From: a candidate division WOR-3 bacterium
GTDB lineage: Bacteria; Hydrothermota; Tepidihabitantia; Tepidihabitantales; Tepidihabitantaceae
Direction of reading: 5' to 3'
Length of the DNA: 33,427 bases
Assembly (NCBI GenBank): GCA_903908785.1
Contig: CAIVTL010000054.1
Location: forward strand, 1 to 33,427
Shown here: piece after piece, positions 1 to 33,427 of the stretch
How the letters are laid out: every line of letters starts with the position of its first letter
How positions within the stretch are numbered: the stretch's first letter is position 1
The notes under the pieces: model-generated
Told to the model about the DNA's origin: nothing
Databases searched by the model: none
What the model saw: the letters and a program-made list of their open reading frames with translations, nothing else
Program-made: the position numbers and the translations under genes

Positions 1-103
1 CGACCCCTACCCTTGGTTTTCCTGACTCGCGCCCGCTCCGAACCTGCTGATAATACGGACGTTATGCTCTTTTACCGGTCTGCTCTGACCCCACCTTCTT
101 TCA
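1..103. repeat. Left copy of a ~105-nt element repeated in direct orientation at the right window edge (33323-33427)
   Basis: Hand alignment of 1-103 with 33323-33427. Shared blocks are ctacccttg, ccgctccgaacc, gataatac.gacgttatg, ccggtc and cttctttcaa, at roughly 75-80% identity. The homology is cut by both window edges. Confidence 0.7.
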
Positions 104-409
104 ACGCCATTCCATTCGTAATTCGACCTTCGGACTTCGCACTTTCCCGGCATGCGTCCTCTGCTTCTGTCCGCGGCGCTCGAACGCTGCGTGCGCAAAT
201 GGACCAACCTCGGCCTGGCCCCGGAACTCCTCCAACAGCTTCTCTGTGATTGCCGCCGGAAGTTCCACGCCTGGGGCCAACTCCTGCGCTCGTTCCTCCC
301 GTTGACCTCGGGTCCCCGTCAGGAATTGTTTACTGCGGAGCCTGTCTGGAAACTCGGGTTCGGCCTTTCTGAACCACAACTGGCTGGGCGTCGCTGGTTC
401 GCTGGACAC
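101..409 (-). CDS. Hypothetical small protein (102 aa), weakly supported
   Basis: GTG-initiated ORF rich in E/K/R/Q. The overlapping + strand ORF (152-421) is L/C/W-rich, as expected for an antisense shadow. There is no SD and no recognisable motif. Its stop codon lies inside the window-edge repeat. Confidence 0.25.
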   Translation of the reverse strand: MSSEPATPSQLWFRKAEPEFPDRLRSKQFLTGTRGQREERAQELAPGVELPAAITEKLLEEFRGQAEVGPFAHAAFERRGQKQRTHAGKVRSPKVELRMEWR

Positions 410-483
410 GACATAAGGTAGTGCATGAGTGCTGCAACCTGGTTTTCAGACAAGCTCTGCGTCCCCGGAATTGCGGTGCGCTC

Positions 484-499
484 TGGCACGGAAGCTGCC
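484..499 (+). promoter_or_regulatory. Candidate sigma54 -24/-12 promoter (TGGCACG-gaag-CTGC)
   Basis: GG at 485-486 and GC at 497-498 have the canonical 12-nt offset, and TGGCACG matches the -24 consensus. The site lies about 80 nt upstream of the ATG at 576. Confidence 0.4.
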
Positions 500-575
500 A
501 CATACACGGCAAAGCCGGGGCAGTGTCCGACATAGAATCCCTATATTAGCCATGACATCGACAAAGGAGAAAGTG

Positions 576-1208
576 ATGAGTGTACGGAGACCGGTCAGGA
601 GATTGTTGCTTGTCGTTCTCGGCATCGTCGCGGTCGCGGGCCTCGGCCTCGCGCAGCAGCCGATGATGTCCGCGTCCGAAGCAAAACTGCGGATGGCGAT
701 GCGCGACGCCTGGGACGCCCACGCGAGGTGGACCCGGGCGTACATCGTCAGCTCGCTCGCCGGTCTGCCCGACTTCACCCGCGCGAACAGCCGCCTGCTC
801 GAGAACGCCGACGAAGTTGCGGGCGCGCTGAAGCCGTACTATCAGGACCCCGTCGTGTGGCCCCTGATAAGCCTGCTCAAACGCCACGTCCTTCTGACCG
901 GCGCGGTGGTCACCGCGGCCCGGGACGGCGACTCGCTGCGAATCTCCACCGCGCGTGCTGACTGGTCGGCTGGCTCGGACTCGCTTCTGCAATTCCTCGC
1001 CCGAACCAACTCGAACTGGGGCGACGGCAGGCTCGGCGCAGTGCTCCAGCGGTACCAGGACCAGACCTGGCGGCAAATCGCCGCGCGGACGCGACACGAT
1101 TGGATGGCCGACGTGGCCGCCTGCGACCAGGCTAACATGGAAGCGCAGGGCATCGCCGACGCGCTCAGCGCCGGCATCGTCAAACAGTTCCCGGACAAGT
1201 TCAAGTAA
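576..1208 (+). CDS. Exported hypothetical protein, predicted helical, with N-terminal signal peptide
   Basis: ATG at 576 follows AAGGAGA (564-570). The N-terminus MSVRRPVRRLLLVVLGIVAVAGLGLAQQ looks like a Sec signal. The longest ORF starts at 429, but its N-terminal extension is Arg-rich and non-protein-like. Confidence 0.75.
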   Translation: MSVRRPVRRLLLVVLGIVAVAGLGLAQQPMMSASEAKLRMAMRDAWDAHARWTRAYIVSSLAGLPDFTRANSRLLENADEVAGALKPYYQDPVVWPLISLLKRHVLLTGAVVTAARDGDSLRISTARADWSAGSDSLLQFLARTNSNWGDGRLGAVLQRYQDQTWRQIAARTRHDWMADVAACDQANMEAQGIADALSAGIVKQFPDKFK

Positions 1209-1310
1209 GGCCGCCGACCGCTCCCGGTCGTTGGGAGGCCCAATCCTTCAGGGGACGCGAGTGCGCCACTGGCGTCTTGGCGCTGGAATCACGCGGTATC
1301 GTAACCCTGC

Positions 1311-1349
1311 GTGTTACACCGAGTCGAAGAGTATCACGGGATGTAACAC
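1311..1349. promoter_or_regulatory. Pair of TGTNACA dyads (GTGTTACA-N23-TGTAACAC), possible enhancer/UAS
   Basis: Perfect 8-bp inverted repeat with half-site centres 30 bp apart. It lies about 65-100 nt upstream of the candidate -24/-12 element at 1413-1429. The same heptamer pair recurs at 8569-8619. Confidence 0.35.
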
Positions 1350-1412
1350 TCCGCCCCCCGACATCCCTGGCCGGCTGACGACACCTGCTTCAGACGCCGC
1401 CTCAACCGAACC

Positions 1413-1429
1413 GCGGCACACATGATGCA
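1413..1429 (+). promoter_or_regulatory. Candidate sigma54 -24/-12 promoter (CGGCACA-catg-ATGCA)
   Basis: GG at 1415-1416 and GC at 1427-1428 are 12 nt apart. The site is about 118 nt upstream of the oxidase ATG. The -24 T is replaced by C, so this is a weaker match. Confidence 0.3.
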
Positions 1430-1546
1430 CCGGAAGGGCTGATGACCGCTGTTCCAGCCATGACTCTTGCGGGAGTGAAACCGCGCGCAGAGGCGCGAAG
1501 GGATGGCGTCAAATCCGAAAGGCCCGAAACAACTCCAGGAGGTCCG

Positions 1547-3514
1547 ATGACCAGTAAGAGTCGTTCGATCTGGGCGATTCTGGCGCTCGTTCTCCTTATG
1601 GGAACCACGGGCGCATTTGCCCAGCAACTGCTTGACCCGACCACGCTGACCAAGTACATTGACCCGCTGCCGCAGCCGGCAATCAGGACGCCGACCGGCA
1701 ACCTTGATGGATACCCGCTGTACGACGTGTATCTCCGCGCGGCAAATCAGAAGATGCACAGCCAGCTTGATTCCACCACCGTCTTCACCTTTGACGGCGG
1801 AACGCCCGCGTCAACGTTCCTCGTGCAGGAAAACCACCCGATTTTTGTCCGCTATCACAACGACCTGCCATACCATCACATGCTGGCAGTGGATACAACT
1901 ATCCACATCATGGCCGGCATGGGCTGGGGCGATAAGTCCCGTTTCGTGGCCCACCTCCACGGCGGCGACGTCCCGTCGGCCTTTGACGGCTGGTGCATGA
2001 ACACAATCGACCCGGGTCAGCAGACGACCTACTGGTACCCAAATAGCCAGCAGGCAGCTACCCTTTGGTACCACGACCATTCGTGCGGTATCACCCGTCT
2101 CAACGCCTATGCCGGGATTGCCGGTTTCTACCTCATCATCGACCCGTACGAGCGCAGCCTGAACATGCCGGCCGGCGCGTACGAACTCGGTATCGCGGTC
2201 CAGGACCGTCAGTTCTACCAGAACGGGCAGCTCTTCTACCCGGCGCTGTGGGTCCCCGAGTTCTTCGGCGACGTCTCGCTCGTCAACGGTGTCATCTGGC
2301 CCAAGCTCGAAGTCGAACCGCGCAAGTACCGCATCCACATGCTGAATGGCTGCGACGACCGCTACCTCAGCATGAGACTCCTCCAGAGCGACTCGCTGGG
2401 CACCGTCGCTCCGGATTCGGCCGGCGGCCCGGCGTTCTACATGGTCGGCACCGAGCAGGGACTCGTGTCCAACACGGTCGTGCTCAACAATCCATTCTCC
2501 CGAGTGACCGACCCCAACTCGCCCCGGCTGCTTCTCGGCCCCGGCGACCGGCGCGACCTCATCATCGACTTCGCGGGCAAGCAGGGCCAGTATTTCCTGA
2601 TGCACAACAACGCCAGCGCTCCGTTCAACGGCACCTACCCGCCCAACCCGGAGAACCCGCTGCCTGAGCTCTTCCTCGTCCACGTGAAGGACACGAGCGT
2701 GGTCGACCCGTATACCATTCCGATGCACCCGCGCCAGCAGCCGGTCTACGACACGGCCGCCGCGGTGATAAGCCGTGACATCGTGATGGAAGAAGTCCAC
2801 GACTCGCTGGGCAACCCGATGATGGTGATGCTCAACGGCGAGGGCTTCATGGACCCCTGCAGCGAGTTCCCGATACTCGGGACCACCGAAATCTGGAAGT
2901 ACATCAATACCACCGTGGACATGCACCCGATGCACATGCACCTCGTCAACTTCCAGATTGTCGACAAGACACCGTTCAACGTCGACACCTTCATGCTGAC
3001 CCACCGGGTCGTCTTCACCGGCCCGGCCGAAATGGCGGAGCCGCAGGAAATCGGTCGCCGGGACATGGTCAATTGCCCGCCCGGCTACGTCACGCGCGTC
3101 ATCACCAGCACCTTCAACCGCACCGGCAAATACGTCTACCACTGCCACATTCTCGCGCACGAAGAGAATGACATGATGCGGCCGTTCGAGGTCGTGGATG
3201 GCGGCGGGTCGGACCAGCAGGTCGCGGCCAACCCCTTCGACCTCCAGCTTCGCTCGAACGGGCCGAACCCGTTCCGCTCTCAGACCAAGATCTCGTTCGC
3301 CGTGCCCTACCGGCAGAACGCCCGGCTCAGCGTCTACGACGTCACCGGCCGGGAAATAAAGACACTGGTTGCGGGTGCGGTTGATGCCGGCCCCCGCCAG
3401 TTCGCGTGGGACGGCACCAACGCCCACGGCGCTCATGTCGCCGCCGGCGTGTACATGTACAAGCTGGTGACCGAACTCGGCTCCCGGACCGGAAGACTAA
3501 CCCTGGTCCAGTAG
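1547..3514 (+). CDS. Multicopper oxidase (CotA/bilirubin-oxidase/laccase-like) with T9SS C-terminal sorting domain
   Basis: All four copper motifs are present: HLHGG, WYHDH, HPMHMH and HCHILAHEENDMM. ATG at 1547 follows AGGAGG, and the signal peptide is MTSKSRSIWAILALVLLMGTTGAFAQQ. The C-terminus NPFRSQTKISF...VYDVTGREI...GVYMYKL...RLTLVQ is Por/T9SS CTD-like. Confidence 0.92.
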   Translation: MTSKSRSIWAILALVLLMGTTGAFAQQLLDPTTLTKYIDPLPQPAIRTPTGNLDGYPLYDVYLRAANQKMHSQLDSTTVFTFDGGTPASTFLVQENHPIFVRYHNDLPYHHMLAVDTTIHIMAGMGWGDKSRFVAHLHGGDVPSAFDGWCMNTIDPGQQTTYWYPNSQQAATLWYHDHSCGITRLNAYAGIAGFYLIIDPYERSLNMPAGAYELGIAVQDRQFYQNGQLFYPALWVPEFFGDVSLVNGVIWPKLEVEPRKYRIHMLNGCDDRYLSMRLLQSDSLGTVAPDSAGGPAFYMVGTEQGLVSNTVVLNNPFSRVTDPNSPRLLLGPGDRRDLIIDFAGKQGQYFLMHNNASAPFNGTYPPNPENPLPELFLVHVKDTSVVDPYTIPMHPRQQPVYDTAAAVISRDIVMEEVHDSLGNPMMVMLNGEGFMDPCSEFPILGTTEIWKYINTTVDMHPMHMHLVNFQIVDKTPFNVDTFMLTHRVVFTGPAEMAEPQEIGRRDMVNCPPGYVTRVITSTFNRTGKYVYHCHILAHEENDMMRPFEVVDGGGSDQQVAANPFDLQLRSNGPNPFRSQTKISFAVPYRQNARLSVYDVTGREIKTLVAGAVDAGPRQFAWDGTNAHGAHVAAGVYMYKLVTELGSRTGRLTLVQ

Positions 3515-3530
3515 CACTGCTCAAGCTGAC

Positions 3531-3558
3531 AAAGGGACAGGCTTCGGCCTGTCCCTTT
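3531..3558 (+). terminator. Stem-loop directly after the oxidase stop codon
   Basis: aaagggacaggc-ttcg-gcctgtcccttt forms a perfect 12-bp stem with a UUCG loop, 17 nt after the TAG. There is no clear U-tract. Confidence 0.6.
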
Positions 3559-3639
3559 CCTGTTCGCGCCCGGCATGTCAAACCCGCGCGCCGGGCCGCA
3601 GGCAGACGACTCAAGCGCAAGCTGCCGGGAGTGGGTCTT

Positions 3640-3682
3640 GGGATTTGGAGTTTGGGATTTGGTGTTTCCCGCTTCGAGCGGG
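3640..3682 (+). repeat. Composite module: four GGRNTTT heptamers followed by a CCCGC-loop-GCGGG hairpin (copy 1 of 3)
   Basis: The heptamers are gggattt ggagttt gggattt ggtgttt, followed by cccgc-ttcga-gcggg. The same architecture occurs at 4164-4204 and 31248-31289. Confidence 0.7.
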
Positions 3683-3774
3683 CAATGTGTTTCTCGAAGT
3701 AGAACTCGCTGTTCGTCTGAACGTATGCTGGATTGTGTCGCGACCGGCGTCGGCACGCGCGTCCGCGCCTGAAT

Positions 3775-3935
3775 CTCAACCCCAACCTTAACCTCAACCT
3801 TGTCCTGTACCTCAACCTTAACCTCTTCCTGTTCCAGAAGCCGTTCCAGAAGCCCAATGCGCTGTCGTTCGCGTCAAAGTCCGTCTCAGACCTCGTTCTA
3901 AACCTCAACCTTAACCTTAACCTATTCCTTCCTCG
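3775..3935. repeat. Hexamer tracts (AACCTY / TCAACC) plus a gttccagaagcc direct repeat
   Basis: The tracts read ctcaaccccaaccttaacctcaaccttgtcctgtacctcaaccttaacctc and aacctcaaccttaaccttaacc. The reverse-complement word family (aaggtt/gaggtt) occurs at 27555-27598 inside a CDS. Confidence 0.7.
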
Positions 3936-4163
3936 ATTGCACCCCCCAGGGCGGTCTCCGGTCTGCCACCCCCACGGGAGCATTGTGGTTCCGCGCCGAC
4001 CGGGGTCTACATGTGGTATGTCCTCATGAATGGGAAGAACGCCCCCCGGCCGCCATACTTCACTGCCACGTCGGCATGTTCCATGACACCGCCGAACCGC
4101 TCCTCGCCCGCAAGCCGTCACGTCCACCACTCCAAACCGTAGCCTGTCGACCGCGCGGCGCGC

Positions 4164-4204
4164 GGGCTTTGGGTTCTGGTGCCTGGGATTTTCCCGCCGG
4201 CGGG
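4164..4204 (+). repeat. Composite heptamer + CCCGC hairpin module (copy 2 of 3)
   Basis: The heptamers are gggcttt gggttct ggtgcct gggattt, followed by t-cccgcc/ggcggg. Confidence 0.7.
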
Positions 4205-4320
4205 CGGAGGTCGCGGTTCGTTATGATGAACCGCGTGGGGTGGGCGTCAGGTTGGCTGTCGGGAGCGCCATCGCCCGTACTCTAATAGGTGACTTTGGGG
4301 CTCTTGAAGAAGCCGCCTCT

Positions 4321-4420
4321 TGTCATTCTGAGCGCAGCGAAGAATCTTCGCGATGATGATACTACGAGAGTTAGAAGACCACACTTCGTTCAGAGCTTGC
4401 CCTGAGCTTGCCGAAGGGGT
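4321..4420. other. Locally lower-GC segment with two similar hairpins (loops GAGCnnnnCGA)
   Basis: The hairpins are ATTCT-gagcgcagcga-AGAAT (4325-4345) and CCCT-gagcttgccga-AGGG (4400-4418). The 70-aa ORF over it (4247-4459, minus) looks like a translation artefact of this element. Confidence 0.4.
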
Positions 4421-4474
4421 GACATGAATGGGTTTTTCAACAGCCCCACTGTCCCTCATTCCCCAAGGGAGTTG

Positions 4475-4504
4475 CGAATGGCGAACGGCGAGAGACGAAT
4501 GGCG
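4475..4504. repeat. Heptamer repeat CGAAYGG x4
   Basis: The units are cgaatgg cgaacgg cgagaga cgaatgg, just downstream of the regulator gene stop codon. Confidence 0.6.
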
Positions 4505-4539
4505 TGGCCAAGAGACTCGGGCAGGCTGCGGACGGCGGC

Positions 4540-5997
4540 TTATTCCGACCGCTCGGGACGGGTGATGCCGTGTTTGCGCATCAGTCGGTAGATGTGGACG
4601 CGGCTGTAACCGGCCAGCTTGGCGGCCTCAGTCGCATTCCAGTTCGCCTTCTCCATGTAGTTGAGGAGAAGCCGTTTCTCGACGTCGCCGCCGATTTCGG
4701 TTTCGACCGACGAACGTGCGTGGCGCAACGGGCCGGCCGGCCCCGGTCGAGCCGCGGGAATGCCCGTCCGGAATTCCTCGGGCAGGTCCTGAAGCCGGAT
4801 GGTGCTTCCTTCCGCTACCACGACGGCGCGCTTGATGACGTGTTCGAGCTCGCGGATATTGCCGGGCCAGTCGTGGGCAAGCAGATGCTGGATGACCTCC
4901 GCGTCCGCCCCGGCCAGCGCCCGCTCGAATTCGAGGTTGAACTTCCGGATGAAGTAGCTCGTGAACTCGCGGATGTCGTCGGTCCGGCCGCGGAGCGGCG
5001 GCAGCACGAGTTCCACGGCGTTGAGGCGGTAGTAGAGGCCTTTGCGGAATACGCCCTCCGCGATTCGCCGGTGCAGGTCCTGGTTTGTTGCCGCGACAAC
5101 GCGGACGTCTACCTTGGTCGCGGAATGGCTGCCGACCTGTTCCACCAGGCTGTCCTGCAGGACGCGGAGCAGTTTCGCCTGCAGGGCCGGGCTCATGTCC
5201 CCGATTTCGTCCAGGAACAGGGTCCCGCCGTCGGCCGCCTCGAACTTGCCCTTGCGTTCGGTCACGCCGGTGGCGATTCCCTTGCGGATGCCGAAGAGCT
5301 CGGCCTCAAGCAGGGTTTCCGGCACCGCGGCGCAGTTGACGACGATGAACGGCAGCGCGCTCCGGCGGCCGGAATCGTGGAGCGCCCGGGCTACCAGTTC
5401 CTTGCCGGTGCCGCTCTCGCCCCGTATCAGGACCGGCACGTTGGTGTCCGCGACCTTCCGAACCACGCCGAGGTTCGCAAGCATCTGCGGGCTGCAACTG
5501 ACCATTCCGTCGTAAACCAGGCCCGGCAGTTGCCTCTCGCGACCGGTGGAAAGGACCAGTTCGGTCATTTCCCGCCCGCGCTCCCGGATGTCGGCAATCG
5601 TCCGTTCGGCGCGCTTGCGTTCAAGCGCATAGCGGATTCGGCGCGCGAGCGTGGCGCCGTTGACCGAGCCTTTGACCAGGAAGTCTTGCGCGCCCGCGGC
5701 CACCGCTTGGATACCGACCTGCCCATCCGATGAACCGGTGAGTACAACGACCGGAATCCACGGCACTGCGGCGTGCAGTTCGTAGAACGTGTCCAGGCCG
5801 GAGCTGTCCGGCAGTCCAAGGTCGAGGAGAATGACGTCATACCCGCCTCCGGCCAGGAGAGCCAGCCCGCTCGACAGTCGCTCGGCGTGCTGCAAATCGA
5901 ACCTCACGTCGCTGCTTGAATCGAGCATTTCCCGGACGAGGTCGGCATCGCCCGGATTGTCTTCGACCAGCAGCAAGTGGACGGAGAACTCAGGCAA
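4540..5997 (-). CDS. NtrC-family response regulator: REC + AAA+ sigma54-interaction domain + Fis-type HTH, with atypical GAFTGA loop
   Basis: The REC domain shows LLLVEDNPGD...DVILLDLGLPD. Walker A is GESGTGKE and Walker B is GGTLFLDEIGD; WPGNIRELEHVI is also present. The C-terminal HTH reads NATEAAKLAGYSRVHIYRLMRKHGI. TTG start at 5997 follows GGAGAA and overlaps the upstream stop by 8 nt. The GAFTGA position reads GIATGV. Confidence 0.9.
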   Translation of the reverse strand: MPEFSVHLLLVEDNPGDADLVREMLDSSSDVRFDLQHAERLSSGLALLAGGGYDVILLDLGLPDSSGLDTFYELHAAVPWIPVVVLTGSSDGQVGIQAVAAGAQDFLVKGSVNGATLARRIRYALERKRAERTIADIRERGREMTELVLSTGRERQLPGLVYDGMVSCSPQMLANLGVVRKVADTNVPVLIRGESGTGKELVARALHDSGRRSALPFIVVNCAAVPETLLEAELFGIRKGIATGVTERKGKFEAADGGTLFLDEIGDMSPALQAKLLRVLQDSLVEQVGSHSATKVDVRVVAATNQDLHRRIAEGVFRKGLYYRLNAVELVLPPLRGRTDDIREFTSYFIRKFNLEFERALAGADAEVIQHLLAHDWPGNIRELEHVIKRAVVVAEGSTIRLQDLPEEFRTGIPAARPGPAGPLRHARSSVETEIGGDVEKRLLLNYMEKANWNATEAAKLAGYSRVHIYRLMRKHGITRPERSE

Positions 5998-6454
5998 GGA
6001 GTTCTCCGCCGTTCGTCGGCAGCCGGACGACCGTCAGCCACAGGTCGTCGATGGCCCGGACGACGTTCATGAACTGTTCAATGTCCACCGGCTTGGTGAT
6101 GTAGCAGTTGGCCTGGAGTTGGTAGCAACGGACGATGTCCTCCTCGGACTTTGAGCTGGTCAGGATGACGACCGGGATGTGCTTGAGCTTCGGGTCGCCC
6201 TTCATCTCACTCAGCACTTCGCGGCCGTCCTTCCTGGGCAGGTTCAAGTCCAGCAGGATGAGGTCGGGCATGGGTTCGCCCGCGTGGTCACCCTCGCGGT
6301 GCAGATACGCCATCGCTGCTTCACCGTCCTGCACCCATTTGACGGTGTTCTTCACTTTGCAGTGCTCCAGAAGATCGATGACCAGCTCGGCATCACCCGG
6401 GCTGTCCTCTATCAGCATGATTGAAATCGGATTGACTTGTTGTTCAACCGCCAT
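5990..6454 (-). CDS. Single-domain response regulator (REC only)
   Basis: Motifs are IMLIEDSPGDAELV, DLILLDLNLPRKDG, PVVILTSS and YITKP. ATG at 6454 is preceded by GGGAGGAA. Confidence 0.9.
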   Translation of the reverse strand: MAVEQQVNPISIMLIEDSPGDAELVIDLLEHCKVKNTVKWVQDGEAAMAYLHREGDHAGEPMPDLILLDLNLPRKDGREVLSEMKGDPKLKHIPVVILTSSKSEEDIVRCYQLQANCYITKPVDIEQFMNVVRAIDDLWLTVVRLPTNGGELLA

Positions 6455-6480
6455 GGTTCCTCCCTAGGTTGTAGCGCCCG

Positions 6481-6574
6481 TTCTAACCGCCGATACACGC
6501 CGATTAGCGCCGATGGGCGTATTGGGTGCAGAACTGAATCTGCGTCTATCTGCGTTCATCTGCGGTCCCATCAG
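6481..6574. repeat. 94-nt dispersed element, copy A (3x NNNCGCCGAT decamers + spacer + 3x ATCTGCGNNC decamers)
   Basis: It differs at only 5 of 94 positions from 14372-14465. It overlaps the last 9-10 codons and the stop of the histidine kinase. Confidence 0.9.
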
Positions 6575-8321
6575 GTTCATCAGGTTTCACTGCGGGCCGT
6601 TTTGGCAGCGTGAATTGGAATACCGACCCGCCGCCTTCCGCCGGTTCAACCCAAATCCGACCGCCGTGCCGCTCGATGATTTTCCGGCACAGCGCCAGCC
6701 CGATTCCCGTTCCCGGGTATTCCTGCTCGGTATGCAGTCGCTTAAACACTCCGAATATTCGCTCCGCGTGCTTCGGGTCGATGCCGATGCCGTTGTCCCT
6801 GACCGCGCATTCCCATTCGGTTCCGGCGTCCCGGCAGGAGACAGATACTGTCGGCGGCGTCGCACCGCGGAACTTGACGGCATTGTCGAGCAGGTTCTGG
6901 AAGAGCGAGACGAGCTGGGCTTCATCGCCGAAGACCACGGGCAGGGGGGCGGCATCGATGACCGCTCCTGACTTCTCGATGGCGACGGTGAGGTTCTCCC
7001 TGGCCTGCGCGGCTACGCGGTCAAGATTCACAGGCGCGAAAGGTGCGGCTTTGGCTCCCACGCGTGAGAAAGTCAGGAGGTCGTTCACCAATTGATGCAT
7101 CCGTATGGCCCCGCCCGAGGCATAAGCGATATACTTGTCGGCCTTCTCGTCCAGCCGCCCTTTGTATCGCTGCCCGAGCAGTTCCACGTAGCTCGCCACC
7201 ATCCGCAGTGGCTGCTGCAGGTCGTGCGAGGCCACGTAGGCGAACTGCTCCAACTCCTCGTTGGACCGGGCAAGCTCCTGCGACTTCGCCTCCAGCGCCC
7301 GCTGCGTCACCATCCGCTCCGATGTGTCCCGCATGATTCCGACCGCATGCCACCGGTTGTTGACCCGGATTGCCGAAAGCGAAAGCTCGACCGGCAGTTC
7401 CCGTCCGTCCTTGTGTATTGCCGCGAGGTCAAGCGTCTTGCCGACGGCTGCTCCCTCGCCGGTCAGGAGGAACCGGGGAAATGCCTTGACGAAGGCGTCG
7501 AGGAATCGGGCCGGGGCCAGGAACCGGTGGAGATCGCGGCCGACGACCTCGTCGGCCCGCCAGCCGAAAACCCGCTCGGCGGCAGGATTCCAGTACGCGA
7601 CAGTACCTTCGGAATCCATCATGACGACCGCGTCGTGCGCCGTGGTGAGAATCGTCCGGAGCCGGGCTTCACTTTCTCGCAACTGCATGAGCACGGGATT
7701 GGTTATCCGGTAGAACAGCAGCGAACCGAGCAGGGCAGTGACAAGGGTCACCACCAGGCCGATGAGCCCGGCCTGGACAAACGGTGCCTGGATTTCGGCC
7801 AGGTCGATCTTGGCCACAATCCCCAGGCCGAACTCGCTGAGCGGCTCGTGCGCAGCCAGCACTTCGACCCCGCGGTAGTCCGGACCGATGACCGCGCCGG
7901 AAAGGCCGGACAGAGCCCGGCGCATGGGCTCGCCTCTTGTACCGTTGAACGGAATCACCATAGTGCGCGTGGGACCGGGATGCCGTTGGGGCAGGAGATA
8001 GACGATGCTGTCGCCTTCGCGGCGGGCAAGAGAGAATTCGCCGGTAAGGCCGAAGCCGGTGAACCGCTCGTTGGCATCGCGGACCTGGGCGAGCGTGGCG
8101 GCAAGCGCGTCGCCGTGCCCGGACTCCGTCGGCACCAGGTGGCTGTATTTGGCCTCGTACCGGGCTACCGCCTCTATCATCCGGGCCCCGCTATAGTCAA
8201 TTTCCTCCAACCGGGCCGTCTCTTGAGCGAGTGCCGTCCGATAGAGCAGCCCGATAATCACCGCCGCGACCACGAACACGGCGACCGTGAAGATGCCTGT
8301 GAGCAGCGATATCCGGCGCAT
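6546..8321 (-). CDS. Sensor histidine kinase: TM - periplasmic Cache/PDC-like domain - TM - PAS - HisKA - HATPase_c
   Basis: There are two hydrophobic segments (LTGIFTVAVFVVAAVIIGLL and GLIGLVVTLVTALLGSLLF) and a DYRGVEVLAAHEP...GLGIVAKID Cache-like motif. A PAS domain is present (VVMMDSEGTVAYWNPAAERVFGW). The H-box is ASHDLQQPLR, the N box is LLDNAVKF, and the G boxes are DNGIGI and GTGIGLA. Confidence 0.9.
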   Translation of the reverse strand: MRRISLLTGIFTVAVFVVAAVIIGLLYRTALAQETARLEEIDYSGARMIEAVARYEAKYSHLVPTESGHGDALAATLAQVRDANERFTGFGLTGEFSLARREGDSIVYLLPQRHPGPTRTMVIPFNGTRGEPMRRALSGLSGAVIGPDYRGVEVLAAHEPLSEFGLGIVAKIDLAEIQAPFVQAGLIGLVVTLVTALLGSLLFYRITNPVLMQLRESEARLRTILTTAHDAVVMMDSEGTVAYWNPAAERVFGWRADEVVGRDLHRFLAPARFLDAFVKAFPRFLLTGEGAAVGKTLDLAAIHKDGRELPVELSLSAIRVNNRWHAVGIMRDTSERMVTQRALEAKSQELARSNEELEQFAYVASHDLQQPLRMVASYVELLGQRYKGRLDEKADKYIAYASGGAIRMHQLVNDLLTFSRVGAKAAPFAPVNLDRVAAQARENLTVAIEKSGAVIDAAPLPVVFGDEAQLVSLFQNLLDNAVKFRGATPPTVSVSCRDAGTEWECAVRDNGIGIDPKHAERIFGVFKRLHTEQEYPGTGIGLALCRKIIERHGGRIWVEPAEGGGSVFQFTLPKRPAVKPDEPDGTADERR

Positions 8322-8522
8322 CAGCGGTCACTCAGCCCGGCGACAGAACTACCGTCCCTGCAGGCTCGACGCCTGCTGCGCAGACGGTTACGGGCTGTCA
8401 GACGGCTCTTCATTATTGCGTGCGGCCCGACCCTACCTGACAGAGTCGAAGCCTGAGAGTCTACAGTCGACCCCGGCTTCGAGTCAAGGTAGTAAGGCCT
8501 GCGGACCGCAACACTGGGGTAG

Positions 8523-8539
8523 AGCAGGAAGCGTGCCTG
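8523..8539 (-). promoter_or_regulatory. Candidate sigma54 -24/-12 promoter for the kinase operon (AGGCACG-cttc-CTGCT on minus strand)
   Basis: On the minus strand, GG (8537-8536) and GC (8525-8524) have the 12-nt offset. The site is about 200 nt upstream of the kinase ATG and 30-80 nt downstream of the TGTNACA pair. Confidence 0.3.
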
Positions 8540-8568
8540 ACTCGGCCGCTCACAGGGTCATTTTGATT

Positions 8569-8619
8569 GTGTAACATGGAAGGCGACTCACAGTGGAGGT
8601 GTATCATCGCATGTTACAC
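8569..8619. promoter_or_regulatory. Pair of TGTNACA dyads (GTGTAACATG-N31-CATGTTACAC)
   Basis: Perfect 10-bp inverted repeat with half-site centres 42 bp apart. It has the same core heptamer as 1311-1349. Confidence 0.35.
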
Positions 8620-8852
8620 CCGGAAGTGACACTTCTGGAGTCGCGCCCGGCGGGCCTGGCGTACTGATAGAAGCGCGCACAGCCTTGGGCCGGGGAGGAG
8701 GAACGGGCGTCGGGCGCACCGGCACGCCGGTTGCATATTCGTGGCGCGCATGGAGAAACCCAGGTGGAAAGACAGCCTGCCGGACGCGCGCACAGTATCC
8801 GTGCCGACAGGGCAGGCAAAGGTGCAGGAAATCAGACAGAAAGGAAGTCAAC

Positions 8853-9260
8853 GTGCGTGAACTGATAGAGCGTGTAAGCGCAAGACGCTTGGGAACTGTC
8901 CGGCCCACGGACTTCTCGCGGAAGCTGGGGGACGAAGTTCGTCTTCGCCCGGTCGAGTCCATACACGTGGGTCGCGGCTTCATGCAGGTCCACCCTCAGA
9001 CTGCGGACCGGTTTGGGTTCGCGCCCGGGGACTCAGTGGTGTTGGACCTTGGCGGGGTCTTCTGGCCGTTCCGCGCGGAGCGTTCGGCCGAAGTCAAGCC
9101 CGGACAGGCGCGGATGAATAGCGCCGAGATGGCGTTTATGGGCATCCGCCAGGGGACGCCCCTTGTGGCCCGTCGCGTTCCGTCGCCGGCGGCATTGCCG
9201 CATAACTGGCCGGTTGAACACAATCGGCACGACTGGCTGGTCCCGACGGAGCCGGTATGA
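8853..9260 (+). CDS. Small protein with CDC48-N/VAT-N-like double-psi beta-barrel signature
   Basis: GTG at 8853 lies 5 nt after AAGGAAG. MQVHPQTADRFGFAPGDSVVLD...GQARMNSAEMAFMGIRQGTPLVARRV resembles the VAT-N pattern (xRxD...lgv.pGD.V.i ... G.iRmd...R.n.gv..Gd.v.v). It is a paralogue of the C-terminal half of 9724-10299. Confidence 0.55.
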   Translation: MRELIERVSARRLGTVRPTDFSRKLGDEVRLRPVESIHVGRGFMQVHPQTADRFGFAPGDSVVLDLGGVFWPFRAERSAEVKPGQARMNSAEMAFMGIRQGTPLVARRVPSPAALPHNWPVEHNRHDWLVPTEPV

Positions 9261-9490
9261 GCCTGAGCATGCAGTCACGAACGGCGGCACACGGGACCGC
9301 GTTGCGTCCAACCAGCATGTTCTACCAGCCCAAGGCCCGGATGCTGGTCATGGAGTTCCCCAGGCGCGGAACCTACATTTACCAGGGCGTGACGGCTCGC
9401 GCCTATGACCGGCTGAAGTGTTCCCTGCGCACGCAGGTCCGTTTTATCAAGAACCAAGACCGCCATTTCTGCGTCGTCGAGGCGCGTTGA
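9257..9490 (+). CDS. KTSC-domain-like small protein
   Basis: Its ATG overlaps the upstream TGA (ATGA). LVMEFPRRGTYIYQGVTARAYDRLKCSLRTQVRFIKNQDRHF fits the KTSC pattern (l.v.F..G..Y.Y.gV....y..l......g.f....r). Confidence 0.5.
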   Translation: MSLSMQSRTAAHGTALRPTSMFYQPKARMLVMEFPRRGTYIYQGVTARAYDRLKCSLRTQVRFIKNQDRHFCVVEAR

Positions 9491-9723
9491 CGCCCCATGA
9501 CAGTTCTGCGTCTACCTGACTGAATGCGGTTCGTCTTCCTGTCGTCATGGCAGCCCCGCCGACCGTAACTCGCAACTCGTAACTTGTAAGGTTGCGCTTC
9601 GCCCGCGCCAGGATTGGACCCGCGGTGCCGCGTCCGACCGGCTATCAGGCAGGCGCGGCCCGGCCGCTCACGCAACGCCGATACTGCCGTGCACGGCACG
9701 AAGCCTGCACTAACCTTCCTATC

Positions 9724-10299
9724 TTGGCAACACCAAAAGGAGAAGTCAGGTTTGAACTCGTGAAGCGTGACGGCAGACGCGAGAAGTACGACTCCGCCAA
9801 GCTTGCCAGGTCGCTCGCGCGGGCCGGCGTGGCTCCATACATGCTTGCCGGAATCCTGGACCTTGTCGGCCCGGGCCCGGAAGCGAACACCGATTCTCTG
9901 CGCGCGCGGGTTGAATCCGCGCTGGCGCTGAGGCAGCCGAGTGCCGCACGGCGGTACGCCTCCACGCGCAGTCTGACCACCCGCGGGTCCGAACATGCAG
10001 GGTTCGGCTGGATTTGCATGAACCCGGAGACTATGAGCCGATTGAACGTCAGGCCCGGCGACACAGTCTGGCTCAGCTATGATGGAGCAACGGCACCGTT
10101 CAGCGTTGAGAGTCTTGCGGACGTCGAGCGTGGGCATGCTTGGCTCAACGGCCGGGAAATGGCCGCGATGGGAGTCCGCGCCGGGACCAGGCTTGCCGCC
10201 TCCAGCGTCTATCAGGGCGCATCGCCTTCGCCTGAGGAGTATCTGGACCGCGGCCGCGCTTACGCGACCAGCCCCGGTGCCGTGCGGAACGGCGGGTAG
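9724..10299 (+). CDS. ATP-cone domain fused to a CDC48-N-like double-psi barrel; start uncertain (TTG 9724 or GTG 9760)
   Basis: FELVKRDGRREKYDSAKLARSLARAG... is ATP-cone-like (V.KRDG..E.fd..Ki). The C-terminal half ICMNPETMSRLNVRPGDTVWLSY...GHAWLNGREMAAMGVRAGTRLAAS parallels 8853-9260. AAGGAGA at 9737-9743 is not ideally spaced to either candidate start. Confidence 0.6.
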   Translation: MATPKGEVRFELVKRDGRREKYDSAKLARSLARAGVAPYMLAGILDLVGPGPEANTDSLRARVESALALRQPSAARRYASTRSLTTRGSEHAGFGWICMNPETMSRLNVRPGDTVWLSYDGATAPFSVESLADVERGHAWLNGREMAAMGVRAGTRLAASSVYQGASPSPEEYLDRGRAYATSPGAVRNGG

Positions 10300-10516
10300 T
10301 AGATGCGGCTCGGATTCCATCCGCAGACCGTCCGAATGGGGCGAACCGGTGCCGAACCAGACGCGGCGGCATCGGTAAAGGTGACTGACAGCAGTTCACT
10401 GCGTCCCCAAGGCAGGAAGGCCGGCCCAGCGCCTCGGGTGGGCCGCACCTGCCGGTACGACGATTCGCAGCCGACCGATTGCCGCGTGGAACCCGGACGC
10501 GGAGGAGATGACTGAC

Positions 10517-11299
10517 ATGAAGATGACCAGTGCAAGACGGATAGTCCTGGCTGTGCTCCTGCTCGCGCCGCTGGCGTGGGCCGGCGCGCTTGCCGCAGCG
10601 CAAGTAGTGGGAACCGCAGCAGCCGGGGCCCGGGCCGCTACCGTGACCGGATGGGTCGTGGACGCGAACTCGTGGCTGGGCCAGGGAATCCGTGGCCCGC
10701 AACATCAGGCACGCTCCGCGGCGTCGGCCGAAGCAGGTACGCCGCTGGTCATTCTTACCGACGATGGCTCAATCGTGTTCCCGGTCCAGCTCACGCCGCC
10801 GGCCGGCACGCACTCGAGCAACCTCAAGCTCGCGCCCTACGCCGAGCAACGGGTGACGGTCGGGGGCAGGCTCATCCGGCAGGGCCGTGAGAATGCGATT
10901 GTCATAGAGTACGTGAGCCGGGCAAATGACCCCGCAGCCGGGCCGCCGACCACGGCCCGGGAAACGTCCGGCGTCGAAGTCATCGCCCGAGTCAAGGAAA
11001 TGAACTCGTGGCTGGGCCAGGGTGGTTCCGGGCCCGAACAGCGGGACCGCACAGCGGCGCGCGCGAGGAGCGGTGAGCCGTTGGTGTTGGTTAACGATTC
11101 CGGGTACGTGCTCTACCCGGTCACGATGAGCACGCCCTCCGGCCCGGCGGCGAACGGTTTGCTCATGGACTATGCGGGGCAGACGGTGCGGGTGACAGGT
11201 ACGCTCATCGAGCGTGGCGGGGAGCGGGCCATCATGATTGACAGTGTGGCCGCGTACCTGCCGGGCACGGAGTTGGGAAGCCTCCGAGCGGAGAGATGA
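10517..11299 (+). CDS. Exported protein made of two tandem ~100-aa homologous domains
   Basis: ATG at 10517 lies 9 nt after GGAGGAG, and the signal peptide is KMTSARRIVLAVLLLAPLAWAGALAAA. The internal duplication pairs ...DANSWLGQGIRGPQHQ...GTPLVILTDDGSIVFPV...QRVTVGGRLIRQGRENAIVIEYV with ...EMNSWLGQGGSGPEQR...GEPLVLVNDSGYVLYPV...QTVRVTGTLIERGGERAIMIDSV. Confidence 0.75.
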   Translation: MKMTSARRIVLAVLLLAPLAWAGALAAAQVVGTAAAGARAATVTGWVVDANSWLGQGIRGPQHQARSAASAEAGTPLVILTDDGSIVFPVQLTPPAGTHSSNLKLAPYAEQRVTVGGRLIRQGRENAIVIEYVSRANDPAAGPPTTARETSGVEVIARVKEMNSWLGQGGSGPEQRDRTAARARSGEPLVLVNDSGYVLYPVTMSTPSGPAANGLLMDYAGQTVRVTGTLIERGGERAIMIDSVAAYLPGTELGSLRAER

Positions 11300-11402
11300 G
11301 AACCGACGGCCCCGCTGACTTTGAGACATTGCTGGTAGTGACCGAAGCCGGCCGCGCCGAAAGGCGCCGCCAGGAAACACGAACCGATCGGAGGAATGAG
11401 AA

Positions 11403-11771
11403 ATGACTAGAGGAAGGACCCGAACCTCGATGGTAGTTGCCGCATTCGTGCTGCTTGCGGCGGGCAGCGCGCTTGCCACGCCGCCTGACCGCATCCGGCT
11501 CAGTTACAGTGACTCGTCCCGCACGCTGACCATCGCGGTTCACCACCCGACGTTCTACCCCGCGGCTCACCACATATCCACGATTGCCGTCAGGCTGAAC
11601 GACTCGCTGGTTACCGTGCAGCGGTTCAGCGGCCAGACCAACAACCAGGAACAGGACACGCAGTGCGTGGTCCCCGGAGCAAAGCCCGGCGACCGATTGA
11701 CCGTGACCGCGGTCTGCAGTCTGTTCGGCGTGCGGACCGAAACGCTGGTCCTGCCGGCCCGCAGTCCGTGA
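11403..11771 (+). CDS. Exported small protein with partial resemblance to the superoxide reductase (desulfoferrodoxin Fe-domain) fold
   Basis: ATG follows GGAGGAA, and the signal peptide is MVVAAFVLLAAGSALA. HHPTFYPAAHHISTIAV and LTVTAVCSLFGV parallel SOR HP(x)nHHI..I and yCNxHG, but two of the His ligands are absent. Confidence 0.6.
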   Translation: MTRGRTRTSMVVAAFVLLAAGSALATPPDRIRLSYSDSSRTLTIAVHHPTFYPAAHHISTIAVRLNDSLVTVQRFSGQTNNQEQDTQCVVPGAKPGDRLTVTAVCSLFGVRTETLVLPARSP

Positions 11772-11901
11772 GTGATGCGGGTTGACGGGCAAGTGGCGCG
11801 CACGAGAAGGCGTCCAATGCGGATAGACCCGTTGGCAAAGTAGCCGGCCCGGTTGGTTCAGGCGCGTCCTGCGACCTGTCCTTGTAGGGAGCGGACCGCG
11901 G

Positions 11902-12264
11902 CTAGGTTCCGGTCTTGTCCGAACGGCCGAAGGACGCTATCTCGCGGTCGAGCAGGAAGCTGATTACCGTCCGGATGGCGACGATGCCGCCGAGGATTGC
12001 CACGTCGGTCAGGGTTGGGTGGGCGATAGTCTTGATGATGTCGGCGGCAATCAGGAACTCCAGGCCGAGCAGCAGGTACGAGCCGAACTGGTTGCGGAGC
12101 GCGACCTGGGCGCGCACAATGTCCTGGCATCGGAACCGCCCGAGTTCGCAACGGACGACGCTGATGACTGCCAGCACCACGCCCCAGATGATGACGGCCA
12201 CGCCGATGTAGCCCACTCCGAGCGAGATGTACAACAGGACGTTGTAGGCCAGGTTGCTGTTCAC
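11902..12264 (-). CDS. DUF1622-family membrane protein
   Basis: IGVAVIIWGVVLAVISVVR...LLLGLEFLIAADIIKTIA.PT..DVAILGGIVAIRTVISFLLDREI matches my recollection of the DUF1622 signature. It has a GTG start and no obvious SD. Confidence 0.8.
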   Translation of the reverse strand: MNSNLAYNVLLYISLGVGYIGVAVIIWGVVLAVISVVRCELGRFRCQDIVRAQVALRNQFGSYLLLGLEFLIAADIIKTIAHPTLTDVAILGGIVAIRTVISFLLDREIASFGRSDKTGT

Positions 12265-12448
12265 AGTGGATAGAGACTAGAGACCGGTAAGAGTATGTCA
12301 AGCCAATTCGCCCGGGCGCAATCCCCGAGCGATCGACACTCGCCAATCGGAAGACGAATGGGCAAGGGCTTGTGCTTGAGCTTGAGCCTGCGCTCACACT
12401 CTGCGCCCCGCCGCACAGGTTGCGGAATCGGCGGCCAGTGGTAGAATC

Positions 12449-13522
12449 GTGACTGTGGCAAAGATAGCGCCAGGCATCAGCGGCGAGTTGTGCCGCGTCA
12501 GGACCGAGGATGGGCTGGAACTTCAGGGACTCTATGACGGGCGATGTCAGATGTCAGATGGCAGATGGCAGAAGTCAGAAGTGTCGAATCCGACCCCTGA
12601 CCCCCGACCCCTGACCCCCGACCCCTTTTGCGTAGTCCACGTTCACGGCTGGGATGGGAACTTCTATGAGAACCGGTTCGTTGACTACGCGGCGCAGGCG
12701 TGCGTGCGACGCGGTATCGGGTTTCTTACGGGCAACAACCGAGGACATGACTATATCGCGGACATCCTGAGGGACAGACGAAGTCAGAAGCTAGATGCTA
12801 GATGTCAGAAGTCAGAACTGAGGAAGCGGGCATCGGGACTGGACTATGTGCAACTGGGCGGGATGTATGAGAAGCTGGCGGAGAGCGTGGCGGACATCGG
12901 GGCGTGGGTTGACTTTGTTGTCGGGCGCGGCGCGAAGCGGGTCATCCTGCAGGGGCATAGCCATGGAGCGACAAAGGTCGTCCATTATCTCGCGACGACC
13001 AGCGACCCGCGCGTCTGCGGGTTGATTCTGCTTTCACCGTCGGACGATATGGGCTGGGTCAGAAAGCTGCTCGGCCAGCGGTTCCTGTGGGTGCTGGCGC
13101 GAGCGCGAGAGTGGGTGCGCGCGGGCAAGGGCCGACAACTGCTGCCGGAGAAGGACTTCCCCTACCCGGTCTCTGCCGCGACGTTCTTTGACTGCTACCA
13201 CAAGGGCTCGATAACCGGCAGCTTCAACATCAGCCGCACCGACCGTAAGGAGTTCCCGGAGCTTGCGTCAGTCCGCGTGCCGGTGCTGCTGGCGGTCGGC
13301 ACGGTCGAGGAGTACTACGTCGGTTCGGCGCAGGGATTCATGCAGGGCATTGCCGAGTGCCTGGAGAATTGCCCGTCGTTCACCGGCGCGGTCGTCGAGG
13401 GCGCGCCGCACAACTACCTGGGGTACGAGCGGGAGCTGGGCAAAGTGCTGGAGAAGTGGCTGACTAAGAAGTGGTCCAGTGGTCGAGTGTTCGAGTCGTC
13501 GAGTGCCGGAGGGAAGAAATGA
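12449..13522 (+). CDS. Alpha/beta-fold hydrolase with two repeat-encoded inserts
   Basis: VVHVHGWDGNFYENRF is consistent with an oxyanion region. The nucleophile elbow is GHSHG (LQGHSHGATKVV), followed by GLILLSPSDD. It has a GTG start with no SD. The inserts CQMSDGRWQKSEVSNPTPDPRPLTPDPF and SQKLDARCQKSEL are encoded by heptamer repeats. Confidence 0.75.
   Translation: MTVAKIAPGISGELCRVRTEDGLELQGLYDGRCQMSDGRWQKSEVSNPTPDPRPLTPDPFCVVHVHGWDGNFYENRFVDYAAQACVRRGIGFLTGNNRGHDYIADILRDRRSQKLDARCQKSELRKRASGLDYVQLGGMYEKLAESVADIGAWVDFVVGRGAKRVILQGHSHGATKVVHYLATTSDPRVCGLILLSPSDDMGWVRKLLGQRFLWVLARAREWVRAGKGRQLLPEKDFPYPVSAATFFDCYHKGSITGSFNISRTDRKEFPELASVRVPVLLAVGTVEEYYVGSAQGFMQGIAECLENCPSFTGAVVEGAPHNYLGYERELGKVLEKWLTKKWSSGRVFESSSAGGKK
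12546..12622. repeat. 11 in-register heptamers (GTCAGAT/GGCAGAW then CCCYGAC) inside the hydrolase CDS
   Basis: The units read gtcagat gtcagat ggcagat ggcagaa gtcagaa gtgtcga atccgac ccctgac ccccgac ccctgac ccccgac. Confidence 0.85.
12783..12817. repeat. Five heptamers (GTCAGAA/GCTAGAT) inside the hydrolase CDS
   Basis: The units are gtcagaa gctagat gctagat gtcagaa gtcagaa. A near-identical block occurs at 15824-15858. Confidence 0.85.
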
Positions 13523-14325
13523 CGGACATATTTGCGGTGTTGCGGGAGCGGGCGTTGGAGCGGATGGCCGAGGCGCCGGTTGAGGATTTCCTGGTGCGGG
13601 GTATCTGGAAGGTGGAGCTGGCGTTCAAGCCGAACCCGGCCGAGCGGACGTTCAATTACACGTTCTGGATTGCCATGACCAAAGGCCAGGGCTGCTGCTA
13701 CTGCACCGGCGACGACCCGCGCGGCCGCGAGCTGGTGGGCAGCGACGCGCGAGAGTTGGTCAAGGAGAAGACCTGCATCTCCATCGCCACGCTGGACTCG
13801 CTTTACGCCTCGCTGCCCCGGCAGCCGGTGGTAGTGCATGAACTGAAGGGCAATTCGATTGAGAAGACCAGGACGCGGACGGGTATCATTCTTGCGGAGG
13901 CGGAGCGGCTGTTGGCCGGCGTGTCCGGCCGGCCCGGGAAGGTGGTCAACGTCGGGGTTGTCGGCAACCTGCTGCGCGACCTGAGGGTGAAGGGCTATGA
14001 CGTTTGTGCCAGCGACATGGAACGGGACATCATCGGTTCGACTGTGCACGGGGTCGAAATCCAGGACGGGACAAAGACGTTCGACCTGGTCGGGCAGTCG
14101 GACCTGGCGATTGTTACCGGCATGACCATCGCCACCGATTCGCTGGAGCTGATTGTCGAGGAAGCGAAGAAGGCCGGGACCAAGCTGCTGCTCTTTGCCG
14201 AGACCGGGGCCAACTTCGGCGAGGAGTATTGCCGGACCATCGGGGTTGATGCGGTCGTGTCGGAGCCGTTTCCGTTCTACATCTTCCAGGGCGCGAGCAC
14301 AATTGAAGTGTACCGGAGGACCTAG
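13519..14325 (+). CDS. DUF4213/DUF364-like Rossmann-type protein (family annotated as putative heavy-metal chelation domain)
   Basis: ATG at 13519 overlaps the upstream TGA (ATGA) after GGAGGGAAG. VVNVGVVGNL...DLAIVTGMTIATDSLELIVEEAKKAGTKLLLFAETGANFGEEYCR.IGVDAVVS resembles the DUF364 pattern (D.v.iTG.t..N.tl..ll......v.l.Gp....p.lf..Gv..l.g). Confidence 0.6.
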   Translation: MTDIFAVLRERALERMAEAPVEDFLVRGIWKVELAFKPNPAERTFNYTFWIAMTKGQGCCYCTGDDPRGRELVGSDARELVKEKTCISIATLDSLYASLPRQPVVVHELKGNSIEKTRTRTGIILAEAERLLAGVSGRPGKVVNVGVVGNLLRDLRVKGYDVCASDMERDIIGSTVHGVEIQDGTKTFDLVGQSDLAIVTGMTIATDSLELIVEEAKKAGTKLLLFAETGANFGEEYCRTIGVDAVVSEPFPFYIFQGASTIEVYRRT

Positions 14326-14371
14326 AACAAATCCGAAGCACGAAGTCCGAATGACGATTGAGTACCGATGA

Positions 14372-14465
14372 TTCTAACCGCCGATGCACGCCGATTAGCG
14401 CCGATGGGTGTATTGGGTTCAGAACTGAATCTGCGTCTATCTGCGTTCATCTGTGGTTCCATCAG
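14372..14465. repeat. 94-nt dispersed element, copy B
   Basis: It matches 6481-6574 at 89 of 94 positions. It lies in the 227-nt gap between the DUF364-like and decarboxylase genes and is flanked by further word repeats (14330-14370, 14495-14545). Confidence 0.9.
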
Positions 14466-14552
14466 CCCGAATGCGAACCGGCGGCTGGCGCGGGCTCATT
14501 CGAGCTTGAATCGAGCTTCGAGTTTCGGGATTCGAGCTTACGGTGGCTGAAC

Positions 14553-15776
14553 ATGCGTTTTGATGAGTTCTTCGTTCGTGAGGGCCGGTTCGTGGCGGAT
14601 GATGTTACGCTGGACGAGATGGCGAGCCGGCATCCGACTCCATTCTACATCTACTCGGCGTCGGCCGTGCGCACGAAATACCGGCTGCTGAAGGACCAGT
14701 TTCCCGCGTTCGACATCTGCTATTCGTTGAAGGCCAATCCGAATCCTGCCGTCTGCCGCGTGCTCGCCGAGGCCGGGGCCGGGGCCGAGGTGAGCTCGCC
14801 GCGCGAACTCGCGACCGCGCTCAATGCCGGGTTCGCGCCGGACAGCATCATCTACGTCGCGCCGGCCAAGACTGCGGCTGACATCGAGCGGGCGCTGGCG
14901 GCAGGCATCTACGCAATCGTGGCCGACTCTACATCGGAACTGGAGTTGGTCGAGTCGGCGGCGCGCAAGCTGGGCAGGCCGGCCCGCGTCCTGCTACGTA
15001 TCAATACGATGGAGCGCCAGCCCGAGGCCAGGGAGGTGATGGTCGGCGGCCCGAGCAAGTTCGGGTTCGATGAAGAGCGGGTTGTCGCCGAGGCGGCCGG
15101 GCGGGAGTTGAAGCAGGCGCGAATTGCCGGGATCCAAGTATACTCGGCGAGCCAGGTGCTGGACCCGGCGTGGCTGGCCGAACATATCGAGTATGTGCTC
15201 AAGCTGGCGAGGAGACTGAGCCGGGAAGCCGGGTTCAAGCTGGAGTGCGTTGATTTCGGCGGTGGGTTCGGCATACCGTATGGTGAGAACGACAAGGAGT
15301 TGAATCTCGGCCTGGTCGCAGCCATGACGCAGAAGTCTCGGGACGAGTTCCGTGAGGCCGAACCCGGTTGCCGTCTCGTATTCGAGTCCGGCCGGTACCT
15401 GGTTGCCGAGTCGGGCGTATTCGTTACACGCGTGGTGCGGGTGAAGGAGTCGCGCGGTCGTGTGTTCGCTATCTGCGACGGCGGGATGAACGCGTTTGCC
15501 CGGCCGGTGTTCATGCGCGTTCGGCACCCGGCGCGGCTGCTCAACAAACTCGGCGAGAAGCCGACGCAGGAAGTGGACGTCTGCGGGCCGATATGCACGC
15601 CCCTTGACTGCATCGCCAAGGGCGCGCGGCTGCCGCAGCCGGAACCGGGCGACCTCGTTGGCCTGTTGAACGCTGGCGCGTACGGGTACACGATGAGCCT
15701 GCTTGACTTCATGAGCTTGGGGCGGCCCGCGGAACTGCTGGCTGACAACGGAGGACTGCGGTTGGTTAGCAGCTAG
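14553..15776 (+). CDS. Type III PLP-dependent decarboxylase (Orn/DAP/Arg decarboxylase family, LysA-like)
   Basis: PTPFYIYS and the PLP-lysine motif YSLKANP are present, along with DFGGGFGIPY, ESGRYLVAESG and NAGAYGY. The active-site region reads VCGPICTPLD rather than the LysA-type CESGD. The longest ORF starts at 14358, but that part is repeat-derived. Confidence 0.85.
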   Translation: MRFDEFFVREGRFVADDVTLDEMASRHPTPFYIYSASAVRTKYRLLKDQFPAFDICYSLKANPNPAVCRVLAEAGAGAEVSSPRELATALNAGFAPDSIIYVAPAKTAADIERALAAGIYAIVADSTSELELVESAARKLGRPARVLLRINTMERQPEAREVMVGGPSKFGFDEERVVAEAAGRELKQARIAGIQVYSASQVLDPAWLAEHIEYVLKLARRLSREAGFKLECVDFGGGFGIPYGENDKELNLGLVAAMTQKSRDEFREAEPGCRLVFESGRYLVAESGVFVTRVVRVKESRGRVFAICDGGMNAFARPVFMRVRHPARLLNKLGEKPTQEVDVCGPICTPLDCIAKGARLPQPEPGDLVGLLNAGAYGYTMSLLDFMSLGRPAELLADNGGLRLVSS

Positions 15777-15823
15777 GAGTTAGCGGTTAGGAGTGGAAAC
15801 CGGGGCACCGGAGGGCGGGCGAA

Positions 15824-15858
15824 GTCAGATGTCAGAAGCTAGATGCTAGAAGTCAGAA
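15824..15858. repeat. Five heptamers (GTCAGAW/GCTAGAW), intergenic
   Basis: The units are gtcagat gtcagaa gctagat gctagaa gtcagaa, the same word family as 12546 and 12783. Confidence 0.85.
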
Positions 15859-15901
15859 GTGCCGAGACGGTGGACGGAAGTTGGCGTCGGTCCCGGCCGG
15901 G

Positions 15902-15937
15902 AATCTGCGTAATCTGTGGAATCTGTGGATGTCTGAG
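15902..15937. repeat. Four 9-mers (AATCTGYGK)
   Basis: The units are aatctgcgt aatctgtgg aatctgtgg atgtctgag. The reverse complement of 15907-15931 matches 31171-31195 at 24 of 25 positions. Confidence 0.8.
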
Positions 15938-15945
15938 TCCGGCGG

Positions 15946-17058
15946 TCAGCGGATAATCCGCGCGCCGGCGCGGTCGAGCGCCGGCATCAGCAGGAGCGAG
16001 TCGTACGGCACGCCCAGCCAGTCCTTTTCCTCCATGTAACCGGCCAGGCTTTCCGGGACTGCGTGCTTGAGGCGCAGGGCAAAATACCAGTTCCAGATGC
16101 CGGTGGTGAAGGTGAAATCGGGCCGCGATGAGAGGCCGATGTTGCTCATGGCGATGCTCTCCAGGGCCGGCGATGTCCTCAGCCACTTGTCCACGGCCGC
16201 AAGGGTGTTGTGCGTGCGGTTGTTCGCATAGTGCGTGGCTACCGCCATGAGTTCGAGGAAGCGGCCGACCGCTTCGCCCTGGGTGCGGATGACCGAATCG
16301 GTAGCGGCAATGATGGTGCCGGGGCGGTCTTCGAACCGGCCCGGCGGCAGGATGTCGATCCGGCCAATTGTGCGGTTGCCGTCAGCCGCGCTCACCAGCG
16401 TGGCGGCCGGCTCCTGAAGTACGGCAGCATCGAGCCGTCCCTGTTCGAGTTCGCGCGCCACCGCGGCCCGGTCTTTGACCTCAACCAGGTTCACCTTCGC
16501 GTCCGAGTCGAGTGAGTCACGGCCGTGCTTGATTTTCCCGTACTCAAGTGCCTGCATGAATCCGAGCAGGGTCATCGAATTCCGGCCGATGTACCCGACC
16601 GCGACCGGCTGGTCATGAGCCCTGACCCACGCCAGGAATTCCTTGTAGTCCGTGGCCGGAACCAGGAAGCCTGTCACCAGCATATCGCCCCGACGCTGGA
16701 GCGGCGCGATAATCCGGGCCGGCTTGCCCGCGAGCACTGCGGTCAGCACTTCCTCCGACGCCAGGATTCCGACCTGCGCTCTGCCGGACAGCAGCGCGGC
16801 CAGGACCGCCGAGTCCGTGTCGAACGAGGCCAGCCGGAGCGACAGCGTGCTGCGTGGGCCGTCGAACAGGTCATAGCGCGTGCGGGACTTCACTTGCTTC
16901 AGGTGCAGTCCGTAGCGCAGGTCGAAGTCTTTCTCGTAGAGGCAGGCGGCGTACAGCGGGGCGGCGTGGTCGTCGCGCCGGTACGCGACTGTCAGTTGCG
17001 GCACCGCGGCCGGCGCGGCCGCAGTCACCACAAGCAGGAGCGCAATCAAGCGTGTCAT
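15946..17058 (-). CDS. Periplasmic substrate-binding protein (type 2 PBP; NMT1/THI5 or SsuA-like), no adjacent permease or ATPase
   Basis: ATG at 17058 gives the signal peptide MTRLIALLLVVTAAAPAAVPQ. The length and alternating pattern are typical of NitT/TauT-type binding proteins (LTVAY...HAAPLY..., GRAQVGILASEEVL, PVAVGYIGRNSMTLL). The assignment is by resemblance only. Confidence 0.5.
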   Translation of the reverse strand: MTRLIALLLVVTAAAPAAVPQLTVAYRRDDHAAPLYAACLYEKDFDLRYGLHLKQVKSRTRYDLFDGPRSTLSLRLASFDTDSAVLAALLSGRAQVGILASEEVLTAVLAGKPARIIAPLQRRGDMLVTGFLVPATDYKEFLAWVRAHDQPVAVGYIGRNSMTLLGFMQALEYGKIKHGRDSLDSDAKVNLVEVKDRAAVARELEQGRLDAAVLQEPAATLVSAADGNRTIGRIDILPPGRFEDRPGTIIAATDSVIRTQGEAVGRFLELMAVATHYANNRTHNTLAAVDKWLRTSPALESIAMSNIGLSSRPDFTFTTGIWNWYFALRLKHAVPESLAGYMEEKDWLGVPYDSLLLMPALDRAGARIIR

Positions 17059-17187
17059 GCTGCTTCCGAGGATAGCCAAAACCGGCCAGCGGTCAACCGG
17101 CGCGGCTGCGGGCTTGCGGGGCACGCGCTACTATAGCCGGACGAACAGTCTGGTCAAGACGTGGAGAAGCGCCTCGGTGGATGAGCC

Positions 17188-17955
17188 TTAGCGCTGGATG
17201 ATGAGCTTCTGCGCGCCCGACGCCGGCCGCAACAGGAAATAGGCGCCGGGTTCCAGTTGCCGCAGGTCGTTCGCCCCGGGCTGCAGCGTGGCCGCGTTCC
17301 GGCCGCTCGCATCGAGCAGTCGGGCCGGGGTCGTCCCGGAGAGCCAGAAGCCATTCCCGACAACGGACTGCTGAGCGGTCGCGGGCACTGACGGAGCCGG
17401 GTTCTCCTCGACGCCAACTTGACAAGGGCAGATGAAAACGTAGAAGAAATACTCGCCGACATCCCATGCCTGCCACGTGCCCGGACTGCCATAGAAGCAG
17501 TGTGTCGTCCCGCTGTGGTTGTCGGTCATGATGAACGGGTAGGCGAATGGCGATTGGTACAGGCGGTGGGTCATGCCGATGTAGAAGCTGCCCGAGTCAA
17601 TTTGCACCGTGCTCGCGAGCGCGTACCGGGCCCAGAGGCTGCGCGGCGCGGTGAGGCTCTCCGACTCGTAGAGCACGGTTGAGCCGTCGCCGGCATAGAT
17701 GCGCCAGATGTAGACCGAGTCGGTCCACGAACCCATGCCGTCGTAGAACTCGACCATGAGCGAGTCAATCTCGATTGGGTACACCAGGCCGAAGTCGCCG
17801 GGATTGATGCGCATGACGCGCTGCGGGCCGTAGCTGGCGAACTGGCCGGGCGTGTTGTTGGAGTAGCTTACCCAGAGCGAGTCGAACGGCTCTGCCCCGG
17901 CCGGGCAGAAGACGAGCAGGGGCAGCAGCAACAGGCAAGAACGACTGACCTTCAT
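17188..17955 (-). CDS. Exported hypothetical protein with a short, degenerate T9SS-like C-terminal segment
   Basis: ATG at 17955 follows AAGGAGG, and the signal peptide is MKVSRSCLLLLPLLVFCPAGA. The C-terminus ARLLDASGRNAATLQPGANDLRQLEPGAYFLLRPASGAQKLIIQR resembles the end of a Por CTD. Confidence 0.7.
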   Translation of the reverse strand: MKVSRSCLLLLPLLVFCPAGAEPFDSLWVSYSNNTPGQFASYGPQRVMRINPGDFGLVYPIEIDSLMVEFYDGMGSWTDSVYIWRIYAGDGSTVLYESESLTAPRSLWARYALASTVQIDSGSFYIGMTHRLYQSPFAYPFIMTDNHSGTTHCFYGSPGTWQAWDVGEYFFYVFICPCQVGVEENPAPSVPATAQQSVVGNGFWLSGTTPARLLDASGRNAATLQPGANDLRQLEPGAYFLLRPASGAQKLIIQR

Positions 17956-18086
17956 ACCGACCTCCTTCGGCGAAAACACCGCTCTGCCGACATCGCAAAC
18001 GCGAATCGCAACCGCGCCTCATAGAGACTGTAGCCGAAACCCCGGCGCAAGTCAACCGGCCGGCATGACATGGACGACACGAGGAT

Positions 18087-18148
18087 TGGGTTCAGGGGTT
18101 CGGGGGTTCAGGGGCTCTGGTGTCTGAACCCGAACTGCCCCTTGACCC
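18087..18148. repeat. Octamer repeat (GGGTTCRG x3) with an imperfect inverted partner, forming a possible stem-loop between two minus-strand genes
   Basis: gggttcag gggttcgg gggttcag gggctctg is followed by ctgaacccgaac...ccccttgacccc. It lies downstream of the XRE stop codon (18208). Confidence 0.5.
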
Positions 18149-18207
18149 CATCGTGCTTCGCTTCCGGCGGCTTCGTGGTTCTCCAGCTCGGGATTCGGGC
18201 TGGGCTC

Positions 18208-18963
18208 CTATGCCGAGCCGTTCGTACGCGAAGAGCCGGTCTGGTCGGCCCGGCTGTGGCCGGGGTCATTGTCGGCGGACAGCGCGGTGATGCGGGCAGA
18301 CAAAGGGGCAAACACCGGAAGAGAAGAGAGACCGGAATCCGCAGCCCAGCGACTCAGCTCCTCCAGCTTGTGCTTGAGCTTGCGCTTGTGCCCGTCGTTT
18401 GCCCGATTCAGCACGCCCCACAGCTTCCGGGCGTAGAGGCGCAGGCGGAAAGCAACCACTGCGCCGGATTCGATGCCGGCTCGGGACAGCTCCTCGGCCA
18501 CGAGGTCATCAAGGCGGCGCTGCGCGTCCTGCGACCGGGCATAGGCCGCAGCCCGGCTGAGTCGCTTGCCCTCAGGTTCGGGCTTGCGTCGTGAGCGGGT
18601 GACCTTGTCGTCGTATCTTCGGACTGCGTCCCAGACACCAGGAGGCAGCTTGCCGGCGAGGCTGCGGACGCGCTTATACCCGCGCTGCTCCAGCACGGTC
18701 GGCTTAGAAGTGTAGGCCTCAAGCAGGTCGGAGATGTCCACAAAAGACGCCCGGCACGCCCGCAGATAATCGGCGACAAACCCGAGCGAAGGGTATGGCG
18801 CTCTGCCCAACTCGACCTTCCCGATGAGCTGATGGTTGCCCTTTCCCTGTCTCCCCATCAGGACTGCCAGTTCCTGTTGAGTGATGCCCTCTTTGAGCCT
18901 CAGCGCACGAAGCCGCAGTCCCATCTCTTCCGTGAACCTGAACATCTCTTTACTCCGGCTCAT
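18208..18963 (-). CDS. XRE-family HTH transcriptional regulator with a long uncharacterised C-terminal region
   Basis: The N-terminal helix-turn-helix reads LRLRALRLKEGITQQELAVLMG. The ATG at 18963 lies only a few nt downstream of a TTGACG-17-TATCAT promoter, which suggests a leaderless mRNA. Confidence 0.8.
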   Translation of the reverse strand: MSRSKEMFRFTEEMGLRLRALRLKEGITQQELAVLMGRQGKGNHQLIGKVELGRAPYPSLGFVADYLRACRASFVDISDLLEAYTSKPTVLEQRGYKRVRSLAGKLPPGVWDAVRRYDDKVTRSRRKPEPEGKRLSRAAAYARSQDAQRRLDDLVAEELSRAGIESGAVVAFRLRLYARKLWGVLNRANDGHKRKLKHKLEELSRWAADSGLSSLPVFAPLSARITALSADNDPGHSRADQTGSSRTNGSA

Positions 18964-19340
18964 TACATGCGCATGATACCAATAAGACTCATGCGCGTCA
19001 ACGGCGGCTGGAGGATAAGCCCTGACAGGAGAACGGGTTTAGGGATTCCGGGGCAGACGCAGCCCCGTTTCCGCCGCAGACCTGAGCATCTCACTGGACC
19101 GGCTCATGCCACGCGCATAATACCAATAAGACTCATGCGCGTTGACGGCGGCGGAGGGATAAGCCCCGACAGCAGCACGGGCTTAGGGATTCCGGGGCAG
19201 TTTCAGCCTCCCCTCCGCCGCAGACATGAGCACCTCACTGGACTGGCTCATGGCGCGCGTATGATATCAATAAGACTCATGCGCGTTGACTGCGACGGGA
19301 GGATAAGCGCCGATGGTAGCGCGGGCTATGGGAGTTGGGG
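18961..19340. repeat. Tandem repeat of a 144-bp unit, about 2.6 copies (unit starts 18961, 19105, 19249)
   Basis: Each unit carries the ataccaataagactcatgcgcg operator core, ggataagc and ttagggattccggggcag. Copies 2 and 3 also carry a decayed copy of the first codons of the XRE gene. Confidence 0.9.
18965..19001 (-). promoter_or_regulatory. Sigma70-type promoter (TTGACG-N17-TATCAT) overlapped by an 8-bp inverted repeat operator GCGCATGA-N12-TCATGCGC
   Basis: The minus strand reads cgccgTTGACGcgcatgagtcttattggTATCATgcgcatgtaATG. The inverted repeat lies at 18969-18976 and 18989-18996. Confidence 0.6.
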
Positions 19341-19365
19341 CGGGAATGGGTCGGTCACGCCGGGG

Positions 19366-19701
19366 GTGAACTCCGGCGTGAATCGCGCCGTGAACTGCGC
19401 TGTGAATGCGGACTTGAGTTGCGCGTTGACTTCAGCCGTGAGCCCGGCGGTGAATAGTGAACTGAAGACGTAAGTGAGTTGCGGTTTGATGTCGGGGTTG
19501 AAGTTGGGCGTGACCGGCGAACTGACATCGCGGTTGAACTCAGCCGTGACCAGCGGCTTGACCGCGCAGTTGAAGCCAGCCGTGACTTGCGTGCTCAGCC
19601 GTGATGTGAACTCGGGCGTGAGGTCCGGGTTCAGAGCCGGGTTGAGCTGCCGCGTGAAGTCCGAACTCAGTCTTGCGGTGATTGCGCAGGTGATGTCCGG
19701 A
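19366..19701. repeat. Array of 28 degenerate units in strict 12-nt phase (consensus KTGA-N8)
   Basis: Units were read by hand: gtgaactccggc gtgaatcgcgcc gtgaactgcgct gtgaatgcggac ttgagttgcgcg ttgacttcagcc ... gtgattgcgcag gtgatgtccgga. No indel breaks the phase over 336 nt. Confidence 0.85.
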
Positions 19702-19769
19702 ATCCCGATGCAGGTCCTGGGGCAGGGGCTAACGAGGTCGCAGTCTTCGGTGCGTTGGCTCGACACGAC

Positions 19770-19841
19770 CCGAAATCGCCGGAGGGGGATAGTCCCCGGC
19801 GCTTGACGCGCCGCAATCCGGGACAGTCCCCGCGATTTCGG
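19770..19841. other. 10-bp perfect inverted repeat (ccgaaatcgc / gcgatttcgg) enclosing smaller GGGGA/TCCCC hairpins
   Basis: It lies 25 nt downstream of the stop of the 854-aa gene and may be a terminator or a structured RNA. Confidence 0.45.
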
Positions 19842-19865
19842 TCATGCCCCTTAGCGAGTCCCGGG

Positions 19866-22430
19866 TCAGGGGGCGAAGACGACGCGGGTTGTGGCCGCGC
19901 GGTCAAGGGTCTTGACCCGAACGACATAGACACCGGCGCGGGTATCGGACGCCGGTTTCCAGACGTAGCCGGATGGCGTGGCGACGAGCGCAGAGTTGGG
20001 GTCGGAGCTGGATGCGATGAACCTTCCGGCGGCGTCGTAGATGCGGGCAGAGGTGGTCGAGTGGTCAAGTGGTCCGGTGGTCAAGTGAATGAGAAGGGAG
20101 GTGCGGAAGGGGTTGGGGCGGGCGGAGATGGTGCGTGCGAAGCCCGTGGCCTTGTGTCCGTCGGCCAGCCCGACGAACGGGGAGAGCTTGCCCCATATGC
20201 GGGTCGTGTTCGTCACGCGGCCGCCGATTGAGTCTGTCCAACCATCCCAGGTCGCGAGGACACGGCCGGAGGCGTTCGAGGTCAGGGCCGGGAGCGACTC
20301 GCTACCGGTGCCCCGCATGACCGCGAACGTGTCGAGCACGGTGCCGAGCGTACTCACTCGAGCTCCGTGGATGGTCGTGCTGTCCATACCCCATGCCTGC
20401 CAGGCGACGATGTAGTCGGTACCGTCGAACGTGACTGTCGGTTCAGTGGCCGGGTCCGTTGATACGGCCAGGCCCGCTGTGTCGAGCACGGTGCCGGTAC
20501 GTGTCACGCGGGCGGCGTAGACGCCGACAGCGTCCCCCGATGTCCAGACAACCAGGTAGCTGCCTCCGCCGTAGGCAATGGCTGGTTCCCGGAGGTTGTT
20601 CTCGCCTGCTGCGATTTCGATTCCCGCGGTATCGAGCACGACCCCCGCCTGAGTGACGCGAGCACCGTAGATGTCAAAGTGCGGGAGCGTGTCCGGTCGG
20701 CGAGTATCTACCCAGGTGATGAGGTAGTCGGTGCCGTCAAATGCCACCGCCGGTTCGTACTTGTCCGGCGGCGCCACGGACACAACGAAGTTGGCGGGGT
20801 CGAGCAGATGTCCCCTTTCGTTTACGCGTGCAGCGTATATGTCGTCGCTCATGTTATTGGCCTCGTGCTGCCAGACGACTAGAAAAGCCGTTTCACAGGC
20901 AGCTACGGCCGGCTCAAACTGGAAGTCGCCACGTATCGCGACTGCAATCCCAGATGTATCGAGGACGTGTCCTGACGGGCTCACCCGCGCTGCATAGATA
21001 TCAGAGTAGTTGTTACCTTCCCGCCAGTCTTCCCATGCGACGAGATAGCAGGTACTGCAAGCGGCAACCGACGGGGCGGTCCCGCGTGAGACAGGAAAGG
21101 GCCGCGGGTCCAACAGGCCTCCCTGGGACGAGACCCGCGAGGCATATATGTCACATGTCGGCCCGCGACGATAGTCTTGCCATGCGACCAGGAAGTCGGT
21201 TCCATCAGAGGCACAGCATGGGGATGACTGCTCGTAGACGCCCGAGGAAACGAGAACCTCGGCAGTGTCGAGGACGTTTGCGTCCGGGGTCAACCTGGCG
21301 CCGAACACATCTTGACGCCATGCGCCTTCGTAGCAGTCCCAGACTACCCAGAAGTTGGTGCCGTCAAAGACGGCAGCCTGCCCCGTCAGCCCGCCGTTCA
21401 TCCGGTTGATTCGGAACCCGTCCGGGTCGAGTACGCCTCCCGATTGGTCAATGCGGCAACCACAGGCCCCTTGCGGCCCGCTGAATGCCACGAGATAGTA
21501 CGGGCTTCCGAACGTCACGGAAGCATCACCCTCGTTCTGGTCGGCCGTCGCAACCGGGATCCCGCCTGAGTCGAGCACCACGCCGGACCGAGTCACCCGT
21601 GTCGCGAAGACGTCGTACTGGGAGTTCCGGGCGCGGTCCCACGTAACAAGGAAGTAGTCGCCGCCGAATGCCACCGACTGCCCGTACGTCCTGGCAGTGT
21701 CCGCTACGATCAGGATGCCCGCAGTGTCCAGAACGTCTCCGGACGGAGTCACCCGCGCACCGTAGACGTGGACGCCGTCTTGAGTGCTCGTCCATATCAC
21801 CATGTAGTTGGAGTCACCAAATGCAATCTCCTGGGCGCACTGGTAGCCAATGGAGCGAGTTACCGCAAATCCGCTGGGGTCCAGAACGGTTCCGCTCTGG
21901 TTCAAGCGAGCGGCGTAGATGTCAGTGTTGTCCTGTTGCCAAGCCACCAGGTAGTTCGTGCCATCGAACGCGATTGACGGGTCAGCGGCGTAGGCAGAGA
22001 TCGGTGACACCTTGATCGGTGGCTCGTCAAGGACTTGGCCCGAGCGCGAGACACGTGTGCCGCAGATGGCGCCACCGGGCGCGTCCCACACGACGAAGTA
22101 GTTTGTGCCGTCGAAGGCGACTCGCGGATGTTCGTTGGTTACCAGGGGATCGGTTATGCTGAAACCGCAACTGTCCAAGAGCCGGCCCGAGTTGTCAACG
22201 CGGGCGGCGTATATGTCATAGCCGTAGTGATCCGTCCGGCCGTCCTGCCAGACGACGAGGTAGTTTGTTCCATCCCACGCCGTGACTGCCTCATACTGTC
22301 GGTAAGGAGCACGCGCGTAGACCACCTGCGAATCGAGCAGGAATGCGTCAGGGTCGGGCGGGTCGGCGGCGGCCAGCCCGGCGAGGATGAGAAGCGGCGC
22401 GGCGAGCAGGGACAGGTTCGTTTTGAGCAT
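19866..22430 (-). CDS. Exported protein with ~14 tandem ~50-aa repeats (FDGTNYLVVW...DIYGARV...G.VLD..GI.V) and T9SS C-terminal sorting domain
   Basis: ATG at 22430 follows GGAGG, and the signal peptide is MLKTNLSLLAAPLLILAGLAAA. The repeats were read directly from the translation. The C-terminus is NPFRTSLLIHL...IYDAAGR...GVYVVRV...RVVFAP. Confidence 0.85.
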   Translation of the reverse strand: MLKTNLSLLAAPLLILAGLAAADPPDPDAFLLDSQVVYARAPYRQYEAVTAWDGTNYLVVWQDGRTDHYGYDIYAARVDNSGRLLDSCGFSITDPLVTNEHPRVAFDGTNYFVVWDAPGGAICGTRVSRSGQVLDEPPIKVSPISAYAADPSIAFDGTNYLVAWQQDNTDIYAARLNQSGTVLDPSGFAVTRSIGYQCAQEIAFGDSNYMVIWTSTQDGVHVYGARVTPSGDVLDTAGILIVADTARTYGQSVAFGGDYFLVTWDRARNSQYDVFATRVTRSGVVLDSGGIPVATADQNEGDASVTFGSPYYLVAFSGPQGACGCRIDQSGGVLDPDGFRINRMNGGLTGQAAVFDGTNFWVVWDCYEGAWRQDVFGARLTPDANVLDTAEVLVSSGVYEQSSPCCASDGTDFLVAWQDYRRGPTCDIYASRVSSQGGLLDPRPFPVSRGTAPSVAACSTCYLVAWEDWREGNNYSDIYAARVSPSGHVLDTSGIAVAIRGDFQFEPAVAACETAFLVVWQHEANNMSDDIYAARVNERGHLLDPANFVVSVAPPDKYEPAVAFDGTDYLITWVDTRRPDTLPHFDIYGARVTQAGVVLDTAGIEIAAGENNLREPAIAYGGGSYLVVWTSGDAVGVYAARVTRTGTVLDTAGLAVSTDPATEPTVTFDGTDYIVAWQAWGMDSTTIHGARVSTLGTVLDTFAVMRGTGSESLPALTSNASGRVLATWDGWTDSIGGRVTNTTRIWGKLSPFVGLADGHKATGFARTISARPNPFRTSLLIHLTTGPLDHSTTSARIYDAAGRFIASSSDPNSALVATPSGYVWKPASDTRAGVYVVRVKTLDRAATTRVVFAP

Positions 22431-22505
22431 CGTTGCCTCCAGTCAGCGGCCAGCACAAAGATACCACTGCGCCACTGGTTGTCAATGGCTGCCGGAGGCC
22501 GGCGA

Positions 22506-24755
22506 CTAGGGCGTGAAGACGACGCGGGCGGTTGCGGTGCGGGCGGCGGTTTGCACGCGGATAAGGTAGACGCCGGCGTGCTGACCTCGGAAGTCCAGCG
22601 CGATTTCCGATTTCGGATTCGAGATTCGGAGTTGACGGCAGAGGCGGCCTTGGGCGTCGAAGATGTGGACAGATGTGGTCGAGTGGTCAAGTGGTCCAGT
22701 GGTCAAGTGAATGAGAAGCGAGGTGCGGAAGGGGTTGGGCGATGTGCTCAGCGCGGCGCGGGGGTCGGATGGGACGTGGCTTGGTTCAGCCAGGCCGACG
22801 AACTGCCTGGTCTGGTAGAGTTCGAGGGGATATCCCGGGGTCAGGTTGCGGCCCGACAAACCGGGGTAGTCCGGCGGATAGCGCAGCGCGCGGAACGTGT
22901 TGTTCTGTTTGCCGGACGCGCCGCCGGGCACGGTGTCTCCCTGGTACAGCCGGGTCGAGTCGGTCGCGGGACTCAAGTAGTGCCAGACAATCTGGCTGTC
23001 GCGGGTCACCTCGAAGAAGGCGCCGAGGTCGCTTTCGCAGATAAGCGTGTTCCCGTTCGGGAATCGCTGCGCGCCGCCCATGGTCGCAGAGAAGAGGCTC
23101 GCCGGCGGCGTGGCGACGTAGACCCAGCATTGCGCGGCCGGCCCGAACGGGGTTCCGGGTGCGGGTCGCGGGTAGTTGCCGGCGCTGTCGCACGGGGGGA
23201 TGAATTCGTCAACCGATGAGTAGCCCCGGCCGTCGATGCCGTTGTTGAACAATAGAATGTGCCCGGCGCCCGGCAAGCCCGGCCCAATCCACTGTGCGTT
23301 GTGCTGGCCGAAGAGCTTGCGGTCCGTGGTGTCGCCGGCGCGGTAGGCGCGCGGGTTGCCCCAGCGGTAGAGCAGGTCGCCGCCCATGCCGAACCGGCCG
23401 CCGGTGTGACCGCGCGCTTCCTCGGTGGTTGTGCTGTGGTCAATGACCCAGACCTCGTTCAGGTTGTGGATGCTCAGTATTACCTGGTCGAAATCCGGGT
23501 TGTAGGCGACGGAGTTCACGTGCAGCCAGTCCGGCGCGCCGCGCAGCGGGGGCGGGCCGGTGAAGTTGATGTCCGCGAGTTCGGAGTGCTGGGCCGGGTC
23601 GCCGTAGTTGGCCTTGGTCGAGTCGTAGTCCTGGATGAGATGGTCCCAGACGTGCCACTCCCACACGATGCTGTCCGTGGCCGGGTTGACTTCGACGACG
23701 TGGTCGGGCCAGAGCTTGTTCTGGACGAGCCAGGACGGGTTGCGGCCGGCGGCGACCGCTTCGGCGCGCGTCTTGAGTTCCCATGCCACGAGCAGGACGT
23801 TGCCGTTCGGTAGCGACGCGATGTCGTGGTGCTGGCAGTGCAGGGTGCTGGAATACTGGTAGGACCATTGTAGGCTGCCGTCCCAGTCGTACCGCTCGAC
23901 CCGACCGCCGGTTCCTCCGCCGGGGAAGCTTGAGTTGCCCAGTCGCGCGCTGCGCAGCAGGCTGCCGTCTTCGAGCAGGTAGCAGGACGCGCCGGGCGGA
24001 TAGCTGCTGTGCCAAGTGCGGACGAGCCGGCCCTTGTTGTCAATCAAGTACGTGAACTTGTACGAAAGCGGGGTGAACAATGTGTAGCCGACGAAGGCGG
24101 AGCTGTCGTTGCGGAACAGGCCGAGCGTCTGCGAGTCGGCCGAGAGCTCGCGGACGAAGCCGCGGATGGAGCCGTCAAGGCTACTGAGGTCATTCCACGT
24201 CGGCACCCGCACGCCGGTCGACTCGCCGAAGTGGAGTGCATTCTCGTTGCCGCCCTGGTTGTCCGGCTCGCCCGGAGACCATTTGCGGAAGCCCATTGCC
24301 TCGTTCGTGACCCAGTGCCAGCCGCTGTCCGGTTCGTGTGAGCCGAAGTCCTGGGTGCCGCCCAGCCAGGGCCCGGCCAGCAGGCCCGTGCCGGGTCGCT
24401 CGTACCAGTAGACACCGGAGTCGACCAGGCCGAACACGAAATCGTTCTCGGCCGGCGACGTGACGGTGGCAAGGTAGCCGCCGTGTCCGAGAGCCGAGTC
24501 CCAGGCGAAATTCCAGTCGATGCCGTCGGGTGTGCTTATAGCGTGGTAGTAGTGCACACTCCCGTCAGGGTGGAACCAGGGCTCAGGCTGAGCGGCAGCC
24601 CAGCCGACGGTCAGACAGAGAAAGAGGAATGAAGAACGAAGAACGAGGAACGAGGAACGAGGAATGAGGAGTGAGGAACGAGGAGTGAAGAAGGAGGAAC
24701 GAAGGGTGAAGAACGAGGAACGAAGTAACGATGAACGAAGAACGGTTGTGCGCAT
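22506..24755 (-). CDS. C-type lectin domain + arylsulfotransferase (ASST)-like beta-propeller + T9SS C-terminal sorting domain
   Basis: The lectin region reads W..AWDSALGHGGYLATVTSPAENDFV...GPWLGG...GWHWVTNE...WSPGEPDN..GNENALHF...WNDL. ASST-like blocks include HHDI..LPNGNVLL, DWLHVNSV.YNP..DQVILS and LLYRWGNPRAY. The CTD reads NPFRTSLLIHL...IFDAQGR...GVYLIRV...RVVFTP. ATG at 24755 follows AGGAGA. Confidence 0.85.
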   Translation of the reverse strand: MRTTVLRSSLLRSSFFTLRSSFFTPRSSLLIPRSSFLVLRSSFLFLCLTVGWAAAQPEPWFHPDGSVHYYHAISTPDGIDWNFAWDSALGHGGYLATVTSPAENDFVFGLVDSGVYWYERPGTGLLAGPWLGGTQDFGSHEPDSGWHWVTNEAMGFRKWSPGEPDNQGGNENALHFGESTGVRVPTWNDLSSLDGSIRGFVRELSADSQTLGLFRNDSSAFVGYTLFTPLSYKFTYLIDNKGRLVRTWHSSYPPGASCYLLEDGSLLRSARLGNSSFPGGGTGGRVERYDWDGSLQWSYQYSSTLHCQHHDIASLPNGNVLLVAWELKTRAEAVAAGRNPSWLVQNKLWPDHVVEVNPATDSIVWEWHVWDHLIQDYDSTKANYGDPAQHSELADINFTGPPPLRGAPDWLHVNSVAYNPDFDQVILSIHNLNEVWVIDHSTTTEEARGHTGGRFGMGGDLLYRWGNPRAYRAGDTTDRKLFGQHNAQWIGPGLPGAGHILLFNNGIDGRGYSSVDEFIPPCDSAGNYPRPAPGTPFGPAAQCWVYVATPPASLFSATMGGAQRFPNGNTLICESDLGAFFEVTRDSQIVWHYLSPATDSTRLYQGDTVPGGASGKQNNTFRALRYPPDYPGLSGRNLTPGYPLELYQTRQFVGLAEPSHVPSDPRAALSTSPNPFRTSLLIHLTTGPLDHSTTSVHIFDAQGRLCRQLRISNPKSEIALDFRGQHAGVYLIRVQTAARTATARVVFTP
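24624..24728. repeat. 15 in-register heptamers GARGAAC (105 nt) encoding residues ~10-44 of the lectin/ASST protein
   Basis: The units read gaggaat gaagaac gaagaac gaggaac gaggaac gaggaat gaggagt gaggaac gaggagt gaagaag gaggaac gaagggt gaagaac gaggaac gaagtaa. The translation shows a 7-aa period (RSSFFTL RSSFFTP RSSLLIP RSSFLVL). Confidence 0.9.
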
Positions 24756-24764
24756 GTGATTCTC

Positions 24765-26156
24765 CTATTCCACTACCAGTTTCCGTGTCGCGGAGCCGCC
24801 GGCGTAGTCGAGCTTAACCAGATAGACCCCGGCGGCCAGGCCGGTAACTCGTAACTCGCAACTCGTAACCCGCAACTCGCTCAGCACCAGCTTGCCGGTG
24901 ACGTCGTAGAGGGAAAGGGAGGAGGGAGGAGAGAGGAGGGAGGAGCTGTAACTGATGGTCGTCGACGAGTGGCAGGGGTTCGGGGAAACGGTGAACGATG
25001 AACGATGAACGTTGAACGAGTGTCCGGTCAGGCCGGTCATCAGAATAAACCCCAGCGAGTCGGTTTTCACCAGCAGTACGCTGCCGCCGGCGGAGTCGGA
25101 CGTGCCGGCAACCACGTAGCCGCCGTCCGCGGTCTGCCGGACAGAAGCGGCCTGTTCCATACCGGTTCCGGGCAGCACGCTCGTCCAGACCGTGTCGGCA
25201 TTGGAGTCGAGCTTGACCAGCCAGGCCCGGGCCGAGTCGCCCCAGTCAATGGTACCGGCGATGATGTAGCCGCTGTCGCTGGTTGGCTGCATCGCTGTCG
25301 CCCTGGTTGCCGCTCCGGGAACAGCGATTTGGCGGGTCCAGAGCAGAGCGCCGACGCTGTCGGTGCGGAGTAGATAGAGTGCGTCAAGTGACTGGAGCGT
25401 GTCGATTTCGGAGCCGGCGGCAAGGAATCCGCTGTCCTGCGTCTCCGTCACTGCTTTAAGCATCGGCGCCACCGGGCCGTGGTATGTCCGCGTCCATGCT
25501 GAATCGCCGTTCGGCCGCAGGCGCGCGAGGCGCATGTAATTCGCGACATAGTCGTTGGCAATGCCGCAGAGGACGAAGCCTCCGTCGCGGGTCTGGGCCG
25601 CGCCATGCGCCCAGGAGTCGTACATCCTCGGTTCATCGTACCAGCGCGCCCATTCTTCCTGACCGTCTGCGGCCAGTTTGATGGCGCCCATGTCGAACGC
25701 GGTGTCCGGTATCCGACCGGCGACGAGGCAGCCGCCGTCGGAAGTGGGGATGATTGTCGAGACCGGCCCGCCCCAGGTTGACTGATAGTTCCAGAGCGAG
25801 TCATCCGCCGGGCCGAACCCACGGACGAAAATCCTGCCGGCGGACTCGGCCAGGACCGCATAGCCGCTGTCAGCCACGCGGCACGAGAGACCGCCGTCCG
25901 CGTCCAGGCCGAAGATGTGACGTACGGAAAGTGTGTCGCCCAGGGAGTCGGTCCGCACCAGCACGACTCCGAAACTACCGGATGCGACGTGGGTCCCGCC
26001 GCTCGTGACGTACCCGCCATCGGGGAGCTGTGCCGCGGAGCGGCCGGTATCGGCAATGTACCAGTGCCAGCGGTTCTCGAACGTAATCGTCGCCAGCGCC
26101 AGCGCGGGCAGCGCGAGCAGTATCAGCGCTCTGCCGGTTCGGCACGGGGCGCGCAT
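24765..26156 (-). CDS. Exported repeat (propeller-like) protein with T9SS C-terminal sorting domain, paralogue A
   Basis: The signal peptide is ALILLALPALALA. It has recurring DGGY..(A)G......d.wlvK.ds.G...W motifs. The CTD reads NPCHSSTTISY...LYDVTGKLV...GVYLVKL...RKLVVE. By eye it is more than 60% identical to 26198-27604. Confidence 0.8.
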   Translation of the reverse strand: MRAPCRTGRALILLALPALALATITFENRWHWYIADTGRSAAQLPDGGYVTSGGTHVASGSFGVVLVRTDSLGDTLSVRHIFGLDADGGLSCRVADSGYAVLAESAGRIFVRGFGPADDSLWNYQSTWGGPVSTIIPTSDGGCLVAGRIPDTAFDMGAIKLAADGQEEWARWYDEPRMYDSWAHGAAQTRDGGFVLCGIANDYVANYMRLARLRPNGDSAWTRTYHGPVAPMLKAVTETQDSGFLAAGSEIDTLQSLDALYLLRTDSVGALLWTRQIAVPGAATRATAMQPTSDSGYIIAGTIDWGDSARAWLVKLDSNADTVWTSVLPGTGMEQAASVRQTADGGYVVAGTSDSAGGSVLLVKTDSLGFILMTGLTGHSFNVHRSSFTVSPNPCHSSTTISYSSSLLSPPSSLSLYDVTGKLVLSELRVTSCELRVTGLAAGVYLVKLDYAGGSATRKLVVE

Positions 26157-26197
26157 CAGCCGGTGCGTGCGGTTACGGCTAGGCGCGTACGTGCCGC

Positions 26198-27604
26198 CTA
26201 TTCAACCACCAGTTTCCGCGTCGCGGTGCCGCCGTCGCAGTCGAGCTTGAGCAGGTAGACACCGGCCGGCATTGACCGGAGGTCAAGCCGGAATGACGAC
26301 GAACGAGGAACGATGGACGATGAACGATGAACAAGGACCAGGTAGCCGGTGACGTCGTAGAGGCGGAGGGAGGAGGGAGCAGTGAGGAGGGAGGAGACCA
26401 GGACGAAGCCGTGGCAGGGGTTGGGCGTGAAGGAGAGGCGTAAGGGGCGGGGGTTGGGGGGCGAGGGTTCTTCAATGCCAATCCGGCCCAGCGAATCGGT
26501 CTTGATTGCCATCATGCGGCCACCGGAGAGGTCGCTCGAACCGGCGATAATGTACCCGCCGTCCGTCGTCTGTTCGATGTCGGCCGCGTTCTCCCGCCAC
26601 GGCCCGCCCACGACGCGGGTCCAGGTCGTGTCGCAATCGGCATCGGTCTTGACCAGCCAGGCCCGGGCCGAGTCGCCCCAGTCAATCGAGCCGGCGATCA
26701 TGTAGCCGCCGTCCCGGGTTGCGCACATCGCCGCCGCCTGGGCCGCGGCGCCGGGAGGCGCGAGGTGGCGGGTCCAGAGCGTATCGCCGGTGGAGTTGGT
26801 GCGCAACATGTAAAGGGCATTGCGGCTGCTTGAGGTGTCGAACTCGTACCCGACCGCGAGGAACCCGCCGTCCGACGTCTCCCGCACGTCACTCAGCATC
26901 GGGCCGACCGGGCCGTGGTACAACCGGGTCCAGGCCGAGTCGCCGTTCGGCCGGATTCGAGCCAGCCGCATGTTGACCGAGGTGTAGTCGTTGGACTCGC
27001 CGCAGAAAATGTAGCCGCTGTCCCGGGTCTGGGCGGCGCCATGCGCCCAGGAGTCAAACATCCGCGGCTCATCGTACCAGCGCGCCCACTCCTCGTGGCC
27101 ATCCGCGGCCAGCTTGATGGCGCCCATGTCGTACGCCGTGTCCGGAATCCGGCCGGCAAGAAGGCAGCCGCCGTCGAAGGTCGGGATGAATGCCGAGACC
27201 GGGCCGCCCCAGGTTGACTGGTAGTTCCAGAGCGAGTCACCCGCCGGGCTGAACCCGCGCACGAAGATTCTTCCGCCGGACTGGGCCAGGACCGCATAGC
27301 CGCCGCCGGTCAGCCGGCACGAGAGGCCGCCGTCCGGGTCCACGTCGAGAATCTGGCGTACCGAAGTCGTGTCTCCGGAGTCGTTGGTCCGCGCCAGCAC
27401 GACGCCGTAGCTGCCGGTAGTGACCTGCATGCCGCCGCTGATGATGTAACCGCCATCCGGGAGCTGGGCCGCGGCGCGGCCGACATCCGCGATGTACCAG
27501 TGCCACCGGCGCACAAAGTTGGGGGATGCCAGCGCCAGCACCGGGATTGCCAGGAGGAGTAAGGTCAAGGTTGAGGTTAAGGTTGAGGGTGAGGAACGGC
27601 GCAC
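26198..27604 (-). CDS. Exported repeat (propeller-like) protein with T9SS C-terminal sorting domain, paralogue B
   Basis: GTG at 27604 lies 7 nt after GGAG and 4 nt after the upstream stop. The domain plan matches 24765-26156. The N-terminal PSTLTSTLTLLLL is encoded by aaggtt-type hexamers (27555-27598). Confidence 0.8.
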   Translation of the reverse strand: MRRSSPSTLTSTLTLLLLAIPVLALASPNFVRRWHWYIADVGRAAAQLPDGGYIISGGMQVTTGSYGVVLARTNDSGDTTSVRQILDVDPDGGLSCRLTGGGYAVLAQSGGRIFVRGFSPAGDSLWNYQSTWGGPVSAFIPTFDGGCLLAGRIPDTAYDMGAIKLAADGHEEWARWYDEPRMFDSWAHGAAQTRDSGYIFCGESNDYTSVNMRLARIRPNGDSAWTRLYHGPVGPMLSDVRETSDGGFLAVGYEFDTSSSRNALYMLRTNSTGDTLWTRHLAPPGAAAQAAAMCATRDGGYMIAGSIDWGDSARAWLVKTDADCDTTWTRVVGGPWRENAADIEQTTDGGYIIAGSSDLSGGRMMAIKTDSLGRIGIEEPSPPNPRPLRLSFTPNPCHGFVLVSSLLTAPSSLRLYDVTGYLVLVHRSSSIVPRSSSFRLDLRSMPAGVYLLKLDCDGGTATRKLVVE

Positions 27605-27608
27605 GCTT

Positions 27609-30600
27609 CTACTCCAGTATCAGTTTCTTCGTCGCCTCGTAACCGTCGGCCTCGAACTTGACGAGGTAGACGCCGCGGGCGAGGTTCGTCGCGTCGATGC
27701 GGTACGTATAGCTGCCGGCATTGACGCGCCCCTTGGCAAAGGTCGCCACGAGCGCACCGGTTACGTTGTACAGCTTCAGGCTGACCGCACCGGCGCGGGA
27801 CAACGAGTAGGAGACGACGGCGGCGTCCATGAACGGGTTCGGCACGATGCGGAGCGAGAACCCGCGGCGGTCGCTTTCCGACCTCGACATGACACCGCCG
27901 CCCGCCGGCCGGGAGTCAAGCAACAGCGGCAGCCCGTAGCGCCAGAACTCCAGCGACTTGTTGCCCTTGGTCGCGTAGAGCACGCTGCCGGCGCTCGTGA
28001 TGTCCGCTCCCGTCTTGACCTTCTTCTTCTTCAGACCGGTCGGCGACAGCCGCGGGATGGTCTCGAGTTCGGCCCAGGAGTTGCCGGCGACCGTGTACTG
28101 CCAGAACTCCTGCGTGTTGCTGCCTTTCAGGGCATAGATGCAGCCGTTGACGTATGTAGCGCACCCGCCGTCTTTCGCCTTCTTCGTACCGCCCGAGCCC
28201 GGTATCGGCATCGCGACCAGCGCACCGCTCCAGGAATCGCCGTCGGGGTTGTAGCGGTAGAACTCGTGGTACTTCGCCTTGAAGGCGTAAATCTTCCCGT
28301 GCACGTCGTCGTACGCCAGCCAGGAGCCCTTGTCCCATTTCTGGTTCGTGCCGACCGGCGCCGGCGCGAGGGTCAGCCAGGCGTCGGTGCCTACGTCATA
28401 GCGGTAGAACTCGTTCTTGGTTCCTTTGAGCAGGTAGGGCGAGCCGGTCGTGCCTTTGTACGCCCACACGATGTCCGCGCCGCCCTTCACTTTCTTGCGC
28501 GAGACCCCGAGCGGCACGTCCGCCTTCTGGGACCAGGAGTCACGGGTCGCGTCGTACCGGTAGAATCCCAGCTTGTTGCTGCCCTTGGTCGCATAGATGA
28601 CACCGGAACCGTCGGTGCAGCCCGCCGCGCCCGTGTATACCGGCTTGCCCTCGGTCCCAAGCGGCCACGTCGCGAGCGTGTACCAAGAGTCACTGGTCGG
28701 ACTGTACCGGTAGAATTCGCTCGTCTTGTTGCCTTTGGCCGCGTAGACCATGCCCCGGGACGCATCATACGTCAGCCAGCCGCCGGCCTTGATGGTCTTG
28801 TCTTCGAGGCCGACAGGCATCGGTTGGGCCGAGCTCCAGCCGGACGGCGCCGAGACAACCGTGAGTTCCCACTTCGGGGTGAAGAACCTGCTCCAGCGGC
28901 CGCCGCTGTGAGCCCGGCAGTCCCAATCGTATTGGCCGGCCGGCAGCGCGGCGACCGTCCACGTGTCGCCGGTCGAAGTCAGTGTCTGGATGGGAGTCGT
29001 ACCGCCGTGGTCGAACAGCCGGAACTGGAACGAATCGCAGTTGTAGTTCGGAACAGTCCCCACCCACAGCGTGGGCGTCAGCGTCCTCACGACGTCGCGG
29101 TTGGCCGGTGCCAGCGGCGCGGGCCGGGGCAACGGCGAACGGTAACGCTCAACCGGCAGGCCGGGGGTCAAAGTCTTGTCCACCAGGCCGGGGTAGTCGG
29201 GCAGGTAGCGGAGCGCGCGGAACGAGGTCGACTCCCACCCGGACGGGCCGTGCTTGATAGTGTCGCCCTGGACCCGCGGGCCCGAGTCGGTTTCCGGGCA
29301 CATGTAACGCCAGACGTAGCGGCCGTCGGGCGTGACTTCGTAGAACCGGCCCTTGGGCGCCTCGGCGGTCACGGTGTTGCCGTTGGGCAGGCGCTCGGCC
29401 CCGCCCATGTTCGCGCCATAGAACTTGCTCGGAGGATTCGCGATATACCTCCAGCAGAGGCTCTCCGGGCCGAACGGCGTGCCGGGTGCGGGCCGTGCGT
29501 AAAAGCCGGTGCTGTCACAGGCCGGGATGAACTCATCGACCGAGGAGCCGTCGCCACCGGGCCGCCCCGTGCCGCCGTTGAAGACAAGAATGTGGCCGGC
29601 GCCGGGCAGTTCGGGCTTTATCCAGTTGCCGGCGTGGGCCGAGCCGTAGAACTTGCGGTCGGCGTTGGTGCCGGCGCGGTAGGTCTGCGGGTTGCCCCAG
29701 CGGTAGAGGATGTCGCCGCCCATGCCCTGCCGGCCGCCTGCGTGGGTGCGGGCTTCGGCCGTGGTCGTGCTGTGGTCGATAACCCAGACTTCGGCAAAGC
29801 GCTGGAGTGAAATGAGAATCTGGTCATACTGGGCGTTGTAGCTCAGCCCGTCGCAGTGGAGCCAGTCGTGGGTATTGTCGATAGTGAAGTTCAGGTCCAC
29901 CAGTTCCGGGTGCGCGGCGACGTTGCCGTAGTTGGCCTTCGTGGAATCAAAGTCTTGGATGAGGTGGTCCCACGCATGCCACTGCCAGACGATACTATCG
30001 GTGGCCGTGTCGACCTCCACGATGTGGTCCGGACTGAGCCTGCCGTCGGCCAGCTTCGCCGGGTTCCGGCCCGCGGCGATGGCATCGGCGCCCGACTTGT
30101 ACTCATACGCGAGGAAGAGTACGTGGCCGTTGGGCAGCATCATCGCGTCGTGGTGCAGGCACTTGGTCGAATCCGAGTAGTTGTAGCCCCAGACTTCGTT
30201 GCCGTTCCAGTCGAGCATGGCGACGCGGCCGCCATCCCAGAACCGCGGGTTCAGCAGATTGTCGATGTGCAGAAACATGCCGCTCTCGGTCAGGTAGTAC
30301 TGGGCCACCATGCCATACGTCGGGTTCACCCACTTGTGAACCACGCGGCCTTTGTTGTCTATCAGGTACGCGTTGCGCGAGAGGCGGTGCGAATAGAGCA
30401 GGTAACCGGGCGACGTCCCGCTATCGTTCTGGAACAGCCCGATAGTCGTGCTGTCGGCCGACAGCTCGGTTACGAAGCCGCGCGGCGAAATGCACGTGTC
30501 GGCGAGGTCGGCCCAGGTCGAAACCGGCACAACGTCCGCATTGCCGTAGGCAAGAGCGTTCTCGCCGGCGCCGTGATTGTCCGGTTCGCCCGGAGTCCAA

Positions 30601-30986
30601 TGCCCGTAGTCGAAAGGCGCCCCGGACCCCCAGAACCAGCCGCGGTCAGGCCCGGACATGCCGGTCCGCTTGAAGCCCCCCAGCCACGGCCCGACCAGTT
30701 TGCCCGACCCGGGCCAGATGGACCAGTAGCTTGTGTCCTGGACCAGCGGGGACACGACGTCGTTGTCCTCCTGGGATGTCATCGTGGCCAGAAACCCGCC
30801 CCTGGCGCGCGCCGAGTCGAACGCGGCGTTCCAGGTGATGCCGCCGGGCGCGGCGACGCCGTAGTAATAATGGGTTGTGCCGTCGGAGTGGATGCGAAGC
30901 TCGGGTTGAGCCCCGGCCAGGCCGGCGAGAAGCGCGACCAGGGCAATCGAGGTCGCGAAGAACTTGGAGCAAATCCGCATCGTCAT
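27609..30986 (-). CDS. C-type lectin + ASST-like propeller + Kelch-like six-blade repeat region + T9SS C-terminal sorting domain
   Basis: The N-terminal two-thirds is collinear with 22506-24755 (WNAAFDSARARGGFLATMTSQEDNDV, HHDAMMLPNGHVLF, DWLHCDGLSYN, ILYRWGNPQTY). Six FYRY/FWQY...D.W... repeats follow. The CTD reads NPFMDAAVVSYSL...LYNVTGALV...GVYLVKF...KKLILE. ATG at 30986 follows GGGGAG. Confidence 0.85.
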   Translation of the reverse strand: MTMRICSKFFATSIALVALLAGLAGAQPELRIHSDGTTHYYYGVAAPGGITWNAAFDSARARGGFLATMTSQEDNDVVSPLVQDTSYWSIWPGSGKLVGPWLGGFKRTGMSGPDRGWFWGSGAPFDYGHWTPGEPDNHGAGENALAYGNADVVPVSTWADLADTCISPRGFVTELSADSTTIGLFQNDSGTSPGYLLYSHRLSRNAYLIDNKGRVVHKWVNPTYGMVAQYYLTESGMFLHIDNLLNPRFWDGGRVAMLDWNGNEVWGYNYSDSTKCLHHDAMMLPNGHVLFLAYEYKSGADAIAAGRNPAKLADGRLSPDHIVEVDTATDSIVWQWHAWDHLIQDFDSTKANYGNVAAHPELVDLNFTIDNTHDWLHCDGLSYNAQYDQILISLQRFAEVWVIDHSTTTAEARTHAGGRQGMGGDILYRWGNPQTYRAGTNADRKFYGSAHAGNWIKPELPGAGHILVFNGGTGRPGGDGSSVDEFIPACDSTGFYARPAPGTPFGPESLCWRYIANPPSKFYGANMGGAERLPNGNTVTAEAPKGRFYEVTPDGRYVWRYMCPETDSGPRVQGDTIKHGPSGWESTSFRALRYLPDYPGLVDKTLTPGLPVERYRSPLPRPAPLAPANRDVVRTLTPTLWVGTVPNYNCDSFQFRLFDHGGTTPIQTLTSTGDTWTVAALPAGQYDWDCRAHSGGRWSRFFTPKWELTVVSAPSGWSSAQPMPVGLEDKTIKAGGWLTYDASRGMVYAAKGNKTSEFYRYSPTSDSWYTLATWPLGTEGKPVYTGAAGCTDGSGVIYATKGSNKLGFYRYDATRDSWSQKADVPLGVSRKKVKGGADIVWAYKGTTGSPYLLKGTKNEFYRYDVGTDAWLTLAPAPVGTNQKWDKGSWLAYDDVHGKIYAFKAKYHEFYRYNPDGDSWSGALVAMPIPGSGGTKKAKDGGCATYVNGCIYALKGSNTQEFWQYTVAGNSWAELETIPRLSPTGLKKKKVKTGADITSAGSVLYATKGNKSLEFWRYGLPLLLDSRPAGGGVMSRSESDRRGFSLRIVPNPFMDAAVVSYSLSRAGAVSLKLYNVTGALVATFAKGRVNAGSYTYRIDATNLARGVYLVKFEADGYEATKKLILE

Positions 30987-31170
30987 AGTGTACTCCCCAG
31001 CTTGTTGTGCGTAGAAGTCGGCATTGGCTCCGCCGGAACGGCAGAACCGGGTCTCGGACGTAACCGGACTTGGCGGACTACAAGCTGCTAAAGGACCTTA
31101 ATCCGTGGCTTGACCTTGCGACCAGTCAACATCCAATTTTAGCGGTCAGGTTCGGTAAGGTCAAGCTGAT

Positions 31171-31289
31171 TGGAGACGAGCATCTACAGATTCCACAGAT
31201 TACGCGGACTACGGACTCTGGACTTTGGACTATGGACCACGAACTCAGGATTTAGAGTTTGGAGTTTGGGACTTCCCGCCCCTCGCGGG
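31171..31289 (+). repeat. Composite: 25-nt word (inverted copy of 15907-15931), ten GGACTNT/GAGTTTG heptamers, then a CCCGC-loop-GCGGG hairpin (copy 3 of 3)
   Basis: catctacagattccacagattacgc is followed by ggactac ggactct ggacttt ggactat ggaccac gaactca ggattta gagtttg gagtttg ggacttc, then cccgc-ccctc-gcggg (31275-31289). Confidence 0.8.
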
Positions 31290-31295
31290 TTTGGG

Positions 31296-32399
31296 TCAAT
31301 TGTCGCCCAGAACCCGTCGCGTCGCGGCCGCGTGCTCGGCCAGCGTGCGGGAAAAGGTGTGCGTGCCGTCACCGTTGGCAACGAAGAAGAAATAGTCGTG
31401 TCGCTCGGGATTGAGCGCGGCCGCAAGCGCCCGACGGCCGGGATTGGAGATGGGGCCGGGCGGCAGGCCGGCGTGGAGGTAGGTGTTGTAGGGCGACTCG
31501 ATTCGCGTGTCGGCCACAGTCAGGATTCCCTTGCGTTCGGGCAGGAGACACTCGACCGTCGCGCAGGACTGGAGCGGCATGCCGCGGCGCAGGCGGTTCA
31601 TGAACACGCCGGCGATGCGGTCAAACTCCTCCGGAACCTTGGCCTCGCGCTCGACGATGGACGCCAGGATGACGGTCTGAGAAGGGGGGAGGGGCGAGGG
31701 GCGAGGGGCGAGTGACGAGTCGCGGAGTTCAGAGAAGACGGAGGAGAACTGGCGGAGCAAGCGGCGGACGACGTCGCCGGGCGGCGAGTTGGTCAGGAAC
31801 TCGTAGGTCTCCGGAAACAGGTAACCCTCGGCCGTGGGTCCGGTCACGGCGAACTCCCTGAGCAGGTTGGTGTCGGCGCAGGCGGCAAGGAAGCTGTCGG
31901 CCCGGCAGATGCCGCGTTCCGCAAGTGCCGCGGCAACTTCGTTCATCGTGAAGCCTTCAGGTATCGTGACCATCACGAGCGCGGGTTCCTCGCGGGACAG
32001 CAGTTTGAGCACGCGCCTTTCACCGATGCCGACCGGCAGGCGGTAGCGGCCCGGCCTGATGCGCGGCGCGTAGTTGTAGTACCAGGAATAGAAGAAAAAC
32101 AGGGGCTTGGAGCCGATAACCTGCCGGGCTGTGAGCGTATCGGCGAGCGCGCGGATGCTCAACTCCGGCTGGATGCTCACCTCAACGCGGCGGCCACTCG
32201 TCTTCGCCGCTTTCGGGGAACCACACGCGACAAAGGACAAAATGACAAGGAAAAAGGACAAAGTAACAAAGACAAAGGACAAAGCAAACGGGAAAGGACA
32301 AAGTGCAGAGGCCCGGTCCGTTTTGGCCTTGGTACTTTCCACTTGCTTTGTCCTTACGACTTTGTCCTTAGTACTTGACCCGAGATCTCGCGTCGTCAC
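31296..32399 (-). CDS. mltG: Endolytic murein transglycosylase MltG (YceG family)
   Basis: Motifs are GYLFPETYEF, ILASIVEREA, GVFMNRL...MPLQSCATV, SPYNTYLHAGLPPGPISNPG and FFFVANGDGTHTFS. GTG start at 32399 lies 15 nt after the ruvX stop. The N-terminal TM segment is repeat-encoded. Confidence 0.9.
   Translation of the reverse strand: MTTRDLGSSTKDKVVRTKQVESTKAKTDRASALCPFPFALSFVFVTLSFFLVILSFVACGSPKAAKTSGRRVEVSIQPELSIRALADTLTARQVIGSKPLFFFYSWYYNYAPRIRPGRYRLPVGIGERRVLKLLSREEPALVMVTIPEGFTMNEVAAALAERGICRADSFLAACADTNLLREFAVTGPTAEGYLFPETYEFLTNSPPGDVVRRLLRQFSSVFSELRDSSLAPRPSPLPPSQTVILASIVEREAKVPEEFDRIAGVFMNRLRRGMPLQSCATVECLLPERKGILTVADTRIESPYNTYLHAGLPPGPISNPGRRALAAALNPERHDYFFFVANGDGTHTFSRTLAEHAAATRRVLGDN
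32229..32366. repeat. GACAAAG heptamer block (32229-32303) and inverted CTTTGTC copies (32346-32366) inside the 5' end of mltG
   Basis: The forward block reads gacaaag gacaaaa tgacaag gaaaaag gacaaag taacaaa gacaaag gacaaag ..., followed by ctttgtc at 32346 and 32360. Confidence 0.85.
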
Positions 32400-32414
32400 T
32401 TACCTGAACCGATG

Positions 32415-32873
32415 CTAGCCCCTTCTGGCTGCGAGGAAATCCTCGAGGATGATTGTCGCGGCGATTCGGTCCACGGCCCGCTTGTGCTTCGGCGCGCCGT
32501 GGCTGATGCGCGGCTGGTGGTGCACCTTCAACTCGGGGTCGAAGTACGTGCGCTCCAGCACGTGCGCCGCGCGCACCGTGGAGAACCGCTCGTCGTGGAA
32601 CTCCACCGGCAAGCCGGCTGCCTTCTTGAGCTGTCCGGCAAAGGACCGCACCTGCACGGAGCGCTTGCTCGGTTTCCCGGACTGGCCAAGAGGGAGGCCG
32701 AAAACCACCTCATCAACCTCCTGCTCGCAGATGACCTTCAGGAGAGCCTTGAGCAGGTGCTGCTCATCCTTGTGCTCGATAGTCGGCAGACCCTGCGCGA
32801 TGGTCCTCGTAATGTCCGACACCGCGACCCCGGTCCGGCGCTTGCCAAAGTCAATGCAGAGGATTCTACCCAT
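32415..32873 (-). CDS. ruvX: YqgF/RuvX family putative Holliday junction resolvase / pre-16S rRNA nuclease
   Basis: Motifs are MGRILCIDFGKRRTGVAVSD, VVFGLPL and FHDERFSTV. The ruvX-mltG gene order is widely conserved. Confidence 0.9.
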   Translation of the reverse strand: MGRILCIDFGKRRTGVAVSDITRTIAQGLPTIEHKDEQHLLKALLKVICEQEVDEVVFGLPLGQSGKPSKRSVQVRSFAGQLKKAAGLPVEFHDERFSTVRAAHVLERTYFDPELKVHHQPRISHGAPKHKRAVDRIAATIILEDFLAARRG

Positions 32874-33018
32874 AGTATCTAAGTGTAGGATACGGCCCGC
32901 GCACTGTCCAGCAGATAGGGTCTGGAGAGGACCGCGGCGCGGCCCGCAACACCCATCGTTGCGACCTGCGTCCCGGCCCGCTTGTACCTGCCCCGCTGCG
33001 GTCTGCGCTGCGCGTGCG

Positions 33019-33318
33019 GAAGGCTCCCGCCAAACTCCTCGCGAAGCTCTCTGCGAAGCTCATTCGTAAGCTCCTGTCGAAGCTCTCTACATTGCTCATT
33101 CGGAAGCTCATTACGAAGCTCCCTTCGAAGCACCTTTCGATGCGTCTTTCGTCGCTTCCTTCGTCGCACATTGCGAAGCTCCTTTCGTCGCACATCACGT
33201 TGCTCATGTCGAAGCTCCTTTGGAAACTCACGACGAAGCTCCCTTGGAAGCTCACAAGGAAGCTCCTTTCGATGCTCTCTTCGATGCTGCTTCGGTTGCT
33301 CCTTCTGATGCTGCCCAG
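33019..33318. repeat. Array of 25 degenerate units in strict 12-nt phase (consensus GAAGCTCNNNNC)
   Basis: Units were read by hand: gaagctctctgc gaagctcattcg taagctcctgtc gaagctctctac ... gaagctcctttc gatgctctcttc gatgctgcttcg gttgctccttct. No phase break occurs over 300 nt. Confidence 0.85.
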
Positions 33319-33322
33319 AGGG

Positions 33323-33427
33323 TGACCTCTACCCTTGATTCTCCCCGCTTGCTTCCGCTCCGAACCCGCCGATAATACTGACGTTATGACCATTTTGTCC
33401 GGTCCCGCCCAAGGCGTCTTCTTTCAA
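33323..33427. repeat. Right copy of the window-edge element (partner of 1-103)
   Basis: See the feature at 1-103. It has the same orientation and runs to the last base of the window. Confidence 0.7.

Follow-up and report, generated by a model that had tools for sequence, protein, structure and literature searches.

An ATP-cone protein with a CDC48/VAT-N-type barrel, a KTSC protein and predicted sigma-54 promoters at a locus of a WOR-3 bacterium

The window analysed here, that is, the whole 33,427-nucleotide stretch of contig CAIVTL010000054.1 from a candidate division WOR-3 bacterium, carries three open reading frames on the plus strand between positions 8853 and 10299, arranged as the initial annotation had described them, with a gene for a small KTSC-domain protein (gene 2) lying between two genes for barrel proteins (genes 1 and 3). 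Gene 1 (GTG 8853..9260) encodes 135 aa, and gene 2 (ATG 9257..9490; 77 aa) overlaps its stop codon as ATGA at 9257-9260. Gene 3 probably starts at GTG 9760, yielding a protein of 179 aa; the ATG with which its relatives begin reads AGG (9748-9750) in the window. Divergently from gene 1, an operon on the minus strand encodes a sensor histidine kinase (6546..8321; Pfam), a single-domain response regulator (5990..6454; Response_reg, 1.5e-21) and an NtrC-type response regulator with REC, sigma-54 AAA+ and HTH_8 domains (4540..5997; Sigma54_activat, 3.4e-62, along with Response_reg and HTH_8). The kinase has two transmembrane segments flanking a periplasmic part, followed by PAS, HisKA and HATPase_c domains, and the single-domain regulator is syntenic in four related loci (L003, L011, L035 and L049). 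On the other side of gene 3, the plus strand encodes an internally duplicated secreted protein of 263 aa with a weak DUF5818 match (10508..11299), which is found 3' of gene 3 in several loci, and a secreted 122-aa protein with faint desulfoferrodoxin-like similarity (11403..11771; PF01880, E 0.085, far below threshold), whose gene in relatives comes after either gene 3 or that for the 263-aa protein. No intrinsic terminators above chance were detected between the genes, and the only Rfam match in the leaders, at 20.7 bits, is a chance one, which speaks against a riboswitch or other known RNA. A defence system or phage origin was also considered and rejected: PADLOC gave no match at E<=0.1, and the single PHROGs match (KTSC, E 0.025) is at chance level.

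The barrels encoded by genes 1 and 3 are paralogous, sharing 37% identity over 102 residues (E 6e-17), and both sequence profiles and predicted structures place them among the double-psi beta-barrels of the CDC48/VAT-N type, as had been proposed from the sequence. In the gene 3 protein, the barrel spans residues 71-150 and is followed by a disordered tail (residues 153-179; together 9970..10299, plus strand). Individually, the two barrels score 15.9 and 21.0 bits against PF02359, below the cut-off of 35.1, and Molydop_binding is likewise matched below threshold. The family profile, however, matches CDC48-N and designed double-psi barrel chains in the PDB with E-values from 4e-8 to 1e-4. In Foldseek searches, the AlphaFold models of both proteins matched 7dg9, 7di0 and VCP-like/p97 N-domains with TM scores of about 0.8 (0.75-0.85; rmsd 1.3-2.0 Å over 80-88 columns). 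With the N-domain (Nn, PF02359) of CDC48, p97 and VAT, the barrels share the fold, the PGD-x-V psi-loop motifs in both halves and sequence-profile similarity reaching E 4e-8 against PDB chains. They differ in being bacterial, in remaining below the Pfam gathering score and in standing alone or being fused to an ATP-cone: both proteins end 25-30 disordered residues past the barrel, with neither a beta-clam (Nc) nor D1/D2 AAA+ rings, and Pfam searches of both reading frames identified no AAA+ module, in agreement with the earlier statement that neither barrel has an ATPase attached.

The initial annotation had also raised a DNA-binding role akin to that of AbrB or MraZ, an idea that the structural comparison does not support. 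The matches are true CDC48-N double-psi barrels, the models are monomeric, and neither model has an AbrB or MraZ chain among its 50 best listed structure matches. Nor is the charge consistently basic: the net charge of the barrel lies close to neutral in the close family (median -2), and in the wide family it spans -8 to +11, so that a conserved basic face is lacking. Weak profile similarity to Molydop_binding (PF01568) and FwdD covers the first psi-loop, but scores stay below threshold, there is no molybdopterin enzyme context, and the structure favours the CDC48-N type. Across the wide family, no candidate catalytic residue is conserved in the barrel, a pattern more in keeping with a binding module than with an enzyme; together with the sub-threshold nature of the Molydop_binding/FwdD similarity, this makes an enzymatic role unlikely.

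The N-terminal 70 residues of the gene 3 protein (9760..9969, plus strand) form an ATP-cone, confirming the predicted fusion of this domain to the second barrel. The PF03477 match, at 26.3 bits, is only just above the cut-off of 25.8, and three relatives (P0051, P0058 and P0066) score 27-36 bits. Residues K2, E8, Y10 and K14 align, with identical spacing, with K50, E56, F58 and K62, the nucleotide contacts of the inner site of NrdR (PMC9110341), and among 73 diverse family members the four positions are kept in 70, 58 (with Q in another 12), 72 and 69 sequences, respectively. The gene-3 family profile matches the cone of P. copri NrdD (8p23, E 0.007), whereas a profile restricted to the ATP-cone retrieved from the PDB nothing but spurious designed helical repeats. 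In the AlphaFold model, the cone comprises four helices (residues 12-21, 26-36, 44-58 and 60-68) at pLDDT 67-79; residues 1-5 fall below 50, and the beta-hairpin that roofs the four-helix bundle of ATP-cones is not called. The assignment is thus based on the Pfam match, the contact residues and the weak NrdD match. The protein contains one cysteine and no Zn-ribbon, the cone beginning at residue 1. Gene 3 evolves with dN/dS of 0.21-0.50, and a second copy in locus L011 is frameshifted, which shows that gene-3 copies do decay.

For gene 1, public gene calls place the start at ATG 8982, resulting in a 92-aa product that lacks the first barrel strand. This strand (residues 29-36, pLDDT >90 in the AlphaFold model) is encoded 5' of ATG 8982 and, together with a Shine-Dalgarno sequence, AAGGAAG at 8841-8847, that is kept in the sole orthologue (metagenomic contig L006), supports the GTG at 8853 as the start. 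The full-length product consists of a disordered N-terminus, which is a relic of the ATP-cone helices, the double-psi beta-barrel (residues 29-110, modelled at pLDDT >90) and a disordered tail ending in NRHDWLVPTEPV. Whole-genome searches of the 4.2-Mb assembly recovered no barrel copies besides genes 1 and 3, and the homologue search for gene 1 returned one relative, so that its barrel is known from the window and L006 only; the same picture came from tblastn and from motif scans covering all related loci, indicating that this rarity is real rather than a search artefact.

In six other orthologous loci, the position before the KTSC gene is occupied by a barrel-free ORF of 66-78 aa that has only the C-terminal tail, (E/N)RHDWLVP, in common with gene 1 (9222..9245, plus strand). 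This peptide motif occurs once per locus in the eight orthologous loci of the genus, is also found in a second genus (G194), and, apart from the E/N alternation at its first residue, its codons differ at synonymous third positions alone. Gene 1 is a recent lineage-specific chimera in which a duplicated gene-3 barrel lost its sensor and was fused in frame to the tail of an ancestral small ORF. The reading frame is intact in the two lineages at about 58% protein identity, with no indels and with the GTG start kept. Relative to L006, gene 1 has the highest dN/dS of the set (0.43 overall, values of 0.43-0.58), and the tail, at 0.19, is under clear purifying selection. In the AlphaFold model, residues 118-135 are disordered and the tail is not docked on the barrel; because only two sequences cover the tail, the model speaks neither for nor against a peptide-ligand role.

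Gene 2 proved to be a KTSC gene, as had been suggested, although by itself it scores 21.6 bits against PF13619, below the cut-off of 25. All 16 aligned relatives match this family (best E 3.4e-8), and their profile matches a PDB chain annotated as 'KTSC domain-containing protein' (7x8c, E 1.9e-5). The domain and its central YxY motif (Y40-I-Y42, conserved) are common to gene 2 and known KTSC proteins (PF13619; PDB 7x8c and 4rgi), from which it differs by an N-terminal extension of 20 residues and by being translationally coupled to a small ORF whose product has a conserved tail. The product is basic (pI 10.9), and dN/dS is 0.16-0.32. To our knowledge, no KTSC protein has an established function, and consequently this likeness gives no mechanism.

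The intergenic region between the kinase operon and gene 1 contains a compact set of predicted sigma-54 elements, for which we required a GG-N10-GC sequence close to TGGCACG-N4-TTGCW, located upstream of a gene and conserved in orthologues. A -24/-12-like element, AGGCACGCTTCCTGCT, points towards the kinase operon (8523..8538, minus strand), and CGGCACGCCGGTTGCA (8720..8735, plus strand), with one mismatch to TGGCACN5TTGCW, precedes the gene 1-KTSC operon. Between them lies a putative enhancer (UAS; 8569..8619, no strand assigned) consisting of the perfect 10-bp inverted repeat GTGTAACATG / CATGTTACAC, which contains two TGTNACA dyads, and a third box, TGTATC. This arrangement, along with the two-component operon itself, is conserved in eight related loci, which bears out the suspected link between the three genes and the divergent operon. 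In these loci, the spacing between the leftward element (8538, minus strand) and the rightward one is kept at 158-183 bp, and amid diverging flanks the TGTAACA box does not vary and the remaining UAS boxes are conserved. The 8720 element is near-identical in L003, L006, L007, L011, L035, L046 and L044; about 110 nt of the otherwise conserved leader are missing from the window. Two back-to-back predicted -24/-12 promoters, serving the kinase operon and the gene 1-KTSC operon, appear to share this putative enhancer of the TGTAACA type. A separate conserved predicted -24/-12 promoter, CGGCACGAAGCCTGCA (9694..9709, plus strand), belongs to gene 3 and lies 50 nt before it, the element being an invariant 16-mer in six orthologous loci with diverged flanks. 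Such an element is located 38-69 nt upstream of 10 of the 11 gene-3-type genes examined, including distant paralogues with 27% identity, compared to a background of about 0.1-0.35 matches per kb.

The genome encodes rpoN (contig C219) and about 11 full sigma-54 activators, one of which is adjacent to the gene 1-3 locus. The L1 loop of this activator reads GIATGV instead of GAFTGA, and its orthologues across two genera carry GIATGV or GAATGV, whereas activators of paralogous KTSC modules have the canonical GAFTGA; the adjacent activator may consequently not fire these promoters. As in NtrC/sigma-54 regulons, the locus comprises a kinase, a receiver, an AAA+ activator, GG-N10-GC promoters and dyads about 100 bp upstream, with rpoN in the genome, but besides the deviating loop, the targets are unlike those of any characterized regulon.

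The proposed three-gene module is not borne out as a conserved trio, since the gene 1 barrel is restricted to the window and L006 and one species of the genus (G218) retains the kinase, small-ORF and KTSC genes but has no gene 3. As a trio, the genes form a lineage-specific arrangement. What the loci conserve instead is the association of the KTSC gene, the ATP-cone/barrel gene, a sigma-54 activator and predicted sigma-54 promoters. Across 11 species of the genus, gene 3 is present in seven and KTSC in eight, including all seven with gene 3, and both are absent in three; in every locus with sufficient flanking sequence, the KTSC gene either precedes gene 3 by 0.3-1.7 kb or immediately follows it. 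Each gene-3-type gene of the genus and of the related L040 has a sigma-54 AAA+ activator gene as its neighbour or a -24/-12 element in front of it, and orthologues of the kinase sensor domain adjoin the small-ORF/KTSC genes in five species of the genus and in one other genus. The small tailed ORF and gene 3 are less tightly linked, the former occurring without the latter in G218 and G194 and the reverse being the case in G212 and G221. In G218, a gene-3-type promoter directly precedes a homologue of the 263-aa secreted protein. Co-regulated neighbours in relatives encode secreted proteins, Hsp20, CsbD, a cupredoxin and a multicopper oxidase.

Gene 3 belongs to a family of small, cytoplasmic, ATPase-free proteins combining an ATP-cone with a CDC48/VAT-N barrel, for which neither Pfam nor NCBIfam has a dedicated model and of which we found no description in the literature searched, consistent with the initial failure to match it to anything described. 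The close family is confined to one WOR-3 genus, where a KTSC gene and a sigma-54 activator gene invariably accompany it, matches in genome collections being limited to WOR-3 bacteria and MAGs. Proteins of about 154 aa make up the wider family, for which a search of 1.8 billion representatives yielded 92 clusters at E<1e-10 and 213 when the threshold was relaxed to E<1e-3. Its members reside in unrelated neighbourhoods without KTSC, suggesting that KTSC may not be a general partner, and three of the four contexts examined have no activator gene or -24/-12 element. A ribonucleotide reductase gene is present in none of the gene-3 loci examined.

A close parallel is NrdR, which also stands alone as a small protein and pairs a single small effector domain with an ATP-cone that has these contact residues (K, E, F/Y, K). 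By this analogy, nucleotide-gated oligomerization is likely to be the logic of gene 3 as well. There are clear differences: NrdR consists of a Zn-ribbon followed by an ATP-cone, whereas in gene 3 the domain order is reversed, the Zn-ribbon and cysteine cluster are missing, and the effector is a double-psi barrel; and NrdR represses ribonucleotide reductase operons, whereas the loci examined here have no reductase genes and feature predicted sigma-54 promoters.

Our preferred, if tentative, reading is that the locus represents the output side of a sigma-54 circuit of one WOR-3 genus, with gene 3 as a nucleotide-gated binding module. We infer that gene 3 most likely serves a sigma-54 regulon of the stress type, as an adaptor or binding protein gated by nucleotides; the regulatory or adaptor role suggested initially is thereby still plausible. 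Occupancy of the cone by ATP or dATP would alter how the protein oligomerizes, as it does in NrdR and ribonucleotide reductases, and this change would control what the barrel can hold. The CDC48 barrel is a peptide- and protein-binding fold, and the likeliest partners would be encoded next door, namely, the basic KTSC protein, the small protein with the (E/N)RHDWLVP tail, or both; the fusion of barrel and tail in gene 1 provides a Rosetta-stone hint at the latter. Gene 1 may then be a sensor-less variant or competitor of gene 3. The setting resembles a stress or envelope regulon, judging by the co-regulated secreted proteins, Hsp20, CsbD, cupredoxin and multicopper oxidase of relatives. A bolder version, which we regard as decidedly improbable, would have the ATP-cone+barrel proteins in general act as free-standing, nucleotide-gated receptors of short peptide motifs, a bacterial counterpart of the CDC48/p97 N-domain reading adaptor motifs. 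The WOR-3 ligand would be the (E/N)RHDWLVP C-terminus, gene 1 would be a receptor-ligand fusion, and, together with KTSC, the complex would provide ATP/dATP feedback on a sigma-54 stress circuit in which the activator itself no longer has the canonical GAFTGA loop.

Several other explanations deserve consideration. That there is no functional three-gene unit at all, but merely co-regulated, fast-evolving, genus-specific families with gene 1 as a decaying duplicate, seems unlikely, even though the gene 1 barrel is known from two sequences only, its dN/dS is the highest of the set, the tandem copy of gene 3 in L011 carries a frameshift, gene 3 comes and goes among modules (G218 and also contig C397 of the same genome), and the window lacks part of the conserved leader. 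Against this stand a frame, Shine-Dalgarno sequence and GTG start that are intact in two lineages, a barrel modelled with high confidence and a tail under clear purifying selection; in addition, even paralogous modules with no more than 27-37% identity have the KTSC gene and gene 3 together and side by side.

Quite unlikely, in our estimate, is a role of gene 3 as an NrdR-like transcription factor, with an AbrB/MraZ-related barrel binding DNA, the cone gating it and KTSC as co-regulator. NrdR, itself a nucleotide-sensing repressor built of an ATP-cone and a small DNA-binding domain (PMC9110341), provides a precedent, KTSC has been termed a DNA-binding domain by Aravind's group (PMC9503650), the KTSC protein in the window has a pI of 10.9, and paralogous modules are accompanied by small HTH_8 genes. 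Yet in structure the barrel comes closest to those of CDC48/VAT-N, whose ligands are peptides and adaptor proteins, rather than to swapped-hairpin barrels of the AbrB type, and both the roughly neutral barrel without a conserved basic face and the lack of reductase genes in the loci examined argue against it. We give similarly low weight to the idea that an AAA+ protein is the target in trans of the free barrels, the simplest candidates being the adjacent sigma-54 activators; the barrels would serve either as nucleotide-sensing feedback regulators, in the manner of PspA on PspF, or as a detached 'N-domain'. In CDC48 and VAT, the barrel is indeed an accessory domain of an AAA+ ring, the genes of the genus and L040 are consistently associated with an activator or a -24/-12 promoter, and the atypical L1 loop (GIATGV/GAATGV) of the kinase-linked activator could point to unusual control. 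However, no CDC48-N-like partner of sigma-54 activators is known, most wide-family contexts examined (three of four) have neither a nearby activator nor a -24/-12 element, and the activators of the paralogous modules carry the canonical GAFTGA.

What appears to be new here are the conserved sigma-54 elements, the wider ATP-cone+barrel family and the chimeric nature of gene 1. In the literature searched, the ATP-cone figures as the switch by which ribonucleotide reductases and their repressor NrdR are allosterically controlled; in gene 3, it is joined to a different effector, a CDC48-type barrel. If the cone still senses ATP/dATP, sensing of the nucleotide pool would reach other processes of the cell, and these proteins would provide a minimal 150-residue system for studying how a cone transmits its signal; should the peptide-receptor reading be true, the ATP-cone would have been taken wholly outside deoxynucleotide metabolism. 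The family also represents the first bacterial, ATPase-free context of a CDC48-N-type barrel, which bears on ideas about the recruitment of cradle-loop barrels. For WOR-3, an uncultured phylum, the locus offers a complete and testable predicted sigma-54 circuit, including a sensor kinase, an activator, an enhancer, three promoters and their targets.

Three plus-strand ORFs lie between the start of the histidine kinase gene (8321, minus strand) and position 10299: gene 1 (8853-9260; GTG start, 135 aa), gene 2 (9257-9490; 77 aa), which encodes a KTSC protein and starts inside the gene 1 stop codon (ATGA, 9257-9260), and gene 3 (9760-10299; 179 aa). The initial annotation had described three genes with two paralogous barrels, and this is confirmed by the ORFs and by the paralogy of the gene 1 core to the C-terminal half of gene 3 (37% identity, E 6e-17); these are the only two copies of the barrel in the 4.2-Mb assembly. 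Public gene calls start gene 1 at ATG 8982 (92 aa) and, as for its orthologue (97 aa), begin within the barrel, thereby removing its first strand. We favour GTG 8853, because the Shine-Dalgarno sequence AAGGAAG (8841-8847) and the GTG are kept in the sole orthologue, from the related locus L006, and because the first barrel strand (residues 29-36, AlphaFold pLDDT >90) is encoded upstream of ATG 8982. In one source, the orthologue is annotated as an 'anaerobic selenocysteine-containing dehydrogenase', a mis-transfer from Molydop_binding similarity. Relatives of gene 3 start with MFELVKRDG (ATG TTC GAA CTC GTG...); since their ATG reads AGG in the window (9748-9750; region 9748-9762), GTG 9760, which stands 16 nt past an AGGAG box, is the likely start and gene 3 is probably translated from it, the alternative being an assembly error at the AGG.

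The domain assignments proposed initially, namely, CDC48-N-type barrels, an ATP-cone and KTSC, are borne out by profiles, AlphaFold models and structure matches. For the barrels, Pfam yields sub-threshold matches to two double-psi beta-barrel (DPBB) families, Molydop_binding and CDC48_N, and a profile built from 73 relatives matches, by sequence alone, PDB entries of CDC48 N-domains and of designed DPBBs based on these (E 4e-8 to 1e-4). The modelled barrels (pLDDT ~90 for gene 3 and >90 for gene 1) can be superposed on p97/CDC48 N-domains and on the DPBB of VCP-like ATPases from archaea with TM of 0.75-0.85 and rmsd of 1.3-2.0 Å. The CDC48-N barrel is a docking surface for proteins and peptides; no barrel residue is conserved across the wider ATP-cone/barrel family, and therefore there is no candidate catalytic site. 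Residues 1-70 of gene 3 constitute an ATP-cone (PF03477, 26.3 bits with a cut-off of 25.8; 27-36 bits in relatives). In NrdR, the adenine-nucleotide site consists of K50, E56, F58 and K62, and mutation of K50 or K62 abolishes function (PMC9110341). K2, E8, Y10 and K14 of gene 3 are spaced identically, so that the nucleotide-contact residues of its ATP-cone are intact. Of 73 diverse family members, 70 carry K at the first position, 58 E (12 Q) at the second, 72 F/Y at the third and 69 K at the fourth. Gene 2 of the window scores slightly below the Pfam KTSC threshold. PF13619 recognises every one of the 16 aligned relatives, and the family profile picks up 7x8c, a crystal structure of KTSC.

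The operon diverging from gene 1 comprises genes for a PAS histidine kinase, a single-domain receiver and an NtrC-type sigma-54 activator, and rpoN is present in the genome. Within the 530-bp region between the kinase gene and gene 1, one -24/-12 element points leftward (8523-8538, minus strand) and another, CGGCACGCCGGTTGCA, rightward (8720-8735, plus strand); between them lies an enhancer-like pair of TGTNACA dyads in a perfect 10-bp inverted repeat (8569-8619). Across eight orthologous loci, the spacing of the two promoters stays within 158-183 bp, and both, together with the TGTAACA box, form footprints amid otherwise diverged DNA; the previously suggested link to the two-component operon thus proved right, both the operon and the promoter spacing being conserved. 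A third -24/-12 element, CGGCACGAAGCCTGCA (9694-9709, plus strand), lies 50 nt before gene 3, and this 16-mer is unchanged across six loci. Such elements occur 38-69 nt upstream of 10 of the 11 gene-3-type genes examined, including paralogues of only 27% protein identity whose elements differ in spacer bases, against a background of 0.1-0.35 matches per kb on both strands; comparative evidence therefore supports the predicted sigma-54 dependence of these genes well. GAFTGA is the loop with which such activators contact sigma-54, whereas the adjacent activator (4540-5997, minus strand) reads GIATGV (5240-5257). Its kinase-linked orthologues (loci L003, L011 and L049) carry GIATGV or GAATGV, the latter in another genus, and the change is conserved in two genera; activators beside paralogous KTSC modules have the canonical GAFTGA. 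Because of this departure in the adjacent protein, we can only infer which activator fires these promoters.

In eight relatives, a leader of 235-256 nt separates the sigma-54 promoter from the small ORF and contains three conserved hairpins (L003:5030-5149, L006:3260-3379, L011:5067-5186, L007:1387-1506, L035:5733-5852, L046:1331-1450 and, on the minus strand, L044:8652-8771 and L049:9561-9680). Its longest stem, GCTGCCGGGA...TCCCGGCAGC, displays compensatory changes in 9 of 26 pairs. The hairpin leader is absent from the window (8736-8852), which has lost ~110 nt and retains a leader of 133 nt.

The close family of gene 3 comprises 38 proteins (48-85% identity), all of them from metagenome-assembled genomes or metagenomes of WOR-3. 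In the 272 genomes of the phylum, full-length matches are restricted to 7 of the 11 species of the window's own genus, with five copies in one species. KTSC genes of this type are present in eight of the 11 species, including all seven with gene 3; three species lack both. Two types of module recur: (a) the kinase-regulator-activator operon divergent from small ORF-KTSC, followed by gene 3 and genes for secreted proteins of 263 and 122 aa, and (b), verified at a locus of a sister genome, an activator, a small HTH_8 protein, KTSC, a lipoprotein and gene 3, sometimes followed by a second ATP-cone/barrel gene and a KTSC lipoprotein. Module composition is plastic. Genome G218 keeps the kinase, small ORF and KTSC, and the gene-3-type promoter directly drives the 263-aa gene; contig C397 of the window's own genome carries a type (b) module without gene 3. 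In L011, a second gene 3 copy (6136-6951), directly behind a gene-3-type promoter and ahead of the intact gene, has two frameshifts that leave an apparent stand-alone barrel ORF, and some 'barrel-only' proteins in databases may be such remnants. Hence, while the folds and the kinase link of the earlier interpretation stand, its three genes are not a conserved unit, given this plasticity and the restriction of the gene 1 barrel to the window and L006.

At the DNA level, positions 8817-9224 of the window are unalignable with L003, a relative of 72% identity, although both flanks align. The KTSC start is overlapped, in six orthologous loci, by a low-complexity ORF of 66-78 aa that has no barrel and always ends in ERHDWLVPxE. 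In the window and L006, the same tail, as NRHDWLVP, stands behind a barrel that aligns with gene 3 residues ~47-179, a span in which the last helices of the ATP-cone survive as a relic. Gene 1 is a duplicated, sensor-less barrel fused onto the small ORF. Across eight loci, all codon differences in the motif are synonymous third-position changes, except for E/N at residue 1, so the tail is selected as protein; its dN/dS is 0.19, versus 0.43 for the barrel. The fusion is a classic, if weak, clue that the barrel and the tail work together; in the AlphaFold model of gene 1, the tail is not docked. A second genus of the same family, with neither KTSC nor gene 3, has the motif too, after its orthologous kinase operon. 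There, in L049 (G194:C1:499000-517000, reverse strand), the kinase-receiver-activator operon lies opposite a sigma-54 element and an ORF of 73 aa whose end reads AAERHDWLVPVGLV, which makes the tailed small ORF the oldest target of the circuit. Small ORF and KTSC form the ancestral unit.

The regulon includes the secreted 263-aa and 122-aa proteins, to which relatives add Hsp20, cupredoxin and CsbD, and looks stress- or envelope-related. The 263-aa protein (10508-11299) has two internal repeats and a weak DUF5818 match, and the 122-aa protein (11403-11771) a faint desulfoferrodoxin-like match (E 0.085). Their paralogues (74% and 85% identical, respectively) lie on C397 (L045:7840-8994), in the second sigma-54 module of the same genome, which lacks gene 3. 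In a sister species (L007:2238-2690 and 4019-4756), genes for Hsp20 and a cupredoxin-like secreted protein lie between and after the KTSC and ATP-cone/barrel genes, hinting at a stress or copper-related regulon. Upstream in the window, a secreted multicopper oxidase gene (1442-3514) that has the same two TGTNACA dyads, 30 bp from each other (1312-1348), and a -24/-12-like GG-N10-GC element (1414-1429) in front of it may belong to the same regulon.

Our tentative reading, to which we give somewhat less than even chances, is that gene 3 encodes a nucleotide-gated binding module. The ATP-cone acts through nucleotide-dependent oligomerisation in every studied case (PMC9110341); that of gene 3 would do likewise, with the barrel docking a protein or peptide. 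Candidate partners are the KTSC protein, which is basic in the window (pI 10.9), and the (E/N)RHDWLVP-tailed protein. KTSC has been called DNA-binding (PMC9503650), which would favour an NrdR-like DNA binder, a reading that we consider improbable. Neither gene 1 nor gene 3 contains a beta-clam subdomain or an AAA+ module, and we regard action of gene 3 in trans, as a regulator of an AAA+ activator, as no more probable than DNA binding. Slightly more weight, still as an unlikely explanation, goes to gene 1 decaying and the genes forming no functional unit.

The binding module proposed for gene 3 belongs to a wider family. A profile run against 1.8 billion representative proteins recovered 213 clusters at E<1e-3, 92 of them at E<1e-10, most members being ~154 aa and spanning cone and barrel. 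Among four contexts examined, one (L040) again combines a sigma-54 activator and a -24/-12 element with genes for CsbD and HTH_8; the remaining three are mutually unrelated and show no sigma-54 signals. Neither Pfam nor NCBIfam has a model of this architecture, and full-text literature searches found no publication pairing the ATP-cone with double-psi, cradle-loop or sigma-54; among the matches listed, ATP-cone literature since 2019 deals with ribonucleotide reductases or NrdR, or mentions the domain in passing. Gene 3 is a new domain architecture assembled from known parts within a well-defined sigma-54 circuit belonging to a genus that is uncultured, and its main interest is that it places the ATP-cone outside deoxynucleotide metabolism.

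Follow-up and report, generated by a model that had tools for sequence, protein, structure and literature searches.

The gene and its start site

The window, that is, the whole analysed stretch of 33,427 nucleotides from a candidate division WOR-3 bacterium, contains a 749-aa open reading frame that begins at an ATG at 24753-24755 (- strand). The mature part of its product (22509-24590, - strand) comprises, according to Pfam, NCBIfam and homologue comparison, a C-type-lectin-like domain, an ASST beta-propeller and a T9SS type A sorting domain (22521-22739, - strand), the last matched by PF18962 (residues 673-745; 27.9 bits, cutoff 27) and TIGR04183 (35.3 bits, cutoff 23). The ASST matches are PF05935 and PF14269, and the C-type lectin match is weak in this protein and clear in its homologues; an earlier note, made from the sequence alone, had described a lectin/ASST-like T9SS cargo, which agrees with these matches. 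The protein has both features of T9SS type A cargo, a C-terminal Por_Secre_tail sorting domain and a predicted N-terminal Sec signal, and its mature part is under purifying selection (dN/dS = 0.22 against the closest orthologue over residues 57-670).

The start (ATGCGCACAAC, translated as MRTT...) is also present in this closest orthologue (P0002, 79% identity, at loci L001 and L002), in which the ribosome-binding site, ATG and first codons are identical (MRTTVLRSSLL...). It is preceded, with a 5-nt spacer, by the Shine-Dalgarno-like AGGAGA (24761-24766, - strand), which overlaps the TAG stop codon (24767-24765) of the upstream gene and is conserved in both loci, where TAGGAGAAT[A/C]ACATG is kept. 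No canonical in-frame start (ATG, GTG or TTG) occurs in codons 2-66, the first being a GTG at codon 67, beyond the cleavage motif. A canonical downstream start is thereby excluded, and the only usable start lies upstream of the repeat array described below, as claimed previously.

A degenerate heptanucleotide array

The start codon is followed by an array called by TRF at 24620-24744 (period 7, 17.7 copies, 75% matches, 1% indels), which the unit table and unit check resolve into 18 degenerate units plus one extra T (24618-24744, - strand). The consensus unit is CGTTCCT on the coding strand and GARGAAC-like on the + strand. Alignment to loci L001 and L002 and the unit register place the extra T at 24723 (- strand), in a single 8-nt unit (CGTTACT-T), and 5' of it lie three more units whose register is shifted by that base. 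On the + strand, units 1-8 from 24624 read GAGGAAT, GAAGAAC, GAAGAAC, GAGGAAC, GAGGAAC, GAGGAAT, GAGGAGT and GAGGAAC, and units 9-15, which end at 24728, read GAGGAGT, GAAGAAG, GAGGAAC, GAAGGGT, GAAGAAC, GAGGAAC and GAAGTAA. These 15 had been reported as GARGAAC units spanning codons 10-44; the codons are covered, but the motif is exact in only 8 of the 15, with 12 mismatches over 105 nt, and the repeat, although real, is slightly larger than was reported, its 18 units running from 24744 to 24618. The longest perfect tract is 24 nt (3.4 units), and purines make up 86% of the + strand across 125 nt.

The array encodes residues 4-46 (VLRSSLL, RSSFFTL, RSSFFTP, RSSLLIP, RSSFLVL, RSSFLFL), and translation (MRTTVLRSSLLRSSFFTLRSSFFTPRSSLLIPRSSFLVLRSSFLFLCLTVGWAAAQ|PEPW) matches the 7-aa periodic peptide, running into a cleavage-like motif, that the earlier note had recognised. 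Period-7 arrays number 11 in the window and 0 in base-shuffled copies, other periods being rare in the window, and the observed repeat statistics are far beyond chance.

Orthologues, reading frame and translation

The closest orthologue has only four units (CGTTCTT, CGTTCCT, CGCTCCT and CGTTCTC) and an ordinary 22-aa signal peptide (MRTTVLRSSLLVLCLIVGWAGA|Q). Compared with it, the array in the window is longer by 99 nt, or 33 codons, to which 14 added units contribute 98 nt and the extra T at 24723 the remaining one, so that the frame is kept. P0014 and P0126 are more remote orthologues, with 60% identity; their arrays occupy the corresponding position, consist of 7-8 CGTTCAT units and are set apart from one another by a 6-nt indel. 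Unit numbers across lineages are 4, about 7, about 8 and 18. The suggestion that array length would vary in steps of three units does not hold, since the arrays of different lineages are separated by 14 units plus 1 nt in one case and by a 6-nt indel in another, and the frame was thus restored through irregular indels.

That the array is translated within the signal peptide, as the earlier note had proposed, is almost certain, because the start and ribosome-binding site are conserved, the length difference of 99 nt is in frame, no other start is available, the mature part has a dN/dS of 0.22, and the Arg dinucleotide CG of the unit is kept in 6/6 in-frame positions compared with 5/12 in the other phases (Fisher P = 0.038; permutation P = 0.025). 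Alternatively, the gene could be a recent pseudogene, or could use a non-canonical start within or after the array, the repeat then being a 5' leader. Near-cognate codons are present (ATT at codon 31 and CTG at codon 48), and a paralogue in L001 (2593-4557) has no canonical start for its signal peptide, so start loss does occur in this gene family. This alternative is nevertheless extremely unlikely, given that the ATG, ribosome-binding site and first 11 codons are shared with the orthologue, the insertion is exactly 33 codons, the 749-codon frame is intact and under constraint, substitutions follow codon phase, and the coding strand is 86% pyrimidine, which makes a purine-rich ribosome-binding site impossible inside the tract.

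It is most improbable, too, that the tract acts at the nucleic acid level, either as an anti-Shine-Dalgarno mimic in the mRNA that pairs with its own AGGAGA or as an H-DNA purine/pyrimidine tract, a structure that has been proposed for opa repeats. The tract contains many UCCUC/CCUCC motifs able to pair with AGGAGA, the minimum-free-energy fold has GUGGAAUAGGAG base-paired to CUCCUUCUUCAC in the array, and the purine bias of the + strand would suit H-DNA. However, the fold of the 5' region is no better than those of shuffled sequences (z = +1.6; 193/200 at least as stable), the DNA single strand is without structure and has no predicted hairpins, the tract lacks perfect mirror symmetry, and the UCCUC motifs are already present in the four-unit orthologue, so that the expansion adds nothing qualitatively new. 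An RNA structure or riboswitch was rejected on the same fold statistic and because a comparison of the window with Rfam gave no match.

The predicted signal peptide

Hydropathy, charge and the junction in homologues predict a 55-aa Sec signal peptide (24591-24755, - strand) with cleavage before Q56. It lies directly after the supported ATG and has the n-h-c organisation of Sec/signal peptidase I substrates, with a predicted periodic n-region of ~42 aa rich in Arg, Ser and hydrophobic residues (net charge +7), a predicted h-region FLFLCLTVGW and a c-region AAA ahead of Q56. Cleavage at AAA|Q is inferred, the A-Q-P-E-P-W junction being common to 109 homologues. Sec signal peptides usually have ~18-30 residues, with an h-region of ~7-15 and small residues at -3/-1. 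The 55 residues ahead of the Gln exceed this length and are the longest among the 109 homologues (median 25, IQR 22-26), and the h-region is less hydrophobic than that of the orthologue (peak 9-residue hydropathy 2.5 vs 3.4). Together with the seven Arg of the n-region, which are unusual, this weaker h-region means that export could be impaired rather than unaffected.

A lipoprotein signal was rejected, as the Cys of FLFLC has no small residue at -1 and is missing in most homologues. The Tat consensus is S/T-R-R-x-F-L-K, and residues 1-55 contain no adjacent Arg and hence no twin-arginine motif, which excludes a Tat signal. A Pfam search of residues 1-207 for N-terminal families including ESPR (E up to 10) returned just weak Lectin_C and DUF2958 matches, and identity with ESPR was therefore rejected.

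That every in-frame Arg codon has been preserved hints at selection acting on the peptide, which agrees less well with strict neutrality. The leader could thus be adaptive, its periodic extension slowing or routing export, as in autotransporter ESPR, or tethering the protein transiently to the membrane. This would be consistent with the decay of the same dinucleotide in 7/12 out-of-frame units, with four Pro-to-Leu changes that raise hydrophobicity, and with the recurrence of heptamer-coded leaders in the P0014, P0126 and P0034 lineages of this protein family. Such a function is unlikely, since the statistical support is weak (P about 0.03-0.04), ordinary 17-29-aa leaders serve the closest orthologue and ~100 other homologues, the leader matches neither ESPR or another N-terminal family nor the twin-arginine motif, and similar arrays in intergenic DNA and cytoplasmic proteins point to a mutational rather than a designed origin.

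Stability of the array

The earlier note had also suggested that the array could act as a contingency locus. In an active locus of the opa type, units gained or lost by slippage would bring the mature protein in or out of frame with the ATG and thereby switch the cargo on or off. The array resembles such loci in having a unit length not divisible by three and in lying within the frame near its 5' end (codons 4-46), between the start codon and the mature part. Unit number differs between lineages as given above, arrays in sorting domains have been replaced or homogenised among strains at least 90% identical (protein level, same 90% cluster), and the CTCTT leader repeat of opa offers a precedent (PMC3960869). 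An active switch is even so very unlikely at this locus. Active opa-type loci have a long perfect or near-perfect tract that is capable of frequent slippage, and they vary in copy number, with out-of-frame alleles, among close relatives or within a population, whereas here units match at 75% and the perfect tract is 24 nt at most, a degeneracy that had already been taken, rightly, to speak for low slippage. The N-terminus of the 749-aa product is the same in the window as in three other assemblies, and this protein-level comparison shows no copy-number polymorphism; the four assemblies probably represent one population, which makes their agreement weak evidence on the mutation rate. The identical product also excludes an assembly artefact.

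Neighbouring genes with near-perfect five-unit arrays keep a constant length on at least 14 contigs, and no off-frame or truncated alleles were found for them on these contigs or among the cluster members of the 749-aa gene. A scan of metagenome contigs for copy-number alleles with the conserved 20-mer ATGCGCACAACCGTTCTTCG returned four unrelated chance matches and no further alleles. The indels between lineages are irregular and in frame, which fits slow evolution under selection rather than rapid switching.

Heptamer arrays across the window and clade

The array at 24618-24744 is one among many heptamer arrays of this genome, a fact not remarked on in the earlier note. Period-7 arrays occur at 3.3 per 10 kb here, whereas most of the 80 loci compared from other taxa have none, and they are ~30-fold enriched in this WOR-3 clade, which probably has a propensity to form 7-nt (and some 8-nt) tandem arrays. 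Within genes they occupy signal peptides, a membrane anchor, enzyme loops and T9SS sorting domains, and they also occur in intergenic DNA; the majority of those in the window lie inside real genes, concentrated in secretion signals. Compared with distant homologues, the hydrolase and MltG genes of the window have gained their translated arrays as lineage-specific insertions. Purine richness of the + strand across arrays is suggestive but mixed (69% overall).

Two further arrays in the window belong to the same repeat family (D1) and were also called by TRF. The first (24987-25019, - strand; AACGATG on the + strand, CATCGTT on the coding strand) is translated as HRSSFTV immediately ahead of the sorting domain in the upstream paralogue (24765-26156). 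The second (26296-26337, - strand; ACGATGA/GAACGAG on the + strand), which gives VHRSSSIVPRSSS, maps to the T9SS sorting domain of the gene at 26198-27604. Random local slippage alone is insufficient to account for a heptamer family that recurs both at one site in 60%-identity orthologues and in the sorting domains of other genes. A single mobile element spreading one sequence was rejected, as the window contains at least 10 different heptamer units.

The enrichment of period-7 arrays extends to T9SS sorting domains in other phyla. A broader proposal is that, across FCB-group phyla (WOR-3, Ignavibacteriota), heptamer/octamer arrays favour the two regions of T9SS cargo that direct export, namely the Sec leader and, in the C-terminal sorting domain, the first hairpin. 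They would be an evolvability or contingency device in which slippage switches or reshapes the export of individual cargoes and their attachment to the surface while leaving the catalytic part untouched; the present array would be a decayed member of this set. This proposal is unlikely.

The array is instead probably a stable, tolerated microsatellite expansion in the signal peptide, arising as a by-product of the 7-nt repeat propensity of the clade. An ancestor-like state of ~4 units would have expanded to 18 in this lineage, most likely by slipped-strand mispairing. Translation from the conserved ATG at 24755 would read the array in all three phases in turn, as seven is not a multiple of three, giving the 7-residue period R-S-S followed by four hydrophobic residues. 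The pyrimidine-rich unit would encode only Arg, Ser, Pro, Thr and hydrophobic residues and could not form stop codons, so that expansion would merely have lengthened the positive n-region, leaving the predicted h-region and cleavage site intact. As the whole leader would be removed on export, the mature enzyme would be unchanged and the expansion tolerated, possibly close to neutrality, with the net insertion held in frame solely by the extra base of one unit. Identity between the units has since fallen to 75%, which suggests that the tract is now stable and fossil-like rather than an active switch. Arrays may generally persist where sequence is tolerant, as in signal peptides, membrane anchors, loops of T9SS sorting domains, surface loops of enzymes, and intergenic DNA.

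The locus, if so, is a clean natural case of a frame-rotating microsatellite adding 33 codons within a functional gene, with a sister lineage preserving the ancestral-like four-unit state, and it shows why export signals can absorb such insertions. If true genome-wide, these observations would carry the heptamer-repeat phenomenon, which has received little study, beyond the intergenic DNA of cyanobacteria, Beggiatoa and Xanthomonas into protein-coding sequence. They would also indicate a hitherto unrecognised mutational process specific to 7-nt units, and would caution annotators that a periodic leader of unusual length may be genuine in these genomes.

Comparison with known repeat systems

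The STRR repeats of heterocystous cyanobacteria have defined unit sequences. [quoted passage not shown] The unit in the window is CGTTCCT/GARGAAC rather than GGGNATC/GGGGAYT and its location is coding, so that neither unit sequence nor position places it in that family.

TAACTGA-type heptamer repeats are known from Beggiatoaceae, Cyanobacteria and some Bacteroidetes through a study in which WOR-3 goes unmentioned (MacGregor 2015; PMC4679880). These tandem heptamers lie mostly between genes or immediately upstream of starts; as in the present genome, they form genome-wide families, are occasionally fixed at the periphery of open reading frames, where they encode 7-residue periodic peptides (LSVISYQ; here RSSFLVP), and are missing at matching loci in related strains (PMC4679880). 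They differ in consisting of one dominant heptamer, with stops in one orientation and a proposed role as a regulator-binding site (PMC4679880), whereas many different heptamers occur here, the majority of arrays in the window being genic and concentrated in secretion signals. The novelty claimed for heptamers as building blocks of secretion signals was overstated, given these repeats at the edges of open reading frames in Beggiatoaceae and cyanobacteria (PMC4679880) and the opa CTCTT repeat, a textbook example of a pyrimidine-rich, non-triplet repeat coding for part of a signal peptide (PMC3960869). No description of heptamer repeats in signal peptides, WOR-3 or T9SS domains was found in the literature searched.

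With regard to length, the leader resembles ESPR-containing proteins, which have a Sec signal of ~50-60 residues with an N-terminal extension before a normal n-h-c core. The ESPR of autotransporters and two-partner secretion proteins is a conserved motif with its own Pfam family and no nucleotide repeats. The present leader, in contrast, is built of nucleotide repeats and gives no ESPR match.

The closest precedent is the CTCTT leader repeat of Neisseria opa genes, a pentamer repeat that codes for part of the signal peptide (PMC3960869; bioRxiv 10.1101/2020.09.16.300947). Both arrays are pyrimidine-rich, have a unit that is not a multiple of three, lie between the start and the mature part and encode signal peptide, and in both the number of units decides if the ATG reads in frame with the mature part. 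In opa, perfect pentamers change at ~1e-3 per generation, with on and off alleles coexisting, whereas the array in the window consists of degenerate heptamers (75% matches) for which no length variant or off allele was found, and its host is a free-living uncultured WOR-3 bacterium rather than a host-adapted pathogen.

An apparently translated heptamer array in the leader of a T9SS cargo gene

The minus-strand gene at 22506-24755 encodes a 749-aa protein with an arylsulfotransferase (ASST) beta-propeller (PF05935, PF14269) and a T9SS type A sorting domain (PF18962, TIGR04183); a C-type lectin match is weak in this protein and clear in several homologues, and the named homologues are from candidate division WOR-3. 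Its leader contains an array at 24620-24744 with a period of 7 (17.7 copies, 75% matches, 1% indels in Tandem Repeats Finder). This and the fit of the units confirm the heptamer array reported in the earlier note: of the 15 units at 24624-24728, which are codons 10-44, 8 agree exactly with plus-strand GARGAAC, and over all 105 nt there are 12 mismatches. The full size was slightly underestimated, as the coding strand holds 18 units of consensus CGTTCCT (gene nucleotides 12-138, window 24744-24618) and a single additional T at 24723, behind unit 3, which moves the register by one. A count under a single scoring scheme gives 11 period-7 arrays for the window and 0 for shuffled copies of it, and just 0-4 window arrays of each other period from 2 to 13; the leader array is not a chance feature. 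Its longest perfect tract is 24 nt. Purines make up 86% of its plus strand, and a role of this tract at the RNA or DNA level is very improbable.

A 5-nt spacer separates the ATG at 24755 from a preceding AGGAGA that shares bases with the upstream gene's stop codon. UCCUC/CCUCC motifs, abundant in the array, are complementary to this AGGAGA (24761-24766 with 24680-24700) and pair with it in the predicted minimum-energy fold, with folding no better than shuffled (z = +1.6). No in-frame ATG, GTG or TTG lies between the ATG and codon 67, which is already past the GWAAAQ motif.

The closest orthologue, P0002 (717 aa, 79% identity; syntenic loci L001 and L002), shares TAGGAGAAT[A/C]ACATGCGCACAAC with the window gene. 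Its array has only four units (CGTTCTT CGTTCCT CGCTCCT CGTTCTC), encoding an ordinary leader, MRTTVLRSSLLVLCLIVGWAGA, ahead of QPEPW. The window gene has 99 nt more, made up of 14 units and 1 nt and equal to exactly 33 codons. Thus both genes keep their start, and an irregular unit preserves the frame; the array does not change in the steps of three units that the earlier note proposed to look for. Between the two genes, residues 57-670 give dS 0.41, dN 0.092 and dN/dS 0.22, indicating purifying selection. The CG of the unit is kept in 6/6 units in which CGT is in frame as Arg but in just 5/12 units read in either other phase (Fisher P=0.038; for the Arg count, permutation P=0.025). Of the CGs that have decayed, three did so by a synonymous change, TCG to TCA or TCG to TCC. 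Given the conserved start and kept frame, the purifying selection, the phase-dependent survival of CG and its synonymous decay, the only reasonable reading of these sequences would be translation through the array from ATG 24755, as part of the signal peptide, as originally proposed; that the array goes untranslated is hardly credible.

Effect on the signal peptide

Among 109 homologues with a common (A)QPEPW junction, the median for the segment ahead of Q is 25 aa, with an interquartile range of 22-26. That of the window protein, at 55 aa, is the longest; every other long segment has internal Met codons, which suggests a mis-called start. The extension consists of RSS followed by four hydrophobic residues, repeated, with a net charge of +7. 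Hydrophobic runs do not exceed 4 residues up to FLFLCLTVGW, which is followed by AAA ahead of Q, and the leader is an ordinary n-h-c core behind a long, positively charged n-region. A twin-arginine (Tat) motif, a usable lipobox and a match to the extended signal peptide region (ESPR) of autotransporters were sought in the leader and not found.

The coding-strand unit is nearly purine-free, so any phase yields only Arg, Ser, Pro, Thr and hydrophobic residues and no stop codons, which makes the array compatible with a leader. As the leader would be removed on export, the mature enzyme should stay unaffected. The regular, charged extension could have a role of its own as a peptide, ahead of an otherwise ordinary core, though this is unlikely. 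The array is probably a tolerated slippage expansion, now decaying: the n-region of a Sec leader would already have had a heptamer tract of 4 units, which lengthened by slippage in a clade generally prone to making 7-nt arrays.

Apparent turnover of the array over longer times

In a protein comparison, the N-terminus of the 749-aa product was identical in the window and in ERZ1426824, ERZ1426811 and ERZ1426564, the four assemblies differing by one residue only, in the sorting domain, and the orthologue cluster is likewise uniform at the N-terminus. Neighbouring genes with far more perfect arrays in their sorting domains (5.4 units, 93% matches) are constant in length on 14 or more contigs, all short cluster members being explained by contig ends cutting them. 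A metagenome scan for further alleles of the leader array gave chance matches only, and none of these four comparisons yielded evidence of phase variation. The contingency locus suggested in the earlier note is not demonstrable, and switching of the kind known from the Neisseria opa genes is very unlikely, although the array has a comparable anatomy.

Over longer times the array clearly changes. The orthologues P0014 and P0126 (60% identity) carry 7-8 CGTTCAT units at the position of the leader array, a 6-nt indel apart. Their sorting-domain arrays differ too. In two strains (L087 4900-5181 and L089 3790-4092) whose proteins fall in one cluster at 90% identity and whose flanking DNA is ~93% identical where it aligns, the same two positions have become homogeneous for different units, (TTCATCG)x5 versus a degenerate version and (ACTACTC)x5 versus degenerate CTCAATC, which indicates rapid homogenisation or turnover. 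As judged from sequence, the pattern is one of microsatellite turnover filtered by selection for frame, not of a rapid on/off device.

Heptamer arrays elsewhere in the window and clade

The wider context, overlooked initially, is that the window holds ~19 arrays of period 7, 14 or 21 built from at least ten different units. Besides the leader array, they lie at 3638-3667, 9564-9589, 12543-12817, 14511-14536, 15765-15860, 22601-22619, 24844-25019, 26296-26396, 31205-31269, 31683-31719 and 32229-32303; GTGGTCAA-like octamer arrays occur at 13470, 18088, 20053 and 22675. About 11 of the ~19 are within supported coding sequence, the remainder being intergenic or upstream of starts. The coding arrays comprise the leader, two in MltG, three in a hydrolase and six that lie in or beside T9SS sorting domains, spread over three cargo genes.

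In the minus-strand MltG gene (31296-32399), about 11 units of GACAAAG at 32229-32303 encode the N-terminal membrane anchor (LCPFPFALSFVFVTLSFFLVILSFV). The heptad-periodic anchor LCPFPIALSFVLVTLS is common to close homologues, and that of the window is 4-11 residues longer in alignment (11 versus the closest, P0248). A second array (AGGGGCG, 31683-31719) encodes an internal loop absent from distant homologues. The cytoplasmic-looking alpha/beta hydrolase (12449-13522) has three heptamer-coded segments, RCQMSDGRWQKSE, PTPDPRPLTPDPF and RSQKLDARCQKSE (12543-12579, 12590-12626 and 12780-12817), all missing from distant homologues of ~300 aa; closer homologues have QKSE(T/V)R-type insertions of variable length, up to ~60 aa, at the same points. 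These comparisons show the hydrolase and MltG arrays to be lineage-specific. Members of the leader array's GAACGAG/GAACGAT family are also present in the sorting domains of both upstream paralogues, and in L001, L087 and L089. Period-7 density is 3.3 per 10 kb in the window and 4.2 per 10 kb in L001, while most of 80 loci from other genomes encoding cargo homologues have no period-7 array.

Other repeats and leaders were also observed. A period-6/12/18 array (27560-27594, STLTSTLTL) lies in the leader of the cargo gene at 26198-27604; its L001 orthologue lacks it and has a heptamer array directly upstream of its start (L001 943-992). A paralogous ASST gene in the sister locus L001 has, in the region 2430-2600, an intact in-frame leader-like ...CLVVGRADAQPEPW, with no ATG, GTG or TTG from the upstream stop to the cleavage motif; it is called from an internal codon (654 aa), and has either lost its start codon or begins at a non-canonical one. 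A 144-nt unit (18955-19327, x2.6, 83% matches) lies directly 5' of, and overlaps, the start of a minus-strand HTH-domain gene (18208-18963), every copy repeating the CTCATGCGCG...TTGAC segment from that start region. The window end (33023-33314) carries a long degenerate period-12/24/36 array of about 21 CGAAGCTCCTTT-like units.

T9SS sorting domains as array sites

Across 1.23 Mb of loci, in which sorting domains make up 2.3% of bases, 20/130 arrays of period 7, 14 or 21 fell inside T9SS sorting domains, against 0/44, 0/65 and 0/88 for periods 6, 10 and 12. With the window's clade left out, 10 sorting-domain arrays were found versus 2.0 expected (P=4e-5). Most arrays fall in the stretch from the NPFNP motif to the (V/I)YD..G strand, and they occur in Ignavibacteriota (L020 7965-7984 and 9635-9657; L029 2878-2904, 9293-9319 and 11296-11320), other MAGs and WOR-3, with further examples at L017 9581-9598, L009 4261-4292 and window 24916-24945 and 26365-26396. 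Because numbers are small and loci non-independent, this enrichment is treated as a lead.

Two cargo genes, of 854 aa and 749 aa, have in their sorting domains an 87-nt segment in common (20031-20117 and 22653-22739, 93% identity) containing the octamer array GTGGTCNA, which encodes HLTTGPLDHSTT; the sorting domain of the 749-aa gene is strongly diverged from its orthologue's (dN 0.88). This suggests that neighbouring genes have exchanged sorting-domain segments. The single leader locus is a neat variant, probably inconsequential; more worth following are the coding heptamer arrays found across the clade and the hot spot in sorting domains.

Comparison with known systems

Literature searches turned up no account of heptamer arrays in signal peptides, T9SS domains or WOR-3, yet novelty is lower than the earlier note claimed, since a leader repeat in opa and heptamers at ORF edges were already known. 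The nearest functional analogue is found in Neisseria opa genes, where the leader-peptide region contains a CTCTT pentamer whose copy number switches expression at ~1e-3 per generation (PMC3960869; bioRxiv 10.1101/2020.09.16.300947); the anatomy is alike, but the perfect repeats and polymorphism of opa are absent here. The G-rich intergenic heptamers known from Xanthomonas and Nostoc are further analogues, as are the STRR repeats (PMC4692102). The nearest structural analogues are heptamer direct repeats found in Beggiatoaceae, cyanobacteria and some Bacteroidetes, which are intergenic for the most part and occasionally fixed at the ORF periphery, where they give 7-residue periodic peptides (PMC4679880).

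Follow-up and report, generated by a model that had tools for sequence, protein, structure and literature searches.

Short tandem arrays of 7-nt words are a lineage-specific feature of the DNA analyzed here, a stretch of 33,427 nt (the window) from a contig of candidate division WOR-3-like origin, which was assembled from short metagenomic reads. They are distributed over intergenic DNA and are abundant in DNA coding for the C-terminal sorting domains (CTDs) of T9SS cargo proteins, where they lie in the least conserved columns; they turn over between relatives and are stable among near-identical strains. The arrays are probably a tolerated by-product of lineage-wide repeat making, surviving where protein sequence matters little.

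Tandem Arrays in the Window

The heptamer and octamer arrays that a sequence-only reading had listed were all recovered by TRF and by direct reading, with coordinates shifted by 1–10 nt in places (Table 1). The heptamers described at 22600–22640 are present as well, but form a weak array, of which ~4–5 imperfect units can be made out by eye. Coding arrays at 24620–24744, 32229–32303 and 31683–31712 and three at 12543–12817 had gone unlisted. TRF returned 18 period-7 rows for the window, and a strict scan found seven period-7 arrays against 0.0 expected from 30 third-order Markov shuffles, which excludes chance as their origin. Match levels lie between 75 and 95%; the CTD arrays comprise 4–5 units at 82–91%, and the longest array matches at only 75%.

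Matches to structured RNAs or tRNAs were absent from the window (Rfam, ARAGORN). A G-quadruplex explanation was rejected, as G-tract-rich arrays are found only at 31683–31712 and, weakly, at 24916–24945, and most words are of another kind. A dispersed mobile element was discarded because same-word arrays have no flank similarity. Likewise, a diversity-generating retroelement, with an intergenic template and a C-terminal variable region, does not fit: the shared sequence is the 26–36-nt array alone, the differences are T/C and not adenine-specific, and no reverse-transcriptase match was obtained in the examined subset of ORFs and annotated genes.

Table 1. Arrays and sorting domain in the window.
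Feature	Positions	Strand	Basis and encoded product
Intergenic heptamer CGTAACT ×3.7	9564–9589		TRF
Three heptamer arrays, alpha/beta-hydrolase	12543–12817	+	TRF; GATGTCA ×5.3, GACCCCT ×5.0, GAAGTCA ×5.4
Octamer AGTGGTCG ×4.5, hydrolase ORF/next ORF junction	13470–13505	+	TRF
Intergenic heptamer GAAGTCA ×5.7	15821–15860		TRF
Octamer GTGGTCAA ×4.4, 854-aa CTD	20053–20087	-	TRF; HLTTGPLDHSTT, last residue of beta2 and beta2-beta3 loop
Weak heptamer CGATTTC ×2.7, 749-aa CTD	22601–22619	-	TRF score 31; NPKSEIA (beta4-beta5 turn)
Octamer GTGGTCAA ×4.4, CTD of 749-aa arylsulfotransferase-like protein	22675–22709	-	TRF; HLTTGPLDHSTT
Heptamer GAACGAG ×17.7, signal peptide n-region of 749-aa protein	24620–24744	-	TRF; aa 4–46, LRSSFFT repeats
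T9SS type A CTD and preceding linker, 463-aa beta-propeller cargo (ORF 24765–26156)	24765–25025	-	TIGR04183, PF18962, AF2, Foldseek
Heptamer GTAACTC ×5.1, 463-aa CTD	24844–24879	-	TRF; mRNA sense GAGTTAC/GAGTTGC; aa 426–438, SELRVTSCELRVT
Heptamer AGGGAGG ×4.3, 463-aa CTD	24916–24945	-	TRF; aa 404–414, SSSLLSPPSSL
Heptamer AACGATG ×4.7, 463-aa CTD	24987–25019	-	TRF; aa 380–390, SFNVHRSSFTV
Heptamer ACGATGA ×5.3, paralogue CTD	26296–26337	-	TRF; VLVHRSSSIVPRSSS (beta4 and beta4-beta5 turn)
Heptamer GGAGGGA ×4.6, paralogue CTD	26365–26396	-	TRF; VSSLLTAPSSLR (beta2-beta3 loop)
Intergenic heptamers CGGACTA ×5.9 and TTTGGAG ×2.7	31205–31269		TRF; upstream of promoter region of 1125-aa gene
G-rich heptamer AGGGGCG ×4.3 inside MltG	31683–31719	-	TRF; LAPRPSPLPP
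Heptamer GACAAAG ×11, N-terminal transmembrane helix of MltG/YceG	32229–32303	-	TRF

Identity and Predicted Fold of the Sorting Domains

The C-termini of the six cargo proteins, which had been taken for T9SS CTDs, all score above the TIGR04183 cutoff of 23 bits (463-aa, 42.2; 1125-aa, 38.1; 468-aa, 37.1; 749-aa, 35.3; 854-aa, 26.0; oxidase, 24.5), and four of the six pass the PF18962 threshold (37.1 bits for the 463-aa protein). Judged by these profile matches, all six are type A T9SS sorting domains. T9SS machinery genes (SprA/Sov, PorV, PorU and others) are absent from the window.

The fold test covered the CTD of the 463-aa protein, which also carries an N-terminal hydrophobic helix (residues 7–20). 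Seven CTD strands are predicted in both the full-length and the CTD-only AF2 model, and the pLDDT values of the models are 90 and 81. Because fold searches with the full-length protein returned beta-propeller matches for the passenger domain only (CylK-like), the CTD-only model was required for comparison with solved CTDs. Its best PDB matches in Foldseek are indeed such CTDs (8qb1_A, TM 0.76, rmsd 2.4), with further matches to 8glk_D (TM 0.73/0.82) and to the PorU CTD in 6za2. The domain is thus modelled as a seven-stranded beta-sandwich with TM 0.73–0.82 to solved CTDs. Residues P392, N393, P394, D418, G421, G443, V444, Y445, T457 and K459, among others, are invariant or nearly so in 117 homologues, and the conserved motifs comprise PNP, YDxxG, GVY and a Lys near the C-terminus. 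Published structural work assigns the specification of the fold to the conserved CTD motifs, sees little conservation on the surface that meets the translocon, and describes two conformers of the beta4-beta5 loop (PMC10994853); a retained fold with variable array segments fits this picture.

Placement of Arrays Within the Sorting Domain

The CTD arrays occupy the three least conserved segments of the domain, namely the linker preceding beta1, the beta2-beta3 loop and the beta4-beta5 hairpin. The majority residue has a frequency of 0.49–0.57 at array positions, as against 0.71 in the rest of the CTD and 0.71 in the propeller. Across 40 lineage CTDs, 16–23% of the residues of beta4, beta5 and their turn are array-encoded. 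In beta6 and beta7 the share is <3%. The fold-defining motifs (PNP, YDxxG, GVY and TxK near the C-terminus) are almost free of array-encoded residues, and none of 153 CTDs has an array touching the NP motif or the DxxG turn.

The arrays had been proposed to fill specific loops. This applies to the 24916 array, which takes up little more than the beta2-beta3 loop, reaching two residues into beta3, and to the 24987 array insofar as it encodes the disordered linker between passenger and CTD (pLDDT <50 at residues 375–384); the latter, however, enters beta1, and the 24844 array runs from the end of beta4 through the turn and all of beta5 into the first part of the beta5-beta6 loop, so that hairpin arrays span strands as well as loops. 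Together, non-triplet tandem DNA repeats encode 35 of the 86 CTD residues of the 463-aa protein (~40%), the highest share found. The 24916 array is common to this protein, its paralogue, where the orthologous position is that of the 26365 array, and L092. The 26296 array belongs to the same word family as the 24987 array, yet lies at another CTD position. The CTDs of the oxidase and the 1125-aa protein, previously described as ordinary-looking, are array-free.

The octamer array at 20053 sits in a near-identical tract of ~90 nt linking the 854-aa and 749-aa CTDs, the octamer array of the 749-aa CTD is also found in a CTD of L098, and the protein P0009 bears a 749-type CTD. CTD cassettes appear, from these sequence comparisons, to have been exchanged between cargo genes.

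Arrays Outside Sorting Domains and Shared Words

Not all arrays belong to secreted proteins. The alpha/beta-hydrolase with its three arrays has no evident signal peptide; the insert formed by the third array (at 12780) separates the HG motif from the GHSHG nucleophile. In MltG, the 31683 array corresponds to a linker, and the anchor array at 32229–32303 is kept with differing copy numbers in L092, L087/L085 and L003; immediately upstream of it, the cytoplasmic KDKVVRTKQ stretch contains the complementary word in forward copies. The suggestion that arrays are tolerated in surface-exposed or cleaved parts of secreted proteins therefore stands as regards weakly constrained segments, but is too narrow, since the hydrolase loop, the MltG anchor and the MltG linker carry them too.

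The CTD words were also said to occur in intergenic DNA. The array at 9564–9589 bears this out: it shares its canonical word (AACTCGT) and T/C variants with the CTD array at 24844, with dissimilar flanks. The region 13470–13505, whose octamer is one base off the CTD octamer, is probably not intergenic, as it lies where the hydrolase ORF, at its end, overlaps the beginning of the ORF that follows. Similarly, GA[AT]G[TC/CT]A recurs at 12543, 12780 and 15821 without flank homology, and the arrays at 12780 and 15821 have four unit variants in common (GAAGTCA, GATGTCA, GAAGCTA and GATGCTA). Words recurring at unrelated loci beyond chance are AATCCAG (six times, five occurrences being counted in L090), AACTCGT (three) and AAGTCAG (three). 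The same words and variant sets at unrelated loci are not predicted by purely local slippage, and hint that arrays were copied from one locus to another, that a sequence-specific bias operates or that the words are under selection.

Distribution of Arrays Across the Lineage

A census was taken over 188 kb of lineage DNA, containing 91 heptamer arrays at loci found via one protein family, and ~250 kb of lineage DNA was sampled for words. The unrelated control consisted of 65 loci, mostly from distant phyla, obtained by a family-alignment scan of genome contigs; a scan of metagenome contigs yielded 9 loci. Relatives carry 3.5–14.5 heptamer arrays per 10 kb and most unrelated loci 0–2, in keeping with the genome-wide repeat process that had been postulated. 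The distribution of words and arrays is non-random: arrays exceed expectation in intergenic DNA (39 observed against 13.7 expected, 2.85×) and in CTDs (17 against 4.5, 3.8×), equal it in the N-terminal 50 aa (10 against 10) and fall short of it in other coding DNA (25 against 62.8, 0.40×), with p-values that overstate the number of independent events because the loci come from a single family and several CTD arrays have a common origin by descent or gene conversion. Within the window, eight of the nine period-7/8 arrays of the six cargo proteins are in the CTD or linker and one is in a signal peptide; the passenger domains contain none.

The density in the lineage is 1.8 arrays per kb in CTD-coding and 1.4 in intergenic DNA. 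In the 65 unrelated loci the corresponding values are 0.33 and 0.27, with 0.009 in other coding DNA. CTD-coding DNA of unrelated loci is thus ~37 times as array-dense as other coding DNA and close to intergenic density, an unexpected result that is both simple and quantitative. That CTD density slightly exceeds intergenic density, in the lineage as in the unrelated loci, is an observation that runs against tolerance.

Turnover Among Relatives and Stability Among Strains

The signal peptide array of the 749-aa protein adds 96 nt (32 aa), in frame, relative to the L092 orthologue, which has 3–4 proto-units. The intergenic site 31205–31269 holds other words in L092 and no arrays in L098. In the hydrolase loop, a heptamer-encoded insert at the same site is 51 aa longer in L102, where the hydrolase was called 150 residues short, an example of how arrays mislead gene callers. 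The beta4-beta5 hairpin undergoes equal-length replacement between relatives: the 24844 array equals in length the non-repeat 'QTLSGAARSALPVS' of the homologue L083. At the 24916 site, array-free homologues have 6 nt more. The 22601 array differs from L098 by 11 substitutions in 24 nt without an indel, and the substitutions increase the 7-nt periodicity. Since array-bearing CTD segments have about the same length as array-free ones, the length of the beta-sandwich would be kept.

Among contigs from different samples at ≥99.9% identity, ~67 kb of alignments contain no indel or mismatch within arrays, at the level of consensus assemblies, in which minority variants could stay hidden.

Origin of the Arrays

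The observations above are best accounted for if the lineage generates arrays genome-wide, mostly with 7-nt units and less often with 8-nt and 6-nt units. Arrays probably arise by local slipped-strand expansion of proto-repeats, and by misaligned or templated copying that renders neighboring sequence periodic. Purifying selection would clear them from constrained coding DNA, so that they persist in intergenic DNA and in low-constraint protein segments; such refuges would include signal-peptide n-regions, the membrane anchor, linkers, surface loops and the three variable CTD segments. A ribosome reading a heptamer array would use all three frames of the word and produce a 7-residue peptide repeat. 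Both this mechanism of slippage or templated copying and the neutrality of the arrays are our inference. One segment fits the picture less well: homologues just ~50% identical still have the beta4-beta5 peptide 'SSFGLRxSSFRLDLRS' together with a 7-nt period in its DNA, so this stretch of array origin, at least, is being kept and does not drift at will.

Alternatively, heptamer arrays could be favored in CTD-coding DNA, by rapidly providing new surface facing the translocon or PorV or new linker sequence for the PorU site, by supplying microhomology through which cargo genes exchange CTD cassettes, or by acting as nucleic-acid signals (protein binding or RNA structure). We regard such adaptive use as unlikely. 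CTD densities at or above the intergenic level are as this explanation would have them, as are words common to several loci, the exchange of CTD cassettes (P0009 and the ~90-nt tract), the family-wide conservation of an array-derived hairpin and the start of the MltG anchor, flanked by forward and reverse-complement copies of one word. Arrays are also seen at the same three CTD sites in the distant lineages L037, L018, L044, L016 and L053; paralogy swells this apparent recurrence, e.g., in L037. However, non-secreted contexts carry arrays equally, array positions are simply the least conserved columns, and the vocabulary is broad, with 62 canonical words in 90 arrays. The idea that arrays are "even used" received no direct positive signal: they are invariant in near-identical strains, and their CTD density is about that of non-coding DNA. 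In its widest form, this proposal has T9SS CTD DNA as a preferred, possibly selected substrate for 7-nt arrays across the FCB superphylum, where arrays would repeatedly overwrite the three variable segments, create hairpin and loop sequence de novo that could later be fixed and conserved, the 'SSFGLRxSSFRLDLRS' hairpin of this WOR-3 family being an example, and promote short-patch exchange of CTD cassettes. This too we consider doubtful; if true, the arrays would represent a natural diversification of secretion signals and a linker-scanning map of what the T9SS translocon ignores.

Phase variation, in which gain or loss of units shifts the frame of a CTD or signal peptide and toggles secretion or surface attachment of the cargo, appears very improbable. 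The arrays share non-triplet units within genes for surface or secreted proteins with the phase-variable contingency loci of Haemophilus and Neisseria, and heptanucleotide phase variation is known from the Haemophilus HMW adhesins (PMC8262952). In contrast to such loci, the tracts here are short (4–5 units) and imperfect (75–95%), which would suppress slippage, and arrays are just as frequent in intergenic DNA and in a protein that has no evident signal peptide. All copies observed are in frame, and the lack of copy-number change among near-identical strains argues against this explanation.

A protein-level origin, in which selection favored a 7-residue beta-strand motif duplicated in the CTD hairpin, has a very slim chance of being correct. 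The 7-residue peptide period 'SSFGLRA SSFRLDL RS' is conserved in many homologues. The DNA period is nevertheless 7 and not 21 nt, so that the units are read in three frames, which selection on the protein would not create, and intergenic DNA and unrelated proteins contain the same words; the 7-nt period and the intergenic copies already contradict this origin. Finally, an assembly or sequencing artefact can be set aside with near certainty even though a short-read metagenome assembly underlies the contig, because three ENA data sets independently assembled identical sequence, orthologous arrays are present in JGI, ENA and NCBI assemblies, and every array is read through without closure of the frame.

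Comparison With Known Systems

Enrichment of heptamer simple sequence repeats (SSRs) in bacteria, with a bias toward non-coding DNA, is a known phenomenon (PMC4692102, PMC4679880). Lineage-enriched examples are the cyanobacterial STRR, GGGAATC in Xanthomonas and GGGGA(C/T)T in Nostoc (PMC4692102), and TAACTGA repeats are found in Beggiatoaceae, Cyanobacteria and Bacteroidetes (PMC4679880). The window's arrays resemble the STRR, GGGNATC and TAACTGA repeats in being lineage-specific 7-nt tandem direct repeats, usually of 2–6 copies and occasionally of many more, at numerous dispersed loci, over-represented in non-coding and under-represented in ordinary coding DNA. They differ in belonging to a WOR-3-like lineage and in apparently lacking a single dominant word in the ~250 kb sampled; most words are not G-rich and hence not of the quadruplex type. 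In addition, a substantial fraction is translated here (T9SS CTDs, a signal peptide, a membrane anchor), and CTDs are exceptional among coding DNA (3.8×). Full-text literature searches yielded no paper on such translated arrays, nor any that places heptamer repeats in T9SS CTDs or WOR-3 genomes. The arrays thus extend heptanucleotide-repeat enrichment to a WOR-3-like lineage and provide cases of non-triplet repeats that are translated and retained, once as a family-wide beta-hairpin.

With solved T9SS type A CTDs (8qb1, 8glk, 8glj), the domains share HMM scores above the curated cutoffs, C-terminal location and a signal peptide, and the 463-aa CTD also shares the predicted fold and, throughout its family, the motifs; they depart from known CTDs in a host outside Bacteroidota and in the large part that non-triplet repeats can encode. 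Array-bearing CTDs can be viewed as a natural mutagenesis, in which up to 40% of the domain is repeat-encoded while the motifs and a confidently predicted fold are retained. The pre-beta1 linker, the beta2-beta3 loop and the beta4-beta5 hairpin are therefore likely dispensable for recognition, in agreement with cryo-EM work in which the translocon contacts a poorly conserved surface (PMC10994853).

Tandem Arrays in the Window

Arrays were located by Tandem Repeats Finder (TRF) across the whole window and by direct reading of 24700–25200. Each array listed in an earlier, sequence-only reading was recovered, offset by only a few bases, and its peptides agree with the translations obtained here. 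That reading also described the C-terminal sorting domains (CTDs) of the oxidase and the 1125-aa protein as ordinary, and both were found to lack arrays. It cited two intergenic examples: 9564–9589 is indeed intergenic, whereas 13470–13505 is probably not, since it is located at an ORF junction. A strict scan of the window found seven period-7 arrays, against 0.0 in third-order Markov shuffles. Among the six cargo proteins, eight of the nine period-7/8 arrays lie in the CTD or its linker, one in a signal peptide and none in passenger domains.

Tandem arrays of the window; "new" marks larger translated arrays absent from the sequence-only reading
Array	Position	Unit and copies	Encoded peptide or location
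Heptamer	24844–24879	GTAACTC ×5.1	SELRVTSCELRVT
Heptamer	24916–24945	AGGGAGG ×4.3	SSSLLSPPSSL
Heptamer	24987–25019	AACGATG ×4.7	SFNVHRSSFTV
Heptamer, CTD of 468-aa paralogue	26296–26337	ACGATGA ×5.3	VLVHRSSSIVPRSSS
Heptamer	26365–26396	GGAGGGA ×4.6	VSSLLTAPSSLR
Octamer	20053–20087	GTGGTCAA ×4.4	HLTTGPLDHSTT
Octamer	22675–22709	GTGGTCAA ×4.4	HLTTGPLDHSTT
Weak heptamer	22601–22619	CGATTTC ×2.7	NPKSEIA
Intergenic heptamer	9564–9589	CGTAACT ×3.7	
Octamer	13470–13505	AGTGGTCG ×4.5	ORF junction
New	24620–24744	GAACGAG ×17.7	Signal peptide, 749-aa protein
New	32229–32303	GACAAAG ×11	Membrane anchor, MltG/YceG
New	31683–31712	AGGGGCG ×4.3	Within MltG
New (three arrays)	12543–12817		Alpha/beta-hydrolase

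Repeats of other periods also occur. A 144-nt repeat (×2.6, 83% matches; 18955–19327) is intergenic and directly upstream of the HTH_31 regulator gene (18208–18945, minus strand); every unit holds a CATGCGCG...ATACCAATAAGACTCATGCGCG motif, and the units may represent repeated operators. A 175-aa putative ORF (32866–33393) consists almost entirely of CGAAGCTCCTTT, a degenerate 12-nt unit repeated about 21 times (arrays 33023–33314) that encodes xSFx tetrapeptides (ERSF, VSFQ and GSFV among them); on the opposite strand, an alternative ORF has a similar score. Two long stretches hold no confident gene: 3514–4540 carries hexamer and 24-mer arrays (CTCAAC-type, 3775–3832; AACCTT, 3901–3923) and a heptamer/14-mer array (3638–3667), and in 8400–10500 there are only the 9564 array and weak ORFs. 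Neither stretch gave a match in Rfam or tRNA scans.

Sorting Domain Identity and Array Placement

The assignment of these C-termini to T9SS by the sequence-only reading is borne out, with all six above the curated TIGR04183 cutoff (24.5–42.2 bits; cutoff 23), four of the six passing PF18962, and the fold of the 463-aa protein matching solved CTDs. No T9SS machinery genes were found within the window. For the 463-aa protein, AlphaFold2 modelling on an alignment of 117 sequences (mean pLDDT 90) gives a beta-propeller, a disordered linker (375–384) and a seven-stranded C-terminal sandwich (beta1 388–392, beta2 398–403, beta3 413–417, beta4 423–428, beta5 432–436, beta6 443–451, beta7 454–462). 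A CTD-only model (pLDDT 81) reproduces these strands, and its closest PDB structures are solved T9SS CTDs, namely mirolase (8qb1_A, TM 0.76), the translocon-bound NucA CTD (8glk_D, TM 0.73/0.82) and, also among the best matches, the PorU CTD. The PNP, YDxxG and GVY motifs and a near-C-terminal Lys are (nearly) invariant across homologues.

According to the model, the three arrays of the 463-aa protein cover the disordered linker and the first three beta1 residues (380–390), the beta2–beta3 loop and two beta3 residues (404–414), and the final three beta4 residues, the turn, the whole of beta5 and two loop residues (426–438). By alignment, the octamer array of the 749-aa (arylsulfotransferase-like) and 854-aa CTDs corresponds to the beta2–beta3 loop, and the ACGATGA array of the paralogue spans beta4 and the turn after it. 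In a set of 40 non-identical CTDs of the lineage, arrays encode 20% of the beta2–beta3 loop and 16–23% of beta4, turn and beta5; the array-encoded share is 0% in both the NP motif and the DxxG turn, and <2% in beta6 and beta7. The proposed confinement to specific loops is therefore correct as to specific segments and only partly as to loops, because the beta4 and beta5 strands are array-encoded too. Conservation within the CTD is lowest at the three array positions, where the majority residue has a frequency of 0.49–0.57 in the 117-sequence alignment (versus 0.71 in both the rest of the CTD and the propeller). This matches cryo-EM of substrate-bound translocons, where conserved motifs specify the CTD fold, the poorly conserved surface touching SprA and PorV is held by a plastic pocket, and the beta4–beta5 loop shows two conformers (PMC10994853).

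The sequence-only reading placed translated arrays in surface-exposed or cleaved parts of secreted proteins; arrays are not confined to secreted or cleaved segments, as the alpha/beta-hydrolase illustrates. This protein has no evident signal peptide, and its third array is an insertion lying between its HG motif and GHSHG nucleophile; in the orthologue of a lineage relative (locus L102) the heptamer-encoded insert at the identical site is 51 aa longer. At L102 18511–19668, the public gene call of this orthologue gives 207 aa starting just past the insert, and by tblastn an open frame with homology to the window protein extends from ~19668; start-codon calling seems to have been misled by the repeat. 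The MltG anchor array was found in four related genomes. At the MltG/YceG 5′ end, forward GGACAAAG copies encode KDKVVRTKQ; ~60 nt further on, the reverse complement, CTTTGTCC, is tandemly repeated and encodes the transmembrane helix. Such an inverted layout, kept in four genomes (window 32229–32380, L092 961–1200, L087 964–1150, L003 3294–3480), could form an mRNA hairpin near the ORF 5′ end.

Distribution Within and Beyond the Lineage

The 463-aa protein is identical on contigs of three ENA assemblies and has >5,000 homologues, the few named ones from candidate division WOR-3. Among 101 fetched loci (TRF), the heptamer excess is lineage-specific, with 3.5–14.5 period-7 arrays per 10 kb in the window and its relatives and 0–2 in most unrelated loci. 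The 91 heptamer arrays in 188 kb of non-redundant lineage DNA are enriched in intergenic DNA (39 observed, 13.7 expected; 2.85×) and CTDs (17, 4.5; 3.8×), as expected in N-terminal 50 aa (10, 10.0; 1.0×) and depleted in other coding DNA (25, 62.8; 0.40×); nominal p-values overstate independence, because a single protein family led to the loci, and descent or conversion accounts for several shared CTD arrays.

Among 77 unrelated loci of other phyla (1.1 Mb), too, period 7 is the commonest tandem-repeat period, with 44 arrays of three or more copies. Nine of these 44 arrays, in five loci, fall in a CTD or linker against 1.2 expected, the independent events being fewer owing to paralogy, as with four arrays in L037; they again occupy the pre-beta1 linker and the beta2–beta3 loop. 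In the 65 unrelated loci of GC <55%, density per kb is 0.33 in CTDs, 0.27 in intergenic and 0.009 in other coding DNA. Despite paralogy, heptamer arrays in several FCB lineages occur in CTD-coding DNA much as they do in non-coding DNA. The loci (L037 2300–14025, L018 834–930, L044 9619–9819, L016 2006–2037, L053 141–165) belong to an uncultured bacterium (GC 0.51), Bacteroidales, Bacteroidia and Ignavibacteriaceae; their words include AGCTGCA and AATTCTC in five L037 paralogues and CAATCAC ×4.6 in L018.

Array Dynamics and Origin

Comparison between relatives points to in-frame expansion, turnover and replacement. The L092 orthologue of the 749-aa protein begins MRTTVLRSSLLVLCLIVGWAGAQPE with 3–4 proto-units, and the window copy has 96 in-frame nt more of the same word. 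ELRVTSCELRVT is exactly as long as the non-repeat QTLSGAARSALPVS of L083, a replacement without net length change, and RISNPKSEIA differs from RIPNPGAAIA of L098 by 11 substitutions in 24 nt between identical flanks, without indel and with increased 7-nt periodicity. In the hairpin peptide SSFGLRxSSFRLDLRS, the 7-nt NNTTCGN period persists in homologues only ~50% identical. Upstream of the 1125-aa gene, words differ between the window and L092, and L098 lacks arrays; the promoter-like sequence further downstream is conserved.

Cargo genes exchange CTD cassettes (window 19866–20160, 22506–22770; L098 11140–11404): a ~90-nt tract running from PNPF to IYDA, octamer array included, is nearly identical in the 854-aa and 749-aa CTDs, which are otherwise diverged, and P0009 is a propeller-family orthologue with a 749-type CTD. 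On the long L103 contig, from a relative that is more distant, the passenger domain and the CTD of two cargo genes fall in separate short ORFs (3780–5457, 7714–9838); the breaks may be genuine frameshifts or errors of long-read assembly. In the relative L098, a gene for a Cas12b (C2c1)-type nuclease is accompanied by Cas4/Cas1 and Cas2 (17353–21404); it lies ~6 kb from the cargo cluster and is unrelated to the arrays.

Arrays at unrelated loci whose flanks show no similarity use the same words and even identical sets of unit variants: TAACTCG/CAACTCG in the 9564 and 24844 arrays, GAAGTCA/GATGTCA/GAAGCTA/GATGCTA in the 12780 and 15821 arrays, AATCCAG five times in L090 and related TTCTGNN words in L092, L101 and L102. 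Given ~1,170 canonical heptamer classes, this is far above chance, and it is not predicted by purely local slippage. The GAATCCA/TTCTGGT/TTCTGAT family dominates intergenic arrays of several lineage genomes (L090 744–4331, L092 2233, L101 4352, L102 15908–19377) and is not prominent in the window, which suggests genome-specific favoured words.

The observation of the sequence-only reading is thus confirmed, and its interpretation, repeat seeding that is tolerated or even used, is supported in part. Probably, a heptamer-repeat mutational process acts lineage-wide, its arrays would then be filtered by purifying selection, and the three variable CTD segments would serve as permissive sinks; the preference for a 7-nt period is without explanation in this process. 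Adaptive use of the arrays, through diversification, cassette exchange or embedded nucleic-acid signals, appears unlikely. Phase variation is very improbable: where contigs of different samples align at ≥99.9% identity (~67 kb of alignments), the arrays show neither indels nor mismatches, which argues against it at least at the consensus level.

Comparison With Known Heptamer Repeats

The STRR of cyanobacteria are lineage-specific heptanucleotide repeats with a non-coding bias. Lineage-specific enrichment of heptanucleotide repeats with such a bias is described in Xanthomonas and Nostoc (PMC4692102), and TAACTGA repeats, likewise biased, are enriched in Beggiatoaceae, Cyanobacteria and Bacteroidetes (PMC4679880). 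No account of heptamer repeats translated inside T9SS sorting domains turned up in literature searches. The arrays described here resemble these known repeats in unit size, dispersion and non-coding bias; they differ in host lineage, broad vocabulary and frequent translation, especially within T9SS sorting domains.

Follow-up and report, generated by a model that had tools for sequence, protein, structure and literature searches.

A phased array of 12-nt repeats upstream of a gene for a putative two-domain homologue of Adnaviria capsid proteins in WOR-3 bacteria

Introduction

A regularly phased array of short direct repeats, located between ruvX and the end of a contig from a candidate division WOR-3 bacterium, raises the question of what such a stretch of DNA is for: it could belong to the promoter region of ruvX, it could encode a periodic protein, or it could be neutral junk. 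Coordinates given here refer to the window, that is, the whole stretch of 33,427 nucleotides that was analysed. In the original prediction, made from the letters of this stretch, the array was described as 25 units of 12 nt at 33019-33318, with the same architecture as another array at 19366-19701, and was assigned to the region between ruvX and a window-edge element. A search of the literature on tandem repeats in WOR-3 found nothing relevant. The analysis described below indicates that the array is probably a conserved upstream cis part of a multi-copy, previously undescribed WOR-3 module, and not an element of ruvX.

A single-phase array of 12-nt units

The phased architecture is confirmed. 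When cut into 12-mers from position 33019 on the plus strand, the array yields 25 units that share one phase, uninterrupted by indels, and have the consensus GAAGCTCCTTTC; its identity at lag 12 is 0.618, whereas dinucleotide shuffles reach 0.261 +/- 0.027 (z = 13.4), and a lag-12 scan places the maximum 12-periodicity of the whole window at this site. TRF reports a period of 12, with 20.9 copies and 63% matches. The unit is composed of a 7-nt core and five variable bases: in the register that starts at 33019, positions 1 and 4-7 hardly vary, the greatest variation is at positions 8-11, and positions 2, 3 and 12 fall in between. The word GAAGCTCNNNNC, which displaced by 4 nt becomes the consensus TTTCGAAGCTCC used in Table 1, recurs in phase in 14 units between 33043 and 33282, seven of them exact and seven with one mismatch; the other units are more degenerate. 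The likeness to the array at 19366-19701 holds as well, in that the latter is also 12-periodic.

Two familiar kinds of elements could be ruled out. A CRISPR array, with repeats of 23-50 nt and unique spacers of similar length, does not agree with a period of 12 nt, and a structured non-coding RNA is at odds with a folding energy near that of shuffled sequences (z = -1.25 on the minus strand and +0.59 on the plus strand); in the Rfam search, no family reached the gathering threshold anywhere in the window, and there was no tRNA match either.

Table 1. Features of the array, of its module and of the ruvX side, with the unit types found in the arrays compared
Feature	Position or locus	Strand	Description
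12-nt phased array	33015-33326	+	26 units in the junction-motif register; unit consensus TTTCGAAGCTCC
Junction (anchor) motif CTCTACCC	33327-33334	+	family consensus CCCTACCC
Promoter-like site TTGCTT-16-GATAAT	33349-33376	+	oriented towards the 246-aa gene and away from ruvX
5' leader of the 246-aa gene	33377-33427	+	conserved GATAATAC-N5-GTTATG; cut by the window end
175-aa 'xSFx' ORF	32866-33393	-	judged a by-product of the stop-free repeat unit, not a gene
ruvX promoter-like site TGGACA-17-TACACT-8-ATG	32882-32910		conserved, directly at ruvX
Second, decayed module copy	5-319	+	left window edge; its array would lie left of position 1
Parts of the decayed copy	CCCTACCC 5-12; GATAAT 49-54; ATG at 152	+	read from the sequence
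Unit type 1	window, L045, L052, L004		TTTCGAAGCTCC
Unit type 2	L003, L055		TGACAGAGTCTC
Unit type 3	L033, L053		CCGCGTTGTATC
Unit type 4	L056		GGGTCGAGCTAC

Conservation of the array beside ruvX and away from it

The identities of ruvX (32415-32873, minus strand; RuvX E = 4e-34) and of mltG/YceG were confirmed by Pfam. The suggestion that the array lies in the ruvX-mltG promoter region was not upheld: ruvX has a conserved promoter-like site of its own (Table 1), and the arrays recur without ruvX. The spacer between this site and the array cannot be aligned across the relatives, and its length varies, by estimate, from 37 to about 140 nt.

The exact RuvX protein is present on several same-strain metagenome contigs, in which the array is that of the window except for one SNP. 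As relatives at the species level, we took the loci from WOR-3 MAGs and metagenomes in which RuvX is 81-94% identical, namely, L003, L004, L029, L031 and L033 (L030 is identical to L004, and L032 is near-identical to L031). Every one of these carries an indel-free 12-nt array at the position of the window's array. The window, L004 and L031 have the core GAGCTTY in common, and their arrays align unit by unit without gaps, including a central block of SD/CD/SN variant units; between the window and L004, one core position is changed from C to T in 22 of the 25 units. The arrays of L003, L029 and L033 consist of units that are unrelated to those of the window. In the case of L033, the flanks are nearly identical to the flanks in the window, so it is the whole array that has been swapped, like a cassette. 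The implied expectation that the array is more than junk is thus borne out by the position and phase that are kept in the relatives and, for the window, L004 and L031, also by the indel-free correspondence of the individual units.

The array is not confined to the vicinity of ruvX. On the contigs of six homologues of the ORF that runs through the array, window-type arrays were found in varied contexts that lack ruvX (L045, L047, L048 and L050), and by eye the array of L045 is nearly identical to that of the window. Three further loci (L053, L055 and L056) possess 12-nt arrays of their own, with 24-32 units, that end at the same junction motif among unrelated neighbours; ruvX is missing from L053 and L056, and L055 is a second copy of the module in the MAG that also holds L003. 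All examined members of the family of the adjoining gene for which upstream DNA is available on the contig have a 12-nt array that ends at CCCTACCC, and the architecture of direct repeats upstream of and adjoining the family gene is kept in at least nine modules. The neighbours of the modules are housekeeping genes, such as ruvX and the genes for a thioredoxin-reductase-like protein, DprA and Obg.

A module in a fixed register

The order of the parts in the module is the array of 24-32 units, the CCCTACCC junction, the TTGCnn-16-GATAAT site, a leader and a gene that encodes a protein of 246-250 aa. The junction motif was found in the window, L003, L004, L033, L045, L052, L053, L055 and L056, and it follows immediately 3' of the array in every module examined. 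The start of the -35 element is located 22 nt past the start of the junction motif in the window, L003, L004, L033, L053, L055 and L056, and this conservation suggests that TTGCnn-16-GATAAT acts as a promoter. A consensus scan missed the site on the plus strand because TTGCTT fits just three of the six positions of TTGACA. By alignment with the same-strain contig L002, the ATG of the 246-aa gene lies 26 nt past 33427. The window-edge element of the original prediction (33323-33427) is accordingly retained as a feature and reidentified as the junction motif, promoter and leader of the array's own gene.

When the units are counted backwards from the junction motif, every array falls into one register. 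In this register, the four unrelated unit types (Table 1) all have G at position 8, a pyrimidine at position 9 and C at position 12; inspection by eye for a common pattern of weak and strong bases across the unit types gave nothing clear beyond G8 and C12. The final unit of the array, CCAGAGGGTGAC in the window, is a conserved junction unit, approximately CCnnnnAGYGAC, in all modules. The array, the junction and the promoter thus form one indel-free lattice, which argues for constraint at the level of DNA.

Several other candidate signals were dropped. A scan called the promoter CGGACA-18-TATTAT on the minus strand, but L003 and L056 lack a conserved counterpart of its -35 element, and the plus-strand reading was preferred. 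A junction hairpin, AGRGG-TCAC-CCYCT, covaries in some copies but is missing from L045 and L033, and palindromic cores (AGCT, GGCC and GANTC), considered as hairpins or methylation sites, are inconsistent across the unit types.

The array is probably non-coding

The minus-strand xSFx periodicity, within the 175-aa ORF, and the RxEL periodicity in a second minus-strand frame are both as originally quoted. The possibility that this ORF is a genuine periodic protein gene did not hold up. In a search against 5.8 billion proteins, it had only six homologues, all of them unnamed metagenome ORFs (P0001-P0006), in which the tails beyond the array are mutually unrelated and the indels are whole units. 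The start codon of the xSFx ORF is not conserved, and a direct reading of the sequence reveals no Shine-Dalgarno motif ahead of it. There is a TGA within the array of L031, in which the first start codon of the xSFx frame appears only at the twelfth aligned unit; the array of L033 has stops in all six frames; L003 offers just a 67-aa ORF; and in none of the frames does the array stay open throughout the relatives compared.

The pattern of substitutions points in the same direction. Among 88 substitutions in seven close DNA variants, which differ by exact 12-nt indels, the counts for codon positions 1, 2 and 3 of the xSFx frame are 37, 26 and 25, so that variation is lowest at the third position. 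A 3-periodicity is not significant in any of the frames (chi-square 3.0, p = 0.22), in contrast to the significant heterogeneity over the 12 positions of the unit (p = 0.02). For the plus-strand EAPF frame, the counts derived from the per-position data are 25, 26 and 37, and in the window this frame is interrupted by a TAA. Translation of the four consensus unit types produced no shared peptide in any frame, although nucleotide positions 8 and 12 are common to them, and the strand of the module on which gene callers annotate the array ORF differs from copy to copy. We therefore conclude that the array is probably non-coding. That it encodes a tetrapeptide-repeat protein, be it xSFx on the minus strand or xAxx/EAPF on the plus strand, appears very improbable, although the window and the six metagenome homologues alike have an uninterrupted ORF, with indels in multiples of four residues, and although third-position change is slightly higher in the EAPF frame. 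The arrays are annotated by gene callers as hypothetical proteins on either strand, and such calls are probably spurious.

Other arrays in the window

The window contains about fifteen arrays with units of 7, 8 or 12 nt, and the genome is rich in such arrays away from the family gene. Two 12-nt arrays in the window, at 3661-3972 and at 19297-19700, are not adjoined by a family gene; a BLASTP comparison of the 246-aa protein with the HTH_31 protein encoded beside the array at 19297-19700 detected no kinship. Some of the short-period arrays are located inside coding segments, namely, a signal peptide, the transmembrane helix of MltG and T9SS C-terminal domains, and exact strings of 20-24 nt are common to arrays and low-complexity coding segments. 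Clearly, a general slippage or repeat-generating process operates in this genome, and with so many arrays of 7, 8 and 12 nt away from the family gene, a period of 12 has a non-trivial prior probability. The period is 12 in every module examined, and none has the period of 7 that is the commonest in this genome.

The protein encoded next to the array

The family of the 246-aa protein comprises at least 212 clusters, none of which has a Pfam domain; the few members with a source name are all annotated as 'hypothetical protein' and come solely from WOR-3 MAGs. The protein is strongly basic, with 41 lysines and arginines versus 24 aspartates and glutamates and a net charge of about +17. In the AlphaFold model (pLDDT 81), two helical domains, 1-115 and 150-246, are connected by a disordered linker that is rich in arginine and lysine, the inter-domain geometry being uncertain (pTM 0.48). 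Each of the domains is modelled as a four-helix bundle with a helical arm, as in the capsid proteins of the SIRV2 fold. In Foldseek searches of PDB and BFVD, the best matches were the coat proteins of SSRV1, SIRV2, SIRV and AFV1, with a probability of 1.0, an rmsd of 1.4-2.5 A and a target-normalised TM-score of 0.56-0.81, the E-values of these matches being weak (0.1-0.35). Four-helix bundles are common.

Profile comparisons point to the same proteins. Below the Pfam gathering score, 15 of 34 family members matched Sulf_coat_C and 5 of 34 matched SFV1_VP4; the best E-value among the members was 1.5e-5, and one member reached 22.1 bits compared with a gathering score of 25.2. An exhaustive profile search retrieved many single-domain relatives of 118-157 aa, each of which corresponds to one half of the protein, either the N-terminal or the C-terminal; the one relative of this kind with a name is from WOR-3. 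When the profile of the C-type single-domain proteins was compared with 177,635 PDB sequences, Adnaviria capsid proteins took eight of the ten top places, with SSRV1 (E = 2.4e-4) and AFV1 ORF132 (1e-3) followed by AFV1 ORF140, SIRV2 and SFV1. The profiles of the N-type and C-type domains are paralogous to each other (hhalign probability 96.7%, E = 3.7e-10). PHROGs and NCBIfam contained no matches to the 246-aa protein, and a PDB search with the single sequence gave nothing significant. A limited search of the literature for bacterial homologues of Adnaviria proteins found nothing relevant.

Taken together, the fold match, the profile matches and the paralogy of the two halves make a fused two-domain capsid protein of the SIRV2 fold the best reading of this sequence, that is, a predicted fusion in which both paralogous domains are homologues of Adnaviria major capsid proteins. 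The more specific notion of a virus-encoded virion protein was set aside: no relatives were found in IMG/VR, among the INPHARED phages or among the PLSDB plasmids, and the gene is multi-copy in MAG contigs, among housekeeping genes. The L033 protein is a mosaic in which the N-terminal half resembles the window-type protein and the C-terminal half resembles the L004 protein; the array of L033 is unrelated to the arrays of both the window and L004, so that the unit and the protein do not covary.

A possible mechanism and its alternatives

In the virions of SIRV2, AFV1 and PFV2, the asymmetric unit consists of one capsid-protein dimer and 12 bp of A-form DNA (PMC5517147, PMC7189273). The coincidence of this value with a 12-bp period that is maintained over 24-32 units beside each gene leads us to propose, tentatively and with slightly less than even confidence, that the array is a candidate landing pad for the adjacent protein, which would bind as one pseudo-dimer per 12-bp unit and form a short filament in the register of the promoter. 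One fused pseudo-dimer would occupy one unit, with the DNA of the array in the A-form as in the virions, and the array would serve as an in-register track that nucleates or positions a short nucleoprotein solenoid; this solenoid, of about 25 subunits, would make roughly 1.6-2.7 turns by the virion geometries. Since the junction and the promoter lie at a fixed distance and share this register, a few more subunits would be enough for the filament to reach over the -35 and -10 elements, and this might provide feedback on the expression of the gene itself. Recognition would depend chiefly on the periodicity and on a few positions (G8 and C12) rather than on the whole sequence of the unit, which would explain why unit sequences are interchangeable; given the lack of covariation between unit and protein, any recognition would have to be largely sequence-independent. 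Because period and footprint are both 12 bp, the proposal makes a mechanistic prediction that is specific and testable. Conceivably, WOR-3 took up a capsid protein that wraps A-form DNA and that had been known solely from the filamentous viruses of hyperthermophilic archaea, fused its subunits and spread the gene in multiple copies together with 12-bp arrays that seat one protein per unit, so that capsid-like solenoids form in the register of the promoter; this scenario is possible, but we hold it with still more reserve, at appreciably less than even confidence.

The arrays might instead be a by-product of lineage-wide slippage or templated patching that fills DNA under low constraint, and they would then be found upstream of the family gene by descent and would have no binding function. 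Slippage gains or loses only whole units, so the phase would be preserved in this case as well, and the exact 12-nt indels between close variants are of the expected kind, as are the replacement of whole cassettes between near-identical flanks (L033), the presence of a window-type array at other loci (L045), the abundance of short-period arrays in the window, even inside the signal peptide, the MltG helix and the T9SS domains, and the exact strings shared with low-complexity coding segments. This explanation has a fair amount to commend it, but we consider it unlikely because it does not readily account for four unit types that are in one register with the junction and the promoter and that share G8, C12 and a conserved last unit, for the confinement of the array length to 24-32 units, or for the adherence of all examined modules to a period of 12, never the commonest period of 7. 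It also has to contend with the indel-free, unit-by-unit agreement between the window, L004 and L031 down to 81% RuvX identity, next to a spacer that is unalignable.

Two further explanations assign to the array a function of another kind. The module could be the remnant or the end of an integrated, Adnaviria-like filamentous dsDNA virus or mobile element, with the array as a terminal repeat or a site of packaging nucleation; the putative homology of the adjacent protein to capsid proteins fits such an origin, as do the multiple copies at variable loci, often followed by ORFs without a family match, the many contigs that break at the module and the recurrence of some downstream genes. Yet the databases of viruses, phages and plasmids mentioned above contained no relative, no integrase, replication gene or further virion gene accompanies the module in a conserved manner, the module is surrounded by housekeeping genes, and the fusion of two domains and the strongly conserved promoter at a fixed distance resemble a resident cellular gene, all of which makes this origin quite improbable. 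A classical operator of the iteron or centromere type, bound in a sequence-specific manner by another regulator or by the adjacent protein as a repressor, with no capsid-like wrapping, would likewise place direct repeats right upstream of a promoter and a gene for a basic protein, as with tubC and TubR, and the C to T change at one core position in 22 of 25 units between the window and L004 agrees with it. The absence of covariation between the unit type and the adjacent protein, the occurrence of several unrelated unit types next to very similar proteins, the lack of an adjoining partner NTPase and the lack of a recognised DNA-binding Pfam domain in the family protein render such an operator distinctly improbable.

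Comparison with known systems

A close parallel is provided by the nucleocapsids of Adnaviria, that is, Rudiviridae (SIRV2 and SSRV1), Lipothrixviridae (AFV1 and SFV1) and Tristromaviridae (PFV2), to which the module protein is probably related, as judged by its fold and profile matches. Its two paralogous domains are comparable to the MCP1/MCP2 heterodimer of lipothrixviruses, and the period of the array equals the DNA repeat of the virion per dimer. The differences are that the domains are fused in one chain in the WOR-3 protein and that the WOR-3 gene is chromosomal, multi-copy and bacterial, whereas Adnaviria are viruses of hyperthermophilic archaea. Viral capsid proteins coat the entire genome without sequence preference, and we know of no 12-bp sequence array for the capsid proteins of Adnaviria.

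The module also resembles tubC/TubR, parC/ParR and the omega-heptad system, in which short direct repeats lie directly upstream of the operon for a polymerising protein (polymerisation being a proposal in the case of WOR-3) and autoregulation is typical. In tubC, the period is 12 bp as well, with seven direct repeats and TubR (10.1101/2022.04.29.490116). The proteins of these systems, TubR, ParR and omega, have winged-HTH or ribbon-helix-helix folds, recognise their repeats in a sequence-specific way and are accompanied by an NTPase motor, whereas the WOR-3 protein has an unrelated fold and no motor gene belongs to its module; a search of the vicinity of the module for genes of the ParA, ParM or TubZ-like kind found none. 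Moreover, the WOR-3 arrays comprise 24-32 degenerate units, compared with 7-10 in these systems, and do not show covariation of unit and protein.

Nucleosome positioning (10-bp dinucleotide periodicity; Widom 601) follows the logic that we propose for WOR-3, namely, that a periodicity fits the lattice of a DNA-wrapping protein and the exact sequence is secondary; it differs in the period (about 10 rather than 12 bp), in the protein and in that the periodicity is statistical, as opposed to explicit tandem units. Finally, with the STRR heptamers of cyanobacteria and the contingency microsatellites, the WOR-3 genome shares the abundance of 7- and 8-nt arrays and the change of copy number by whole units between strains. 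Contingency repeats are homogeneous, lie inside ORFs or promoters and switch expression, whereas the WOR-3 units are only about 63% alike, their position and phase are kept across species in a fixed register with the promoter, and the order of the units is kept across species in the window, L004 and L031.

The fold of Adnaviria capsid proteins is described in PMC7189273 as having no precedent in the viruses of bacteria and eukaryotes. Fused homologues that are resident in a bacterial phylum, if correctly identified, would bear on the origin of the realm Adnaviria, for which a cellular ancestor and viral capture would be the options, and on the repertoire of bacterial chromatin proteins, and the module would bear on how the register of a protein lattice can be encoded in DNA sequence. 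Should the proposed mechanism be true, it would be the first cellular and the first bacterial use of the 12-bp, A-form principle of DNA packaging, and with the array, a natural DNA sequence would for the first time have been found 'written' to fit the 12-bp lattice of this protein. To our knowledge, the capsid proteins of Adnaviria are the sole proteins that keep dsDNA in the A-form along its whole length.

A decayed copy of the module

A second copy of the module is apparent at the opposite, left edge of the window (Table 1). Its gene is a truncated paralogue of the 246-aa gene, with a tblastn match at 167-319 (E = 3e-8). Farther to the right, at 612-866, there is a weak match to an inverted fragment of the C-terminal domain (E = 0.02).

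Short repeats within coding regions

Tandem arrays with 7-nt and 8-nt units lie within several genes of the window, among them genes for proteins secreted by the T9SS (see the table below). The CGTTCCT array belongs to the gene of an arylsulfotransferase-like protein of 749 aa that is secreted by the T9SS. It codes for the signal-peptide region at the N-terminus of this protein (MRTTVLRSSLLRSSFFTLRSSFF...) and results there in a protein repeat of 7 residues. In the two paralogous genes that encode Por_Secre_tail domains, variable stretches of this domain are replaced by 7-nt arrays, and the 8-nt repeat codes for the peptide ...LIHLTTGPLDHSTTS... that is common to two different T9SS genes. A 7-nt array is also found at the position equivalent to that of the MltG/YceG array of the window in L003 (6649-6876), a relative with a 12-nt array beside ruvX.

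Some strings are common to the arrays and the coding segments. The 24-nt string GAGTTGCGGGTTACGAGTTGCGAG is identical in the window (24855-24878, minus strand), where it belongs to a T9SS C-terminal-domain coding segment, and in the ruvX-linked locus L004 (7883-7906), where it lies at the tail of the 12-nt array. Similarly, in L033, another ruvX-linked locus, 20 nt of the array (1157-1176) are identical to window positions 27569-27588, in a signal-peptide region. These identities suggest that patches are transferred between repeats.

Other 12-nt arrays in the window

At the end of the array with the unit CGTGAACTnnGn come GGCGTGAC and then a C-rich motif, an arrangement that resembles the junction of the capsid-like modules. 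The adjacent 144-nt repeat triplicates the start codon of the HTH_31 gene together with its upstream region. The third array, with no capsid-like gene adjoining it, is flanked by TTGGGATTTGG repeats.

Repeat arrays and associated features in the window and at related loci
Feature	Location	Strand	Remarks
12-nt (6+6) array, CTCAAC/CTTAAC units	window 3661-3972		third 12-nt array; intergenic, after multicopper-oxidase T9SS gene
HTH_31 gene	window 18208-18963	minus	
144-nt repeat, 2.6 copies	window 18955-19327		after CGTGAACTnnGn-unit array
12-nt array, unit about CGTGAACTnnGn	window 19297-19700		
8-nt repeat GTGGTCAA/GTGGTCCA	window 20053-20087 and 22675-22709		in two different T9SS genes, in the C-terminal region of each
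7-nt tandem array, ~18 copies of CGTTCCT (coding strand)	window 24620-24744		inside minus-strand gene 22506-24755
Short 7-nt arrays, several	window 24844-25019 and 26296-26396		in two paralogous genes, within the Por_Secre_tail domain (T9SS C-terminal sorting) of each
7-nt array GACAAAG, 11 copies	window 32229-32303		codes for predicted transmembrane helix of MltG/YceG
TGGACA-17-TACACT site	window 32873-32910 (down to the ruvX start)	minus	ends 8 nt before ruvX ATG
IS element, 409-aa rve-type transposase	L031 891-2120 and 2120-2170		direct copies of TGTTACCTATGTCCTGA
Conserved small-gene pair, 160 aa + 64 aa	L003 4126-4792; L054 940-1606		after capsid-like gene in some modules

Variation of the modules and their surroundings

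The 12-nt arrays can occur concatenated or paired: in L045 (6230-6400), a locus without ruvX, a second array, GATTnnnnnnnn, directly follows the window-type array, and in L052 (1-230), a type-2-like array is located at the far side of a capsid-like gene fragment. In L047, which also lacks ruvX, the window-type array is followed downstream by an out-of-frame remnant of the end of a T9SS C-terminal domain (GLPAGVYFLRVAQAQAQAQATVRVVKTR*) and then by a 7-nt array, GTTAGCA/GGTAGCA (both within 600-715). In the ruvX-linked locus L031, the insertion point of the IS element is precisely the side of the array where the junction lies, and the element displaces the capsid-like gene and its promoter.

The genes of the small pair downstream of the capsid-like gene are 54-56% identical between loci L003 and L054, and neither the 160-aa nor the 64-aa gene product at these loci had a family match; other modules carry different genes at this place.

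On the ruvX side, the gene appears to be leaderless or nearly so. The TGGACA-17-TACACT site is retained in L004 and L033, and is present with small variations in L003, L029 and L031, all of them relatives with an array beside ruvX.
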